Source: an uncultured Gammaproteobacteria bacterium (lineage in GTDB: Bacteria > Patescibacteriota > Microgenomatia > UBA8517). Taken from it: a stretch of DNA of 47,839 bases. Location of the stretch: positions 1 to 47,839 of the forward strand of contig CAYRUS010000003.1 in NCBI GenBank assembly GCA_964427735.1. Direction: 5' to 3'. Shown here in pieces: positions 1-47,839 of the stretch (positions are counted from its first letter, which is position 1; each line of letters begins with the position of its first letter). The translations under genes and the position numbers were made by a program. The notes beneath the pieces are model-generated. The model did no database searches. It was not told where the DNA came from and saw only the letters and a list, made by a program, of their open reading frames with translations.

Positions 1-1
1 A

Positions 2-2344
2 CCACCAACCCCGCCTCCACCAATAGGAAAATGTTCTATTGGCATTACTCCAAGCAGTACTACTATAAAAGTTGGTCAAGTACAGGAACTTACTGCGAAC
101 TCAAGCCAGGTTGATAAGGTATCTTTTGATTCCAGCAACACAAATATAATCCGTTTGAATGACAACGAAGATCCATATCCCGGTCCTTATAACACCGGAG
201 CGATAGCTGTAAATCCGGGAACAGCAAGAGTAAGAGCGACAGGTATTAGAAACGGAGTTGCTGAGTGTTCGGCAGAAGCGACTATTACAGTAACACAAGA
301 TAATGCATGCATTGTTGGAAAACCAAGCAATTTGAATTTTAACTGTTCTTATCCGGGTACACTAACAACCCTAACCTGGACAGCTGATCCTAATGCAACT
401 TTCTATTCTGTTAGGGTAGATAATCTGGCAGACGGTTGGGATGGAAGCTGCAACTCCGCAGCAGGTGATTTTTGCAGGGATGTTACCGGGACATCTATAT
501 CTTTTAATCTTGATCCCAGAGCAAGATACAAATGGTGGATACACTCAAGAAATAGCTGCAACCTTGGAATGTGGGGGGAGGCAGTGTTTGGACCTGAAAT
601 TCAATGTGGACCAAATTGTTGGGATGTTACAGGAGATACCTCAATTAATGTCGGTCAGACAGGTAACTTTAGAGCTAATTTCGAATCAAAAGATGGAGAT
701 TTGAGAGCAGAACTCTATAGAGATAGTTTTAACTCTTTAACAGGGATTAGATACTTTAGTTCATCACCTAACTATCTAACAGCTTCCTGGGCTCCAACGA
801 ATAATGATGTTGGCTATCACAATATATACTGTCGAGCTTGGAATGATGCAGTAGCAGAGTGCCGTGCAGCCGGGCAACCAGATACAGATTATGATCCACA
901 AAATGAAGGAATATATGCATGTGCAGGTCCGAGAACAAGTATGCAGGTTGCAGTAAATCCACGATCGCCTAATTTAAACACACTTTTACAAAGCTGTAAT
1001 GTAGGGAATCATCAAGTAGACTTATCGTGGACTTCTGTTGGTGCTACAAATCAATATGATTACATTATCCAAAGGTGTACAGGTGCAACATGCAACAACT
1101 TTGCAAATGTTGCAACAGTCAGCACCACTGCATACACAGACACAAGCCCCGCACTAACCGAAAACCAAACCTATAGATATAGAGTAATTGCTGAACACAG
1201 AGCATCTGGCTTAAGGTCTACTTCAAATATACAATCTGTAAGATTAAATCCATGCTCAACATTTAGCTGCAATATAACACTTGGTCCACTAGGTAACCAA
1301 CAGATGTCACCTGGTGAAATACGAAGTTTTGTTACTCAATACACAAAAACAGGACCTGGTACAGTTAGTGCAGTAGAGATAAGAAACTCTAATGCAAACG
1401 CTTTGACACCAGTTTTGAGAAGAAGCTCACCTCCTGCAAATCCTTTTGGTGCAAACTTTACAGCAACCAACAATGTAGGACAATCGGCAAAGCTTCAGGC
1501 ATTTGTAATAGATAGTAACAATATTGAGGTTTGCAAAAGTAACGAAGTAAATGTAGAAGTTGTACTTAAACCTTGGTGGCAAGTGGTAAATGGAGATGTG
1601 ATCTCTGGCAATACTATCCAGTCAAACGTCTTTACAGGTAATTTTCTTTTTACAGGAGTGGGGAACTCCAAAGGTATGCCCATCTATGGAACAGGTATTG
1701 TTCCTGGATATGATTCAGGAAGGTTATCACAAACACCACCTGCTGTGTGGAATGCTAATACAAAAACAAACTTAACTACAAACTATAATATTTTACGCTC
1801 AAGAGTTCCATCCAGTGTCTCTTGGTTGGATATAAACAATCCATCGACAAATGTATCATCACTTGCAACAAGTTGCGCAAGTACAGATTTTTGTTGGTTT
1901 AGACGCTTACAATCAGGTTCAGAAAATGGATCACTTGATATAATAAATGGTGGAAACCTAGGGAATGATCGAGTAATAGTATTTGTAAATGGTGACTTAA
2001 ACATAAACGGTAATATAACCTTTAATGAAGGTAGAGGGAACGCAATATTTATAGCAAGAGGCAACATAACTATTGCACCATCAGTTAATAGAATAGATGG
2101 GGTATACATTAGTAATGCACGATTTAGAACAGTCTCGGCAAATCCTGATGCGCAGACTCTACGTATAAACGGAATAGTCTACAGTTCAGCATCTCCTAGC
2201 CTAGGACGTGACAGACAAAGTGGTAACGCGAATCCTTCTGAAATATTTACTTTTAGACCTGATGTGATGTTTAATTTCCCTCGAGCATTAATGGAGAGAA
2301 ATATAATCAGATGGGAAGAAATTCCTCCAGACCAAGACATCTAA
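2..2344 (+). CDS. Large Cys-rich secreted surface/adhesin-like protein, 5' end cut by window edge; Ig-like (Big_2-type) and FN3-like segments plus a conserved C-terminal 'WWQ' module
   Basis: Frame 2 is open from nt 2; the TTG at 155 in the ORF track is not the real start. Upstream translation is PPTPPPPIGKCSIGITPSSTTIKVGQVQELTANSS.., which looks Ig-like. FN3-like stretch LSWTSVGATNQYDYIIQRC..YRYRVIA. Many Cys residues. The C-terminal ~255 aa from KPWWQVVNG (nt ~1568) aligns with the C-terminus of the next ORF. Confidence 0.6.
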   Translation, partial: PPTPPPPIGKCSIGITPSSTTIKVGQVQELTANSSQVDKVSFDSSNTNIIRLNDNEDPYPGPYNTGAIAVNPGTARVRATGIRNGVAECSAEATITVTQDNACIVGKPSNLNFNCSYPGTLTTLTWTADPNATFYSVRVDNLADGWDGSCNSAAGDFCRDVTGTSISFNLDPRARYKWWIHSRNSCNLGMWGEAVFGPEIQCGPNCWDVTGDTSINVGQTGNFRANFESKDGDLRAELYRDSFNSLTGIRYFSSSPNYLTASWAPTNNDVGYHNIYCRAWNDAVAECRAAGQPDTDYDPQNEGIYACAGPRTSMQVAVNPRSPNLNTLLQSCNVGNHQVDLSWTSVGATNQYDYIIQRCTGATCNNFANVATVSTTAYTDTSPALTENQTYRYRVIAEHRASGLRSTSNIQSVRLNPCSTFSCNITLGPLGNQQMSPGEIRSFVTQYTKTGPGTVSAVEIRNSNANALTPVLRRSSPPANPFGANFTATNNVGQSAKLQAFVIDSNNIEVCKSNEVNVEVVLKPWWQVVNGDVISGNTIQSNVFTGNFLFTGVGNSKGMPIYGTGIVPGYDSGRLSQTPPAVWNANTKTNLTTNYNILRSRVPSSVSWLDINNPSTNVSSLATSCASTDFCWFRRLQSGSENGSLDIINGGNLGNDRVIVFVNGDLNINGNITFNEGRGNAIFIARGNITIAPSVNRIDGVYISNARFRTVSANPDAQTLRINGIVYSSASPSLGRDRQSGNANPSEIFTFRPDVMFNFPRALMERNIIRWEEIPPDQDI

Positions 2345-2365
2345 TAGTGCTATTATTTAATTTAT

Positions 2366-4216
2366 ATGAATATTAGAGGGTTTGTGTTTTTCCTTTTTAA
2401 ACCAACTATAATGTTGGTTGTTTTTTTATCGTTCCTAGTGTTTTCTCCTTCGATTTCAGCTCAACAACCACAGAGATTAATTTATATGGTTCAAGACATT
2501 GGTGGCAGTGGATCTCACTCACGGTTTGCAACAATCGACCCGGTTACCCGAGAAGTAGCTTTTTTGGGTCCGTTTTATCCGCATTGGAATATAGAGACTC
2601 TAGATATTCACCCCACCACCGGAGTAATTTATACAATTCCTGCAGACAATGGAATAGGAACTACAGGCAGACTATATACACTGGACCCAGATACAGGGAT
2701 GCTTAATTACATTGGAAACACAGGCGAAAACGACATAGCAGCACTGGCTTTTCACCCGGATGGAACTTTGTGGGGAGTTAGAAGAAGAGACCATATTTTT
2801 ACAGTTAACCTAAACACTGCACAAATTACTAAAGTAAAAACAGGCATAGATGACTTCGAAGGAGCAGCTTGGGATATTGATGGAAAATATTTATATTTAA
2901 CAATGGAAAAGAGTTCCGCATTATACAGATACGACAAAGACACAAAAACAATATCCGTGTATGATACAAATGCATTCCCAGACGAAGTAGAAGCTCTCGA
3001 TTTTCTACCTGACAATACACTTTTAGCAGGGACGGATAGACATGCGTCTCGTCATCTTATTCGCTATGATGTGACCACAAGGTCAGTGGTAGAAGTTCTT
3101 ATCACCAATGACTCAGATCTAAATGATATAGAAGGTATTAGCTGGTGGGAAGGGCATGGTAATTTATCATTTAATGAGTGTTCAATCTCATTGTCTGCTA
3201 TATCTCCAATGGCACCAGGAACATCAAGAGATATACAGGTTACAATACATAATGGAGACATGGCGCAAATAGAGTACAAATCGTCAGATAGCAACGTCCT
3301 GTATTTTGATCCACCTCAATCAACCAACTTAACAAGCACAACCTCTCCATTCATAGTAGATCTTCATGCAGGAGTTTCAGGAAATGCACAAATTAGTGCT
3401 ACTGCTACAACAACAAGTGGAGATGTCTGTAACTCAAACACCGTAAGTGTAGAAATAATAGGGCAACCTGCATGGTGGCAAATAGTTAATGGAAACGTAT
3501 TCTCAGGAACAACAAACACATCAGGTGGAAGAATACAATCAATAGTACCAAGTGGTAGTTTTTTTATAGAAAAAACAGGTCCAAATTCAATTGGTTTACC
3601 AATATATTCATCAAATTTAATGGTTAATCCAGACAGAATATCTTCTTTTGCTTGGAACGCTGGAAGTAATATCGATCCAAAATTTGTGGTATACAGTTAT
3701 AATAGGATTTTTAGTCTTGCCTCTACAGCTACTAACTATATCAATCAGAGCGTAGGAAATGATCCTGGAGCACAGTATTTTAGCAATAGCTGTACAGGAT
3801 CAGATTTTTGTTGGTACAAAACTATTAGCAACCTTCAATTAAAGGAGGAAAGTTTGGATGAATCAAAATTAGTCGTATTTGTAAATGGAAGCCTAACAGT
3901 AAATAATAATTTATCTTTTGACGATGGAAAAGGAAATGCAATATTTGTAGCTTCCGGAGATATTATTGTAAAACCTTCTGTTACGGACTTGGAAGGGATT
4001 TATATGGCAAATGGTAGATTTATAACAGAACCTTCTACAAACCAACTAAATGTAGAGGGGATGGTATACAGTAGAGAAGCACCAAGCTTACAACGAGAAA
4101 TCCCTCCCAATTCTTTGCCTGCAGAAAAGTTTATATTCAGACCTGACATTGTGTTTAATTTACCTAGAATCTTTACGAAAAGAGAAATTGTTAGTTGGAG
4201 CGAGGTACTACCTTAA
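2366..4216 (+). CDS. Secreted surface protein: signal/anchor peptide, beta-propeller-like region, Ig-like segment, and the same C-terminal 'WWQ' module as the upstream ORF
   Basis: ATG at 2366. Hydrophobic N-terminus LVVFLSFLVFSPSISAQQ. Repeated propeller-like strands (GRLYTLDPDTG, LAFHPDGTLWGV, LYRYDKDTK, LIRYDVTTR). C-terminal module from QPAWWQIVNG (nt ~3464) is paralogous to ORF 2..2344. Confidence 0.6.
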   Translation: MNIRGFVFFLFKPTIMLVVFLSFLVFSPSISAQQPQRLIYMVQDIGGSGSHSRFATIDPVTREVAFLGPFYPHWNIETLDIHPTTGVIYTIPADNGIGTTGRLYTLDPDTGMLNYIGNTGENDIAALAFHPDGTLWGVRRRDHIFTVNLNTAQITKVKTGIDDFEGAAWDIDGKYLYLTMEKSSALYRYDKDTKTISVYDTNAFPDEVEALDFLPDNTLLAGTDRHASRHLIRYDVTTRSVVEVLITNDSDLNDIEGISWWEGHGNLSFNECSISLSAISPMAPGTSRDIQVTIHNGDMAQIEYKSSDSNVLYFDPPQSTNLTSTTSPFIVDLHAGVSGNAQISATATTTSGDVCNSNTVSVEIIGQPAWWQIVNGNVFSGTTNTSGGRIQSIVPSGSFFIEKTGPNSIGLPIYSSNLMVNPDRISSFAWNAGSNIDPKFVVYSYNRIFSLASTATNYINQSVGNDPGAQYFSNSCTGSDFCWYKTISNLQLKEESLDESKLVVFVNGSLTVNNNLSFDDGKGNAIFVASGDIIVKPSVTDLEGIYMANGRFITEPSTNQLNVEGMVYSREAPSLQREIPPNSLPAEKFIFRPDIVFNLPRIFTKREIVSWSEVLP

Positions 4217-4223
4217 TAAAGGC

Positions 4224-4252
4224 TTGTAAATCCACCTAAGTTACGTTAAAAT
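4224..4252 (+). promoter_or_regulatory. Sigma70-like promoter for rpsP (TTGTAA-17 nt-TAAAAT)
   Basis: -35 TTGTAA at 4224-4229, 17-nt spacer, -10 TAAAAT at 4247-4252. The ATG at 4262 lies only ~10 nt after the -10, so the leader would be very short or absent. Confidence 0.35.
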
Positions 4253-4261
4253 TGATGCGTT

Positions 4262-4486
4262 ATGGTAAAAATTAGACTAGCAAGACACGGAAAAAGAAAT
4301 TCTCCTTTTTACAGAATAGTTGCTATAGAAGAAGCAGCTAAAAGAGGAGGAGCTCCTATTGATATACTAGGTTTTTGGTTTCCTGAAAAAGACCAAAAAG
4401 AAGTAAATAAAAAAAGGATAGATGAGTGGGTTAAAAAGGGAGCACAAGTTACTCCCGCGGTAGAAAAGCTACTTAAGACAAAATGA
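4262..4486 (+). CDS. rpsP: 30S ribosomal protein S16
   Basis: MVKIRLARHGKRNSPFYRIVAIE.. is the canonical S16 N-terminus. 74 aa. The TGA stop overlaps the next start (ATGA). Confidence 0.95.
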   Translation: MVKIRLARHGKRNSPFYRIVAIEEAAKRGGAPIDILGFWFPEKDQKEVNKKRIDEWVKKGAQVTPAVEKLLKTK

Positions 4487-4713
4487 AAGAATTACTAGAG
4501 TACATACTACAAGGAATAACAGGTTCAGATGAGATAAATGTAGAGGAAACTGAAAACGATAGTGCAGTAACTTTCACAATAAAAAGTCCAAAAGAATACA
4601 TTGGTCTAATCATAGGAAAAGAAGGTAAGACTATAAAATCTATAAGAAATATTCTAAGAATAAAAGCAACTTTAGAAGAAAAACTAGTAGACCTTGATGT
4701 CCAGGAAGTATAA
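4483..4713 (+). CDS. KH-domain RNA-binding protein (UPF0109/YlqC-like)
   Basis: IGLIIGKEGKTIKSIRNILR matches the KH GxxG core. 76 aa. Sits in the conserved position directly after rpsP. Confidence 0.85.
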   Translation: MKELLEYILQGITGSDEINVEETENDSAVTFTIKSPKEYIGLIIGKEGKTIKSIRNILRIKATLEEKLVDLDVQEV

Positions 4714-4768
4714 ATTTCTTCTCTTGCTTATACAAAAATCCCTTCTAATTGTTTTTTTATTACCGAAA

Positions 4769-5692
4769 TTAATTCTTCACAATATCCTGTGGACTAACCA
4801 AAGCAGCATCAAAAATTGAAAGTGGTTCAGGGTACGTCTGAAATGCTTGAACAGACCTTACTGCACGATCACCTTCACCACCAGCCTGACCGACTGCCCT
4901 AGCAACCTTCAGTTGATGAGGTAGATCATTTGCACCTGATCCTTCAATACCTATATATGTAGTTTCACCGGCTGATAAATCAAGATATAGAGGTCTTACT
5001 CTAACCATTATATTGTTGCCACTCGACCCGGGTAAAGAAATCCCTGATACTGAATTTTTATATATTCTTTCAACACCAAAACTATCTAGCTTAGGATATG
5101 TCCCTATACTTGCTAGAGCGAATTTATTGGTGGACCTTCTCGATGCTACAGGATCATAAACATATCTCTGCACACGTACTCCACTAAAATTTCCACTCAA
5201 ATAATTTGTTGAGGGGTTTGAGTTAGTATCATAATAAATAGTAACTTCTACAGCAGGATCCTGCCCTTCACCCCAATATAAATTAATTGAGCCACCTGTA
5301 TAGCAAAGAAGAGGCGGGGTACAATCTAGTGAATCATCGTCATTATGAGAAACAAGCCAAAAAGTTGCTGACTCACCAGAAGATAGCTTTTTAGGATAGT
5401 GATATCTTCTACCACCACCAGTTGACTCTACTGTAGCGCTAAAAGTCGAATTATTATCCAAAGGCACATTGTTTATGCTACCAACACTACTTTCCAACAG
5501 GATTCTTTCTATACCAGCCTCAGCAGCCGAAAAAGCCCTTGATGCTTCTTCTTCAGTTGTAGAGATATCTATATCTGTGATAGAAGAGGAGACTATTTGC
5601 ATTACCATAACTAAAACAACAGACATTGCAAGTAAAACAAGCAAGAGCGCAATCCCTTGCTCGTTTTGTTGTTTCAAATAACGTTTAGTCAT
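4769..5692 (-). CDS. PilX-N-domain pilus assembly/tip-associated protein
   Basis: N-terminus MTKRYLKQQNEQGIALLLVLLAMSVVLVMVMQIV.. resembles the PilX N-terminal motif (polar residue, G, then a hydrophobic helix). Last gene of the pilus operon. Confidence 0.6.
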   Translation of the reverse strand: MTKRYLKQQNEQGIALLLVLLAMSVVLVMVMQIVSSSITDIDISTTEEEASRAFSAAEAGIERILLESSVGSINNVPLDNNSTFSATVESTGGGRRYHYPKKLSSGESATFWLVSHNDDDSLDCTPPLLCYTGGSINLYWGEGQDPAVEVTIYYDTNSNPSTNYLSGNFSGVRVQRYVYDPVASRRSTNKFALASIGTYPKLDSFGVERIYKNSVSGISLPGSSGNNIMVRVRPLYLDLSAGETTYIGIEGSGANDLPHQLKVARAVGQAGGEGDRAVRSVQAFQTYPEPLSIFDAALVSPQDIVKN

Positions 5693-5732
5693 ACTCTAAA
5701 TATACTATATTATATTTTAATTTTCATAATAG

Positions 5733-6410
5733 CTATAGTTCAAAAGGATTCGGGCGATTACTATCTCCAGTCGGATCCAAGTCAGTAAAATCAGGAACCT
5801 CCAACTCTGAAATTCTTGTTAATATGCCCGTTTCTTCCTGGTTAATTTTGTTTATTGGAGTAGTTATGTCTGGTAAAGTCTCTGGCAATTTTGCATATAC
5901 ACTACTTAATTCAATTTGAGCTCTACCTGATTGATTATTATTATCAAACTCAGCTTCTTTTAAAATCATTAAAGGAGCTGCTCTTCTAATACTCTCAAAG
6001 AAATTAAAAGAGTCTGTAACATTACCCTCAAACTCAACATCAATAGTAATATCAGACACCTCGCTTTCTATTTCACCGGATTTTACATCCACATCAGTCA
6101 AAAATAAGGTGTTATTTATTGCCAATCTCCTTAGTTGTGATATTACCTGTACTACTGGAGGTTCGCTAGGCACACCTAAAATAGAAGAGACTGCATGTTG
6201 TTCAACAAATTGCTGCATCCGTTTAAGCTCAGTGTCTTTTTCAGCAAGAATATTTTCTATTCTTTTTTCGTTTTCCAAGAGTTGTCTTTGTTCAACTATC
6301 TTGTTGTATCCAAATGTATATGTCGTATAAATAAGAATTGCTAGAACTACAATCATTAACAGTGGAAACAATATCACAGAAACATTTGTTGATAATTTAA
6401 TATCTTTCAT
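5733..6410 (-). CDS. PilO-like pilus alignment protein (single TM plus coiled coil)
   Basis: N-terminal TM VSVILFPLLMIVVLAILIYTTY, then the coiled coil QRQLLENEKRIENILAEKDTELKRMQQF. Lies directly after the pilN-like gene. Assignment rests on architecture and synteny only. Confidence 0.5.
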   Translation of the reverse strand: MKDIKLSTNVSVILFPLLMIVVLAILIYTTYTFGYNKIVEQRQLLENEKRIENILAEKDTELKRMQQFVEQHAVSSILGVPSEPPVVQVISQLRRLAINNTLFLTDVDVKSGEIESEVSDITIDVEFEGNVTDSFNFFESIRRAAPLMILKEAEFDNNNQSGRAQIELSSVYAKLPETLPDITTPINKINQEETGILTRISELEVPDFTDLDPTGDSNRPNPFEL

Positions 6411-6411
6411 A

Positions 6412-6939
6412 TTACTTAAGAACTTCTATATCCATATCATACCCACTTCCACTTCTAAAACTAAAAGAATTTACTTTTACGTTTGGATACTCTGTGTTTG
6501 TTCTTAACCTTTCAAGAACCCTCCCTAAACTGTCTATACTTGTAGCATTCAGCTGCATTTCTATCGATTCTTGATTAATTTCTGCTCTTACAATATTTGC
6601 ATCCTGGATAACTTGATCGTAGAAATTTCTATAAAAATCAAAATCCTTCTCTGAATTTTGGCTATTTAGGGCTTGAACTCCTTTACTTGCTCTGTCTTTA
6701 ACAAGTACATATTGCTGTTCTGTCGCTTGCATAGATTGTATGGATTGTTTTAAGGAATTTTGGCTGCTTCTAACTCTAGAAAGTTCAATTCTATTTGCTA
6801 TAAAAATCGCAGTAATTATCAAAGCTGCTGCAATAAACAAAACTAGAGCACCAATAGCTACTGTTTTCAAACCTTTAGATACTTTAAGGTAGCTGTTGTC
6901 TGGTGCTAATTCCTTAGATAATAAGTTAACAGTGTCCAT
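6412..6939 (-). CDS. pilN: PilN-like fimbrial assembly protein
   Basis: N-terminal VNLLSKEL (PilN-type xNLLP motif), a single TM (AIGALVLFIAAALIITAIFI), then coiled coil. Located between pilM and the pilO-like gene. Confidence 0.65.
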   Translation of the reverse strand: MDTVNLLSKELAPDNSYLKVSKGLKTVAIGALVLFIAAALIITAIFIANRIELSRVRSSQNSLKQSIQSMQATEQQYVLVKDRASKGVQALNSQNSEKDFDFYRNFYDQVIQDANIVRAEINQESIEMQLNATSIDSLGRVLERLRTNTEYPNVKVNSFSFRSGSGYDMDIEVLK

Positions 6940-6942
6940 TTC

Positions 6943-7953
6943 TTACCTCATAGCTAACCCTGCCGCTATTGAATAGAGCGGAGCATATGCTGCCAAACTT
7001 TGCCTTATGTTCGAATCCATCTCTACTTTTGAAAACGGATCCCCAACTACAACTTCACGGTTTAGCAACTCACTTAACTGAGCTATAATCCCCACCAATC
7101 CTGAAGAACCTCCTGAAAGAATAACCGATTGTGGCTGTTCACCTTTATCCTCAGATTGATAAAAATGAACTGCCTTTTTGATCTCTTCTGCAACCATCTT
7201 TATAACAGGGAGTAATGCGTTACTTACCTTTCCTTCTAATTTATCGGTAGCTAGTCCATAAGTCTTTTTATATTGCTCAGCTTGAATTTCATCCATTCCC
7301 AAAGATTGGGCTACAGCTCGTGTTAAAGCATTACCGGCAGTTGGAATTGATCTGGTAAAAACCATTTTTCCGTTTCGAGTAATAGCCATATCTGTTGAAG
7401 AAGATCCAAAATCAACAACCATATGCGTACCACTAGAAGGGGCAAGACTTCTACACAACGCCAAAAGTTCTGTTTCAACTGTAGTTACATTTAAACCAGC
7501 AGCTTGGATTGCCTGAACATAACCATGAACTACTTCTTTCGGGGCTGCAAGTAAAAGCACTCTAGTAACAGGTGGTGTGGCTGTCTCATCTCTTTCTATT
7601 ATTTGATGATCTACAACAGCATCTGCAATTGGAATTGGTATGTATTGCTCGGCCTCCCATTTAACAGCAGAGGCGATTTCCTGATCAGAAAGCAAAGGAA
7701 ACTTAATAATTCTTGTATATACATGTTCTTCAGACAAAGAAATTGTTATATCGTTAGAGGAAATCTTAGCCTCTTTGTGAAGTTTTCGCATTATTTCAGC
7801 AATGGCAACAAGTCCTGCATCATCTGTAATTTTGTCTAAAGAAGGTCCTGTATATCCGATAACTCCGGAACCACGCAAAGTATAAGAATCACGTTTTTTA
7901 TCTAACTCTACGATTTTGATGGACTTAGTTCCTATATCTATTCCTACACCCAT
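6943..7953 (-). CDS. pilM: Type IV pilus assembly ATPase-fold protein PilM
   Basis: MGVGIDIGTKSIKIVELDKK.. is an actin/FtsA-like fold start. ..DFGSSSTDMAI.. and ..ILSGGSSGL.. are phosphate-binding motifs. 336 aa. Confidence 0.85.
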   Translation of the reverse strand: MGVGIDIGTKSIKIVELDKKRDSYTLRGSGVIGYTGPSLDKITDDAGLVAIAEIMRKLHKEAKISSNDITISLSEEHVYTRIIKFPLLSDQEIASAVKWEAEQYIPIPIADAVVDHQIIERDETATPPVTRVLLLAAPKEVVHGYVQAIQAAGLNVTTVETELLALCRSLAPSSGTHMVVDFGSSSTDMAITRNGKMVFTRSIPTAGNALTRAVAQSLGMDEIQAEQYKKTYGLATDKLEGKVSNALLPVIKMVAEEIKKAVHFYQSEDKGEQPQSVILSGGSSGLVGIIAQLSELLNREVVVGDPFSKVEMDSNIRQSLAAYAPLYSIAAGLAMR

Positions 7954-8045
7954 TTTTACATCTATCCACCAATTTCTTATATTAATAGGCAGATATAATT
8001 CAGTTTAACAGTGGTAAGATAAGCGGTCAATAGAGAAGAAAGTAC

Positions 8046-8531
8046 TTATTGTTCACTATAATTTCTAGGTTTTATTTCTGTTTGAATATTAATTTCACCT
8101 ACCTCAATAGAGCTACTACTTCCAGCTTCAGCGTTTATGTTTATGGTAATTGTTTCTGGGTTGGTTGAGGTAGGGGAACAGGTAAATATGTTGCAATTTT
8201 TAATATTAACAATATCAGATGTCAAAGGGTTTAAACGCCATCTAATAGCTCCACCATCACACTCTATGGTTTCGGCAGTAGACCGAGAAGGTGGCATATA
8301 AACAACTCTTGCATTGCTAGGACAACTTATACTCGTAGCATTTCTGAGTTGTCGCTCCATAATTCCCACAGCATTGTCGACATCTTGCCTAACTTTTATC
8401 GTGTTTTCTGATCTTTTAACATTTCTGACAGATAGTAAAATTCCTTGTGCTACCAATACACTAAGCACAGAAAATATTGCTATAACTACAAGCATTTCAA
8501 TTAAACTATATCCTTTTAATCTGTTTTTCAT
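8046..8531 (-). CDS. Minor pilin/pseudopilin with prepilin-type N-terminal cleavage/methylation motif
   Basis: MKNRLKG|YSLIEMLVVIAIFSVLSVLVAQ. Start moved to the ATG at 8531, 1 nt after the upstream stop; the ORF-track start at 8561 is an extension. Confidence 0.8.
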   Translation of the reverse strand: MKNRLKGYSLIEMLVVIAIFSVLSVLVAQGILLSVRNVKRSENTIKVRQDVDNAVGIMERQLRNATSISCPSNARVVYMPPSRSTAETIECDGGAIRWRLNPLTSDIVNIKNCNIFTCSPTSTNPETITININAEAGSSSSIEVGEINIQTEIKPRNYSEQ

Positions 8532-8532
8532 A

Positions 8533-8991
8533 TTACTGAGCTCTTGGATCAGATAAATCAACCTGATTTATGACCTCTCTGTCAAGAGAACCTTCTTTCC
8601 ATCGAGTAGTTACTTTTACACTAACAAACTCAGGGTCTGATGTATCAAAAGTCGCAAATCTGATAAAATTAGTGCTAGTAATAGTGTCACAATTCACAGG
8701 GTTTGTTACTTTTTTAGCCCACAGGCTAGAAAGGTCTTGAAGGCATAAATTCAATGCTCCAACAGTATTAACATTATTTTTAAAAGTATCATAATTTACA
8801 TCTCTCTCTGCTCTAAAAGTTTCAATGGCTTCTTGCGAATATCTACTGGCAACGGTTCTGTTTCTAGCAGAGGTCGAATTCCTAACTGAAGTTATAGATA
8901 GACTAACTAAAGCTGTCATTATCAAGGCCATAACACCTATCGCAAAAACTACTTCAAGCAATGATTGTCCACTGTTTTTATTTATTATCAT
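8533..8991 (-). CDS. Minor pilin/pseudopilin (atypical G|QSLLE motif)
   Basis: MIINKNSG|QSLLEVVFAIGVMALIMTAL keeps Gly-1 and Glu+5 with the hydrophobic helix. ATGA overlap with the upstream gene. Confidence 0.7.
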   Translation of the reverse strand: MIINKNSGQSLLEVVFAIGVMALIMTALVSLSITSVRNSTSARNRTVASRYSQEAIETFRAERDVNYDTFKNNVNTVGALNLCLQDLSSLWAKKVTNPVNCDTITSTNFIRFATFDTSDPEFVSVKVTTRWKEGSLDREVINQVDLSDPRAQ

Positions 8992-9551
8992 TCTATTCTA
9001 CCATTACTATATATCCTAATTGTTTCAACGGGTAGACCTCGATATTCTAAGATGATTTCCTTAGATGATAGTCCTGCAGGAGGAGGGAACTGGTTTAAAT
9101 TACTGCTTGGTATATGAACACCACCCCCAACGGGTAAAAACTTCAGGTTATCAATACCGGTTGTACTTATTCTAACTCCGCTAGGCATACTCTGGTTTGG
9201 AACATAATCTTCATATGTGTAAGGAGCAGCGTCGCCACATATTGCCTCATAAAAGTATTGGTTTGATTTTATACTAAATCTAACACCATTAAATTTCACA
9301 CAGGGTGTAGATGGATCAGAAGGTCGCTTACCAGAAGCAGCTAATTCCTGCGCGTGACGTAGAGCAGTCGTTACTTGAATTTTTGCCTGGTTTAATCTTT
9401 TCTTTCTTTCAAAATTACGATAGTTAACAGTACCAATACTGAATAACACAGACATTATAGCTATTGAGATTAGAAGCTCAACCGTTGTAAAACCACTAAT
9501 TAATAGAGTAGTTTTTCTCCAGTATGAAGATTTTTTTTTATAGTTAAACAT
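8988..9551 (-). CDS. Minor pilin/pseudopilin
   Basis: ..TLLISG|FTTVELLISIAIMSVLFSIG class III signal peptide. 187 aa. Confidence 0.75.
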   Translation of the reverse strand: MFNYKKKSSYWRKTTLLISGFTTVELLISIAIMSVLFSIGTVNYRNFERKKRLNQAKIQVTTALRHAQELAASGKRPSDPSTPCVKFNGVRFSIKSNQYFYEAICGDAAPYTYEDYVPNQSMPSGVRISTTGIDNLKFLPVGGGVHIPSSNLNQFPPPAGLSSKEIILEYRGLPVETIRIYSNGRIE

Positions 9552-9580
9552 ATAAAAGATTCCATGATCATTTTAAAAAG

Positions 9581-9997
9581 TTATGGATTAGTAACACAAT
9601 AGTTACATGAACCAAGCGGACTACAACTTAGCGTGACAGTACAATTGTTTGGAGGATTGTTTTCCAGAAATGCTCCGAGGATATATTTGTAACATTTACC
9701 TCCTCCATCACAGGTCGCAGGATCTGCTCTGTAAGTATAAGAACCACCAGATGGATCATTTGGAAGCTTATTAATATAGTTTGGAGTTAAACTGCTATAT
9801 GCACTGTTATTCGGGTAATACCCATTATCAGACTTAAATAATTCAAGCGCTGATCTAATTGATTCCAGATCAGATTTTCTCTTTGCGTCTCGTGTTTGCA
9901 CTCTAGCATCCTGAAAATTTGAACCAATTAAAGCAAGCAATATTCCAATAATTGCAATCACAACTAAGAGCTCAACAAGTGTAAAACCTTTTCTCAT
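9581..9997 (-). CDS. Type IV pilin / GspG-like pseudopilin paralog
   Basis: MRKG|FTLVELLVVIAIIGILLALIG, followed by ARVQTRDAKRKSDLESIRSALELF (the shared RD.xRKSDL motif). Cys-rich C-terminus. Start set to the ATG at 9997. Confidence 0.85.
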   Translation of the reverse strand: MRKGFTLVELLVVIAIIGILLALIGSNFQDARVQTRDAKRKSDLESIRSALELFKSDNGYYPNNSAYSSLTPNYINKLPNDPSGGSYTYRADPATCDGGGKCYKYILGAFLENNPPNNCTVTLSCSPLGSCNYCVTNP

Positions 9998-10001
9998 AAA
10001 C

Positions 10002-10481
10002 TTATAATGGACAAAATGTACTAGGAACAGTATTTGTTGTCCCTGACTTACCATTCGAACAAGCTACCCAATATGTTCCATCTGATGTATCTTCTAGATT
10101 TGCCCATAGAAAATATTCCAACGCTGATGGATTACCACCAGAACCCGATCCACCAACGGTCCTGTAATAATAAATATTTGTTTTTAAAGGATCAGTAGGG
10201 CAACCACTTAAAGATAAATAATTACATAAAACAATACTAGCGTTTACCTGACCACTAGAAGCATTACTTCGTGGATAGTAACCATTATTATTATTTGCGT
10301 AAACCTCGATTGCATTTTGATAAAACTTAAGATCAGACTTCCTCTGTGTGTCCCTTGCAGTACTAAAAGTATCACCAAATCCAAATATAGCTAGCGCAAC
10401 AAGAATTCCCACGATAGAAATCACTATGAGTAATTCTATTAATGTAAATCCTTTTGTATATTTAAAATTACTTTTATTCAT
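10002..10481 (-). CDS. Type IV pilin paralog
   Basis: MNKSNFKYTKG|FTLIELLIVISIVGILVALAI, then ARDTQRKSDLKFY. Ends ..CPL like the neighbouring gene. Start set to the ATG at 10481. Confidence 0.85.
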   Translation of the reverse strand: MNKSNFKYTKGFTLIELLIVISIVGILVALAIFGFGDTFSTARDTQRKSDLKFYQNAIEVYANNNNGYYPRSNASSGQVNASIVLCNYLSLSGCPTDPLKTNIYYYRTVGGSGSGGNPSALEYFLWANLEDTSDGTYWVACSNGKSGTTNTVPSTFCPL

Positions 10482-10486
10482 ATAAA

Positions 10487-10966
10487 TTAAAGCGGACATA
10501 CACTGCTTGTTGGTGCTGAAGAAGACTCTCCAGAATTACCACCAGAACAAACTATCCAATATGTTGGTGTTGTTGATACTTCTAATTCAGCCCATAAAAC
10601 AAATTCCGTTGCCTGCGGCGCGCCATCTGAAGCAGTACCATTTGATCTGTACTTATAGGTTCTAACTATTGATGGAGGGTTATTTAGCGGATCTTCCGGA
10701 CATGCTGTTGTACCAATAGCAGAACATATAGTAGGTGAGACATCTCGAGTAGTTATATATTGTGGGTAAAACCCACTATTTTTAGATGCAAATTGACTAA
10801 GAGATGTTCTGTACTGAGCTAAATCAGATTTTCTTTGAGTGTCTCTGGCTCTTTCTCTTATGCTGCTATAGTTTGCAACCAATATAACGGCTAATATTCC
10901 TATTATGGAAATCACAACTAAGAGCTCTATGAGTGTAAAACCTTTATATTTATGCACCATATTCAT
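10487..10966 (-). CDS. Type IV pilin paralog (close duplicate of 10002..10481)
   Basis: ..HKYKG|FTLIELLVVISIIGILAVILV, then ARDTQRKSDLAQY. C-terminus YWIVCSGGNSG..VCPL parallels YWVACSNGKSG..FCPL in the neighbour. Confidence 0.85.
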   Translation of the reverse strand: MNMVHKYKGFTLIELLVVISIIGILAVILVANYSSIRERARDTQRKSDLAQYRTSLSQFASKNSGFYPQYITTRDVSPTICSAIGTTACPEDPLNNPPSIVRTYKYRSNGTASDGAPQATEFVLWAELEVSTTPTYWIVCSGGNSGESSSAPTSSVCPL

Positions 10967-10976
10967 AATAGCACTT

Positions 10977-11513
10977 TTAATAAACCTCTGTTGGTGTTGT
11001 ATTCGAACTAGTTATAGCAAAGTTGCAACTTGCTGGACCCTCACCACAATCCAAACTAAATGACTGATAAAAAGGATCATTATCATTCTCTAAAATTGAA
11101 TATAGTTGAAATTTTTGAAAGGTCGAATCTGTTCTGTAAAAATAGTTAAATCCACGCGGGTCGACTGGAAGCTCACTAAAATATACTTTTCCTTCTGTGT
11201 CTTGGAATGGGTCGTTGGGATCACCCCAATTACAAGCACTGCCTAAACCTGTACTTACATTGAAATCACAACCCATTATTTGTCCGGATCCATTGCCAGA
11301 GGGATATCTGTTATGGTCATTATGAAATATCTCGAGAGCATTGGCTACTTGTCTTAGATCAGATTTTCTTTGAGCGTCCCTTGCTTTAATCTGAGAACTA
11401 GCAAATGTGGATGCCGCAATAGTTGCTAGTATTCCAATTATTGCAATTACAACAAGAAGTTCAATTAGAGTAAATCCAGCTTCTTTCAGCTTATAGATTT
11501 TATGAGCAGGCAT
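10977..11513 (-). CDS. Type IV pilin paralog
   Basis: ..KLKEAG|FTLIELLVVIAIIGILATIAAS, then ARDAQRKSDLRQVANALEIF. Confidence 0.85.
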   Translation of the reverse strand: MPAHKIYKLKEAGFTLIELLVVIAIIGILATIAASTFASSQIKARDAQRKSDLRQVANALEIFHNDHNRYPSGNGSGQIMGCDFNVSTGLGSACNWGDPNDPFQDTEGKVYFSELPVDPRGFNYFYRTDSTFQKFQLYSILENDNDPFYQSFSLDCGEGPASCNFAITSSNTTPTEVY

Positions 11514-11538
11514 ATATTACATTTTGATATGCTTAAAG

Positions 11539-12123
11539 TTATTTTTCAATAGGTATATTGCTAATTCTATAATCACACAAGTCAAGTCCACAATCTACAC
11601 CTAAAGTTTCTATATTTTTACCTGTTTCTTCAAGAGTATTTGTCTCCATGTCAGCAAATAGTTGATAATTATTACCATCAGAAATGTAATAGTAATTTCT
11701 TCCTGACTCTGATAAGGGATCATTAGGAATTACATCCAAAAGTTTTGGACTAGAACTATTTTCTAAATCAGATAGTAAGGAGTCTTTCCCCCAAAAACAA
11801 CCTCGAGCTTTATTTTCTAATTCTTGGTAAGGGTTTTCAAGATGTGACAAATTTGCGATACTCAAACTCGAATCATTTCCTGACTCATCTACTACACACG
11901 CCTTTATCATTCCATTTTCAGAGGGGGGATAGGTATTATAGTTTTTATTAAATTTAATTAACGCTTCTTCTACAGCACTTAAGTGGTCTCTCCTGTCAAT
12001 ATCACGTTCTCTTTTAAATGAGAAAAGAATATTTATATAAGTTGTGAGAAATAAAAACAGTAAAATACTTAATATTATTAGGAATTCGTTTTTCTTAAAA
12101 AAGAGCATAAGTAAATTATACAA
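11539..12123 (-). CDS. Pilin-like protein with degenerate (probably uncleavable) N-terminus
   Basis: FFKKNEFLIILSILLFLFL aligns with KG|FTLIELL but has Asn for Gly-1 and Ile for Glu+5. It keeps the pilin-body motif RERDIDRRDHLSAVEEALIKF. Confidence 0.6.
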   Translation of the reverse strand: MYNLLMLFFKKNEFLIILSILLFLFLTTYINILFSFKRERDIDRRDHLSAVEEALIKFNKNYNTYPPSENGMIKACVVDESGNDSSLSIANLSHLENPYQELENKARGCFWGKDSLLSDLENSSSPKLLDVIPNDPLSESGRNYYYISDGNNYQLFADMETNTLEETGKNIETLGVDCGLDLCDYRISNIPIEK

Positions 12124-12128
12124 TACCC

Positions 12129-12572
12129 TTAAGGGCGTGGAGCACTAGGGCTGCGAACATAAAAATTATAGTTGTTACCGGGACCACATCCGGTAGGACA
12201 GCCACGTTCTTCAATTAATGGGTTTTTGTCGTTAGTGAATTTAGTATAAATACGATACCAGTCAGGGCAGGAAGGATTTGCGGGATTTACCTCATATACA
12301 TAACTTGCATCAGTTGAAGGGTCACAAGGTATTTTGTTTATATAAGGGCGCCATGCATCACCAGGGTTACAAGCAGGCATTGATGTGGGGTAGCAACTAG
12401 TATCTGTTACCATATCTTCTAACGTCTTTTGGATTGTATTCATATCAGAAACTTTACGACCGTCTATGCCTTTGTTTATTTGGGTTGTGTAATTAGTTAT
12501 CACCAAAGTTGCAAGTATGCCAACAATAGCAACAACAATAAGAATTTCAATTAATGTCAGTCCTTTATTCAT
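12129..12572 (-). CDS. Type IV pilin paralog
   Basis: MNKG|LTLIEILIVVAIVGILATLVI. Cys-rich C-terminal globular part. Immediately downstream of pilD. Confidence 0.85.
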   Translation of the reverse strand: MNKGLTLIEILIVVAIVGILATLVITNYTTQINKGIDGRKVSDMNTIQKTLEDMVTDTSCYPTSMPACNPGDAWRPYINKIPCDPSTDASYVYEVNPANPSCPDWYRIYTKFTNDKNPLIEERGCPTGCGPGNNYNFYVRSPSAPRP

Positions 12573-12574
12573 TT

Positions 12575-13393
12575 CTACAAGAAAAATAAACCTTTAACAT
12601 ATTTACTAAAAACGATTATTATAAATAATGATATAACTAAAAATGGTCCAAAAGCTATTTTGCTTTTAAATGAGCTTTTACCCGTTAAAATAAGTATTAT
12701 TCCAACAATCCCCCCAGTCAAGAAGCTCAAATAAAGCCAATAAATAAAAAACGGCCAGCCCAAAAAAGTACCAACAGGAATAGCAAACTTAACATCTCCC
12801 AACCCCATACCTGCACCTTTCGTAGCTAAAGCAATCATCAGCAAAACAAAAGCTGCTATAAAACCTGTCAATAGCCTTAAGTATAAGTCAGGGAAGGGAA
12901 GTAGCATAATTGGAAGATACGTCAAAATAAGAAAAGCAAATGTAAGTTCATCAGGAATTATTTGATGCTCCCAATCTATAATTAATATTGCAAAGAGAAT
13001 TAAAAAAATAGCAAAATAATAAGGTAGAGAAACAATACCTAAATAATTTTGATATTCACATACTATATGACCTTGCGAGGAAACTCCTTGCAAGGTATTC
13101 GCACAATAATTGTAAAGATGAAATATTACAACAAAACCTAAACCGCAAGCTAGTTCAATTAACGGATATCTGATTGAAATAGCTTTTTTGCAATACCTAC
13201 ATTTTCCTTTTAGAAAACCATAGGAAATCAAGGGAATGTTATCATACCATTGGATAGTTTTTTTACAATTAGGACAAATAGATCGTCCTTTGGAAATTGG
13301 TTTGTTTTCCACTAATCTCCAAGTCAGAGAAGTCAAAAAAGATCCAAATATAAGTCCAAATACAAAAATAAACAAATATAATATTAAATTCAT
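12575..13393 (-). CDS. pilD: Prepilin peptidase / N-methyltransferase (A24 family)
   Basis: N-terminal TM, then the Zn-binding CPNCKKTIQWYDNIPLISYGFLKGKCRYCKK. Polytopic membrane body with ..GMGLGDVKF.. (catalytic Asp context). Confidence 0.9.
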   Translation of the reverse strand: MNLILYLFIFVFGLIFGSFLTSLTWRLVENKPISKGRSICPNCKKTIQWYDNIPLISYGFLKGKCRYCKKAISIRYPLIELACGLGFVVIFHLYNYCANTLQGVSSQGHIVCEYQNYLGIVSLPYYFAIFLILFAILIIDWEHQIIPDELTFAFLILTYLPIMLLPFPDLYLRLLTGFIAAFVLLMIALATKGAGMGLGDVKFAIPVGTFLGWPFFIYWLYLSFLTGGIVGIILILTGKSSFKSKIAFGPFLVISLFIIIVFSKYVKGLFFL

Positions 13394-13468
13394 CTATTTA
13401 ATCATGAAGAAATCTTTATGTATATGCAAGGATTAATATATTTTATTCTTTACTAAATATACATTTAG

Positions 13469-13981
13469 CTACTGGATACAGTACCAAGCAGTTTCTATAT
13501 TGTCACAAGCAATAGGCGGAAAGTCTGAAGGAGGATTTGCCTCACATCTATACCTTGCTTCTTGTTGAAAGGGAAGGGACAGAGGGCTAAAACAAATATA
13601 AATCTCACTATCTAGAAAATCGAGTGAATAGATCATTAATGAGTTATAATCCTCGGATGAGATTGTATTTGCAAAACTTTTGCTTAAGTATTTACCTTCA
13701 TCGTCTACTAATTTGTCTAAAATTATTTCACCGTTATTGGTTTTCCACTCTTTGTCAACTTTAATCCAATCAAGTTTTCTATCGTTATAAAATTCAGTCT
13801 CCCAAGGAGAGATACCGGTTATCTCTTTATATACACTAAGAGCATTTTTTAAAGTAAAAGCATCTTTTCTTGTTTCTATGTCAGAAGCTTTTAATTCTTC
13901 TCCTTTCGGATTTACAGCTATAAAAAGTACAGCAACAAATAAAAGAAATAATACAAAGACCTTCAAATAATCTCTTTTCAT
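13469..13981 (-). CDS. Paralog of the adjacent major-pilin candidate that lacks the prepilin cleavage motif (ordinary signal/anchor N-terminus)
   Basis: IAVNPKGEELKASDIETRKDAFTLKNALSVYKE aligns with AALNPVEQINKSRDSASVADAEQLKNAVDRYYA of 14102..14653. The C-terminal Cys pattern YICF..C..C..YC is shared. No G|FTLIE. Confidence 0.6.
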   Translation of the reverse strand: MKRDYLKVFVLFLLFVAVLFIAVNPKGEELKASDIETRKDAFTLKNALSVYKEITGISPWETEFYNDRKLDWIKVDKEWKTNNGEIILDKLVDDEGKYLSKSFANTISSEDYNSLMIYSLDFLDSEIYICFSPLSLPFQQEARYRCEANPPSDFPPIACDNIETAWYCIQ

Positions 13982-14048
13982 ACTCTAATTATATTATACG
14001 GTATATTCCTGATGTGTGTAATTCAACTGGAAGATTAAATCTATTGTC

Positions 14049-14076
14049 AAAAAAATAATCTCTATATAAGAGATTA
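14049..14076 (-). terminator. Rho-independent terminator after the major-pilin candidate
   Basis: On the minus strand, TAATCTCT-tatat-AGAGATTA forms a perfect 8-bp stem followed by TTTTTTT. It lies 26 nt downstream of the stop of 14102..14653. Confidence 0.6.
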
Positions 14077-14101
14077 CATATTTATCTAAATATATTTTAC
14101 T

Positions 14102-14653
14102 TTATGGTAAGCAGTAAAAATTTTCTCCTGGTACTCCTGTGCAGGCTGAGCTTGGATAATCAGAAATACCTGAAGCACATTTCTCATCTGCATTATCATT
14201 AAATTCCTTTGATTGTGGTTTGAAACAAACATATGTAGTAGCAATGCTACCTGTACCTCTTTCTAGGAATAGGTCGTTATAGTTTGTACTTCTCACCTTT
14301 GTTACAAAGCTTGGTTGAAGCTCTCCAGTATCTTGAGATAACGAATCTAATACTTGCTTAGTGCCATTAGTAAATGTATTACTACTGACATCAATCCAAC
14401 CTTGTGCCTGATCCACAGTAGGACTATCTTTCCATGGGTAATAGTGCTTAGAGGCATAGTACCTATCAACTGCATTCTTTAATTGTTCTGCGTCAGCTAC
14501 ACTAGCTGAATCCCGAGATTTATTGATTTGTTCAACAGGGTTTAGTGCAGCAAGTACAGCAATAGCTAAAATACCTATGATTGCAATTACTATGAGAAGT
14601 TCTATTAAAGTAAAACCTTTTGTTATTTTTGAAGTGATTTTATTGGCAGACAT
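14102..14653 (-). CDS. pilA: Type IV pilin, candidate major pilin
   Basis: ..SKITKG|FTLIELLIVIAIIGILAIAVLAAL. First pilin gene after pilC. Has its own near-consensus promoter upstream and a terminator downstream. Confidence 0.75.
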   Translation of the reverse strand: MSANKITSKITKGFTLIELLIVIAIIGILAIAVLAALNPVEQINKSRDSASVADAEQLKNAVDRYYASKHYYPWKDSPTVDQAQGWIDVSSNTFTNGTKQVLDSLSQDTGELQPSFVTKVRSTNYNDLFLERGTGSIATTYVCFKPQSKEFNDNADEKCASGISDYPSSACTGVPGENFYCLP

Positions 14654-14690
14654 ATATGAAAATTTATTAATATTTCCTCACTATTAATTC

Positions 14691-14720
14691 ACTATAAACA
14701 TTAATGATATCTCTTGTCAA
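14691..14720 (-). promoter_or_regulatory. Sigma70-like promoter for the major-pilin candidate (TTGACA-18 nt-TATAGT)
   Basis: Minus-strand -35 TTGACA (plus-strand 14715-14720) and -10 TATAGT (14691-14696), in the 180-bp gap between pilC and the pilin gene. Confidence 0.45.
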
Positions 14721-14833
14721 CAAGTAATTTAGCCTTAAAAAATTGCAGTTCTTAAACCTAAGATAAAACAAATAATTTACAACTAACAATTTTGAAAAAG
14801 TTATGACTCCTAACCCAAACGATTAAAAATAAC

Positions 14834-16039
14834 CTAAATTTGTGTTGTTAAATTGTAAATAGGTAAGATTATAGAAATCACCAGAAATCCAACTCCAATC
14901 CCGAGCAATACCATAATTAAAGGTTCTACCGCAGAAGTAAGCGCCTTTACTTTTTGCTCTGATTCAACTTCAAATACATGGCTTACTTTACTTAACACTT
15001 CATCCATTTTTCCTGTTTCTTCACCCACTGCAATCATCTGAGTAAGTAAAAAAGGGAAAGCATCGGGATGTTTAGCAAACGCATAGGCAACAGGAAAACC
15101 TTTTTCTACTTTTTTGGCTGAATCATATAATGCATCTGCTATCACAACATTTTTAACAGCATCTGCAGAAATATTTATGCCTTCTAAAATTGATACTCCT
15201 GCACCAACCATCAAACTCAGTGTTCTAGTTAGCTCAGTTAAAATAACTTGCCTTTGTAGTTCTCCAACAATTGGAATTCTAAAAATCAATTCATCAATTT
15301 TTCGTGCCCCTGATGTTGTCTTTTTATATTGGATAAACAAATAAATACCAATCCCAATAATAATAAAGAGTAACCACCAAAAATTAGCCATTGTACTCGA
15401 TACAGCAATCAATACTTTAGTAGGCAGTGGGAGCTCAGCTTCAAAATCTTCGTAAAGAGCTGTCAAACGAGGTATAACAAAGATCATCATTATAAAAGCT
15501 ACGGCTATCATACCTATGATTATTATGACTGGGTAAATAAGTGCACCTTTAACCTTCCCTCTAAACTCTCTTTGGTTTTCTAAATTATCTGCAAGTCTTA
15601 ACAAAACTTCGTCAAGAACTCCACCAAGCTCACCTGATTTTATTAAGGCGATATAGGTTTTGCTAAATACTTTAGTATGCTTACTCATGGCATTAGACAA
15701 ACTTTCACCGCCCTCTACATCAGCAAGAATCTGAGCAATAACTTTTTGCATAGTACCTGATGATTGATTCCTTAATATTAAAAGTGCGTCTGTAATAGGA
15801 AGACCTGCATTAAGCATGGTTGATAGTTGTCGTGTGAAATCAACAATGTCACTAAAGTTTATTCTATTTTTAAAAAAATCCAGGAAAAAAAACAGTCCTC
15901 CCGTTCGAGAACTTAGTGATATAACGACATATCCACGCTTTCGAATTAATCTTGCTGCAGCATCTTCGCTTGACGCCTCAACCTCACCGGTTATCAACCT
16001 GCCATGTTGATCTTTTGCTTTGTAGACAAATCTTTTCAT
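14834..16039 (-). CDS. pilC: Type IV pilus platform protein PilC (GspF family)
   Basis: 401 aa. Duplicated T2SS-F repeats (FTRQLSTMLNAGLPITDAL and LTRTLSLMVGAGVSILEGI). Three TM blocks. Confidence 0.9.
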   Translation of the reverse strand: MKRFVYKAKDQHGRLITGEVEASSEDAAARLIRKRGYVVISLSSRTGGLFFFLDFFKNRINFSDIVDFTRQLSTMLNAGLPITDALLILRNQSSGTMQKVIAQILADVEGGESLSNAMSKHTKVFSKTYIALIKSGELGGVLDEVLLRLADNLENQREFRGKVKGALIYPVIIIIGMIAVAFIMMIFVIPRLTALYEDFEAELPLPTKVLIAVSSTMANFWWLLFIIIGIGIYLFIQYKKTTSGARKIDELIFRIPIVGELQRQVILTELTRTLSLMVGAGVSILEGINISADAVKNVVIADALYDSAKKVEKGFPVAYAFAKHPDAFPFLLTQMIAVGEETGKMDEVLSKVSHVFEVESEQKVKALTSAVEPLIMVLLGIGVGFLVISIILPIYNLTTQI

Positions 16040-16047
16040 ATACGGAG

Positions 16048-17112
16048 TTATCTGCTACCACCTGACACTAATCTTCTTAATTCCTCAGGTCTAAGGGAGT
16101 AATTTTGAGCAACTGAAAGTGAAACTGTTCCATCTTTAACATGTCGAGCAAGAGAAGCTTCCAGTGGAGCCATACCAGCTTCTTGAGATGTTTGGATTAT
16201 ATTATCAATCTGATGAGTTTTACCTTCTCGAATAGTAGTCTTTATGGCGGAAGTACCAAGAAGAATTTCGTATGCTACTACACGTTTACCAGTAACTGAA
16301 GGTACAAGCCTCATAGAGAAAACAGCCTCAAGAACATTTGATAGTTGGAGTTTGACCTGCCCTTGTTGTTCATCAGGAAAAACATCCACTATACGATCTA
16401 CTGTTTGTGCAGCTGAATTAGTGTGTAAAGTAGCAAATACAAGATGTCCAGTTTCAGCAATTGTTATTGCTGAGGCAATTGTTTCGTAATCGCGCATTTC
16501 TCCAACCAAAACAACATCCGGATCTTCTCTAAGTGCACTCCTTAATGCAATTTGCCATGAATGAGTATCTTGTCCCATTTCTCGTTGAGAAATAATTGAT
16601 TTTTCAGGAGTAAAAACAAACTCTACGGGATCTTCAATAGTAACAATATGTTCTGCTCTTGTTTTGTTTATTTCATTTAACATTGCTGCTAATGTAGTTG
16701 ATTTTCCGTGTCCCGTTGGACCAGTAACAAGAATTAACCCTTGTCGCAGTGAAGTAAATGAATGAAGTATAGGTGGCAATCCTAATGAATCTATGTTTGG
16801 CACCACCAAAGGTATCTTTCTAAAAGCAGCTGCCAAGCTGTTTTTTTGTGTATAAACATTAACCCTAAACCTGGCTTTATCTGTAAATGTTACTGACAAA
16901 TCCAATTCTTTGTTTACACTAAGTCTTTCTATCTGTTCTGTAGTCAAAACACTGCTAATAAGAGACTTTGTATTCTCAGGTGTTAGTACAGGAGCATTGG
17001 GAACTTGTTCCAGTTGACCTTCTACTCGAAGAGTAGGGGGTATACCTGAAACTATGTGTAAATCTGAGGCATTTCTATCAACCGTTAACTGTAGTAGGTC
17101 TTTTATGTCCAT
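16048..17112 (-). CDS. pilT: Pilus retraction ATPase PilT
   Basis: MDIKDLLQLTVDRNASDLHI.. Walker A GPTGHGKST, Walker B/Asp box VVLVGEMRD, His box ATLHT. 354 aa, typical PilT size. Confidence 0.9.
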   Translation of the reverse strand: MDIKDLLQLTVDRNASDLHIVSGIPPTLRVEGQLEQVPNAPVLTPENTKSLISSVLTTEQIERLSVNKELDLSVTFTDKARFRVNVYTQKNSLAAAFRKIPLVVPNIDSLGLPPILHSFTSLRQGLILVTGPTGHGKSTTLAAMLNEINKTRAEHIVTIEDPVEFVFTPEKSIISQREMGQDTHSWQIALRSALREDPDVVLVGEMRDYETIASAITIAETGHLVFATLHTNSAAQTVDRIVDVFPDEQQGQVKLQLSNVLEAVFSMRLVPSVTGKRVVAYEILLGTSAIKTTIREGKTHQIDNIIQTSQEAGMAPLEASLARHVKDGTVSLSVAQNYSLRPEELRRLVSGGSR

Positions 17113-17143
17113 TGTAAATTTTTACTTGTTAATATCCATTTAA

Positions 17144-18907
17144 TTATTCTTGAGCAACTCTCAAAACCTCATCAACCGTAGTTATCCCTTCTATAACCTT
17201 CATGTATCCATCTTGCTTCATGGTTATCATTCCATCGCTTCTTGCTTGCTTTTCAATTTCTCCTGAAGAAGCACGCTCTAAAATCAGACTACTAACTTTT
17301 TCATTCACCGTCAATACTTCAAAAACACCGACTCTTCCGAAATAACCAGAGTTTCCACACTCAACATCTCCTTGACCTTTATAAAGCTTTTGAACACCTT
17401 GTTTTGGGTAGTAAGGTCCTAGTGAGAGCTTCATTTCCTCTAGTACTTTTTCTTCGGGTTGATAATCTGTTATACAATCTTTATGTATTCTCCTAACAAC
17501 ACGTTGAGCTAAAATAGCAGTCATTGACGAAGCTAACAAATATGGTTCAGCTCCCATGTCCAAAAGTCGAGGTAATGCACCAGAAGCATCATTTGTATGA
17601 AGTGTGGAAAATACTAAATGTCCGGTTAAAGATGCTTGAATTGCCAAGTCAGCTGTTTCCTTGTCTCTAATTTCTCCAACAAGTATTACATTTGGATCCT
17701 GACGTAGAAAAGAGCGCAAACCAGATGCAAAGGTAAGACCAGCTGCAGGATTAACTTGAACTTGGTTAACACCTTGAATTTTATATTCAATCGGGTCTTC
17801 TAAAGTCATTATATTTACCTTAGGTGTGTTTATCCTTTGTATAATTGAATAAAGTGTGGTTGTTTTTCCAGAACCTGTAGGACCGCAAATAACAATAATG
17901 CCGTGAGGTCTAAGTATTGCATTCTCCAAATTCTTAAGAGCACTAGCTCGCAATCCTAATTCAGGTAAATCTGGTATTCCGCCGGTTTTTTTAAGAAGCC
18001 TCATTACTACTTTTTCACCCCAGGTTGTTGGTAAAGTAGACACACGCAAGTCAACTTCCTGTTCACTTTCGCTAAAATTAAACCTACCGTCTTGAGGAAC
18101 ACGTTTCTCATCAATTTTCATACCTGAGAGAATTTTAATTCTGGACACCAATGCATCGTGAAGGGCTTTAGGAATAGTTAATTTTTCTTGTAATATTCCG
18201 TCAATTCTGTAGCGAACTCTTGTTGAGCGTTCAAGCGGTTCAATATGGACATCTGATGCACGGCTTTTTACACCAAAGTCAAGAATGTGCCTTACAATCT
18301 CTGCTACTTTTTCTTCTCTGATAAAACCACCGGATTTCTGCATAGCAATTAATGTGTTTGTGGTATCTGTCGGTTTGACTTCCTTCAAGGCTTTTGTGAC
18401 TTCTTGGGCTAGGGAAGTAGAATATCTGGTTACTATAAAATCACTAATTTTGCTTGCAGGTGCTGCCTGAGGACGGACTCTCATTCCTGTCTTTTTCTCA
18501 ATAAACTCAATCGCATTCAAATCAAGAGGATTAGCCATTGCTAAAACCAATTCTTTGCTGTTTTTATCAACAGATAAAGGAAAGGCTTGAAATTTTTCTG
18601 CCACTTCTTGTGGCAATAAAGCCAAAGCTTCTGGAGAGCTAGGAACCTGAGTTAGATCATTATATGGAACGTTGTAAAGTGCGGCTTTTGCTTTTATCAT
18701 ATCTTCATCTGATACAAGCCTTTGATCTTTAAGAATCTGTTCCTGACTTTTTCCTGTTTGAATTTCACTAACTTTTACCTGCTCAGCCCTGCTTTTATCA
18801 AGAGCTCCTTGGTCGACTAGAATATCTGCAAGAGTTTTATTGTCTGAATTTTTAAAAATTGAAGGATTAATGGAATTTGGGGCAGCCATATTACTATCAT
18901 TATGCAT
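17144..18907 (-). CDS. pilB: Pilus extension ATPase PilB (GspE family)
   Basis: N-terminal GSPII_E_N-like domain. Walker A GPTGSGKTT, VILVGEIRD, FSTLHTND. 587 aa. Confidence 0.9.
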   Translation of the reverse strand: MHNDSNMAAPNSINPSIFKNSDNKTLADILVDQGALDKSRAEQVKVSEIQTGKSQEQILKDQRLVSDEDMIKAKAALYNVPYNDLTQVPSSPEALALLPQEVAEKFQAFPLSVDKNSKELVLAMANPLDLNAIEFIEKKTGMRVRPQAAPASKISDFIVTRYSTSLAQEVTKALKEVKPTDTTNTLIAMQKSGGFIREEKVAEIVRHILDFGVKSRASDVHIEPLERSTRVRYRIDGILQEKLTIPKALHDALVSRIKILSGMKIDEKRVPQDGRFNFSESEQEVDLRVSTLPTTWGEKVVMRLLKKTGGIPDLPELGLRASALKNLENAILRPHGIIVICGPTGSGKTTTLYSIIQRINTPKVNIMTLEDPIEYKIQGVNQVQVNPAAGLTFASGLRSFLRQDPNVILVGEIRDKETADLAIQASLTGHLVFSTLHTNDASGALPRLLDMGAEPYLLASSMTAILAQRVVRRIHKDCITDYQPEEKVLEEMKLSLGPYYPKQGVQKLYKGQGDVECGNSGYFGRVGVFEVLTVNEKVSSLILERASSGEIEKQARSDGMITMKQDGYMKVIEGITTVDEVLRVAQE

Positions 18908-18942
18908 TAATATATATTAAGCTTCAACTATCATATATTCAT

Positions 18943-19551
18943 ATGCACGCATTTATAATCGTAAGAAAATCAAAGGAAACTGCATCCAAAAAAATCAGAT
19001 CCCTAGCTGAAAAATATAATGCACAAATCTTTGAATTTCCTTTAAATAAGATATCAGATATAAGAGATCTGGAAAAGATTGCACGATTTAACCAAAGAAA
19101 AAATATTATCTTTACTTCAAACATTGAAAATATAACAACCGAAGCTGCAAATGCTTTATTAAAAATAATCGAAGAACCCAACAAAGGTATATTTTTTGCT
19201 TTTACAACAAAAAATGCTAACTCTGTCTTACCAACAATTCTTTCAAGGTGTCATGTTATAAATCTGTCAGGTGAGATAATAGAATTTGATGAATCAATAA
19301 AGAAGTTTGTTTCCCAAAATATTGGTAACCAATTAAAAACCATTGACTTAATTAAGAATAGAGAAAATGCTATAGATTTTTTAGAAAGTGTTCTGGAGTA
19401 CTGTGAACAAAATATTTACAAATCAGAAAATAGAGAGGAATTGTCAAATGTCTTGGAATTAGGAGATAGTTGTCTTTCTAATATCAAAGCAAACGGGAGT
19501 GTTGGTGTGCATTTAACTAATTTTATTATTAAAATTAATGACATAGCTTGA
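18943..19551 (+). CDS. holB: DNA polymerase III delta-prime-like clamp-loader subunit (short)
   Basis: ..AANALLKIIEEPNKGIFFAFTT..LPTILSRCHVINL (SRC motif). Start set to the ATG at 18943 (MHAFIIV..), because the ORF-track start overlaps pilB. Confidence 0.6.
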   Translation: MHAFIIVRKSKETASKKIRSLAEKYNAQIFEFPLNKISDIRDLEKIARFNQRKNIIFTSNIENITTEAANALLKIIEEPNKGIFFAFTTKNANSVLPTILSRCHVINLSGEIIEFDESIKKFVSQNIGNQLKTIDLIKNRENAIDFLESVLEYCEQNIYKSENREELSNVLELGDSCLSNIKANGSVGVHLTNFIIKINDIA

Positions 19552-19665
19552 TAAATAGTTTAATTTAAACTAGGATTAGTTCTTGCAACCACAAGTTATA
19601 TCTAATAAGTTTGTTATTTTTAAGAAACTTAGCTTTATAGTTGAACCTAAATTAGGTATAATTAG

Positions 19666-21657
<1,992 letters not shown>

Positions 21658-21659
21658 TA

Positions 21660-21687
21660 TTGACCTTGTCAAAATCGGACTTATAAT
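21660..21687 (+). promoter_or_regulatory. Sigma70-like promoter abutting the ppa start codon (TTGACC-16 nt-TATAAT)
   Basis: -35 at 21660-21665, -10 at 21682-21687. The ATG at 21694 is 7 nt after the -10, which implies a leaderless or near-leaderless mRNA. Confidence 0.45.
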
Positions 21688-21693
21688 ATAAAT

Positions 21694-22179
21694 ATGGATT
21701 TTAAAGTTTTTGTCGAAATACCAGTAAGCAGCTCAGTTAAATACGAAGTAGACGAAGAAACAGGCGAGCTAACTGTTGACAGATTTATGTTTACTTCATT
21801 TGTTTATCCCTTTAACTACGGTTATATACAAGGAACATTAGGTGAAGATAATGATCCTCTAGACGTTTTAGTTTTATCTTCTCACACAGTTCATCCCGGT
21901 GTCGTTATCAAGTGCCATGCTATTGGACTACTTGAAATGGAGGATGAAGGAGGAGTTGATACAAAAATAATTGCTGTTCCGGACGTTAAAATTGACCCTG
22001 TATTTGGTGAATATAAGGACATAAACAATGTACCTGAAATAACCAAGCGAAAAATCAAACACTTTTTTGATCATATGAAGGAATTAGAAGAAGGAAAGTG
22101 GGTAAAAACAGGAGAGTTTTTAGGGAAAGAAGATGCAGAAAACATAATCAAAGAATCTTCAGAAAGGTCTTCTCAATAA
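21694..22179 (+). CDS. ppa: Inorganic pyrophosphatase, family I
   Basis: EIPVSSSVKYEVDEETG..DRF..YPFNYGYIQGTLGEDNDPLDVLVL. 161 aa. Confidence 0.93.
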   Translation: MDFKVFVEIPVSSSVKYEVDEETGELTVDRFMFTSFVYPFNYGYIQGTLGEDNDPLDVLVLSSHTVHPGVVIKCHAIGLLEMEDEGGVDTKIIAVPDVKIDPVFGEYKDINNVPEITKRKIKHFFDHMKELEEGKWVKTGEFLGKEDAENIIKESSERSSQ

Positions 22180-22224
22180 ACTTCTTCTAAATTCAGAACC
22201 AATCCTAGAGTTGAAATACCATTT

Positions 22225-22292
22225 CACAATATCACAGCTCTGATATTGTGCGACTATCTTTAGGGAGTCTCCCTGTAAGTACGTCGCACATT
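22225..22292. repeat. Compound inverted-repeat element carrying two copies of the GTCGCACA(A/T)T motif
   Basis: CACAATATCA-cagctc-TGATATTGTG (22225-22250) is a perfect 10-bp stem. It overlaps GTGCGAC (22248-54), which pairs with GTCGCAC (22283-89). That pair encloses CTT.AGGGA-gtc-TCCCT..AAG. The element lies between the convergent ppa gene and 22328..23095. Confidence 0.6.
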
Positions 22293-22327
22293 CTAAGGAT
22301 AAATTATTGAAGTAATTAATATGTTGA

Positions 22328-23095
22328 TTAAAATTCGCTATGACAGAAATAGCTTCCTATTGGTGCTGCTTCTGTTAATCTAAAGCTTTTAACTACAAAT
22401 GCAGAAGCACTACCGCCATCTAAATTAATTGCGTTGCTTGTTGCTATTCCTGACTTATCGGAAAACTCTTTTATTATTTGAGGTAAATCAGCTAGATGTG
22501 GACCATTAAAAAAGTTGTTCTTTTGATAAACAATTGCAAAATACAATCTATTATTGAAGTCTGATATTCCCAAAACTCTTCTAGCAGGTTTATCAGTTTT
22601 TAAAGATAGACTAATTGGATTGCCTCCAAAATATAGCAAAGGTCCTGTTTGTAATACATTTTCCCACATTCCATCTGATTTATCACTAATTTCCACAGTA
22701 CTTTCATCAAACTGCAAAAAGCCATTGAATAGATAGTTTCTTTGATAATCAGAAAGCTTTTCACCATTTATTACAAATAAACCTATTGGTTTACCGTCTT
22801 CACTATAAAAACCAGCATTTATTAACATTGTGCAATTATTTTTCTCAAAAATATCAATGCTTTTTTCTTGGTCATTTAAATTATTATGAAGACTCAGTCC
22901 TTTTATATCATCAACCTCATACCAAGCAATTTCATAATCTTGATCATTTAAATTTACACTGACAATATTTTCGTAATCTACTTGATCCTCAACTGAAGAA
23001 GGTAACGGCACATTATTTGTATTGTCAACGTCTCTATTACTAAGCAATAAAATAACTCCCACTAAGATAAAAATCAGTAAAAATATTTTACCCAT
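22328..23095 (-). CDS. Phosphodiester glycosidase-family protein (DUF2233-like), membrane-anchored
   Basis: N-terminal TM. ..INAGFYSEDGKPIGLFVINGEKLS.. and ..AINLDGGSASAFVV.. are typical of the NAGPA/DUF2233 fold. Confidence 0.6.
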   Translation of the reverse strand: MGKIFLLIFILVGVILLLSNRDVDNTNNVPLPSSVEDQVDYENIVSVNLNDQDYEIAWYEVDDIKGLSLHNNLNDQEKSIDIFEKNNCTMLINAGFYSEDGKPIGLFVINGEKLSDYQRNYLFNGFLQFDESTVEISDKSDGMWENVLQTGPLLYFGGNPISLSLKTDKPARRVLGISDFNNRLYFAIVYQKNNFFNGPHLADLPQIIKEFSDKSGIATSNAINLDGGSASAFVVKSFRLTEAAPIGSYFCHSEF

Positions 23096-23195
23096 AAGTA
23101 TATATTGTACAAAATTTATTAGGTTTAACCAAAGTTGGACATCGGCTTTGAAATGCTATAGAATGTCTTTTGCGTGAGCTTCTTTACGCACTCAT

Positions 23196-25826
23196 ATGTC
23201 GGATATAGGAAACGTCAAACCAACAGAAATTACCGCGGAAATGCAGAAAAGCTATCTGGATTATGCGATGAGCGTAATTGTCTCCAGAGCTCTGCCCGAC
23301 ATTAGAGACGGTTTAAAGCCGGTACATAGAAGAATTCTTTATGCAATGCACCTTATGAACTTAAAGCCGGGTGGTTCATTTAGCAAATCTGCAAAAGTGG
23401 TAGGTGAAGTTTTAGGTAAATATCACCCTCACTCAGATGCTGCAGTTTATGATGCCTTGGTCAGACTTGCTCAAGATTTCTCGATGAGATATCCACTTGT
23501 AAAAGGGCAAGGAAATTTTGGCTCTGTTGACGGTGACCCTGCTGCAGCAATGCGTTATACAGAAGTAAAAATGGCTCCTATCAGTTCATACATTCTCAGG
23601 GATATAGAAAAAAACACCGTTGATTTTGTAGATAATTTTGATGGCACACTTCAAGAACCTTCTTATCTACCGGCCTTATTACCAAATCTACTTCTAATGG
23701 GTTCAGAAGGTATAGCTGTAGGAATGGCAACAAAAATACCACCCCACAATCTCACAGAAGTTATAGATGCAATAAATGCAACCGTCAAAAAGGGGAGTGT
23801 AGTTGTAGACAACGAAGCTTATACAGCAGAAATAGACGTTGTCTTGGAAAAAATCAAGAAAATTTCTGCTGGAGAAATGCAAGGTTTAACCGAAAACGAC
23901 ACTAAACCAAGAGCTATCAGTTTTGATAGTGAAATTACAATCGATGAGCTTGTAGAAATAATTCCAGGTCCTGACTTTCCAACAGGCGGGACAATCTATG
24001 ACGCAGAATCTCTAAAAGAAGTGTATGCATCAGGAAGAGGACGCATAGTTGTGAGAGGAGTAGCTCAAATTAAAGAAGGTAGCAGAGGCAAACAGCAAAT
24101 TATTATTTCTGAAATTCCATACCAAGTTAACAAAGCACACCTTGTCAAAAAAATAGCTGATTTAGTGAGAGACAAAAAAATCAAAGGAATATCTGATTTA
24201 AGAGACGAATCAGATAAGGACGGTATGAGAATAGTTGTGGAGTTAAAGAAAAGCTCAAGACCTAAAGCAGTATTAAATAACATTTATAAACAAACAAAAC
24301 TTCAAACAACGTTCCCAGCAAACTTTGTTGCTTTGGTGGAAGGTACACCATTTACTTTAGGACTCAAAACTATACTTACTGAATACATAAAACACAGACA
24401 AAAAGTTATTATCAGAAGAACAATATATGAACTTACAGAAGCATCCAAGCGAGCTCACATTTTAGAGGGTTTGAAAATTGCTTTAGACAATCTAGACGAA
24501 GTAATAAAAACCATTAGAAACAGTAAAACTCAAGAAGATGCTAAAAATAACCTTATTAAAAAGTTTGGTTTAACAGCTATCCAATCCACAGCAATCTTGG
24601 ATATGCAATTAAGAAGACTTGCTGCTCTTGAGAGAGAAAAAATTGAAAAAGAATACGAGGAAATCAAAAAATTAATTGATACTTTGATTTCCATACTCAG
24701 AACCCCTGATAAAACACTAAAAATAATGGGTGATGAGCTTGCTGAACTCCGAGAAAAGCACGGAGATGAAAGAAAAACTAAAATATTCAAAAAAGCTCTT
24801 GGCAAATTTAGTGAAGAAGATTTGATAGCTAAAAAAGACACATTAATAACACTTACAAGAACAGGCTACATAAAAAGAGTACCTCGAGGCACATATAGAG
24901 CACAAAGAAGAGGTGGAAAAGGTGTAGTTGGTATGAAGACAAAAGACGAAGATGAAATTGAACATGTAGTATCTGCTACTACTCACGATGAAATCCTATT
25001 CTTTACTGATAAGGGTAAAGTTTACGGTACAAAAGCTTGGGAAATAGAAGAAACCACTAGACAGGCACGAGGACAAGCTATCGTAAACATCATAGGAATT
25101 GATCAAGAAGAAAAAATAATGTCTATCCTTCCTCTCAGCAAAGATACTAATATAACCCACCTTATCATGTCTACAAAACAAGGTGTTGTAAAGAAAACAC
25201 CATTAAAAGACTTTAAAAACATGCGAACTTCAGGATTAATTGCTATAAAACTAAAAGACAGTGATGAGTTAGTTCAAGTGTGTGAAACAAGAGGTGATGA
25301 CCATGTATTCTTAGTAACAAAAAAAGGCAAAGCAATCCGCTTTAAAGAAAAAGATGTGCGCCCAATGGGAAGATCAACAACTGGAGTTAAAGGTATTAAC
25401 TTAAACAAAGATGACGAAGTTATTGCTATGGAAATCTTTAGTGAAAAAATAAAACAACCAAGTGACAAACGACTAAAAGTCTTCAGGGATTTACTAACCA
25501 TCTCTGAAAAGGGGATCGGAAAAAGAACCCCAATAAGACTTTTCCCAGTACAAAAAAGAGCAGGAAAGGGAGTTAAAGCAGCAGTTGTTAATAATAAGAC
25601 AGGAGATCTTGCAGGAGCTTCTATAGTAACAAGAAAAATCGGTCAAATTGTATTAACAAGCATCCATGGACAAGTAATAAAGCTTCCACTCAAAAACATC
25701 CCTCAGATGGGTAGGTCCACACAAGGAGTAATAATGATGCGATTTGGTAAAAAGAAAAACGACAAGGTAGCAGCAATGGCAACATTAGCTAAAGTGAAAA
25801 AGAAAGAAGAACAAGCAAAGTCTTAA
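23196..25826 (+). CDS. gyrA: DNA gyrase subunit A
   Basis: [36 protein letters not shown] (active-site Tyr). [11 protein letters not shown]-terminal repeated beta-pinwheel blades. 876 aa. Confidence 0.97.
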
Positions 25827-25842
25827 AAGGAACACTCTTACT

Positions 25843-26793
25843 CTAATCCTTACCACCTTTACCATGGAATGATTCATGGATTTCCTTTAAGTGTTTATGA
25901 GTAACATGAGTATAAACTTGGGTAGTTTGAATATTCTCATGACCAAGCATTTCCTGGACACTTCGAATATCAGCCCCTGCCATAAGTAAATCAGTAGCAA
26001 AAGAGTGTCTGAGTATATGAGGTGTAGCATCTACTGGCAGACTAACCTTTTTAGCATACTTTTTTATCATTCTCTGCACAGAACGCGGAGTCAAGCGAGA
26101 TTCTTCATCGGTAATACTTGGGTTAACTCGTTTATCGTGTCTTATAAATAAGGGTTTAAAATGGTCTTCTCTTGCTTCCAAATATTTTGCAATCCAATCT
26201 GCTGCACGCCTTGATAAAAACACTACTCTTGCTTTACCACCTTTACCAATAACCCCAAACTCACGCCTATTTAGGTTTACTTTATCTCTATCAAGCTTAA
26301 CCAGTTCACTAACACGCAAACCGGTTGAAAAAAGCACTTCTAATATTGCTTTGTCTCTTTTTCCGCTTAAGTTAGATAGAGACGGTGCATTCAAAAGCCT
26401 GTCAACTTGTTCACCGTTCAAATATTTTATATGTCTATCTTTCACTTTAGGCAAATCGATTTTTTCGGGAGCCAAGACATCATAATCATTTTTTGTTAGC
26501 CATTTCATAAATGAGCGAAGTGAGATGACATGATATCCTTGAGTTTTCTTAGATAGAGTACCTCCTTTTCCATCATCCAAACGCGATAAATACAATCTAA
26601 AATCCCGTACAACATCTAAATTGATATCTTCTAATGACTTATTAGGATGATTATCACTCATCCAATGATTAAAACGAGACAAATAATGTTTGTAATTTCT
26701 TATAGTTAGGGGAGAGGAACCCTTTTCAACTTCCATATATTTAAGGAAGTCATCTATTTTAGTAGATAATAACGCATTAGACTGGGCAGACAT
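25843..26793 (-). CDS. Tyrosine site-specific recombinase, XerC/XerD-like
   Basis: N-terminal SAM-like core-binding domain (FLKYMEVEKGSSPLTIRNYKHYLSRF). Catalytic contexts GLRVSELVKL, HILRHSFAT and GHENIQTTQVYTHV. Confidence 0.85.
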   Translation of the reverse strand: MSAQSNALLSTKIDDFLKYMEVEKGSSPLTIRNYKHYLSRFNHWMSDNHPNKSLEDINLDVVRDFRLYLSRLDDGKGGTLSKKTQGYHVISLRSFMKWLTKNDYDVLAPEKIDLPKVKDRHIKYLNGEQVDRLLNAPSLSNLSGKRDKAILEVLFSTGLRVSELVKLDRDKVNLNRREFGVIGKGGKARVVFLSRRAADWIAKYLEAREDHFKPLFIRHDKRVNPSITDEESRLTPRSVQRMIKKYAKKVSLPVDATPHILRHSFATDLLMAGADIRSVQEMLGHENIQTTQVYTHVTHKHLKEIHESFHGKGGKD

Positions 26794-26808
26794 CTTTATA
26801 CTGTATTA

Positions 26809-26837
26809 AGTCTACAATGAATCTAAATTTAAGTCAA
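26809..26837 (-). promoter_or_regulatory. Possible promoter of the recombinase gene (TTGACT-17 nt-TAGACT)
   Basis: Minus-strand -35 TTGACT (plus-strand 26832-26837) and a weak -10 TAGACT (26809-26814). A copy of the TACGTCGCACAAT motif sits 1 nt upstream of the -35. Confidence 0.3.
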
Positions 26838-26838
26838 T

Positions 26839-26851
26839 ATTGTGCGACGTA
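26839..26851. repeat. Single copy of the 13-bp motif ATTGTGCGACGTA (reverse complement TACGTCGCACAAT)
   Basis: Exact string read in sequence. Related copies lie at 22243-22254, 22280-22292, 27441-27453 and 27458-27469. Confidence 0.7.
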
Positions 26852-27441
26852 TAATTTTTTATATGATTTCTTTAATGCAGTTTGCGTCATTGCTTTTAAA
26901 TTTTTTTAACTAACTTAAAAATTAGAATCCAATAATATTTGTGAATTAAAAAAATTAAGTTGGACCAAAAAAATATAAAAACTTTTCTGGTGTTATTATT
27001 TATCAGAATATCAATAACAAATCTTTAATTAGATATTTCAACGAATCAATACCACTACAAACAATTACTATAATTTTACATATGTATTTGAGCCTAATTT
27101 GTGTATATTTCGTGCCTACGACCTCACTAGAGCCATTCTAAGAGACTTTTATATTTATAATGACTAACTACTCATCTAAGTACACTTTATATCCATATAT
27201 GTTAGGTAAATAAAGGAGATTCCGAAAATAATCAGTCCGGGGGAGTCATTTTACTTATAATAGAGTAGCACGAGCCTAATCGTGCCTAGCAATAAGGCAC
27301 AAAAATATTTAGTTAAACACCATAAAAGAGTAGTATTTAAAAATTTGAGTTTAAAACGACAAGTCTAGGTAGCAAGTTAAATATAAATATAAATAATAAA
27401 TTTAATTGAAAATATAACCCTACCCTTATCAAATTGTTCTT

Positions 27442-27469
27442 ACGTCGCAAAAGTATTATTGTGCGACAT
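27442..27469. repeat. 28-bp imperfect palindrome with 11-6-11 geometry (candidate tyrosine-recombinase/dif-like site)
   Basis: ACGTCGCAAAA GTATTA TTGTGCGACAT. The arms match in 9 of 11 positions when one is reverse-complemented. The site lies ~650 bp upstream of the Xer-like gene inside an ORF-free gap. Confidence 0.4.
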
Positions 27470-27876
27470 TGTGTTTTTTATCGTTCTATAGATCTTTTGA
27501 TTGTTACAGAAAAATATTTGATTCATTCAAGAGGATAAAACGATAAATGCTTTCATTAATTTAAGATTATATCTAATGTAACATTTATCCTCTTCGGTGC
27601 AGTATATGCTTCATTTTTTTAATAGTTAGTATTACTTCTGTAAGGAAGTTTGTCCACAATTCTCCTCAAAACTTACTATATCTAACTATATCATCTAGCC
27701 TTAAATGATACTCCGTGTTCTTTTGTTTGGATAATTAATAATATTATTATGGGATGTGAAAACACTCTTTGTTTAGTGTGAAAATATCCAAAATTAACCT
27801 ATAATTATTATGGGGTATTTTATATCTCCTCTCTCTCCTCTAGCTTTTATCTATAAAAATTTTATCTAAAGCTTTA

Positions 27877-28650
27877 TTAAAGCCTCCAAGAAGTTGCAAT
27901 TAACATTCCAATAAAAACAATTACACCTATTGTTAAGTATTCGCGAACAGCTCCTGGGAAGAGTCTCCCCTCCAACTTAACCTGACCCAAACCTAGCATC
28001 ATATATACAGAAACTGTCAAAAACAAAGAGCTAACAACAACTTTAGAAGGCCAGAAGTGAAGTATCATTGCTATTTGAGTCATTACTAAACTAAATACTC
28101 CACTCATGACCAAGAGACTTTTACTCATATCTTTATTTAAAACAATAGTCCATAATCCTTGCAAGTAAAGTGGGAATGAAACTGCACCAATTAATAGACT
28201 AGTAATTATGATGTTTAATCTCAAAGATAAAATTACATCATAAATCAAAAACGATGCAAGCAAAGTTAATACAAATCCTACTCCTCTAGCCGCCCTTAGA
28301 AGTGCAATTGTCCTTATAGTTGATACTGTGTAAATATTCGCAGTTAAACAAAGCGTATAAATACTAAAACCATAAATTATTACCACAGGTACGATTGTAA
28401 GAAAACTGCTTGGAAGCAAAAACCAAAACACCCCTACTCCTATGGTAAATGCCACTGGCAGTATTAAAACTAGCAAGGTTGAATTTAAGTCTAAGCCCTC
28501 CTTGAGGGAAAGATAAAACAGAACAAAAGTTAATATAGCTAAAAATCCTATAGTATATATCTTGTATTGACTGGTCACAAACTGTAAGCCTATAAACCCA
28601 AGAGACAAAATTATCGAAGTTAAAATAAATTTTAATCGCTTATTTAGCAT
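27877..28650 (-). CDS. Polytopic membrane protein, function unknown
   Basis: 257 aa, about 8 hydrophobic helices, no recognisable motif. The stop abuts the yebC stop-to-start junction (28650/28651). Confidence 0.55.
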   Translation of the reverse strand: MLNKRLKFILTSIILSLGFIGLQFVTSQYKIYTIGFLAILTFVLFYLSLKEGLDLNSTLLVLILPVAFTIGVGVFWFLLPSSFLTIVPVVIIYGFSIYTLCLTANIYTVSTIRTIALLRAARGVGFVLTLLASFLIYDVILSLRLNIIITSLLIGAVSFPLYLQGLWTIVLNKDMSKSLLVMSGVFSLVMTQIAMILHFWPSKVVVSSLFLTVSVYMMLGLGQVKLEGRLFPGAVREYLTIGVIVFIGMLIATSWRL

Positions 28651-29373
28651 TTAGTTAATTTGGATGTCTGCATTTGCAAACACCTTTTGAACATCGTCGT
28701 GATCAGATAGCTTTTCCAATAAATTAATGACCTTTTCTCCTTTTTCTTTATTATCAATTTTTTGAAGTACTTTTGGCTTTTGTATTAATTCAAATTCTTT
28801 AACAATAAAACCTAAATCTTCTATCTTTGTTTTAACATCATGTAGGTGGCTAGCATCTACATATACTTCTAAAATACTATCATCTTCCTCCACATCTTGC
28901 GCACCTGCATCTATAAGAGCAAGCATTTGTTCATCTGTGTCTCCATTTTTTTCAACGGCTAAATATCCTTTTGTTTCAAAGTTAAATTTAACCGCACCAG
29001 GACCAGCCATACTTCCCCCTCCTCTGTCAAAAATACTTTTAATAGCCTGGCTGGTTCTATTCCTGTTATCTGTTGCAGCTTCTACAATTACTGCAACACC
29101 ATCTGGTCCAAAACCTTCGTAAGTAACCTCTTCTAAATCTTTATGTTCTGAAGCCTTCGATATTGCTCTTTCAATGTTAGCTTTTGGCATGTTTGATGCC
29201 TTTGCCTGGTCAATTGCTACTCTAAGCTTTGAATTCATTGCAGGATCGTCACTTCCCCCTGTTTTAACCGCTATTGAAATTGCTTTGGACAACTTAGAAA
29301 ATATTTTCCCCTTAGCAATATCCGTTGCTTCTTTTTGTCTTTTAATAGTAGACCACTTTGAATGTCCGCTCAT
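28651..29373 (-). CDS. yebC: YebC/PmpR-family transcriptional regulator
   Basis: MSGHSKWSTIKRQKEATDIAKGKIFSKLSKAISIAVKTGG.. Start set to the ATG at 29373. Confidence 0.92.
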   Translation of the reverse strand: MSGHSKWSTIKRQKEATDIAKGKIFSKLSKAISIAVKTGGSDDPAMNSKLRVAIDQAKASNMPKANIERAISKASEHKDLEEVTYEGFGPDGVAVIVEAATDNRNRTSQAIKSIFDRGGGSMAGPGAVKFNFETKGYLAVEKNGDTDEQMLALIDAGAQDVEEDDSILEVYVDASHLHDVKTKIEDLGFIVKEFELIQKPKVLQKIDNKEKGEKVINLLEKLSDHDDVQKVFANADIQIN

Positions 29374-29431
29374 ACAGAACATATTATACAATTTCTATCC
29401 TTTCTGAGAAACATTAATTCGATAAAAAGGG

Positions 29432-29459
29432 TTGACAAACGTGCACTTCTATCTATAAT
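29432..29459 (+). promoter_or_regulatory. Near-consensus sigma70 promoter (TTGACA-16 nt-TATAAT)
   Basis: -35 at 29432-29437 and -10 at 29454-29459, 33 nt upstream of the ATG at 29493. Confidence 0.5.
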
Positions 29460-29492
29460 TTGGACAGTATCAAAGTATAAATAATCCACAAA

Positions 29493-30146
29493 ATGTCCAA
29501 AGATCCTGTCCTTTTAGCAATTCAATCAGCCATCAATGGAGATTGGGAAAAAGCTATCCACTATAACAAATTAGCCCTAGAAAATGATAAAGAAGATGTA
29601 GACGCTTGGAATAGATTATCTAAAGCTTACTTCGAAACAGGTAACCCTGACAATGCAAAATCAGCAAACGAAAAGGCACTTAGGCTTGACCCTGATAACT
29701 CAATTGCTCTCAAGATGCATGCTAGACTGAAAAGAATAAAAGAACCAATCGTAAGACAAAACAAAACACTCTCTGCGGGTGCATTTATAGAAGAACCAGG
29801 TAAAACAAAGATCATCAAACTTATAAATGTGTCCTCCGACAAGAATCTAGCACACCTTGATTCCGGAGATACTCTAAACATCGCTACAAACGGTCACAGG
29901 ATAGCTATAAACACAAAAGACGGTAAATATATTGGTAGACTGCCTGATGACATCTCTGCTAGGTTAAGAGAGCTGATTAGTCTAGGAAATAACTACGCGG
30001 TTTTTGTCAAAACAATTGAAGATAAAGATGTAGAGGTTTTAATAAGAGAGACCAAAAGATCAAGCAAGATAGCAAACATTCCGTCATTTACTACTGATAA
30101 AGTAGAATATATCTCATTCTCTTCCTCTAAAGATGAGAGCAATTAA
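29493..30146 (+). CDS. TPR-repeat protein with an uncharacterised C-terminal beta-rich domain
   Basis: AIHYNKLALENDKEDVDAWNRLSKAYFETGNPDNAKSANEKALRLDPDN are TPR units. The C-terminal part (LDSGDTLNIATNGHRIAINTKDGKYIGRLPDD) faintly resembles HIRAN-type folds; this is unverified. Confidence 0.6.
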   Translation: MSKDPVLLAIQSAINGDWEKAIHYNKLALENDKEDVDAWNRLSKAYFETGNPDNAKSANEKALRLDPDNSIALKMHARLKRIKEPIVRQNKTLSAGAFIEEPGKTKIIKLINVSSDKNLAHLDSGDTLNIATNGHRIAINTKDGKYIGRLPDDISARLRELISLGNNYAVFVKTIEDKDVEVLIRETKRSSKIANIPSFTTDKVEYISFSSSKDESN

Positions 30147-31072
30147 TAAAGTTTTTCAAAACCTTCCCCTATCTCTACTACCAAATGATAATTACCCACC
30201 TCTTTTGTAACCGCCTCACAATTAAAAATAGATGCAAGTTTTTTTACATTTGTTTGATTCAATCCATAAACGATACACCCTTTAAGCTCTTCGTTTGAAT
30301 TTTTGACAGAAGTGATCTTTCCACCGAGTACGCCTATTACATCACCTAGATTACTGATAGTTGAAAGACTTCCACCATGATTAATTACCTGAACAAGAGC
30401 TGATTCACTTGCAAAAAATGGGTCAAAAAAAAGTGCTTGCAAATTATGAGCAGTATTTCTGGTTATTGAATAGCCTTCAGAACCATCGGGTAAGGTTGTT
30501 TTTTCTAAAGAACCGGTATTTTCTAAACTGATTGTCTTGTTGTTAAACTCTTTTACTTTTATTGAATATAAAAATATGTTTAATTTATCTGCCATACTCA
30601 AACTAGATGGTAACTTTTTAAAAGCTGTAAGAAATCTTTTAAGTGTGTTTCCTTTTGTTAAATTAACTATCTCTGCTCCTGCCCAAGCATCAACAGGAAA
30701 ATTGAAGTTTCTCGTTATTGTCTGAGCAAGAATCTCTCCTTCAGCACTCTCGTTAAATCCTAAATCCCATACACTTTTTACTTTCCATTCTCCTAGGCTT
30801 CTTGCAACGGTTACTTTTGTATCTCCAGGAATATTAATAGAAACTATTTCTTCTGTCTCTGGAAGTAAAATAATTACTTTTACATCCTCTTTTCCACCAA
30901 CAACATAGGCAAGTTTGTCTTTTTTATTCCAGCCAGTTTTTAAAAAAAATATGGATGTTACTGCAGTTATAATAATTAATAGCAAAAACACAATTTTCAA
31001 AATCCTTAGCCATTTACTAGAGTTTTTTTTTACTTTAACTTGGTTCCTTTTTCGTCTTTGGGCAGATCTCAT
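30143..31072 (-). CDS. LytR-CpsA-Psr (LCP)-family cell-envelope protein (tentative)
   Basis: Basic N-terminus plus a TM. INIPGDTKV resembles the LCP INIPRDT motif. The C-terminal segment VQVINHGGS..GGKITSV resembles LytR_C. Confidence 0.5.
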   Translation of the reverse strand: MRSAQRRKRNQVKVKKNSSKWLRILKIVFLLLIIITAVTSIFFLKTGWNKKDKLAYVVGGKEDVKVIILLPETEEIVSINIPGDTKVTVARSLGEWKVKSVWDLGFNESAEGEILAQTITRNFNFPVDAWAGAEIVNLTKGNTLKRFLTAFKKLPSSLSMADKLNIFLYSIKVKEFNNKTISLENTGSLEKTTLPDGSEGYSITRNTAHNLQALFFDPFFASESALVQVINHGGSLSTISNLGDVIGVLGGKITSVKNSNEELKGCIVYGLNQTNVKKLASIFNCEAVTKEVGNYHLVVEIGEGFEKLY

Positions 31073-31140
31073 TTTATTTGTGCATTATTTAATTTTAGAT
31101 TATTTTTGAAAATATAATTCTATTCAAACATAAATTCAGA

Positions 31141-31857
31141 TTAATTCTTTTCACTATCTTTTTCAAGAAGTTTTAATGAGTTTTTTAGGCTCTCTTCCAG
31201 GTCAGCAGAATACACCACTCTTGAACCATTAGGATGTATAAAAGATATTGAATAGGCATGTAAAAACAATCTTGGACACCAAGTTCTGTCCTTTCTGGCT
31301 GTTTTCCTACCTGCATAGAAAGTGTCTCCTACAATAGGAAAGCCTAAATATTTTAAATGTATTCGAATCTGGTGTGTTCTACCAGTCACGGGATTTAATT
31401 CGACTAAAGTATAGTTTTCGTCATCTTTTTTATAGTACTCTCTAACTGTATACTTTGTCTTTGCTTCTCTTCCTCCTGCAATCACACCGAACCTGTCTCT
31501 TCTCCAAGGTGTTCTACCAACCGGTGCATTTATGGTTCCCTCTTTTGGCCCAACTTTACCGTGAGCAAGGGCCATATAAGTTTTAGAAACCTTACGTTCT
31601 TTAAATTGCCTCTGCATATAACTGAATGCGCTTTCTGTTTTTGCAATTATTAATATTCCTGATGTTTCTTTGTCTAGTCGGTGTACAACACCTGATCTGA
31701 ACTCATCAGATTTTGCAATCGGATAATCAAAATATTCTTTTAGCCAATTTTGGATAATGGGTTGTCCGTGAGCTGATTTAGCATTATTTACTATCCAGCC
31801 CGATGGTTTATTCAATACTATGATTTCTTCATCTTGATAAATAATTTTCGGGTCCAT
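31141..31857 (-). CDS. RluA-family pseudouridine synthase (no S4 domain)
   Basis: HRLDKETSGILIIAKT (catalytic Asp) and GRTHQIRIHL. 238 aa. Confidence 0.88.
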   Translation of the reverse strand: MDPKIIYQDEEIIVLNKPSGWIVNNAKSAHGQPIIQNWLKEYFDYPIAKSDEFRSGVVHRLDKETSGILIIAKTESAFSYMQRQFKERKVSKTYMALAHGKVGPKEGTINAPVGRTPWRRDRFGVIAGGREAKTKYTVREYYKKDDENYTLVELNPVTGRTHQIRIHLKYLGFPIVGDTFYAGRKTARKDRTWCPRLFLHAYSISFIHPNGSRVVYSADLEESLKNSLKLLEKDSEKN

Positions 31858-31894
31858 AAATCAAGTTTAACAGCTATAAATTGATATTGGTATT

Positions 31895-32287
31895 ATGATT
31901 TCCTATAATACTCTCATGTCATATAGGAAAGATATTTATTTTTCGAATCTAGACGGTATGGATCAAATTTCTTCGAAAAGTTTAGAAGAAGATATAGATA
32001 TTATATTCTCTAGCGCTGCCAAAGTTAATCCTAACTACGCAGAATTTGAGTATACTACTGAACCAAATTATTCGTTGTTTAATGTAACTATTCTTAGATC
32101 AATGCATGGCGTTGTTATTATTCGCGAAGACATTCATACAGGGGGAAAATTTGTAATTATGGCAGATAATAATTATATACAAACAATATCAAATGCTACC
32201 CACAGACTCCATAATAAAGAATCCCTAGTCAATCAAATTCTAAGGGATATAAAAAAAGCAGCAGAGAAATTAAAGAAGAGAAATTAA
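31895..32287 (+). CDS. Hypothetical protein
   Basis: 130-aa ORF filling an otherwise empty gap. No recognisable motif. Confidence 0.4.
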   Translation: MISYNTLMSYRKDIYFSNLDGMDQISSKSLEEDIDIIFSSAAKVNPNYAEFEYTTEPNYSLFNVTILRSMHGVVIIREDIHTGGKFVIMADNNYIQTISNATHRLHNKESLVNQILRDIKKAAEKLKKRN

Positions 32288-32430
32288 AGAATTGAGTCTC
32301 CGAGAAAATCATTAACCAGATTTCTGTCTAACACACACTGAAGAGGAAGTGACAGAAGGTTATCTTAATAATTTCATTAGAGTTGTCTCATTGCTTTAAT
32401 CAACAACCTTTAAATCATTCTCTATTATAA

Positions 32431-32691
32431 TTAAGCTTTATTTTTTAAATTCTGATAATGATAAGTGAAGTTTTCGAATATGTTTCTAATTTGACTTGGA
32501 AAATTTGTTAATTTACTAAATACTTGTGCTAGGTCTGTGTCATATTCTTCAATTAATCTACTGTATGTGGCTAAATTAATTTCCCCTAGCAGATACATTT
32601 TATCTAAACTCCTTAATACATACTGTCGTTCCTCTGGTGTTAGTTCCTCTGACTTGATTCCCTGTAAATTTATTTGTTTCTCTACATTCAT
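32431..32691 (-). CDS. Hypothetical small protein
   Basis: 86-aa ORF placed 5 nt downstream of the DksA/TraR-like gene on the same strand. No recognisable motif. Confidence 0.4.
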   Translation of the reverse strand: MNVEKQINLQGIKSEELTPEERQYVLRSLDKMYLLGEINLATYSRLIEEYDTDLAQVFSKLTNFPSQIRNIFENFTYHYQNLKNKA

Positions 32692-32696
32692 TTTTA

Positions 32697-33077
32697 TTAC
32701 TCTCTTTTCTTCTCACAGTCAATACAAAAAGTAGCTTCGGGATAAATCATCAACCTGTCTGTATCAATCAGCTTTCCGCAATCTTCACAAATGCCATACT
32801 TCCCAAGCTTAATTCTTGTTAGTGCCTTTTTTGTTTGGACAATTTTTTTGTCTAGTTGGCTTTTGAGCACAGATGATCTTATGTGCCCAGTCTGCTCCGC
32901 AGCATCTGTATCCATAGATGCATTATCCCCTAACCTAGATTCATCTTTGAATGGATCATCGGAATCAATAGATTTCTTCCTCTTTTCAAGTGCTTTCAGA
33001 CTATCCTGAAGGAATGCACCAATAGGTGCCACGAGCTTTTTTGGATATTTCATTTCTCTACTTTTATTTTTTGCCAT
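32697..33077 (-). CDS. DksA/TraR-family C4 zinc-finger protein
   Basis: C-terminal CEDCGKLIDTDRLMIYPEATFCIDC (CxxC-x17-CxxC) preceded by a coiled-coil region. Start set to the ATG at 33077. Confidence 0.8.
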   Translation of the reverse strand: MAKNKSREMKYPKKLVAPIGAFLQDSLKALEKRKKSIDSDDPFKDESRLGDNASMDTDAAEQTGHIRSSVLKSQLDKKIVQTKKALTRIKLGKYGICEDCGKLIDTDRLMIYPEATFCIDCEKKRE

Positions 33078-33078
33078 A

Positions 33079-33666
33079 TTATCTGTTACCTCGAGCAAAT
33101 AGCATACTAAAGCTAGCTACCGCTGCAACTAAAGATAGCACAAAATCATACCTTATGAAAGACACAGCCTGTACAGGTATAAAATCAACAAAAACCCTAA
33201 TTAAAAAAAGTACACCTATTGTAAACAGTCCTGCAAAACCTATTTTCCCTGACCTATACCACGAAAATCCTTTATATCTTTTTTCCACAAAGATAAAAAT
33301 AAATATAAGTAATAAAGCAAATATTGTCCAAATTATAGACGCATAGTTTGCATCATTAAGTAAGCTGCTTAAATTTGCTATTACAAGCCACGGTAAAGCG
33401 GAAGCAACAAAAATATCAAACAACTCAAAAAAATTAATTTTATTATTGTTTGAAGCTAAAACTAAACCTAATAACGCTCCAGTTAATGAAAGCCAAAACC
33501 AGTATTCAGCTCCTAAAAACTTCGTAAATATTATTCCAACTACAATTCCTGCAAGTGTAATTATCCCAGAATTGAATATTTGATCAGATAGGTAATCCTC
33601 CTTTAGTCTGCCCCAAAATAAGAACAAAAAAAGAAAAGACGCAAATATATTTAAGAGATATAACAT
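33079..33666 (-). CDS. Polytopic membrane protein, function unknown
   Basis: 195 aa, about 6 hydrophobic helices. Confidence 0.5.
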   Translation of the reverse strand: MLYLLNIFASFLFLFLFWGRLKEDYLSDQIFNSGIITLAGIVVGIIFTKFLGAEYWFWLSLTGALLGLVLASNNNKINFFELFDIFVASALPWLVIANLSSLLNDANYASIIWTIFALLLIFIFIFVEKRYKGFSWYRSGKIGFAGLFTIGVLFLIRVFVDFIPVQAVSFIRYDFVLSLVAAVASFSMLFARGNR

Positions 33667-33759
33667 TTAAATCTATTCTATCTTATAATCAGGCTATAAT
33701 TATAATACTATTTTACCTCAAGATGAAATTTAATGACATTTATTGTATAGTTGACTTTA

Positions 33760-34221
33760 ATGCTTGAGACTCCTCATGTAGCGGTAGGTGCAGCAATCGC
33801 CGCTAAAATACCAAACCCATACATAGCTATCCCTCTCGCTTTTGCTAGTCACTTCTTTCTTGATATGACTCCACATTGGAACCCTCATATTAATACGGAA
33901 ATGAAAAAAAACGGAAAGCTTTCAAGACAAACCAAATTTATACTCATTGCAGATATTTTACTTGCATTTATTGTTGGATCATATATTGCATATTCCAAAG
34001 CACCATTAAATGATTTTGTTTTTTACTCAGTTATGTTTGCTTCCCTTGCGTCAGTGATGCCGGATGTTGTGGAAGCTCCATATTTTTTTCTAAATTCAAA
34101 ATCAGCCTTATTGCAAAAATGGATAAAATTTCAAAAGTCTATTCAATTTGATGTAGCACCACTTCCGGGACTCTTGACACAAGTTATAGCAATCCTCGCA
34201 TCTTTTTGGTGGATCAGTTAA
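33760..34221 (+). CDS. Small membrane protein, function unknown
   Basis: MLETPHVAVGAAIAAKIP..SHFFLDMTPHWNPH.., 4 hydrophobic segments. ATG at 33760 preferred over the TTG at 33751. Confidence 0.45.
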   Translation: MLETPHVAVGAAIAAKIPNPYIAIPLAFASHFFLDMTPHWNPHINTEMKKNGKLSRQTKFILIADILLAFIVGSYIAYSKAPLNDFVFYSVMFASLASVMPDVVEAPYFFLNSKSALLQKWIKFQKSIQFDVAPLPGLLTQVIAILASFWWIS

Positions 34222-35339
34222 TCAGATTTCAAATTCAATCTTGCTAATATCAATATCTCCAACTACAGATAGATACCACTTGTCATTTATCAAATACTTA
34301 TTTATTACATTAAAAATATCATTTACTGATACTGCATCAATTTCGGAGATATATTCTTTCGGTGTCTGTACTATGTCTGGATACAACAATTCTGTTACAC
34401 CATACCAACTCATTAAGCTGTAACTTGTTTCTAATGTCATTTCAACTTTACCTTTCAAGTACCCTTTTATATTATCCAACTCACCTTTTCTAATTTTTTC
34501 TGATTTTAATTTTTTAATTTCTTGAGCAACAATATCAAGCAATTTAAAAATATTTTCATTTTTTGTAGACAAATTAAAAGCTAACATACCCTTATCTGTA
34601 TGTGAATAGTAAAGACTACTAAAGCCATAAATCAACGATTCTTCAACTCTCAAACGATACATCAGCCGCGAAATCCAACCAGACAAAAGTAAATTTCTTA
34701 ATACTTCAATTGAATAGTAGTTTATGGATGTGCGGTTTGGAACATCAAACGCTAACACACAAGATATTTGTGGTAATTTTTTTTCTTCAAATATTATTTT
34801 TTTACTTTTTTTAAAGGTTAATGCTTCTTGGTCTACTTTATTTAATCCCTTTTTTGTTTCAAAATATTTTACTGCAGCTTCAATTTGTTTATCCTTATCC
34901 ATTGAGCTAACGATCAGCAACACACAATCAGTATTTAAGAAAAAATCTCTCCAATAATTTCTAATATCCTTAAGTTTTATTTTTTTCAATGTTCCAACTG
35001 TTCCTAGGTTTGAATACTCCAAAATGATCCTTTATAGAAAATATTTCTTAAAACATCAAAAGCTTGATTTTCGGGCATTGATTTTTTTCTTGCAATTTCT
35101 TTTTCAATTACTTTCTTTTCTGCATTTAATGCCTGTTCATCGAACAATGGATGAAATACATCTTGCGAAATTATTTCTAAAATTTTATCTAAGTCTTTTG
35201 TTCGAGATGTTGCGTATATATTGATATAATCAGACGAGGTACTTGCGTTTTGTGAAGCTCCAATTTTTTCTAAAGCTAATTTGAGATCATAAGTAGAAGG
35301 ATATTTTTCTGTTTTATCCGTGCAGGGTTGTCTAGTAAT
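34222..35339 (-). pseudogene. Decayed M16 (pitrilysin-family) peptidase gene: HxxEH region missing and a frameshift near 35021-35031
   Basis: The 266-aa ORF (TTG start) is the M16 middle and C-terminal part. A different frame upstream (35025-35339) reads TDKTEKYPSTYDLKLALEKIGASQNASTSSDYINIYATS..EKKVIEKEIARKKSMPEN..FYKGS, which is clear M16 N-domain sequence. That frame has no usable start, and the zinc-binding HxxEH segment is absent because efp occupies its place. Confidence 0.55.
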
Positions 35340-35341
35340 AC

Positions 35342-35911
35342 TTATTCCTTTCGAGTGGCACGCTCTACGTACTCAGCAGTTCTAGTATCAACTCTTATTT
35401 TATCTCCAATATTTATAAATAAAGGCACTTTGACTGACATCTCATTCTCCAATTTAGCTGGCTTGTATATGTTGGTAGCAGAGTTTCCTTTTACTCCAGG
35501 AGCTGTTTCTACTACTTCTAATGTTACTTTTGGGGGAATTTCAACAGATAATGGTTTATCATCCCAAAACAATACATTTACACTTTCGCCTTCCTTAATA
35601 AACTTCAATTCTGTTCTCACAATGCTTACAGGAATTTCTACTTGCTCAAAAGTTTTAGAATCCATAAAAGTAGTCGTCTCTGTATCACTGTATAAAAACT
35701 GAAGCTCTTTTTTTCTTGTTTCAATTTTTTCTGCTTTGGCATTGGAGCTGAGTGTCTTTTCTTCTGTGTCTCCTGTTTTTAAATTTCTTAAAGTTAATTT
35801 AACGTTTGCCCCTCCTCTACCTATTTTGGAATGTGCATACTTAATTACTAAATAAGGTATGCCATTCATTTCAAAAGTGGTACCAACCTTAAGATCTGTT
35901 GCAGCTACCAT
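35342..35911 (-). CDS. efp: Elongation factor P
   Basis: DLKVGTTFEMNGIPYLVIKYAHSKIGRGGANVKLTLRNLKTG.. 189 aa. Confidence 0.95.
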   Translation of the reverse strand: MVAATDLKVGTTFEMNGIPYLVIKYAHSKIGRGGANVKLTLRNLKTGDTEEKTLSSNAKAEKIETRKKELQFLYSDTETTTFMDSKTFEQVEIPVSIVRTELKFIKEGESVNVLFWDDKPLSVEIPPKVTLEVVETAPGVKGNSATNIYKPAKLENEMSVKVPLFINIGDKIRVDTRTAEYVERATRKE

Positions 35912-36024
35912 ACAGGGTAAATTGTATCGAAATTAAGCCTAAACTACAATAACAAAATATAAATATATTTATTTATCAAATTTGAATCTACTAGAAAATT
36001 AGTATTTTTGGTAAAATAAGCTTA

Positions 36025-36111
36025 CGCCTGGGTGGTGGAATTGGCAGACACGCAGCTCTCAAAAAGCTGTGAGCCTCAAAGCTCGTGTGGGTTCGACTCC
36101 CACCTCAGGCA
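36025..36111 (+). tRNA. tRNA-Leu (anticodon CAA), long variable arm, no encoded CCA
   Basis: Acceptor stem GCCTGGG/CCTCAGG (7 bp including one G-T wobble; 3' strand CCTCAGGC). Anticodon stem-loop CAGCT-CTCAAAA-AGCTG. Long variable arm. T arm GTGGG-TTCGACT-CCCAC. Discriminator A. Confidence 0.9.
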
Positions 36112-36122
36112 CAAATATTTAG

Positions 36123-37445
36123 TTAATTCTTTCTATAATTTTCCTTACCGTAAAAACTGATTCTGTCGCCTTTAAAGTACAGAGGAATTGAGGCCAGTGG
36201 TCCGTTCCTGTGCTTAGCAATATCAAGACCCATATTTTCTAAGATTTCATCATCTTCGCGCCACAAAAACATCACTACATCAGCATCTTGCTCAATACTA
36301 CCGGACTCCCTCAAATCAGCAAGTTGAGGCCTTTTAACCCCTCTTTGTTCGACTGCACGAGATAGCTGAGATAAAGCTAAAACAGGTACTTTAAGTTCAC
36401 GAGCTAAATTTTTCAAGCCCTGAGAAATTTCTGAAACCTCCTGAACACGATTCTCTAAATTCCTACTCCTAGCAAGCTGAAGATAATCTACGATAATCAT
36501 ATCAATTCCATACTCAACTTGTAATCTCCTCGCTTTTGTCCTCATTTCTAAAATAGAAAGTGCGGGAGTATCGTCAATAAAAATAGGAGCTTCTGCAAGA
36601 ATTCCCATTGCATTGGATAGCTTTGTAAAGTCTTCCTCTGAGAGTTTTCCTGTCTTTAATCTCCATGCATCGATATCAGCTTGAGAAACTAATAATCTAT
36701 CTATTAGTTCTTCTTTACTCATCTCGAGGGCAAAAATACCTACACCTTTTTTGTGCTTTACAGCAACATTTTTAGCAATGTTTAATGAAAAGGCTGTTTT
36801 ACCCATACCTGGTCGGGCAGCCAAAATTATTAAGTTTGACTTTTGCATTCCTGACAAAACATTATCCAGATCATTAAACCCTGTGGGGATTCCTCTCATA
36901 CCATCACCTAGCTTGTGAAGTTCATCAAGTCTATCAAAAGTCTCGGCGAGGGTACTCCTTACCGGTACAAAAGCTTTATCCACAGCGTGTTGGGTAATTG
37001 CGAAAACTTCAGATTCAGCCTTGTCCAATAATTCCTCTGTTGGCAATCCTTCATCCAAAGAAAGCTCCACTAATTTACTTGCTGCTTGCATCAAAGAACG
37101 TTTAGTTGCTTGATCCTTTACTATTTTCCCGTAGTGTTCAACATGTGCAGCTGTAGGAACTTTGTTGGCAATTCCTGCGAGAAATGATTTTCCACCAATT
37201 TGCTTTAAAACCTTGCGTCGCTTAAGTGCTTCAGAAACTGTTAATACGTCTATAGGAATCCTTTCTTCATAAAGACTCAAACAAGCTTGGTACACTTCCT
37301 TTAACTTATCGTTATAAAAATGTTCAGGTTGTAAAAATTCAGCAACTGCAATTATTGCATCCTTATCTAGCAAAATCGCTCCTACTACTGATTCTTCTGC
37401 TTCAGTGGAATGAGGTGGAATTCTTACTTGAAGATTGTCAGGCAT
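36123..37445 (-). CDS. dnaB: Replicative DNA helicase DnaB
   Basis: PPHSTEAEESVVGAILLD, Walker A ARPGMGKTAF, IIVDYLQL, RESGSIEQDADVV. 440 aa, no intein. Confidence 0.95.
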   Translation of the reverse strand: MPDNLQVRIPPHSTEAEESVVGAILLDKDAIIAVAEFLQPEHFYNDKLKEVYQACLSLYEERIPIDVLTVSEALKRRKVLKQIGGKSFLAGIANKVPTAAHVEHYGKIVKDQATKRSLMQAASKLVELSLDEGLPTEELLDKAESEVFAITQHAVDKAFVPVRSTLAETFDRLDELHKLGDGMRGIPTGFNDLDNVLSGMQKSNLIILAARPGMGKTAFSLNIAKNVAVKHKKGVGIFALEMSKEELIDRLLVSQADIDAWRLKTGKLSEEDFTKLSNAMGILAEAPIFIDDTPALSILEMRTKARRLQVEYGIDMIIVDYLQLARSRNLENRVQEVSEISQGLKNLARELKVPVLALSQLSRAVEQRGVKRPQLADLRESGSIEQDADVVMFLWREDDEILENMGLDIAKHRNGPLASIPLYFKGDRISFYGKENYRKN

Positions 37446-37488
37446 CGTAGGGTTACTTGTACCACTAAATCACTTTGTTTGTAAAGGT

Positions 37489-38136
37489 CTATTTCTTCTC
37501 AAGTAGATACACTTTCTGATCTTCTTCGGCTAATTGTGTCTTAAGTACTAATTTATCTGTTTTTTCAACAACCAAACCTGTATCTTGTAAAAAATCCTCA
37601 ACAGGAGTCAATTCACCGAAAACATTCTGATTATGTTCCGGTGTTTTGTAATGCATTGGAATCGTTATTTTAGGTTCAATCTTTTTGACTACTTCATTGG
37701 CTTCATCTGCTGTTATAGTATATTTCCCTCCAACAGGTACCATTAAAACATCTACATTTCCTAGCTCTTCAATCAAACTATCTTTTGGAATGTGTCCTAA
37801 GTCCCCCAAATGCACCACATGATATCCATCAATATCAATTGCATAAACAGTATTTTTTCCCCTTTCTTCTCCTTTACTATGATCATGATATGTTTTGTAG
37901 CCAAAAATTGTTACTCCTTTAATCTCGTATTCACCAGGGCCAGAAACTACTTTATGTACTTCGCTAACTTCTTGATGAGCATTGTGATCATCATGCTCAT
38001 GAGAGATTGTAACAATATCTGCTTTGACAGTTGGGAATTTAAACCCTGTGCCTTCCTTGCTATAAGGATCTGTTACAATTGTTACATTCTTACCTTTGAT
38101 GCGAAAGGAAGAATGTCCAAGATAAGTTATATCCAT
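37489..38136 (-). CDS. MBL-fold metal-dependent hydrolase (UPF0173-like)
   Basis: MDITYLGHSSFRIKGKNVTIVTDPY.. and the SHEHDDHN (HxHxDH) motif. Start set to the ATG at 38136; the ORF-track N-terminal 64 aa look like a non-coding extension. Confidence 0.8.
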   Translation of the reverse strand: MDITYLGHSSFRIKGKNVTIVTDPYSKEGTGFKFPTVKADIVTISHEHDDHNAHQEVSEVHKVVSGPGEYEIKGVTIFGYKTYHDHSKGEERGKNTVYAIDIDGYHVVHLGDLGHIPKDSLIEELGNVDVLMVPVGGKYTITADEANEVVKKIEPKITIPMHYKTPEHNQNVFGELTPVEDFLQDTGLVVEKTDKLVLKTQLAEEDQKVYLLEKK

Positions 38137-38230
38137 TGCTCTACATACTAACAAATGTAAGCAACCTTGACAATACCGATGCCATGACCTATATTGACCG
38201 CAGGACACTGCCAAACACATCTTTATCCTC

Positions 38231-38674
38231 ATGAGAAAAGAAATCATACTTGCAATTGTGGCGGGAACACTCGTTGGGCTTGTCGTTGCTGTTGGTTTAT
38301 GGAGAACAAATTCAGTAAAAAAAACCAATCCTCAAGACCAAAATTCTTTAGTAGATCAAGCTGTTCAAAATTTCTCTAATACATCTTTACAAGATGTAGA
38401 ACTCGCAATTACTTCCCATCAATCAAACAGTGTGGTTACAGAATCAACTATTAATTTAGAGGGAGTTGCTAGTGCAGATTCTTGGATTGCAATAAGTGCA
38501 AAAGATAATTTGTTAATTCAGCCACAATCAAACGGAGTGTTCAGCACAGACGTCGAATTAAGTCCAGGCTTAAACCAAATTTTAGTCACCGCATTTACCC
38601 AAGATGGTAATGAAAAAGAAGAAGAGAGACTTGTTCTTGTATACTTAAATGATATGGAAAATAGCGATGAATAA
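38231..38674 (+). CDS. Membrane-anchored/secreted small protein with an Ig-like domain
   Basis: N-terminal TM ILAIVAGTLVGLVVAVGLW. C-terminal LEGVAS..SWIAISAKD..NGVFSTDVELSPGLNQILVTAF resembles bacterial Ig-like folds. Confidence 0.5.
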   Translation: MRKEIILAIVAGTLVGLVVAVGLWRTNSVKKTNPQDQNSLVDQAVQNFSNTSLQDVELAITSHQSNSVVTESTINLEGVASADSWIAISAKDNLLIQPQSNGVFSTDVELSPGLNQILVTAFTQDGNEKEEERLVLVYLNDMENSDE

Positions 38675-39344
38675 AATAATTTTATCAATTACTACTTTTG
38701 TTTCTATACTTTTATTTGCATCAACCACCCTTGCCCAAGAAGCAACCAACTCTGGAGATATTGAGCAGCATAGTTTATCAAAACCTACTGCTTATATTGG
38801 AAGCATCACAGATATTACAGAATCTACTATAAACTTGAGAAGGTTCATTTTTGATAATAGCAATGTTTCTGGAGAGATGCTTCAGATAATGTTTGATAAG
38901 GAAAACACAGAATTTATAGATGATGAAGACGACGAGGAACTAAAATCAGATGATATCGCGATCGGAGATTTTATAATCGCAGTTGGAACTGTGGAAAGAG
39001 AGGGAGTGTTAAATGCAAATAAAATTATCGTTACAACTACTCCAGAATCAGAACAAAAAAACACATTCTTTGCTAACATACTTGAACTTGGCGACGATGA
39101 AATTACATTTAAAAATATAACAGATGAAAGTGAAGTTTTGGCAACATACAACGAAGATTCGTTGGAAATCTACACCAAGAGAAATGGAAAAACAGAAGAA
39201 GTTGTTTTGACTGATATTGAAGAAAACCAAAAACTAGTAGTATTTACAAAAGTTAGTGATGATGATACAGAAGTTCTATCTATCTATGTAATCCCCTCTC
39301 AAGAATCCTCAGAACCATCCCTCACACCTGTACCAGAAGAATAA
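38667..39344 (+). CDS. Secreted acidic protein, function unknown
   Basis: Signal peptide MNKIILSITTFVSILLFASTTLAQE. Asp/Glu-rich. Overlaps the upstream stop by 8 nt. Confidence 0.5.
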   Translation: MNKIILSITTFVSILLFASTTLAQEATNSGDIEQHSLSKPTAYIGSITDITESTINLRRFIFDNSNVSGEMLQIMFDKENTEFIDDEDDEELKSDDIAIGDFIIAVGTVEREGVLNANKIIVTTTPESEQKNTFFANILELGDDEITFKNITDESEVLATYNEDSLEIYTKRNGKTEEVVLTDIEENQKLVVFTKVSDDDTEVLSIYVIPSQESSEPSLTPVPEE

Positions 39345-39538
39345 ATTTTATTCTTGAATTACATCTATTCAACTCCAACTAGAATTGTATTCCAAGCTTA
39401 TTAACGCCTTTTGGGCTAAAACTCTATGCCTCCCATTTTCAATTTTTCTATCCCTCCAATATGCGATAGGGCTCCTTGAAAATACTCTAATATGCTAATT
39501 TTTAGTCATAACAATCCTAACACCATTTACTAGCGAAA

Positions 39539-39567
39539 TTGACTAATTTACTTCACCAAAGTATACT
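39539..39567 (+). promoter_or_regulatory. Sigma70-like promoter in the gap upstream of hisS (TTGACT-17 nt-TATACT)
   Basis: -35 at 39539-39544 and -10 at 39562-39567, with no long ORF downstream until hisS. Confidence 0.45.
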
Positions 39568-39573
39568 AAATCT

Positions 39574-39710
39574 AAATGTGTAGGTTTCTTACACTAAATC
39601 ATCTCTCAGCCAACTAGGTTGGTTGTTGGTTTACGTGGTAAGAAAATATCCATCAACCAATCTAGTAGACCTCGTACAAGCGAGGTTTTTTGATTGGTTT
39701 TTTTATTTTT
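39574..39710 (+). promoter_or_regulatory. Structured leader with mutually exclusive hairpins ending in a terminator (candidate attenuator of hisS, or a small RNA)
   Basis: Pairings read by eye: 39607-14 with 39618-25; 39619-25 with 39654-60; 39655-62 with 39692-99. A 13-codon ORF (ATG at 39576, MCRFLTLNHLSAN) has its TAG stop in the loop of the first hairpin. Confidence 0.4.
39655..39710 (+). terminator. Rho-independent terminator (two-tier hairpin plus T runs)
   Basis: Outer stem AACCAATC/GATTGGTT, inner stem ACCTCG-tacaag-CGAGGT, followed by TTTTTATTTTT. Confidence 0.55.
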
Positions 39711-39766
39711 AAATGTATGAAAGAATATATATAGAAAACATATCGAATATGAGCAATAATAAAAAA

Positions 39767-41044
39767 ATGGACAATATTAAACAACCAATAAGAGGTGCAC
39801 GAGATCTTTATCCTGAAGACCTCGCTATAAGGAATTGGCTGTTTAATAAGTGGCGTAAAGTAGCTAAAAACTTTGGTTACCAAGAAATTGATGGACCTAT
39901 TTTGGAGTCATTTGATCTTTTTGCTTTGAAATCCGGTGAAGAACTTGTTAACACACAAATGTACACGCTAGAAGATCGAGACGGTAAAAAACTAGGGGTA
40001 AGACCAGAAATCACACCTACCTTTTCGCGAATGGTAGCAAAAAAACAAGGTGAATTAATTTTCCCACTCCGCTGGACAATGTTTGGAAACGCTTGGCGTT
40101 ACGAAAAACCTCAAAAAGGACGTGTTCGTGATTTTTGGCAATGGGAACTAAATTTAGTAGGAGGAAACGAAACCTTAGCAGATGCTGAAGTAATTACTTT
40201 AGCTGCAAAAGCCATGGAGGCAATTGGACTGTCTTCAAAAGATGTGGTTTTTCGTATTAATGATAGAAGGTTTATGCAAGAAATTTACACTTCTATCGAC
40301 ATTGATAAAAATATTTGGAAACTTGTATCGGATGCTATAGATAAAATAGAACGAATTTCTGAAGACGAATTTGACGACAAATTAATTGAACTTGGTTTAG
40401 CTACAAAACAAATTGATAAACTTAATAAGTTTTTGAAAAACCCAGACTATAAAGCTTCAAAAAATATTAACAGCTTGTTTGAATTATTAGATAAAAATGG
40501 CATTTCTGAATATGTAACGTATGATCCACTAATAGTCAGAGGTTTAGAATATTACACAGGAACTGTGTTTGAATGTTTTGACAAAAGCAAGGAATTTAGA
40601 TCTATATTTGGAGGTGGACGCTTTGACGATCTTGTTGAAACTTTTGGTGGAGGTAAAGTCGGTGCAGTTGGCTTTGCGATTGGCGATGTTGTTGTTACTG
40701 AGCTACTGAAAAAATTAAACAAATTACCAAATCTGGAGATTGTTCCGACGAGTGTTCTAGTTACTATATTTTCACCTGAATTAATCAATTATTCTATTAA
40801 TATCTCCAACAAGCTAAGACAGTCTGGAATAAACACAGAACTTTACCCAGAGAATAATGCCAGGTTGGAAAAACAACTAAAATATGCAAACAAAAAATCA
40901 ATCCCGTTTGTAATAATCGCCGGTGAAAATGAAAAGAATAGTAATTTAGCAACAATCAAAAATATGCAGTCAGGTGAGCAAGAAACTATTGAAATAGAAA
41001 ATGCAATTGAGATAATTAGAGATAAAATTGAACCAAAAAGTTAA
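39767..41044 (+). CDS. hisS: Histidine--tRNA ligase
   Basis: MDNIKQPIRGARDLYPED, LGVRPEITPT, WRYEKPQKGRVRDFWQWE (motif 2), GGGRFDDLV. Start chosen by similarity to the usual HisRS N-terminus. Alternative ATGs at 39749 and 39713; the latter lies inside the terminator T-run. Confidence 0.9.
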   Translation: MDNIKQPIRGARDLYPEDLAIRNWLFNKWRKVAKNFGYQEIDGPILESFDLFALKSGEELVNTQMYTLEDRDGKKLGVRPEITPTFSRMVAKKQGELIFPLRWTMFGNAWRYEKPQKGRVRDFWQWELNLVGGNETLADAEVITLAAKAMEAIGLSSKDVVFRINDRRFMQEIYTSIDIDKNIWKLVSDAIDKIERISEDEFDDKLIELGLATKQIDKLNKFLKNPDYKASKNINSLFELLDKNGISEYVTYDPLIVRGLEYYTGTVFECFDKSKEFRSIFGGGRFDDLVETFGGGKVGAVGFAIGDVVVTELLKKLNKLPNLEIVPTSVLVTIFSPELINYSINISNKLRQSGINTELYPENNARLEKQLKYANKKSIPFVIIAGENEKNSNLATIKNMQSGEQETIEIENAIEIIRDKIEPKS

Positions 41045-41102
41045 CTAAATAAACTTCATTTCCCTATCTTGATTATTTGTATTTCTAATGATGAAATGAG
41101 TA

Positions 41103-42011
41103 ATGACTTCTTACCGTAAAAGAGCATATACATATTTAATTTTGTCTGTAATTCTCTGGGGAATTGCATCACCAATAATAAAATTCACATTAGAGGGTTT
41201 GGATCCTTTCCCTTTTTTGCTTTATCGTTTCTTTATATCTGGATTCGTAGCAGTATTTGTAATTGCCTTAAGGAATAATTATACAAATAAACTGAAAGAA
41301 CATTTTCCACAGATTCTTATTTACAGTTTACTCTCAACTACAATAGGCCTTGGTCTTCTTTTCTTGGGAATGGATATTACAACTTTACTTGACGCTATTT
41401 TGATAACTGTTATTTCACCTCTTGTCACAACAGCTTTCGGGTACTTTTTTTTGGCAGAGACAATTACAAAACAAGAAAGAGTTGGAATCCTTATTGCGGT
41501 TTTAGGCACTATAGTAGTATCTTTCGAACCTATTTTAGAGAGTAAATCAGCCACGCTTTCAGTGGCTGGAAATATTTTAATAATCGGATATATGTTATCA
41601 ACTGGTTACTCATCTGTCATATCCAAAAAACTCACTCGCCTTAATTTTGATGGCTTTTATCTATCAAACATTTCCTTTTTGATAGGATTTATTTCACTTC
41701 TTCCTATTATTATTTATAAATCCTCTATTACAGAATTAACAACATCATTATTGGCACTGGAACCTGTCTATCACATCGGAGTTATATATATGGCAATTTT
41801 CTCCGGAACTCTGGCTTATGCACTTTATATACAAGGTCAAAAATCAATTGAAATTAGTGAAGCAGGTCTATTTTACTATCTCACTCCACTGATTTCAGTA
41901 CCTTTAGCCGTGATTTGGCTTGATGAAAGAATCACTTTTGTTCATATTTTAGGATTAGCAATTATTGCGATTGGTGTAATAATTGCGGAAACTAAACGTA
42001 GAATCATATAA
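41103..42011 (+). CDS. EamA/DMT-family transporter
   Basis: 302 aa, ~10 TM helices in two repeats. ..LILSVILWGIASPIIKF.. is a typical EamA start. Confidence 0.8.
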   Translation: MTSYRKRAYTYLILSVILWGIASPIIKFTLEGLDPFPFLLYRFFISGFVAVFVIALRNNYTNKLKEHFPQILIYSLLSTTIGLGLLFLGMDITTLLDAILITVISPLVTTAFGYFFLAETITKQERVGILIAVLGTIVVSFEPILESKSATLSVAGNILIIGYMLSTGYSSVISKKLTRLNFDGFYLSNISFLIGFISLLPIIIYKSSITELTTSLLALEPVYHIGVIYMAIFSGTLAYALYIQGQKSIEISEAGLFYYLTPLISVPLAVIWLDERITFVHILGLAIIAIGVIIAETKRRII

Positions 42012-42051
42012 ATAACCCAATTGTAAAATTATTCAACAAATAGTATATAAA

Positions 42052-42080
42052 TTGTCAATTAATTCTATTTTTGATATAAT
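42052..42080 (+). promoter_or_regulatory. Sigma70-like promoter with extended -10 for rpmE (TTGTCA-17 nt-TGaTATAAT)
   Basis: -35 at 42052-42057 and -10 at 42075-42080, preceded by TG at 42072-73. The ATG at 42090 is 10 nt after the -10. Confidence 0.5.
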
Positions 42081-42089
42081 GCAAAGGTT

Positions 42090-42416
42090 ATGAAAGCAAA
42101 TATACATCCTAAATGGTATCCACAAGCAACTGTAGTTTGCGCTTGTGGTAACACATTTACTGTTGGTGCTACCCAAGACAAAATTGAGGTAGATGTTTGT
42201 AGTGCATGTCACCCTTTCTATACAGGACAGATGAAGTACATTGACTCCGCAGGTAGAGTTGATGCCTTCAGAGCAAGGCAACAAAAAGCCAAGAAGAAAA
42301 TTCTATCAAAAACTGATAAGAGAAAACTCAAAAAAGAAAGAAAAATTGAGGCTGAACTTAACAGGCCTGCTACATTAGAAGAACTTCGAGCCCGCCTATC
42401 AAAATCAAAAAATTAG
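42090..42416 (+). CDS. rpmE: 50S ribosomal protein L31 (Zn-ribbon type) with a ~35-40-aa Lys/Arg-rich C-terminal extension
   Basis: [35 protein letters not shown], then [41 protein letters not shown]. 108 aa versus the usual ~65-80. Confidence 0.9.
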
Positions 42417-42434
42417 GTTTTCTTCACAAAACAC

Positions 42435-43136
42435 ATGATTTCGAATACTAATACAGCATTTATTGAGATAAGATCTGCAGCTGGTGGTGATGAGGCAAAA
42501 ATTTGGGCAACCGACCTTATGCGAATGTATATGCGTTATGCTGAAAAATCCGGTTGGAAGACTACTCCTGTCGACTCTTCTACTATACAAATAAAAGGTG
42601 AAAACGTTTTTGAATACTTAAAAAATGAGTCAGGAGTACATAGAGTTCAAAGGGTTCCTGCAACTGAAAAACGTGGACGTGTACATACATCAACTGCAAC
42701 AGTTGCAGTTCTTCCTAAAATTACAGAAAGTGAAGTTGAAATTAAGCCATCAGACATTGATATACAATTTTTTCGATCAGGTGGAGCTGGTGGACAAAAT
42801 GTAAACAAAGTATCCACTGCCGTGAGATTGATTCATAAGCCAACAGGAATTACAGTTGAATCTCAACAAGAAAGAACACAAGTGCAAAACAGGCAAATTG
42901 CAATGGATATTTTACGGTCCAAACTCTGGGAATTAGAACAAAAAAAGTTACAAGATGAGATTAGTGACTACCGTTCTGCTATTGGCTCTGGAGATCGATC
43001 AGAAAAAATAAGAACATATAATTACCCACAAAACAGAGTGACTGATCACAGAATAAACAAATCATGGCAAATGTTGGATAAGATTGTTGACGGAGATTTA
43101 AATAAAATTATCGACACATTACAAAACAAATTATAA
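42435..43136 (+). CDS. prfA: Peptide chain release factor 1 lacking the N-terminal domain 1
   Basis: [14 protein letters not shown] (PAT codon-recognition motif, RF1 type) and [12 protein letters not shown] (GGQ). 233 aa. It starts at [14 protein letters not shown], which corresponds to about residue 105-110 of E. coli RF1. Only 18 nt separate it from rpmE. Confidence 0.85.
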
Positions 43137-43249
43137 AACTTCATGAAAAATGAAAATTAGAGATATTTGCTGAATGTTCACATACTTAAAACTGCACGAA
43201 CCACTCAGAAGTTTTTAATTACAAAAGCAAGTTCTAAAGATACAGTAAA

Positions 43250-44407
43250 TTATTCACTGAATTGACTTAAGGTAGCCGAAGTTTGGACTATCTCCCCGTT
43301 TCTCCAGATTTCAAGTATAGCTGTATCACCTACTTTTTTCTCTGCTATACGACTCGCCAAATCATTTTCTTCAGTCAAATTCTGTCCGTCTAGTTTTGTG
43401 ATAATATCATTAGCACGAATGCCAGCTTGAGCTGCCGGAGAATTTGATACTACATTAACAACAAGAGCTCCCTGCGGTACTTCATTTAATAAGGCAGTTT
43501 GACGGGAAATCATCTGAAATTCTACGCCAAGATATGGTCTGGAAGCAAAACCTCCAGTTTCATTAAATTCCGCCAAAGCATCTTTTACAACGGATATTGG
43601 TATGGCAAATCCCACATTTTCTGCCCCTTGTGCAACAGCTACGTTTACACCAATAACCTGTCCTGCAGAGTTAAGCAACGGACCACCTGAGTTGCCAGGG
43701 TTAATAGCTGCGTCTGTTTGTATAACATTATCAATTCTTTCTACAAAACCTTCATAAAAACTACCTGCAGTAATTCCTCGTCCCAAACCAGATATAACAC
43801 CAGTAGTTACTGTGTGCCTAAATTCTCCTAAAGCAGTACCAATAGCTATAACAAACTGCCCAACTTTCAAATTTTCAGAATCTCCAAGCTCTACTGGTTT
43901 TAAGCCTCTTGCCTCAGTACTCAAAACTGCTATATCGTTGTTTGGATCACGAGCAATATCTGTAACTTTGTATTCAGTTCCATCTTGAGTAATAATACTG
44001 TATTCAGCCTCAGTGTTAGAAACAACATGTTTATTAGTAACTACTAGACCATTTTCGTTAACAACAAACCCTGAACCTATATCCCTCTCCCCGCCTTCTT
44101 CTCTTCTTTGGAAACCTCCAAATGGTGAAAATTCCAATATTCTTCGTTGTGGGAGTTTTACAGCCACTGTAACTACAGAAGGTGAAACCTCATCAGCAAC
44201 ATTTATAACTACATTTTCTTCCTTAAGAATTGTCTGCTCAGAAGTTAAAGAAGAACTCATTCCTGTTCGAGGGAAAAAACTATCCAGTGGTGCAATCACA
44301 AATAATCTATCCGCTATTGCTCCACCAAGAGCTGCAGCAATTAAGACTAGTGCTGCAAGGGATCCAACGATATATTTTTTAATATCCTCATTAATCTTGA
44401 CTTTCAT
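43250..44407 (-). CDS. htrA: HtrA/DegP-family serine protease with a PDZ domain
   Basis: N-terminal TM. GSGFVVNENGLVVTNKHVV, DIAVL and GNSGGPLLN form the catalytic triad contexts. C-terminal PDZ (GIRANDIITKLDG). Confidence 0.9.
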   Translation of the reverse strand: MKVKINEDIKKYIVGSLAALVLIAAALGGAIADRLFVIAPLDSFFPRTGMSSSLTSEQTILKEENVVINVADEVSPSVVTVAVKLPQRRILEFSPFGGFQRREEGGERDIGSGFVVNENGLVVTNKHVVSNTEAEYSIITQDGTEYKVTDIARDPNNDIAVLSTEARGLKPVELGDSENLKVGQFVIAIGTALGEFRHTVTTGVISGLGRGITAGSFYEGFVERIDNVIQTDAAINPGNSGGPLLNSAGQVIGVNVAVAQGAENVGFAIPISVVKDALAEFNETGGFASRPYLGVEFQMISRQTALLNEVPQGALVVNVVSNSPAAQAGIRANDIITKLDGQNLTEENDLASRIAEKKVGDTAILEIWRNGEIVQTSATLSQFSE

Positions 44408-44408
44408 C

Positions 44409-45689
44409 TCAGCTTACTAATTCCATTATTGCCCTTGTTAATTGCTCGTCCTGTTCAGTTTCCAGATCATCTTCTACAATAATGTCCGGCTCAAGTCCTG
44501 TATCGTGAACCCAATATCCGGAAGGTGTTAACCATTTTGAGGTAGTTAAGTGTAGTGATGAACCTCCATCCATCTGTCTAGGTTCCTGTATAGTACCTTT
44601 TCCAAAAGTTGTTGTTCCAACGATTGGCATCTTACTTAAATCTCTCAAAGAACCTGCAAGTATCTCTGATGCCGAAGCTGAACCTTCATTTACAAGTATT
44701 ACAACCTTTGAATTTGTAAGCCTTGGTATTCCTTGACTCTTAAACTCAGACCTTCTGCCATTAGACCCTTCTTCTATTACAACAACACTACCACTCTCTA
44801 CAAAATCACTTGCAATCTCAACAGCTGCCTGCAAATAACCGCCAGGGTTATTTCTTAAATCAAGAATAACCCCATCTAAATCTTGATTTTTAAGAACTTC
44901 TCTTACTGAATCATCCCACTCATTGTTTGTTTCACCTCCGAATTTTAGAAGTCTGATATGAGCCACTTTAGCATCAGATCTTACTCCTTCCGGCAAACTG
45001 TCTCCTTCAAGTGAAGTGTACATAACGCTAGGCACATCTATGCTGTCTCTTTTAACTTCCACTTCCAGTGGTTCATCTCGACCTTCTCTTAATAAAACAA
45101 GCTTGATACTTGTACCTTTTGGACCTCTAATTGCCTGTACAGCTTCAGGCAAAGTTAATCCATCTGTTGATCGGTCAATTCCTTTTCCTTCATCTATTAT
45201 TCCTACTATTAAATCACCTGCTTTTATACCTGCTTTATCTGCTGGTGTTTCTGGAAGTGGTGCAATAACAGCAAGCCTACTTCCTTTGTATCCAATCTGA
45301 ATCCCTACTCCATCAAAATTACCACTTATATCTTCCTGAAAAACTTTATTTTCTGATGGTGGCAAAAAAACAGTGTATGGATCTCCCACCGCAGAAACCA
45401 TTCCCTGAATAGCTCCATAAACCATATCTCGTTGGTTAATTTTGGATTTGTCTACATAATCAGCTTCTATAGAATCCCAAACCTTCCAAAAGAGATTGAA
45501 ATCCAAGTCTTCATGTTGAGGAGGCACTCCTCTACTGATTTCAACGGAACCTGCTTTAGAAATTTCTGCGTTATAACCCTTATTCCCAATAAAATATCCA
45601 GAAGAAAAAGTAGCAGTAAGAAGTATTACCAAAAAAACTACTGTTCTGGCTGTTCTAAAATTAATTTTCGGTAGAGCAGACTTTTGCAT
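44409..45689 (-). CDS. ctp: S41 carboxy-terminal processing peptidase
   Basis: PDZ (AGIKAGDLIVGI), LDLRNNPGGYL, VILVNEGSASASEI, GTTTFGKGT. Confidence 0.9.
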   Translation of the reverse strand: MQKSALPKINFRTARTVVFLVILLTATFSSGYFIGNKGYNAEISKAGSVEISRGVPPQHEDLDFNLFWKVWDSIEADYVDKSKINQRDMVYGAIQGMVSAVGDPYTVFLPPSENKVFQEDISGNFDGVGIQIGYKGSRLAVIAPLPETPADKAGIKAGDLIVGIIDEGKGIDRSTDGLTLPEAVQAIRGPKGTSIKLVLLREGRDEPLEVEVKRDSIDVPSVMYTSLEGDSLPEGVRSDAKVAHIRLLKFGGETNNEWDDSVREVLKNQDLDGVILDLRNNPGGYLQAAVEIASDFVESGSVVVIEEGSNGRRSEFKSQGIPRLTNSKVVILVNEGSASASEILAGSLRDLSKMPIVGTTTFGKGTIQEPRQMDGGSSLHLTTSKWLTPSGYWVHDTGLEPDIIVEDDLETEQDEQLTRAIMELVS

Positions 45690-45701
45690 ATATATTAAAA
45701 G

Positions 45702-45938
45702 TTAAACGCTATTAACAAATGGCAGAAGACCTAAATGACGTGAGCGTTTGATTGCATTGGTAAGTGTTCTTTGGTGTCTGCTGCAAACACCTGATCGCAG
45801 TCGACTAACTATTTTACCTCTGTCTGTAACAAATTTGCCAAGCTCTTCATAATTTTTGTAATCCGGCTCTGTTTTCCCAACACAAAATGGACAAGGGTCA
45901 TTGGTTTTTATTACTTTTATCTTTTTTCTTTTTGGCAT
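45702..45938 (-). CDS. rpsR: 30S ribosomal protein S18
   Basis: ..DYKNYEELGKFVTDRGKIVSRLRSGVCSRHQRTLTNAIKRSRHLGLLPF. Confidence 0.93.
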   Translation of the reverse strand: MPKRKKIKVIKTNDPCPFCVGKTEPDYKNYEELGKFVTDRGKIVSRLRSGVCSRHQRTLTNAIKRSRHLGLLPFVNSV

Positions 45939-45954
45939 ATTAGTATTTTCTTAA

Positions 45955-46452
45955 TTAAAATGGTATATCATCTTCTGATTCTTCTGCTTTGTCACTGTTA
46001 TTTGCATCGTTTGATTTTACTTTTGATTTACTAGTGTCTTGATTCTCTTCTCCTGGAACATCAAATGTTTCGATCGCCTCGTCTGAAATATCAAAATCAC
46101 TGGAGGAAGTATCTCCGCTCTTTGAATCTAAGATAAGCATTTCGTTTGCAACTATTTCTGTTGTTTGCCTCTTTTGTCCGTCTTGAGTCTCCCATTCTCT
46201 TGTTTGAAGTCTTCCTTCAATGTAAACTTTTCTTCCTTTACTAAGATATTGTCCACAAATTTCAGCTAGTTTATTCCAGGCAACCACTCTATGGAATTCA
46301 GCCTCTTCTTTTTTCTCACCGGTGTCAGTTGTCCATTGTCTATTTGTAGCAACAGTAAATGAACAAACAGCGCTTCCTTGTGGAGTGTACCTCAACTCAG
46401 GATCATGTGTCATGTTCCCTATTATTTGTACTTTATTCAAACTTCTAGCCAT
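45955..46452 (-). CDS. ssb: Single-stranded DNA-binding protein
   Basis: LNKVQIIGNMTHDPELRYTPQGSAVCSFTVATNR.., an acidic tail, and the C-terminal DDIPF. Confidence 0.93.
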   Translation of the reverse strand: MARSLNKVQIIGNMTHDPELRYTPQGSAVCSFTVATNRQWTTDTGEKKEEAEFHRVVAWNKLAEICGQYLSKGRKVYIEGRLQTREWETQDGQKRQTTEIVANEMLILDSKSGDTSSSDFDISDEAIETFDVPGEENQDTSKSKVKSNDANNSDKAEESEDDIPF

Positions 46453-46469
46453 TTTTTAATAAGCTTCCT

Positions 46470-46769
46470 TTATGCAGAAGCTTTACCTTTTCCCTTCACT
46501 AATAAATATCTAAGAACATCTTCTTCCAAATTTAACTTTGATTGGATATTCTTTGCTTGATCTGCATTTAGTTCAAGAACGTAATGAAGAAACAAAGCTT
46601 CTTCATTATCCTTAATTGGATAAGCTAATTCAAGCTTTCCCCATTCATTATTCTCTATTAGTTTCCCTTCAAAGATTTTTATAAGGCTCTCAAGTTTTTT
46701 TTGAGATTCTTTCTTTTTAGCTGCCGTTGCATTCCCCGGCAAGGCTATTGTCAGTTCATAAGTTTGCAT
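46470..46769 (-). CDS. rpsF: 30S ribosomal protein S6
   Basis: MQTYELTIALP..WGKLELAYPI..LFLHYVLELNA.. First gene of the conserved rpsF-ssb-rpsR operon. Confidence 0.88.
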   Translation of the reverse strand: MQTYELTIALPGNATAAKKKESQKKLESLIKIFEGKLIENNEWGKLELAYPIKDNEEALFLHYVLELNADQAKNIQSKLNLEEDVLRYLLVKGKGKASA

Positions 46770-46855
46770 ATCAAGCTATATTGTAACAAAAATTATTAAA
46801 AATAGAAATAGAACTGGACTTTGGTGCTTTTTAGGTAAAATTTGATCAATGGTTA

Positions 46856-47839
46856 TTAAACACCTACTCTAAACTCTATAACATCTCCATCTTGAACGAT
46901 ATATTCCTTGCCTTCTTGACGAACTTTCCCCAACTCCCTTGCTTTTTTCCAGGCACCTACATCAACAAAATCTACATATTTTACTACGTCTGCTTTTATA
47001 AAATTCTTTTCAAAATCGGTATGAATTACACCAGCTGCCTGAGGAGCAGTGAAGCCGTTTTTAATTGTCCAAGAACGTACTTCTTTCTCTCCTGCAGTGA
47101 GAAAAGTAATCAGTCCAAGTGTTGAGAACGCTTTTTGAATAAGCCTTTCCAGGCTTGTTTGAGTCAAACCTAAGTCATTTAAGTACTCTTTTTGCTCTTC
47201 TTCATTTAGTCCGGCGAGTTCCTCCTCCATCTTGGCACTGATTGCCACAACTTGATTTTTATCCAGACCTACCTCCTCTGCAAAGGTGCTTTCAAGCAAA
47301 GGAGCTTCACTTAGTTTGTGCTCATCCACATTTATGACTATAAGAATTGGCTTTGACGTTAATAGTGATAATTCCCGGCGGTAAATCTCTTCTTCATCTG
47401 TTAATACCACATCTTTGGAAAGCTTTCCTTCAGAAAGTGCATTCTTCAATTTTTGAACTACCACCCATTTTTTTTGCATATCTTTATCCGGTGTTTTCCC
47501 TGGATCTTTTTGCTTTTCTAGGGTTTGTAAATCTGCCAAAGCTAGTTCTGTTTGTATTACTTCTAAATCAGTTCTGGGGTCTGCACTCCCTTCTCTAATG
47601 ATATCTTCGTTTGAAAAGGCACGAACGACATGGCAAATTGCATCCACTTCTCTGATGTGGGCCAAAAACTTGTTTCCCAAACCTTCACCTTTGTGTGCTC
47701 CGGCAATAAGCCCTGCGATATCTACAAACTCAACTGTCGCAGGGACTTCCGGAGGAAGTTTGTCCATACTATTTGCATCTTTGACTACCTCAGCAAGTTT
47801 TGATAATCTCTCGTCTGGTACTGGAACTACACCAATATT
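46856..47839 (-). CDS. ychF: Ribosome-binding ATPase YchF, N-terminus cut by the window end
   Basis: The frame stays open to nt 47839 (..NIGVVPVPDERLSKLAEVV..). VEFVDIAGLIAGAHKGEGLGNKFL. C-terminal ..WTIKNGFTAPQAAGVIHTDFEKNFIKADV. Confidence 0.9.
   Translation of the reverse strand, partial: NIGVVPVPDERLSKLAEVVKDANSMDKLPPEVPATVEFVDIAGLIAGAHKGEGLGNKFLAHIREVDAICHVVRAFSNEDIIREGSADPRTDLEVIQTELALADLQTLEKQKDPGKTPDKDMQKKWVVVQKLKNALSEGKLSKDVVLTDEEEIYRRELSLLTSKPILIVINVDEHKLSEAPLLESTFAEEVGLDKNQVVAISAKMEEELAGLNEEEQKEYLNDLGLTQTSLERLIQKAFSTLGLITFLTAGEKEVRSWTIKNGFTAPQAAGVIHTDFEKNFIKADVVKYVDFVDVGAWKKARELGKVRQEGKEYIVQDGDVIEFRVGV

Follow-up and report, generated by a model that had tools for sequence, protein, structure and literature searches.

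PilY1 and PilC (PF05567) are tip-associated adhesins of type IVa pili, and the fimU-pilVWXY1E operon regularly includes PilY1. The competence pilus of Thermus thermophilus has a tip pilin, ComZ (PDB 6qvi), with a GspK-like fold; it binds DNA, a location at the pilus tip has been proposed for it, and its solenoid in turn is most similar to a DUF3494 protein (PMC6561018). The tapirins of Caldicellulosiruptor are beta-helix binders encoded beside a type IV pilus (T4P) locus (bioRxiv 10.1101/359786). In the Saccharibacteria TM7x, host binding requires PilX2, a candidate adhesin that is pilin-like and has a beta-propeller together with a non-canonical signal (PMC12206443). The window (the whole stretch of DNA analysed, 47,839 nt) begins with two adjacent genes, ORF A and ORF B, whose products are best explained as members of a large and uncharacterised family of surface proteins that ultra-small CPR bacteria of the Microgenomates type export through Sec.

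ORF A, ORF B and their shared C-terminal unit

The two genes contain the following features.

2..2344, + strand: ORF A, open frame from nt 2; secreted multidomain protein of at least 780 aa (protein end at aa 780)
320..586, + strand: fn3 domain in the ORF A head (aa 107-195; Pfam PF00041, 27.7 bits against a cutoff of 25, E-value: 3.2e-6)
1268..1561, + strand: Ig-like (Big_2/LigB-like) segment of ORF A (aa 423-520), start of the shared unit, inside the BLASTP segment with ORF B
1562..2332, + strand: 'WWQ' module of ORF A, predicted solenoid (aa 521-777; family HMM E-value: 1.7e-68; alignment A1)
2366..4216, + strand: ORF B, 616 aa; signal peptide, beta-propeller-like head, Ig-like segment and WWQ module in that order
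2366..2461, + strand: Sec-type signal peptide of ORF B (aa 1-32; ...SISA/QQ; MNIRGFVFFLFKPTIMLVVFLSFLVFSPSISA/QQ), read off the sequence
2483..3178, + strand: beta-propeller-like head of ORF B (aa ~40-271; Pfam DUF6923, 29.6 bits against a cutoff of 27)
3179..3463, + strand: Ig-like segment of ORF B (aa 272-366), aligning to ORF A aa 423-520
3464..4213, + strand: 'WWQ' module of ORF B, predicted solenoid (aa 367-616, extreme C-terminus; family HMM E-value: 1.6e-68)

ORF A is partial because its 5' end lies beyond the contig. Its head contains 16 cysteines, and Pfam also gives a weak Big_2 match in this protein. The fn3 and Cys-rich region is held in common with the head of another family member, P0020 (46% identity over 229 aa). 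ORF B is its own cluster representative (P0001). Its head also matches several beta-propeller families of Pfam below threshold and has no relative among the other 149 representatives. Both ORFs are present as a preliminary description had them, with differing N-terminal parts (fn3/Cys-rich in A, DUF6923/propeller in B).

Comparison of ORF A aa 423-776 with ORF B aa 272-616 by BLASTP gives one strong segment in which 124 of 372 positions are identical (33%; E-value: 4e-53). This similarity is far above chance and confirms the common tail of the pair. The ~250-aa modules on their own share 40% identity and 92 invariant columns (alignment A1). Although this ~250-aa part is shared as first described, its start was placed too late: homology begins ~100 aa earlier (nt ~1268 in ORF A and ~3179 in ORF B) and takes in the Ig-like segment. 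What is conserved is an Ig-like domain together with the predicted solenoid, rather than the solenoid alone. The motifs originally quoted are all found (WWQ(V/I)VNG, C..DFCW, VVFVNG...GNAIF...PSV...RF.T and F.FRPD..FN.PR...W.E..P). In the solenoid block, the 27 identical residues counted by eye are correct, but the aligned positions number 53 and not 55. The Cys pair of C..DFCW is particular to the two window copies; the family consensus there is GY.WY.

Module family and predicted fold

The module matches no Pfam or NCBIfam model at threshold. A profile built from the two copies finds 2,532 representative proteins at E-values of 1e-3 or lower (946 at 1e-10 or lower); in 148 of the best 150 of these relatives, no more than 5 residues follow the module. 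As suggested before, it is a real and unnamed domain family, strictly C-terminal in position. The named members are hypothetical proteins of Woesebacteria/Microgenomates. Among the best 150, 115 of the 137 relatives starting with Met have an N-terminal signal-like hydrophobic stretch. A C-terminal hydrophobic stretch is absent from A, B and all 150, and neither A nor B matches a sorting-signal model of Pfam or NCBIfam, in agreement with the missing C-terminal anchor noted earlier. A regular expression for the prepilin-type motif matches one of 177 sequences, at residue 54.

The heads had been described as interchangeable. They are varied (127 heads form 48 similarity clusters) but interchangeable only in part, as a single Cys-rich cluster accounts for 68. 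Median Cys content is 6.5% in the heads and 0% in the modules. Head domains in the family include fn3, Big_2, Hint, PA14 and TSP1. Big_2 is found in 8 of 72 members, and the region preceding the module in the family profile shows a weak match to LigB/Big domains. The plan that best explains the family is a signal peptide, a variable head, an Ig-like (Big_2-type) domain and a ~250-aa beta-solenoid, which opens with WWQ and has W-x-E-V-A-P as its closing motif, right at the C-terminus.

Among sequence families, only DUF7305 (PF23981) gives a signal on the module; it is an uncharacterised Pfam family on which no publications were found in the literature searched. The family consensus scores 25.6 bits (E-value: 1.3e-5; gathering cutoff: 27 bits). 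The match pairs residues 84-170 of the module with positions 21-112 of the 185 in the profile, and no more than roughly one third of the module and one half of the profile are covered. DUF7305 is matched at E-values of 1e-3 or lower by 3 of 72 members, and by neither window copy at 1 or lower.

The module is predicted to be a beta-solenoid (AlphaFold2 model of the ORF B module as a monomer, 131-sequence alignment; pLDDT 86.5, pTM 0.86). The top Foldseek match in the PDB is ComZ 6qvi (probability 0.99; E-value: 0.022; 156 aligned columns; TM-score 0.30), and the next group consists of DUF3494 ice-binding proteins (E-values: 0.024-0.04; TM-scores 0.38-0.44). The top BFVD match is also DUF3494, and the tapirin C-terminal domain 6n2b is a distant match (E-value: 3.9; probability 0.01). 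Because the leading fold matches are weak (E-values: 0.02-0.04; TM-scores 0.30-0.44), homology to ComZ is not established by them. Structure prediction agrees with the solenoid-like character proposed from the sequence, and the best structural match is the solenoid of a pilus-tip protein.

Module genes and type IV pilus genes

Downstream of ORF B, the window contains the following genes.

4262..4486, + strand: rpsP (ribosomal protein S16; Pfam Ribosomal_S16, E-value: 3.8e-18), 45 nt downstream of ORF B
4483..4713, + strand: KhpA-type KH-domain gene (Pfam KH_KhpA-B, E-value: 3.3e-14)
4769..5692, - strand: PilX/GspK-like minor pilin that lacks Glu5; it closes the T4P operon and converges on the ORF A/B pair
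5733..6410, - strand: PilO-like (weak PilO match)
6412..6939, - strand: PilN-like (PilM-N-O order kept in related loci)
6943..7953, - strand: PilM (PilM_2, E-value: 9e-51)
8046..14653, - strand: about 11 pilin or pilin-like genes (N_methyl and T2SSG matches)
12575..13393, - strand: PilD, prepilin peptidase, among the pilin genes (A24_N_bact and Peptidase_A24 matches)
14834..16039, - strand: PilC (T2SSF, E-value: 5.5e-63)
16048..17112, - strand: PilT-like ATPase (T2SSE match)
17144..18907, - strand: PilB-like ATPase (T2SSE match)

The T2SSE E-value for the ATPase region of 14834..18907 (PilC, PilT-like and PilB-like) is 2.6e-43, and the orthologues of the PilC/ATPase genes in locus L039 (63-72% identity) carry T2SSF, T2SSE and MshEN. 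The PilX-like protein has 1,108 homologues, some of them named PilX or PulG. Its orthologues match PilX_N (best E-value: 8.3e-5) and its N-terminus resembles GspK (E-value: 0.0017; SGQALLLVLL...RAFSAAEAGIE in alignment A5). The stretch from ORF B to rpsP shows no terminator-like site. The pair does lie beside the T4P operon, across rpsP and the KH gene, but it is not part of that operon: the pair, rpsP and the KH gene are on the + strand and the convergent T4P genes on the - strand.

Module genes are often found inside or beside T4P operons. Twenty-four module loci were found independently (17 genome loci by a context-blind DNA motif and 7 contigs by protein identity), and 11 of them have T4P genes within 8-10 kb of the module gene (8 of 17 and 3 of 7, respectively, in the examined DNA). 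Compared to a background of 3-10%, the binomial p-values are 3e-11 to 7e-6, which overstate independence because the sampled loci are related by phylogeny. The preliminary description had staked its proposal on enrichment near pilus genes, and this is what the 24 loci display. In L044, L059 and L104, the module gene is directly upstream of PilX-PilM-PilN-PilO on the same strand, with gaps of ~14-57 nt; L059 and L104 have it lodged inside the array, with the pilin genes on one side and PilX on the other. In L017, L022, L025, L043 and L047, the module gene converges on the end of the pilin operon, and it adjoins rpsP/KH in the window and L048. These several arrangements argue against simple frozen synteny. 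The pilus link goes with the module and not with one head, as the T4P-adjacent members have different heads (propeller, fn3/Cys-rich, Hint or unannotated).

Viewed from the pilus side, a module gene is present at 7 of 80 PilX-like loci (4 of 38 among those with at least 12 kb of flank), and none of the 7 is more than 3.1 kb from PilX (p~0.003 when compared to a uniform spread). The other 73 loci have no nearby module gene, so the module would be an accessory of the pilus and not one of its core components. In about half of the cases, the examined DNA around a module gene contains no T4P gene (e.g. L041, L042, L045 and L046). The T4P-rpsP-KH-rnc-nusB-recG block is conserved in the clade, and inherited synteny could account for part of the module/T4P adjacency. 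Profile comparison shows no similarity between the module and the PilX-like protein, and no PilX-solenoid fusion was found among the best 120 of the 1,108 PilX-like homologues, all of which are 273-350 aa.

Proposed role and comparison with known systems

The common C-terminal unit and its frequent placement at T4P operons make it a good candidate for a mount by which adhesin heads of varying type are held on the pilus or on the surface of the cell. Gene context and fold suggest an accessory pilus-associated display or docking module. The favoured reading, put forward tentatively (probability of roughly 0.45), is that the Ig-solenoid unit forms the constant end of the protein, associates with the pilus and docks on the T4P; from the same two lines of evidence we infer that protein and pilus are physically associated and assign docking to the unit and binding to the head. 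The unit would hold the protein on the pilus, most plausibly at a tip complex capped by the adjacently encoded Glu5-less PilX/GspK-like minor pilin, although the pilus base or envelope could also be the attachment site. The variable head (beta-propeller in B, fn3 and Cys-rich in A), with the Ig domain as its spacer, would contact the host cell or substrate.

C-terminal choline-binding and SLH-type modules bind the envelope non-covalently, and the Ig-solenoid unit might likewise bind the cell wall or S-layer and display the heads on the cell body, with the T4P vicinity due to co-regulation or inherited synteny. Such an anchor would fit a conserved, strictly C-terminal domain combined with varied heads, a Sec signal and no covalent-anchor motif, as well as the roughly half of the members that lie away from T4P genes, the majority of PilX loci without a module gene and the syntenic rpsP/KH/T4P block of the clade. 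It is unlikely, however, given that T4P enrichment extends across at least three arrangements (including the same-strand position 14-57 nt upstream of PilX and the position inside the pilin-to-PilX array), that the module matches no known wall-binding module and that its best fold match is a pilus-tip protein.

Another possibility, which appears quite unlikely, is that the solenoid itself is a conserved binder of a common ligand (e.g. DNA or a glycan), the N-terminal parts being accessory or attaching. The fold matches to DNA-binding ComZ, to DUF3494 proteins and, distantly, to tapirin 6n2b are consistent with this, as are the T4P-linked tapirins and the much stronger conservation of the module than of the heads. 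However, the heads are made of typical binding or adhesion domains (propeller, fn3, PA14, TSP1, Cys-rich) and are N-terminal to the Ig spacer, an arrangement that is usual for displayed heads. The proteins have no other means of attachment (neither a TM segment nor a prepilin-type N-terminal signal), and the most conserved motifs lie at the module ends (WWQ and W.EVAP), which would suit a structural cap better than a flat binding face.

It is improbable that these are simply abundant, variable secreted proteins with no functional link to the pilus, brought near T4P genes by shared ancestry or a variable operon-flanking region. The relatedness of the sampled loci, the 73 of 80 PilX loci without a module gene and the mobile-element context of one member (L042) would agree with this, but proximity is kept through changes of strand, order and the T4P sub-cluster touched, module genes are concentrated within 3.1 kb of PilX, and those of L059 and L104 are inside the operon.

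T2SS substrates can be encoded next to their machine, which would favour a reading of these proteins as pilus cargo, but to our knowledge they have no common linear or domain signal, which counts against it. That A, B and the Tat-signal proteins often encoded upstream are exoproteins pushed through the wall or S-layer by the type IV filament in a T2SS-like manner, with the C-terminal unit as recognition element, is highly improbable: Sec-signal module genes and Tat-signal genes do recur together beside or inside T4P operons, but a secretin and outer membrane are not expected in these bacteria (10.1101/335083), and the retraction-type ATPase and many pilins of the operon suggest a true pilus.

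If the Ig-solenoid unit is a pilus-associated mount, the protein that carries it would resemble PilY1 in function; in PilY1, a constant C-terminal domain is seated on minor pilins. Like PilY1/PilC, the module proteins are non-pilins with a Sec signal, a conserved C-terminal domain and a variable N-terminal domain, can be encoded beside pilX/minor-pilin genes (here L044, L059 and L104) and presumably place an adhesive head at the pilus. They differ in that sequence and fold are unrelated (Ig plus predicted beta-solenoid here, beta-propeller in PilY1; no Pfam match to PF05567 in A or B), the module occurs at only a minority of T4P loci and a priming role is not indicated. ComZ resembles the module proteins in its triangular DUF3494-like solenoid and its gene in a pilin locus. 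Its solenoid (~380 aa, compared to ~250 aa here) is inserted in a GspK-like pilin domain, whereas the module proteins have a Sec signal and no pilin domain; solenoid and GspK-like pilin are here 'split' into two genes. In both ComZ and the tapirins, the solenoid is the ligand-binding and not the docking part, which counts against the docking reading. The tapirins, in which the beta-helix binds cellulose, also differ in their distant fold match and in having no large repertoire of swapped heads. DUF3494/IBP-1-fold proteins (6bg8, 6eio, FfIBP) are similarly secreted, with a right-handed solenoid and an accessory helix, but their terminal motifs differ, the module has no Pfam match to DUF3494 even at E-values up to 10, and ice binding is not expected for it. 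PilX2 of TM7x is likewise a CPR pilus-associated adhesin candidate with a propeller, as in the ORF B head; it is a pilin 'lollipop' with the propeller fused to it, whereas A and B, which have the Ig-solenoid unit, are proteins distinct from the PilX-like pilin. The role proposed for A and B would represent a further version of the theme of PilY1, ComZ and the tapirins.

Two proteins with different heads and a common tail

Two open reading frames, ORF A and ORF B, are located on the same strand, 21 nt apart, within the first 4.2 kb of the window.

2-2344, + strand: ORF A, at least 780 aa
2366-4216, + strand: ORF B, 616 aa, with a typical Sec signal peptide at its start

ORF A is partial because its frame is open to the contig end. 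The preliminary description had given these proteins unrelated N-terminal parts (heads) and a shared C-terminal tail, and both statements are borne out. In Pfam, the ORF A head has an fn3 domain (E-value: 3e-6), a weak Big_2 match and 16 cysteines, whereas the ORF B head has a DUF6923/beta-propeller region and no cysteine. The fn3 and Cys-rich region of ORF A is also found in another family member, P0020 (46% identity over 229 aa). The sole strong BLASTP segment pairs residues 423-776 of ORF A with 272-616 of ORF B (33% identity, 372 columns, E-value: 4e-53); all remaining segments have E-values of ~1 or higher. The shared region begins ~100 aa earlier than had been described and includes an Ig-like segment. 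The ~250-aa tails by themselves (the WWQ module) share 40% identity and have 92 invariant columns; their alignment contains all of the motifs quoted previously. The 27 identities counted by eye in the central block are correct, but the aligned residues number 53 rather than 55. The central C..DFCW motif (window 1985-2010 and 3800-3830) is indeed in both window copies, but the family has GY.WY at this position, and the Cys pair is conserved only between these two copies. The window proteins are each other's closest relatives (43% identity) and are old duplicates.

No Pfam or NCBIfam model matches the module at threshold. A word-indexed search with a single module and a look-up of contigs by the exact ORF B sequence both found nothing, tblastn of the family consensus against plasmids gave no match, and comparison of the module alone and of the family profile with PDB sequences left the module unmatched, with only weak Ig-domain matches upstream of it. 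A profile built from the two window copies was scored against 1.84 billion representative proteins and identified 2,532 proteins at E<=1e-3 (946 at E<=1e-10); the family comprises more than 2,500 clusters at 50% identity. Its abridged consensus is as follows.

Start: WWQV.DGDV ... G.GG.PG.P.Y.G ... W.AN ... KVILFV.GDL.I
Middle: G.GFF..IV.GNI.V.P.V ... LEG.Y..DG.F.TG ... QL.VRGSV
End: L.RDL ... PAE.FEY.PD ... W.EVAP-COOH

The profile region directly upstream of WWQ is also conserved and shows a weak match to Ig domains of the LigB/Big type, and 8/72 members contain Big_2; the constant unit therefore consists of an Ig domain and a solenoid. Among the best 150 relatives, the module ends no more than five residues from the protein C-terminus in 148, the N-terminal parts range from almost none to 885 aa, and a hydrophobic, signal-like stretch is found at the N-terminus of 115 of the 137 that start with Met. 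A prepilin-type motif (loose regex) was found in one of 177 sequences, at residue 54. The claim that the proteins have no C-terminal TM segment, LPXTG or other known anchor holds in Pfam and NCBIfam, and none of the 150 best relatives has a C-terminal hydrophobic stretch. We infer that the family comprises modular adhesins that are associated with the pilus, are not pilins and share a new constant domain. That this domain, so consistently placed at the C-terminus, is instead a general envelope anchor is a doubtful alternative to docking on the pilus.

All named members are annotated as hypothetical proteins of Candidatus Woesebacteria or Patescibacteria. The module-bearing genome loci (L-numbers, which also denote related metagenome loci) are labelled Woesebacteria, Microgenomates, Chisholmbacteria or Patescibacteria, with a few MAGs labelled Gammaproteobacteria. 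L002, L027, L034 and L037 are module-bearing GTDB MAGs titled 'uncultured Gammaproteobacteria', a label at odds with their content. These labels look doubtful because the PilM of L034 is 56% identical to that of the window, and module-bearing contigs with ill-fitting taxon labels are probably mislabelled MAGs. L035 ('uncultured Chloroflexia'), a high-GC contig (58%), has a module that stops short at profile position 232, which may reflect a genuine Chloroflexi copy, a pseudogene or an error in binning. L042 (1-16896, module gene 10001-11443) encodes a phage-type integrase, two Replic_Relax proteins, a TrwB-type coupling protein and a PD-(D/E)XK nuclease, with a faint Piwi match (possible pAgo). 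This mobile-element-like context hints that module genes are able to travel horizontally.

Predicted fold of the module and diversity of the heads

The AlphaFold2 model of the ORF B module, based on a 131-sequence alignment, is confident (pLDDT 86.5, pTM 0.86). The N-terminal WWQ strand is followed by loops and a short helix (residues 82-90) and then by short strands (119-227) whose modelled arrangement is typical of a beta-solenoid. In Foldseek searches of the PDB, the top match is ComZ of Thermus thermophilus (6qvi; probability 0.99, E-value: 0.022, 156 columns, TM 0.30, rmsd 7.6). The next are DUF3494 ice-binding proteins, including 6bg8 (E-value: 0.024, TM 0.44), 6eio and 4nuh; E-values for 6bg8 and 6eio are 0.024-0.04 and TM scores 0.38-0.44. 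The IBP-1 fold of these proteins is a right-handed triangular solenoid flanked by a helix, ComZ has a triangular beta-solenoid of the same type, and the helix in the model is only a short one. DUF3494 is again the top match among viral models (BFVD). Bactofilin, pectate lyases, tailspikes and tapirin are far weaker matches than ComZ and DUF3494, and both an enzyme reading (pectate-lyase-like beta-helix) and a bactofilin reading were rejected (Foldseek probability <=0.09). The modelled fold is likely an ice-binding protein/ComZ-like solenoid. The solenoid of ComZ is closest to the DUF3494 protein FfIBP and is inserted in a GspK-like pilin fold, and ComZ has been proposed as competence pilus cap and DNA binder (PMC6561018). 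That the solenoid of the present family is likewise the ligand-binding part, as in ComZ and the tapirins, is unlikely. Tapirin 6n2b is a very poor structural match (E-value: 3.9, probability 0.01, TM 0.15). In the docking reading, ligand specificity would instead reside in the heads.

At the sequence level, the sole signal on the module is a match of the family consensus to DUF7305 (PF23981) below threshold (25.6 bits against a cutoff of 27, E-value: 1.3e-5, module residues 84-170). DUF7305 matches 3/72 full-length members at E<=1e-3 (best E-value: 1.8e-5), scores at most 18.9 bits against short members scanned singly, and does not match the window copies. These sequence scores suggest a distant relationship only. 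A literature search for DUF7305/PF23981 found nothing.

To compare the heads, the module and ~100 aa of Ig segment were removed and the remainder clustered by single linkage. The 127 heads form 48 clusters, of which the largest is Cys-rich (68 heads) and the second has nine; the remainder are mostly singletons, including the propeller head of ORF B. Median Cys content is 6.5% in heads and 0% in modules. The proposal that the heads are interchangeable is partly supported by clear domain shuffling on a constant tail, tempered by the dominance of one head type. Pfam domains in members are Big_2, fn3, PA14, TSP1 and Hint/PT-HINT. The last, an autoprocessing domain, is found in 8/72 members (~11%) at aa ~80-240, where the signal peptide and ~50 aa of Cys-rich sequence precede it and the Ig-solenoid tail lies far downstream; it is absent from ORF A and ORF B.

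Hint-bearing members: P0026, P0087, P0158, P0168, P0170
Loci of Hint-bearing members: L043 5880-7814; L039 3553-5802; L046 1375-4044; L044 3069-6368

This position suggests that the proteins cleave themselves or release a small peptide from the N-terminus. A polymorphic-toxin reading, prompted by the PT-HINT matches, was rejected because Hint is near the N-terminus and the C-terminus is conserved rather than a variable toxin tip.

Proximity to type IV pilus genes

The window pair is followed by rpsP and a KH-domain gene and then by the type IV pilus (T4P) operon. As described previously, these two genes separate the pair from the operon; the pair is nevertheless co-oriented with rpsP and KH, convergent with the minus-strand operon and outside it.

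4769-5692, - strand: PilX/GspK-like minor pilin without Glu5, last gene of the operon (N-terminus SGQALLLVLL..., conserved RAFSAAEAGIE motif in alignment A5 of PilX-like proteins)
Elsewhere in the operon: PilO-, PilN- and PilM-type genes; ~11 pilin genes and PilD; PilC and two ATPases
4262-21657: T4P/rpsP/KH block, also in L044, L047, L048, L049, L059, L103, L104 and L125

The N-terminus of the PilX-like protein weakly resembles GspK, and it looks like a cap or tip minor pilin. It has 1,108 homologues, of which the best 120 are all ~273-350 aa; among these 120 there is no PilX-solenoid (Rosetta-stone) fusion that would support docking. The module as a diverged pilin or PilX domain was rejected, as profile-profile comparison with the PilX-like protein gave a probability of 0.3%.

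Module genes elsewhere were located by scanning GTDB species genomes with a context-blind degenerate DNA motif for WWQ[VI]x[DN]G[DN]V. Of 38 loci, 17 (<=8 kb each) contain the module and the others are chance matches in other phyla. T4P genes are present in 8/17 (L003, L009, L017, L022, L023, L025, L033 and L034). Among seven contigs found by protein identity, T4P genes lie within 10 kb in three (L039, L043 and L044) and are absent from this distance in four (L041, L042, L045 and L046). The homologues are therefore enriched near T4P loci, the check that the preliminary description had proposed: the combined 11/24 against a generous 3-10% background gives a binomial p of 3e-11 to 7e-6, a figure inflated by shared ancestry. 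In the reverse test, which took PilX-like genes as its starting point, 2/4 places have a module gene no more than 10 kb away, as do only 7/80 PilX loci in metagenomes (4/38 with at least 12 kb of flank). Wherever it occurs there, the module gene is at most 3.1 kb from PilX (p~0.003), and in 6/7 cases it is upstream. The low count (7/80) indicates that the family is an accessory of some T4P loci rather than part of their core, unless its genes mostly reside at other genomic positions.

The arrangement of the genes varies.

Same strand, module directly upstream of PilX-PilM-PilN-PilO: L044 (14-nt gap), L059 and L104 (~50 nt)
Convergent with the pilin operon end: L017, L022, L025, L043, L047
Divergent from PilX: L023, L033
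3.9 kb away: L009
Adjoining rpsP/KH: window, L048

L059 and L104 have a single array of pilins, one or two unknown proteins, module, PilX, PilM, PilN and PilO. Side by side with these arrangements, a conserved block is observed in which the T4P genes have rpsP, the KH gene, rnc, nusB and recG on one side; on the opposite side, in the window and L039, are holB-like and gyrB genes. Because of this T4P-rpsP-KH synteny, all arguments from gene neighbourhood call for caution in this clade. That the proximity is mere synteny, with no functional link to pili, is nonetheless improbable: T4P proximity persists while gene arrangement varies. The association follows the tail, because T4P-adjacent members carry different heads. 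That the proteins are T2SS-like cargo of the pilus machine is very improbable.

Other genes also recur beside the module. A protein with a Tat-type signal (S/T-RR-x-F-L-K), often ~500 aa, adjoins the module gene in most of the loci listed here, and in several it is directly upstream on the same strand.

L033 3085-4482; L044 2073-2996; L045 5049-6158; L047 8191-9762 (-)
L048 15944-17533 (-); L052 7102-8670 (-); L059 4573-5730 and 5743-6714

Apart from a small cluster (L023, L027, L033 and L125), no homology could be detected among these neighbours, and in Pfam the signal alone was matched. They thus recur beside the module with no single detectable family as a second conserved partner. Tandem paralogues (L039 2-1567 and 1617-2747; 69% identical over ~250 aa, no Pfam match) are located directly upstream of the module gene in L039 and L040.

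Proposed mode of action and comparison with known systems

CPR/Patescibacteria apparently have a lifestyle of attachment to other microbes, and a central role in locating and retaining the host and in DNA uptake is ascribed to their T4P. Outside Saccharibacteria, we know of no molecules identified as giving CPR pili their specificity. The present family, which is unannotated and combines varied heads, a constant tail and a statistically clear T4P link, provides concrete candidate specificity factors in Microgenomates, and a new domain definition would annotate thousands of 'hypothetical proteins'.

The family and its genomic context are solid, and from them we infer the following mechanism. 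The proteins would be exported by Sec and would display disulfide-rich or propeller heads, with the Ig domain as a spacer and the constant solenoid as the attached end. Attachment would most plausibly be to the tip complex of the pilus, with the Glu5-less PilX/GspK-like pilin as its cap. More specifically, the Microgenomates tip may be modular and exchangeable (probability about 0.25): a Sec-exported Ig-solenoid adaptor would sit on the cap and carry swappable heads (propeller, fn3/Cys-rich or Hint-processed peptides), specificity would depend on the member expressed, and the window pair would be two alternative tips. By analogy, such an adaptor could be the trans-encoded equivalent of the solenoid inserted in ComZ, which may achieve the same outcome in a single polypeptide.

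Two related descriptions exist for CPR bacteria. Saccharibacteria have fused pilin-adhesins, including PilX2 with a propeller (PMC12206443), and CPR-enriched non-cytoplasmic hypothetical families have been described in general (10.1101/335083). The papers found on CPR pili do not describe the present family.

The family lacks the propeller of PilY1, the pilin domain of ComZ, an HMM match to DUF3494, a DUF7305 score at the cutoff, and the defining features of tapirins, pilins and known C-terminal anchors. The DUF3494 HMM (PF11999) matches neither the modules nor the family consensus at E<=10, and the module does not share the C-terminal beta-helix of tapirins by the 6n2b comparison. Type IV pilins have a class III signal peptide (G|F-T-L-x-E) and an N_methyl motif, whereas ORF A and ORF B have no N_methyl match and are negative in the motif scan. 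LPXTG, TM tail, T9SS CTD, PEP-CTERM, SLH and choline-binding signals were all unmatched in Pfam and NCBIfam. ComZ-type tip pilins bind DNA and the partner minor pilin PilA2. ComZ has a GspK-like pilin domain and an N-terminal hydrophobic helix in the same polypeptide, whereas the N-termini of the family are Sec signal peptides. PilY1 is thought to be a Sec-exported non-pilin with a constant C-terminal domain on the minor pilins and a variable N-terminal domain. PilY1/PilC has the PF05567 propeller at its C-terminus, whereas ORF A, ORF B and the modules have no PF05567 match at E<=1 and a predicted solenoid in its place. Like PilY1, the family consists of Sec-exported non-pilins (with the one prepilin-motif match in 177) whose genes immediately precede the PilX-like gene in L044, L059 and L104, a placement seen in a minority of loci. 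If docking is true, the family would represent a second way, unrelated by homology, of doing what PilY1 does, and its mode of working would be most like that of PilY1 or ComZ.

Follow-up and report, generated by a model that had tools for sequence, protein, structure and literature searches.

A probable Xer/dif locus in a long non-coding gap of a Microgenomates chromosome

Introduction

The XerCD/dif-FtsK-KOPS system of Escherichia coli and most bacteria combines two paralogous recombinases with a single-copy, non-coding 28-bp site built of an 11-bp arm, a 6-bp centre and a second 11-bp arm, together with an FtsK protein that carries a gamma domain and G-rich words that converge on the site. 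As described in PMC2958812, the XerA/dif systems of the archaeal Thermococcales and Sulfolobales pair a single recombinase with a 28-bp dif-like site in cells that have no FtsK; dif lies 120-142 degrees from oriC in Thermococcales, whereas in Sulfolobales it lies close to xerA and has a conserved flank on one side. A single recombinase is also found in XerS/difSL of streptococci and lactococci, where gene and site are genetically linked as one module and difSL measures 31 bp with an 11-bp centre (according to PMC5357621 and PMC2731167), and in XerH/difH of Helicobacter and Campylobacter, whose site has two imperfect inverted arms (according to PMC5357621). The plasmid sites cer and psi, in the account of the same source, add to an Xer core a conserved non-coding flank of a few hundred base pairs on one side only.

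Here we describe a locus that shares traits with each of these systems, in a gap of 1083 bp at positions 26,794-27,876 of the window, the whole 47,839-nucleotide stretch of DNA under analysis, which belongs to contig C3 of a 1.06-Mb Microgenomates genome (G000). CPR bacteria, among which the Microgenomates are placed, are uncultured, and to our knowledge nothing is known about the segregation of their chromosomes; the results of a full-text literature search included no paper describing dif or Xer in these bacteria. On the evidence below, we consider it likely that the gap is the Xer/dif locus of this chromosome and that its 28-bp core is the target of the single Xer recombinase encoded next to it.

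Results

The gap had been described, in an earlier note made from the sequence alone, as ORF-free, AT-rich, unusually long and flanked by a membrane-protein gene and an Xer-like recombinase gene, and each element of this description was borne out. It contains no ORF of at least 40 aa (the longest has 37 aa; translation table 11), and with table 4, in which TGA is a sense codon, it opens nothing longer than 65 aa from stop to stop; its GC content is 26.5%, the window as a whole having 35.1%. When spacers are defined by a crude ORF call (at least 60 aa), none in the window is larger, the median there being 30 bp, and just one of the 1101 spacers of the genome exceeds it. A search for tRNA and tmRNA genes found none inside it. 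Contigs from four runs in two other studies match parts of the gap with 0 differences and without joints, so the gap is not an assembly artefact. It is bounded by the gene of a lone housekeeping Xer-type tyrosine recombinase of 316 aa (25,843-26,793, minus strand; Pfam Phage_integrase with a SAM-like N domain) and by a DUF5656 membrane-protein gene (27,877-28,650, minus strand; Pfam PF18900). The gene order gyrA, xer, site, DUF5656, yebC recurs in 20 of 20 fetched loci, and the DUF5656 gene stands convergent downstream of the core in all 20 of these relatives and in 68 of 75 wider loci.

The core itself, at 27,442-27,469 on the plus strand, has the geometry of dif: about 28 bp, with two imperfectly inverted 11-bp arms, ACGTCGCAAAA and TTGTGCGACAT, around the 6-bp centre GTATTA. 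The arms are complementary at 9 of 11 positions, and the core equals E. coli K12 dif, as given in a row of Table 1 of PMC2731167, at 15 of 28 positions (both hand counts). Like dif, it lies in non-coding DNA and occurs once per chromosome: the genome holds a single match even when up to 6 substitutions are allowed, and 26 of 27 BLAST-matched relatives hold one each, the exception (G010) having one plus a weak second match. In contrast to XerCD/dif, the two arms are nearly alike and a single recombinase takes the place of two paralogues. Proteobacterial dif sites are described as lower in G+C than their chromosomes (PMC2731167), whereas this core is not, with 11 of 28 positions (39%, hand count) against 35% in the genome. 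Three copies of a GTCGCA-type motif, already pointed out from the sequence, prove to be the two arms of this palindrome (at 27,444 and 27,462) and a half-site at 26,840-26,849 near the xer gene.

Conservation singles out the same 28 bp. When the entire gap serves as query, strong matches (E below 1e-4) fall on the core only, in 27 of 40 relatives, weaker ones falling elsewhere in the gap; a pattern search of 5 of the remaining genomes adds the core in 3, and in at least 30 of the 40 its sequence hardly varies. Compared with 19 relatives it shows no more than 2 substitutions, and the flanks diverge directly beyond the arm ends. The core recurs in at least 120 genome-contig stretches from records of Woese-, Gottesman-, Levy-, Curtiss- and Collierbacteria (Microgenomates, CPR). 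About 17 nt to its left lies a C-rich flank, CCCTACCC (27,418-27,425), which on the minus strand reads GGGTAGGG and is a GGGNAGGG word, and the flanks of relatives carry a pyrimidine-rich tract at equal distance. Both flanks of the core are pyrimidine-rich on one strand, an asymmetry for which simple convergence does not account.

The chromosome around the core is polarised toward it. FtsK is encoded in the genome with alpha, motor and gamma domains, as in the XerCD/dif-FtsK-KOPS system, so that both a cognate Xer and FtsK are present. The G-rich word GGGNAGGG favours the strand marked as leading by GC skew in the genome by 36:4, and nearest the site it stands on the plus strand to the left and on the minus strand to the right in all six relatives with data. 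Pooled over these six, the word counts 61:11 left of the site and 23:56 right of it (Fisher p = 4e-12), in genomes that are related, not independent, and that share gene orientation near the site. In G010 a split of polarity at the site gives p = 0.004, against p = 0.57 for a split at the GC3-skew switch. Within the window, four G-rich words count 9:2 to the left of the site and 0:3 to the right, GGGNAGGG alone having zero copies on the right. Such joining of oppositely polarised words is a hallmark of a dif site. Because other G-rich words, a backwards control word included, are likewise skewed, the guide word of FtsK is not pinned down by these counts; the most skewed 6- to 8-mers of the genome (0.63-0.84) are ordinary purine-rich words and name no KOPS. 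Of the explanations first offered for the gap, a recombination or chromosome-dimer-resolution region is the one that gains support, from a single-copy dif-like core adjoining an Xer gene and from the convergence of polar G-rich words.

The site does not lie at the terminus defined by skew. GC3 skew is negative throughout C3 and changes sign at about 40 kb on C1, which, were C3 and C1 adjoining, would put the switch 67 kb or more from the site; the corresponding distance in G010 is about 110 kb, and G017 keeps its skew sign across the site, though its plain cumulative skew stops rising there. Unlike dif of the XerCD system, the present site is removed from the GC3-skew switch by 67-110 kb, and its distance from dnaA amounts to 37-45% of the genome (37-40% in three single-contig relatives). 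It further differs in being genetically linked to xer and in having a conserved motif array of about 400 bp on one side. We count the position as a likeness to Thermococcales dif, and the closeness to the recombinase gene and the one-sided flank as a likeness to Sulfolobales dif, as both are described in PMC2958812.

With 231.9 bits the recombinase passes the cut-off of 220 of the NCBIfam XerA_Arch model (NF040815), a likeness to XerA that accompanies the single recombinase and the 28-bp site; yet it scores higher with the models of XerD (TIGR02225; 258.1 bits) and XerC (TIGR02224; 254.1 bits), in both cases below their own cut-offs of 329.6 and 335.15, and its host is a bacterium with FtsK, unlike the archaea treated in PMC2958812. 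Against the XerS model it reaches 140.6 bits, under the cut-off of 267; its 28-bp core with a 6-bp centre differs from difSL as described in PMC5357621 and PMC2731167, and many relatives have cargo genes between xer and the site, which leaves gene-to-site linkage as the only trait shared with XerS/difSL and places the locus outside that system. With XerH/difH it shares the single recombinase and the two imperfect inverted arms, whereas the difH arms quoted in PMC5357621 differ from its core in sequence. The only further tyrosine recombinase of the genome is encoded at C1:679874. The distance from xer to the core is 650 bp here and at most 1.3 kb in 24 of 72 wider loci.

A consensus scan finds a promoter-like site before xer, TTGACT-17 nt-TAGACT (26,809-26,837, minus strand; 9/12 matches), in a region where relatives have the block TGTCAATATTGTGCGAC in common; judged by its sequence, this element would be the xer promoter. 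Promoter-like and terminator-like matches in the gap are not enriched over shuffles. Abutting the -35 element of the predicted promoter is the half-site (26,840-26,849, minus strand), a copy of one core arm and one of four CGTCGCA[AC]AA words genome-wide. Of 19 relatives that could be evaluated, 18 have a motif resembling an arm 24-137 nt from the start of xer, regardless of what intervenes between xer and the core. The half-site is likely an autoregulatory operator of xer, to which Xer would bind.

Left of the core the gap is otherwise variable. The AT-rich spacer at 26,850-27,417 shows no similarity to relatives beyond the half-site, and the repeats reported in it are real and small: the strings GAGCCTAAT-N12-CGTGCCTA stand at 27,090-27,118 as described, and their echo, GAGCCTAATCGTGCCTA, is present at 27,272-27,288, one base from the position given for it. 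The hairpins proposed for the gap fold only slightly more stably than shuffles (z -1.9 to -2.7; about -2 for the small hairpins of the spacer). In relatives the interval between xer and the core spans 444-3838 bp and holds unrelated genes according to genus, with a HAD-like family (5 loci), a Nudix gene, a methyltransferase and others as cargo. A mobile element that was lost and left a scar, as suggested for the gap, could account at most for these left 650 bp, which are unconserved and occupied by unrelated genes in other genera; a tblastn search for a pseudogene remnant, in which 13 cargo proteins of relatives were the queries, gave no hit in the gap at E below 1.

Such variability invites the reading that the palindrome is an Xer target that does not serve dimer resolution, being instead an attachment site of mobile DNA, which would explain the variable genes beside it, or an operator or inversion site for neighbouring transcription. 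The recurrence of one arm at the xer promoter, the distance of the site from the skew switch and one record (L101) in which the core is inverted relative to its own flanks are in keeping with this reading. An attachment site would not be expected to have G-rich words converging on it over at least 100 kb per side, as dif would, nor would an operator, and the core is nearly invariant throughout the class. The cargo genes are not flanked by another full site or by a hybrid one, and viral contigs yielded 0 matches to the full core. Their 4 and 47 matches to the two half patterns are near chance by a rough estimate; all stop short of the other arm and differ from the core at 7 or more of its 28 positions, and about 15 fall in one conserved, coding-like stretch. 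We consider a role in mobile-DNA attachment or local transcription unlikely.

Right of the core, by contrast with the left, the DNA carries conserved motifs, and in the comparison with relatives both the palindrome and these motifs are conserved clearly beyond chance. The non-coding stretch from the core to DUF5656, 242-1117 bp long, is kept in 68 of 75 loci of very compact genomes. In the present gap (27,470-27,876) it includes an 11-bp inverted repeat, AAGAGGATAAA and TTTATCCTCTT (27,529-27,594; folding z -1.9 on the plus and -2.7 on the minus strand), which had been reported correctly except that its left copy lies at 27,529-27,539, one base off the position given, the right copy standing at 27,584-27,594. 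There follow a DnaA-box-like TTGTCCACA (27,650-27,658, plus strand), found by alignment and differing by 1 mismatch from TTATCCACA, which 18 of 21 sequences carry without mismatch at the aligned position; the motif ACTATATCA (27,685-27,693, plus strand), present in some lineages as 2-4 tandem copies about one helical turn apart; and two (C/T)GTGAAAA boxes about two helical turns apart (27,755-27,784, plus strand), the sole such pair in the genome, the first of which is abutted in several relatives by a CGTCGCA word resembling an Xer arm. A conserved alignment block contains the near-palindrome CCTATAAT...GGGTAT with a TATAAT hexamer (27,798-27,818, plus strand), and beyond it lies a CT-rich tract (27,825-27,841) whose minus strand is a G-rich polypurine run reading towards the core; the tract is found at the same place in relatives and in one of them (G023) carries a GGGNAGGG word, 165 bp from the site. 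Duplicated strings noted earlier in this part were found as ATTATTATGGG at 27,743-27,753 and 27,804-27,814.

These motifs belong to one side of the core. Among 77 wider loci, the DnaA box lies downstream of the core in 43 and upstream in 1, ACTATATCA downstream in 48 and upstream in 0, and GTGAAAA downstream in 66 and upstream in 15. In one locus (L030) a 2.4-kb insertion precedes DUF5656 and the right-hand motifs remain with the core. A second cluster of ACTATATCA and TTATCCACA, at 518.3 kb on C1, looks like coding sequence and was set aside as coincidence. In having an Xer core with a conserved non-coding flank on one side that would bind other proteins, the locus resembles cer and psi as described in PMC5357621; it differs in being chromosomal and in its motifs (DnaA box, GTGAAAA, ACTATATCA).

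The right-hand part might alternatively be a small or cis-acting structured RNA, transcribed on the plus strand from the TATAAT or on the minus strand from the palindrome through the core towards xer, in which case the DNA motifs would be pieces of the RNA or of its promoter. The best promoter-like match of the gap, GTGAAA-16 nt-TATAAT (27,778-27,805, plus strand; 10/12), could serve such a transcript, with a spacing that is not conserved in relatives. By eye, A-to-G changes in the CCTATAATTATAGG palindrome would leave G-U pairing intact on the plus strand; in relatives, the region of the inverted repeat after the core has pyrimidine and purine tracts that vary in sequence from genome to genome and can pair, a pairing to which the ensemble lends no support: for the right-hand block of 52 sequences RNAalifold returned an empty consensus structure, the 52 core-proximal regions fold with a mean z of -0.6 on both strands, within shuffles, and a search for perfect stems after the core found no consistent hairpin. 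At gathering score, Rfam had no match in the gap, the window or the loci of 14 relatives, and at E <= 10 the gap drew only noise (snoR31, MIR390 and DUF805b, all at E >= 1.8). While RNase P RNA is found at C1:406721-407103, the 6S and small-SRP models match nothing in the genome, which might seem to leave room for either in the gap; as no scan of the gap resembles 6S or SRP RNA, we do not regard it as a candidate for them. The tblastx-type similarity falls in several frames and on both strands, and the DnaA box stands before or after the GTGAAAA pair by lineage. The structured RNA that the earlier note had proposed thus finds no support here, and we hold it to be quite improbable.

A replication-related role, as a secondary origin or a datA/DARS-like site that titrates or reactivates DnaA, suggests itself because the gap keeps a consensus DnaA box in AT-rich non-coding DNA. 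That the box is widely kept, that exact boxes number only 15 in the whole genome and that ACTATATCA is repeated in tandem in some lineages would suit this idea. The box is single, however, and mismatched in the window, accompanied by a one-mismatch box on the opposite strand, a content that falls short of an oriC. The classical origin lies elsewhere, at C1 562.5-564.1 kb, where dnaA and the skew minimum coincide with three exact boxes and a cluster of boxes with one mismatch. GC3 skew keeps its sign at the gap, and in G010 and G017 the DNA left of the site has positive skew, the opposite of what an origin would give. The early proposal of a replication-related region, in the sense of an origin or terminus, is accordingly not upheld, and a titrating or reactivating site appears very improbable to us.

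We give almost no credence to a reading of the gap as junk in decay, left over from a gene or element since lost and scattered with repeats that arose by chance: the unconserved left 650 bp, with small repeats and hairpins near chance, would permit it, but conservation across a bacterial class refutes it for the core and the right-hand part, compact genomes retain the non-coding stretch between the core and DUF5656, and the search with cargo proteins recovered no pseudogene.

Discussion

Reading the gap as an Xer/dif locus suggests how its parts may work together. Two Xer monomers would occupy the two 11-bp arms of the core, and on a chromosome dimer the two copies of the site would enter synapsis. 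FtsK, steered by the polar G-rich words that point at the site from either side, would draw the copies to each other and set off strand exchange across the 6-bp centre, resolving the dimer. The accessory sequences of cer and psi bind accessory proteins, and by comparison with them the motif set in the 400 bp at 27,470-27,876 most likely binds accessory or regulatory proteins. The left 650 bp would be a free spacer, used in other genera as a slot for cargo genes and ending in the presumed xer promoter, where the conserved half-site suggests that Xer probably regulates its own gene.

A more speculative proposal, about which our doubts outweigh our confidence, is that dif in Microgenomates forms the core of a class-wide nucleoprotein assembly of about 450 bp that takes in the DnaA box, the GTGAAAA pair and additional Xer half-sites and would link Xer recombination, or the expression of xer, to the state of replication or of the initiator, while the site and its guide words would be uncoupled from the meeting point of the replication forks, 6-9% of the chromosome away.

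A 28-bp site that is invariant across the class offers a landmark of CPR chromosomes that can be read from sequence alone, helping to orient and order CPR contigs and to check assemblies, and it is a concrete substrate on which a CPR recombinase could be tested biochemically for the first time. That the site, with the polar G-rich words converging on it, is offset from the GC3-skew switch matters for the old question of whether the position of dif is set by the meeting of forks or by FtsK-guided segregation. If the DnaA box and the other motifs beside dif act on recombination, they would represent a new layer of control for Xer systems.

A conserved dif-like core beside xer

The gap at window positions 26794-27876 is ORF-free, as the earlier note had claimed: its longest ORF measures 37 aa, none on either strand reaches 40 aa, and taking TGA as a sense codon still gives no coding reading. 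It separates an Xer-type tyrosine recombinase gene (25843-26793, minus strand) from a DUF5656 membrane-protein gene (27877-28650, minus strand), with yebC (minus strand) past the latter and gyrB and gyrA (plus strand) upstream. The GC content of the gap is 26.5%, versus 35.1% for the window, and a crude ORF call (ORFs of at least 60 aa) makes it the largest spacer in the window (median 30 bp) and the second largest among 1101 spacers in the genome. The same crude call finds two more ORF-free spacers of at least 1 kb, at C2:231975-233321 and C1:736607-737633. Because parts of the gap are reproduced exactly, with 0 differences and 0 joints, in contigs from four runs in two other studies, the gap is not an assembly artefact. 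The host genome (G000; 1.06 Mb, 99.5% complete), of whose three contigs (C1-C3) the window is all of C3, is assigned by the labels of related records to the class Microgenomates, within the candidate phyla radiation (CPR).

When the whole gap was used as query against 40 relatives, strong matches (E <1e-4) were limited to a stretch of ~28 nt (query ~648-677, window 27441-27470) found in 27 of the 40 genomes, and weaker matches sat in other parts of the gap; a pattern search recovered the site in three of five further genomes. The core of this stretch (27442-27469) reads ACGTCGCAAAA GTATTA TTGTGCGACAT, a 6-bp centre between two 11-bp arms that are complementary at 9 of 11 positions by hand count. 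It is single in the host genome even with six substitutions allowed, its central 24 nt differ by at most two substitutions across 19 loci in which the adjoining outside bases are unrelated, and it is flanked on both sides by pyrimidine-rich sequence on the same strand. When one genome was scanned for each species, the core turned up in at least 120 stretches, from records labelled Woese-, Gottesman-, Levy-, Curtiss- and Collierbacteria (some labels are plainly automatic), and viral contigs held no copy of the full core, half-site matches there stopping short of the second arm. By hand count the core equals E. coli dif, as listed in Table 1 of PMC2731167, at 15 of 28 positions; PMC2958812 gives 14 of 28 positions as common to archaeal and bacterial dif sites. 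At one related locus, L101, the core (1301-1324) and the two GTGAAAA boxes are turned round with respect to xer, DUF5656 and the remaining motifs, which suggests a local inversion.

The order xer, site, DUF5656, yebC holds in all 20 relatives for which 5-kb flanks were fetched (one xer match is partial, next to a run of N), and gyrA precedes xer wherever the flank extends that far. Among wider loci, a convergent DUF5656 gene lies 242-1117 bp past the site in 68 of the 75 with enough flank, and xer lies at most 1.3 kb before it in 24 of 72. The Xer protein clears the cut-off of the archaeal XerA NCBIfam model (231.9 bits; cut-off 220) and falls below those of XerD (258.1; 329.6), XerC (254.1; 335.15) and XerS (140.6; 267). 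FtsK is encoded in the genome with its alpha, motor and gamma domains, and Xer has just one fellow tyrosine recombinase there (C1:679874). About 2 kb separate this second recombinase from an ORF of 788 aa that weakly matches FtsK/SpoIIIE (C1:677683-680353), and the region may be an integrated mobile element.

Motif array and variable flank

In 19 of 20 relatives the interval from the core to DUF5656 (27470-27876 in the window) lacks coding sequence and measures 258-630 bp. It contains a DnaA box, TTATCCACA (in 18 of 21 aligned sequences; the window has TTGTCCACA, at 27650-27658), a conserved AACTATATCA block (27685-27693), two (C/T)GTGAAAA boxes spaced by roughly two helical turns (27755-27784) that are the sole such pair in the genome, a conserved near-palindrome CCTATAAT...GGGTAT (27798-27818) and a conserved CT-rich tract (27825-27841). 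Across 77 wider loci these words favour the side after the core over that before it: 43 versus 1 for the DnaA box, 66 versus 15 for GTGAAAA and 48 versus 0 for ACTATATCA. Motif order varies across lineages, and in several genomes CGTCGCA, an Xer-arm-like word, adjoins the first GTGAAAA box; at locus L030 the motifs remain beside the core despite 2.4 kb of genes inserted before DUF5656.

The earlier note had offered a structured non-coding RNA as one explanation of the gap, and we find no support for this in the right-hand interval: Rfam gave no match at gathering score in the window or in the loci of 14 relatives, RNAalifold found no consensus structure for the right-hand block, the folding energy of core-proximal regions did not exceed that of shuffles, and similarity appears in several frames and on both strands. 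Given this lack of support for an RNA, we interpret the interval as a group of putative protein-binding DNA motifs next to the core, with a layout that recalls the accessory sequences beside the cores of cer and psi. The host genome (99.5% complete) gave no match to the Rfam 6S and small-SRP models, and its RNase P RNA (C1:406721-407103) scored 84.7 bits, below the gathering score of 100.

The interval between xer and the core (26794-27441 in the window) is 444-3838 bp long in relatives, where unrelated genes fill it in different genera (loci L024-L043). Five loci carry HAD-like proteins of one family, roughly 140-245 aa in length; others carry a Nudix protein, a methyltransferase or one of several orphans. 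Gene insertion seems to be tolerated, or even attracted, at this spot. In the window this part contains neither an ORF nor a remnant of these cargo genes. The GC-richer strings and small hairpins singled out earlier lie here; every listed string is present in the gap, two of them one base from where they had been placed, and the islands and hairpins are unconserved and near chance level. Among these strings, GAGCCTAAT (27090-27118) and CGTGCCTA (27272-27288) resemble GAGCCTA, GAGGCTA and GTGCCTA, which precede AACTATATCA to the right of the core in relatives, and they may represent a displaced copy of that motif. Conservation resumes at the xer-proximal end, where one arm of the core recurs (TTGTGCGAC, 26840-26849): 18 of 19 evaluable relatives have it at a distance of 24-137 nt from the start of xer, and in the window it adjoins a promoter-like TTGACT, 17 nt, TAGACT. 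This half-site at the predicted xer promoter suggests that xer may be autoregulated. Outside the gap, a long hairpin (22245-22290) in the convergent spacer between pyrophosphatase and NAGPA-like genes has an Xer-arm-like outer stem, TTGTGCGAC ... GTCGCACA, and an inner stem AGGGAG/CTCCCT; it may be a terminator with chance arm likeness or a further putative Xer-binding place.

G-rich words change polarity at the core

The E. coli KOPS consensus, GGGNAGGG, favours the strand marked leading by GC skew 36:4 in the host genome. Its polarity flips at the site in six relatives (plus:minus counts): 9:1 left and 3:9 right in G010 (site 577284, bracketed by words at 570110(+) and 578552(-)); 4:0 and 2:5 in G017 (650634; 645019(+), 651535(-)); 3:1 and 1:11 in G026:C1 (65039; 56696(+), 68492(-)); 6:1 and 2:6 in G029:C16 (83607; 61869(+), 85591(-)); 13:1 and 3:6 in G023:C2 (136873; 135238(+), 137069(-)); and, among the matches listed for the first 500 kb of G008, 26:7 and 12:19 (236353; 234758(+), 241691(-)). 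Pooled, these give 61:11 left versus 23:56 right (Fisher p = 4e-12; G008 among the matches listed), in genomes that share local gene order and are not independent. Splitting G010 instead at its switch in GC3 skew (GC skew at third codon positions, computed separately for the genes of the two strands) gives no association (p = 0.57). The window has five plus-strand copies of GGGNAGGG left of the site, one minus-strand copy 17 nt from the core and none right of the site; four G-rich words united give 9:2 left and 0:3 right (p = 0.03). The site is a junction of oppositely polarised G-rich words extending at least 100 kb to each side, and PMC2731167 describes the E. coli dif activity zone as defined by such a junction. 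Since related G-rich words, a backwards control word included, share the skew and reverse strand in this neighbourhood too, GGGNAGGG ranks as a candidate guide word.

Position relative to origin and terminus

In the three single-contig relatives, 37-40% of the genome separates the site from dnaA. On C1 of the host genome, GC3 skew switches sign cleanly at ~560 kb (the origin) and at ~40 kb; on C3 it is negative from end to end and does not switch at the site. Provided that C3 abuts the start of C1, this puts the skew-defined terminus no closer than 67 kb to the site. G010 (1274 kb) has its site at 577 kb and its GC3-skew switch at ~690 kb. The plain cumulative skew of G017 stops climbing at ~650 kb, the position of the site, but its GC3 skew, which falls from ~+0.3 to ~+0.05 at 530 kb, stays weakly positive from there to the last position read (530-810 kb), so that the 400 kb examined in this genome contain no clear terminus defined by skew. 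In the 67-110 kb zone between site and switch (host C1:1-40000 plus C3; G010 577-690 kb), G-rich words aim at the site and the skew sign is that of the other replichore. The core does not occupy the skew-terminus position that is a defining feature of proteobacterial dif; the Thermococcales dif, 120-142 degrees from oriC (PMC2958812), is a precedent for a displaced site.

A replication-related region had been proposed earlier for the gap, but the gap is not oriC, since C1 ~550-564 kb holds dnaA together with three exact DnaA boxes, clustered one-mismatch boxes and the minimum of the cumulative GC skew.

Discussion

Among the explanations first put forward for the gap, the best supported is a recombination or dimer-resolution region, on the strength of a single-copy conserved core by xer at which the polarity of G-rich words flips. 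Judging from these sequence features, we consider it probable that the core is an Xer target that would serve dimer resolution. A full-text search, judged at result level, found no paper treating dif or Xer for CPR bacteria. Our findings indicate that the gap is the predicted Xer/dif locus of a CPR chromosome; it represents a known system in a variant form with a single recombinase, unusual in its large conserved motif array and in its displacement from the skew-defined terminus.
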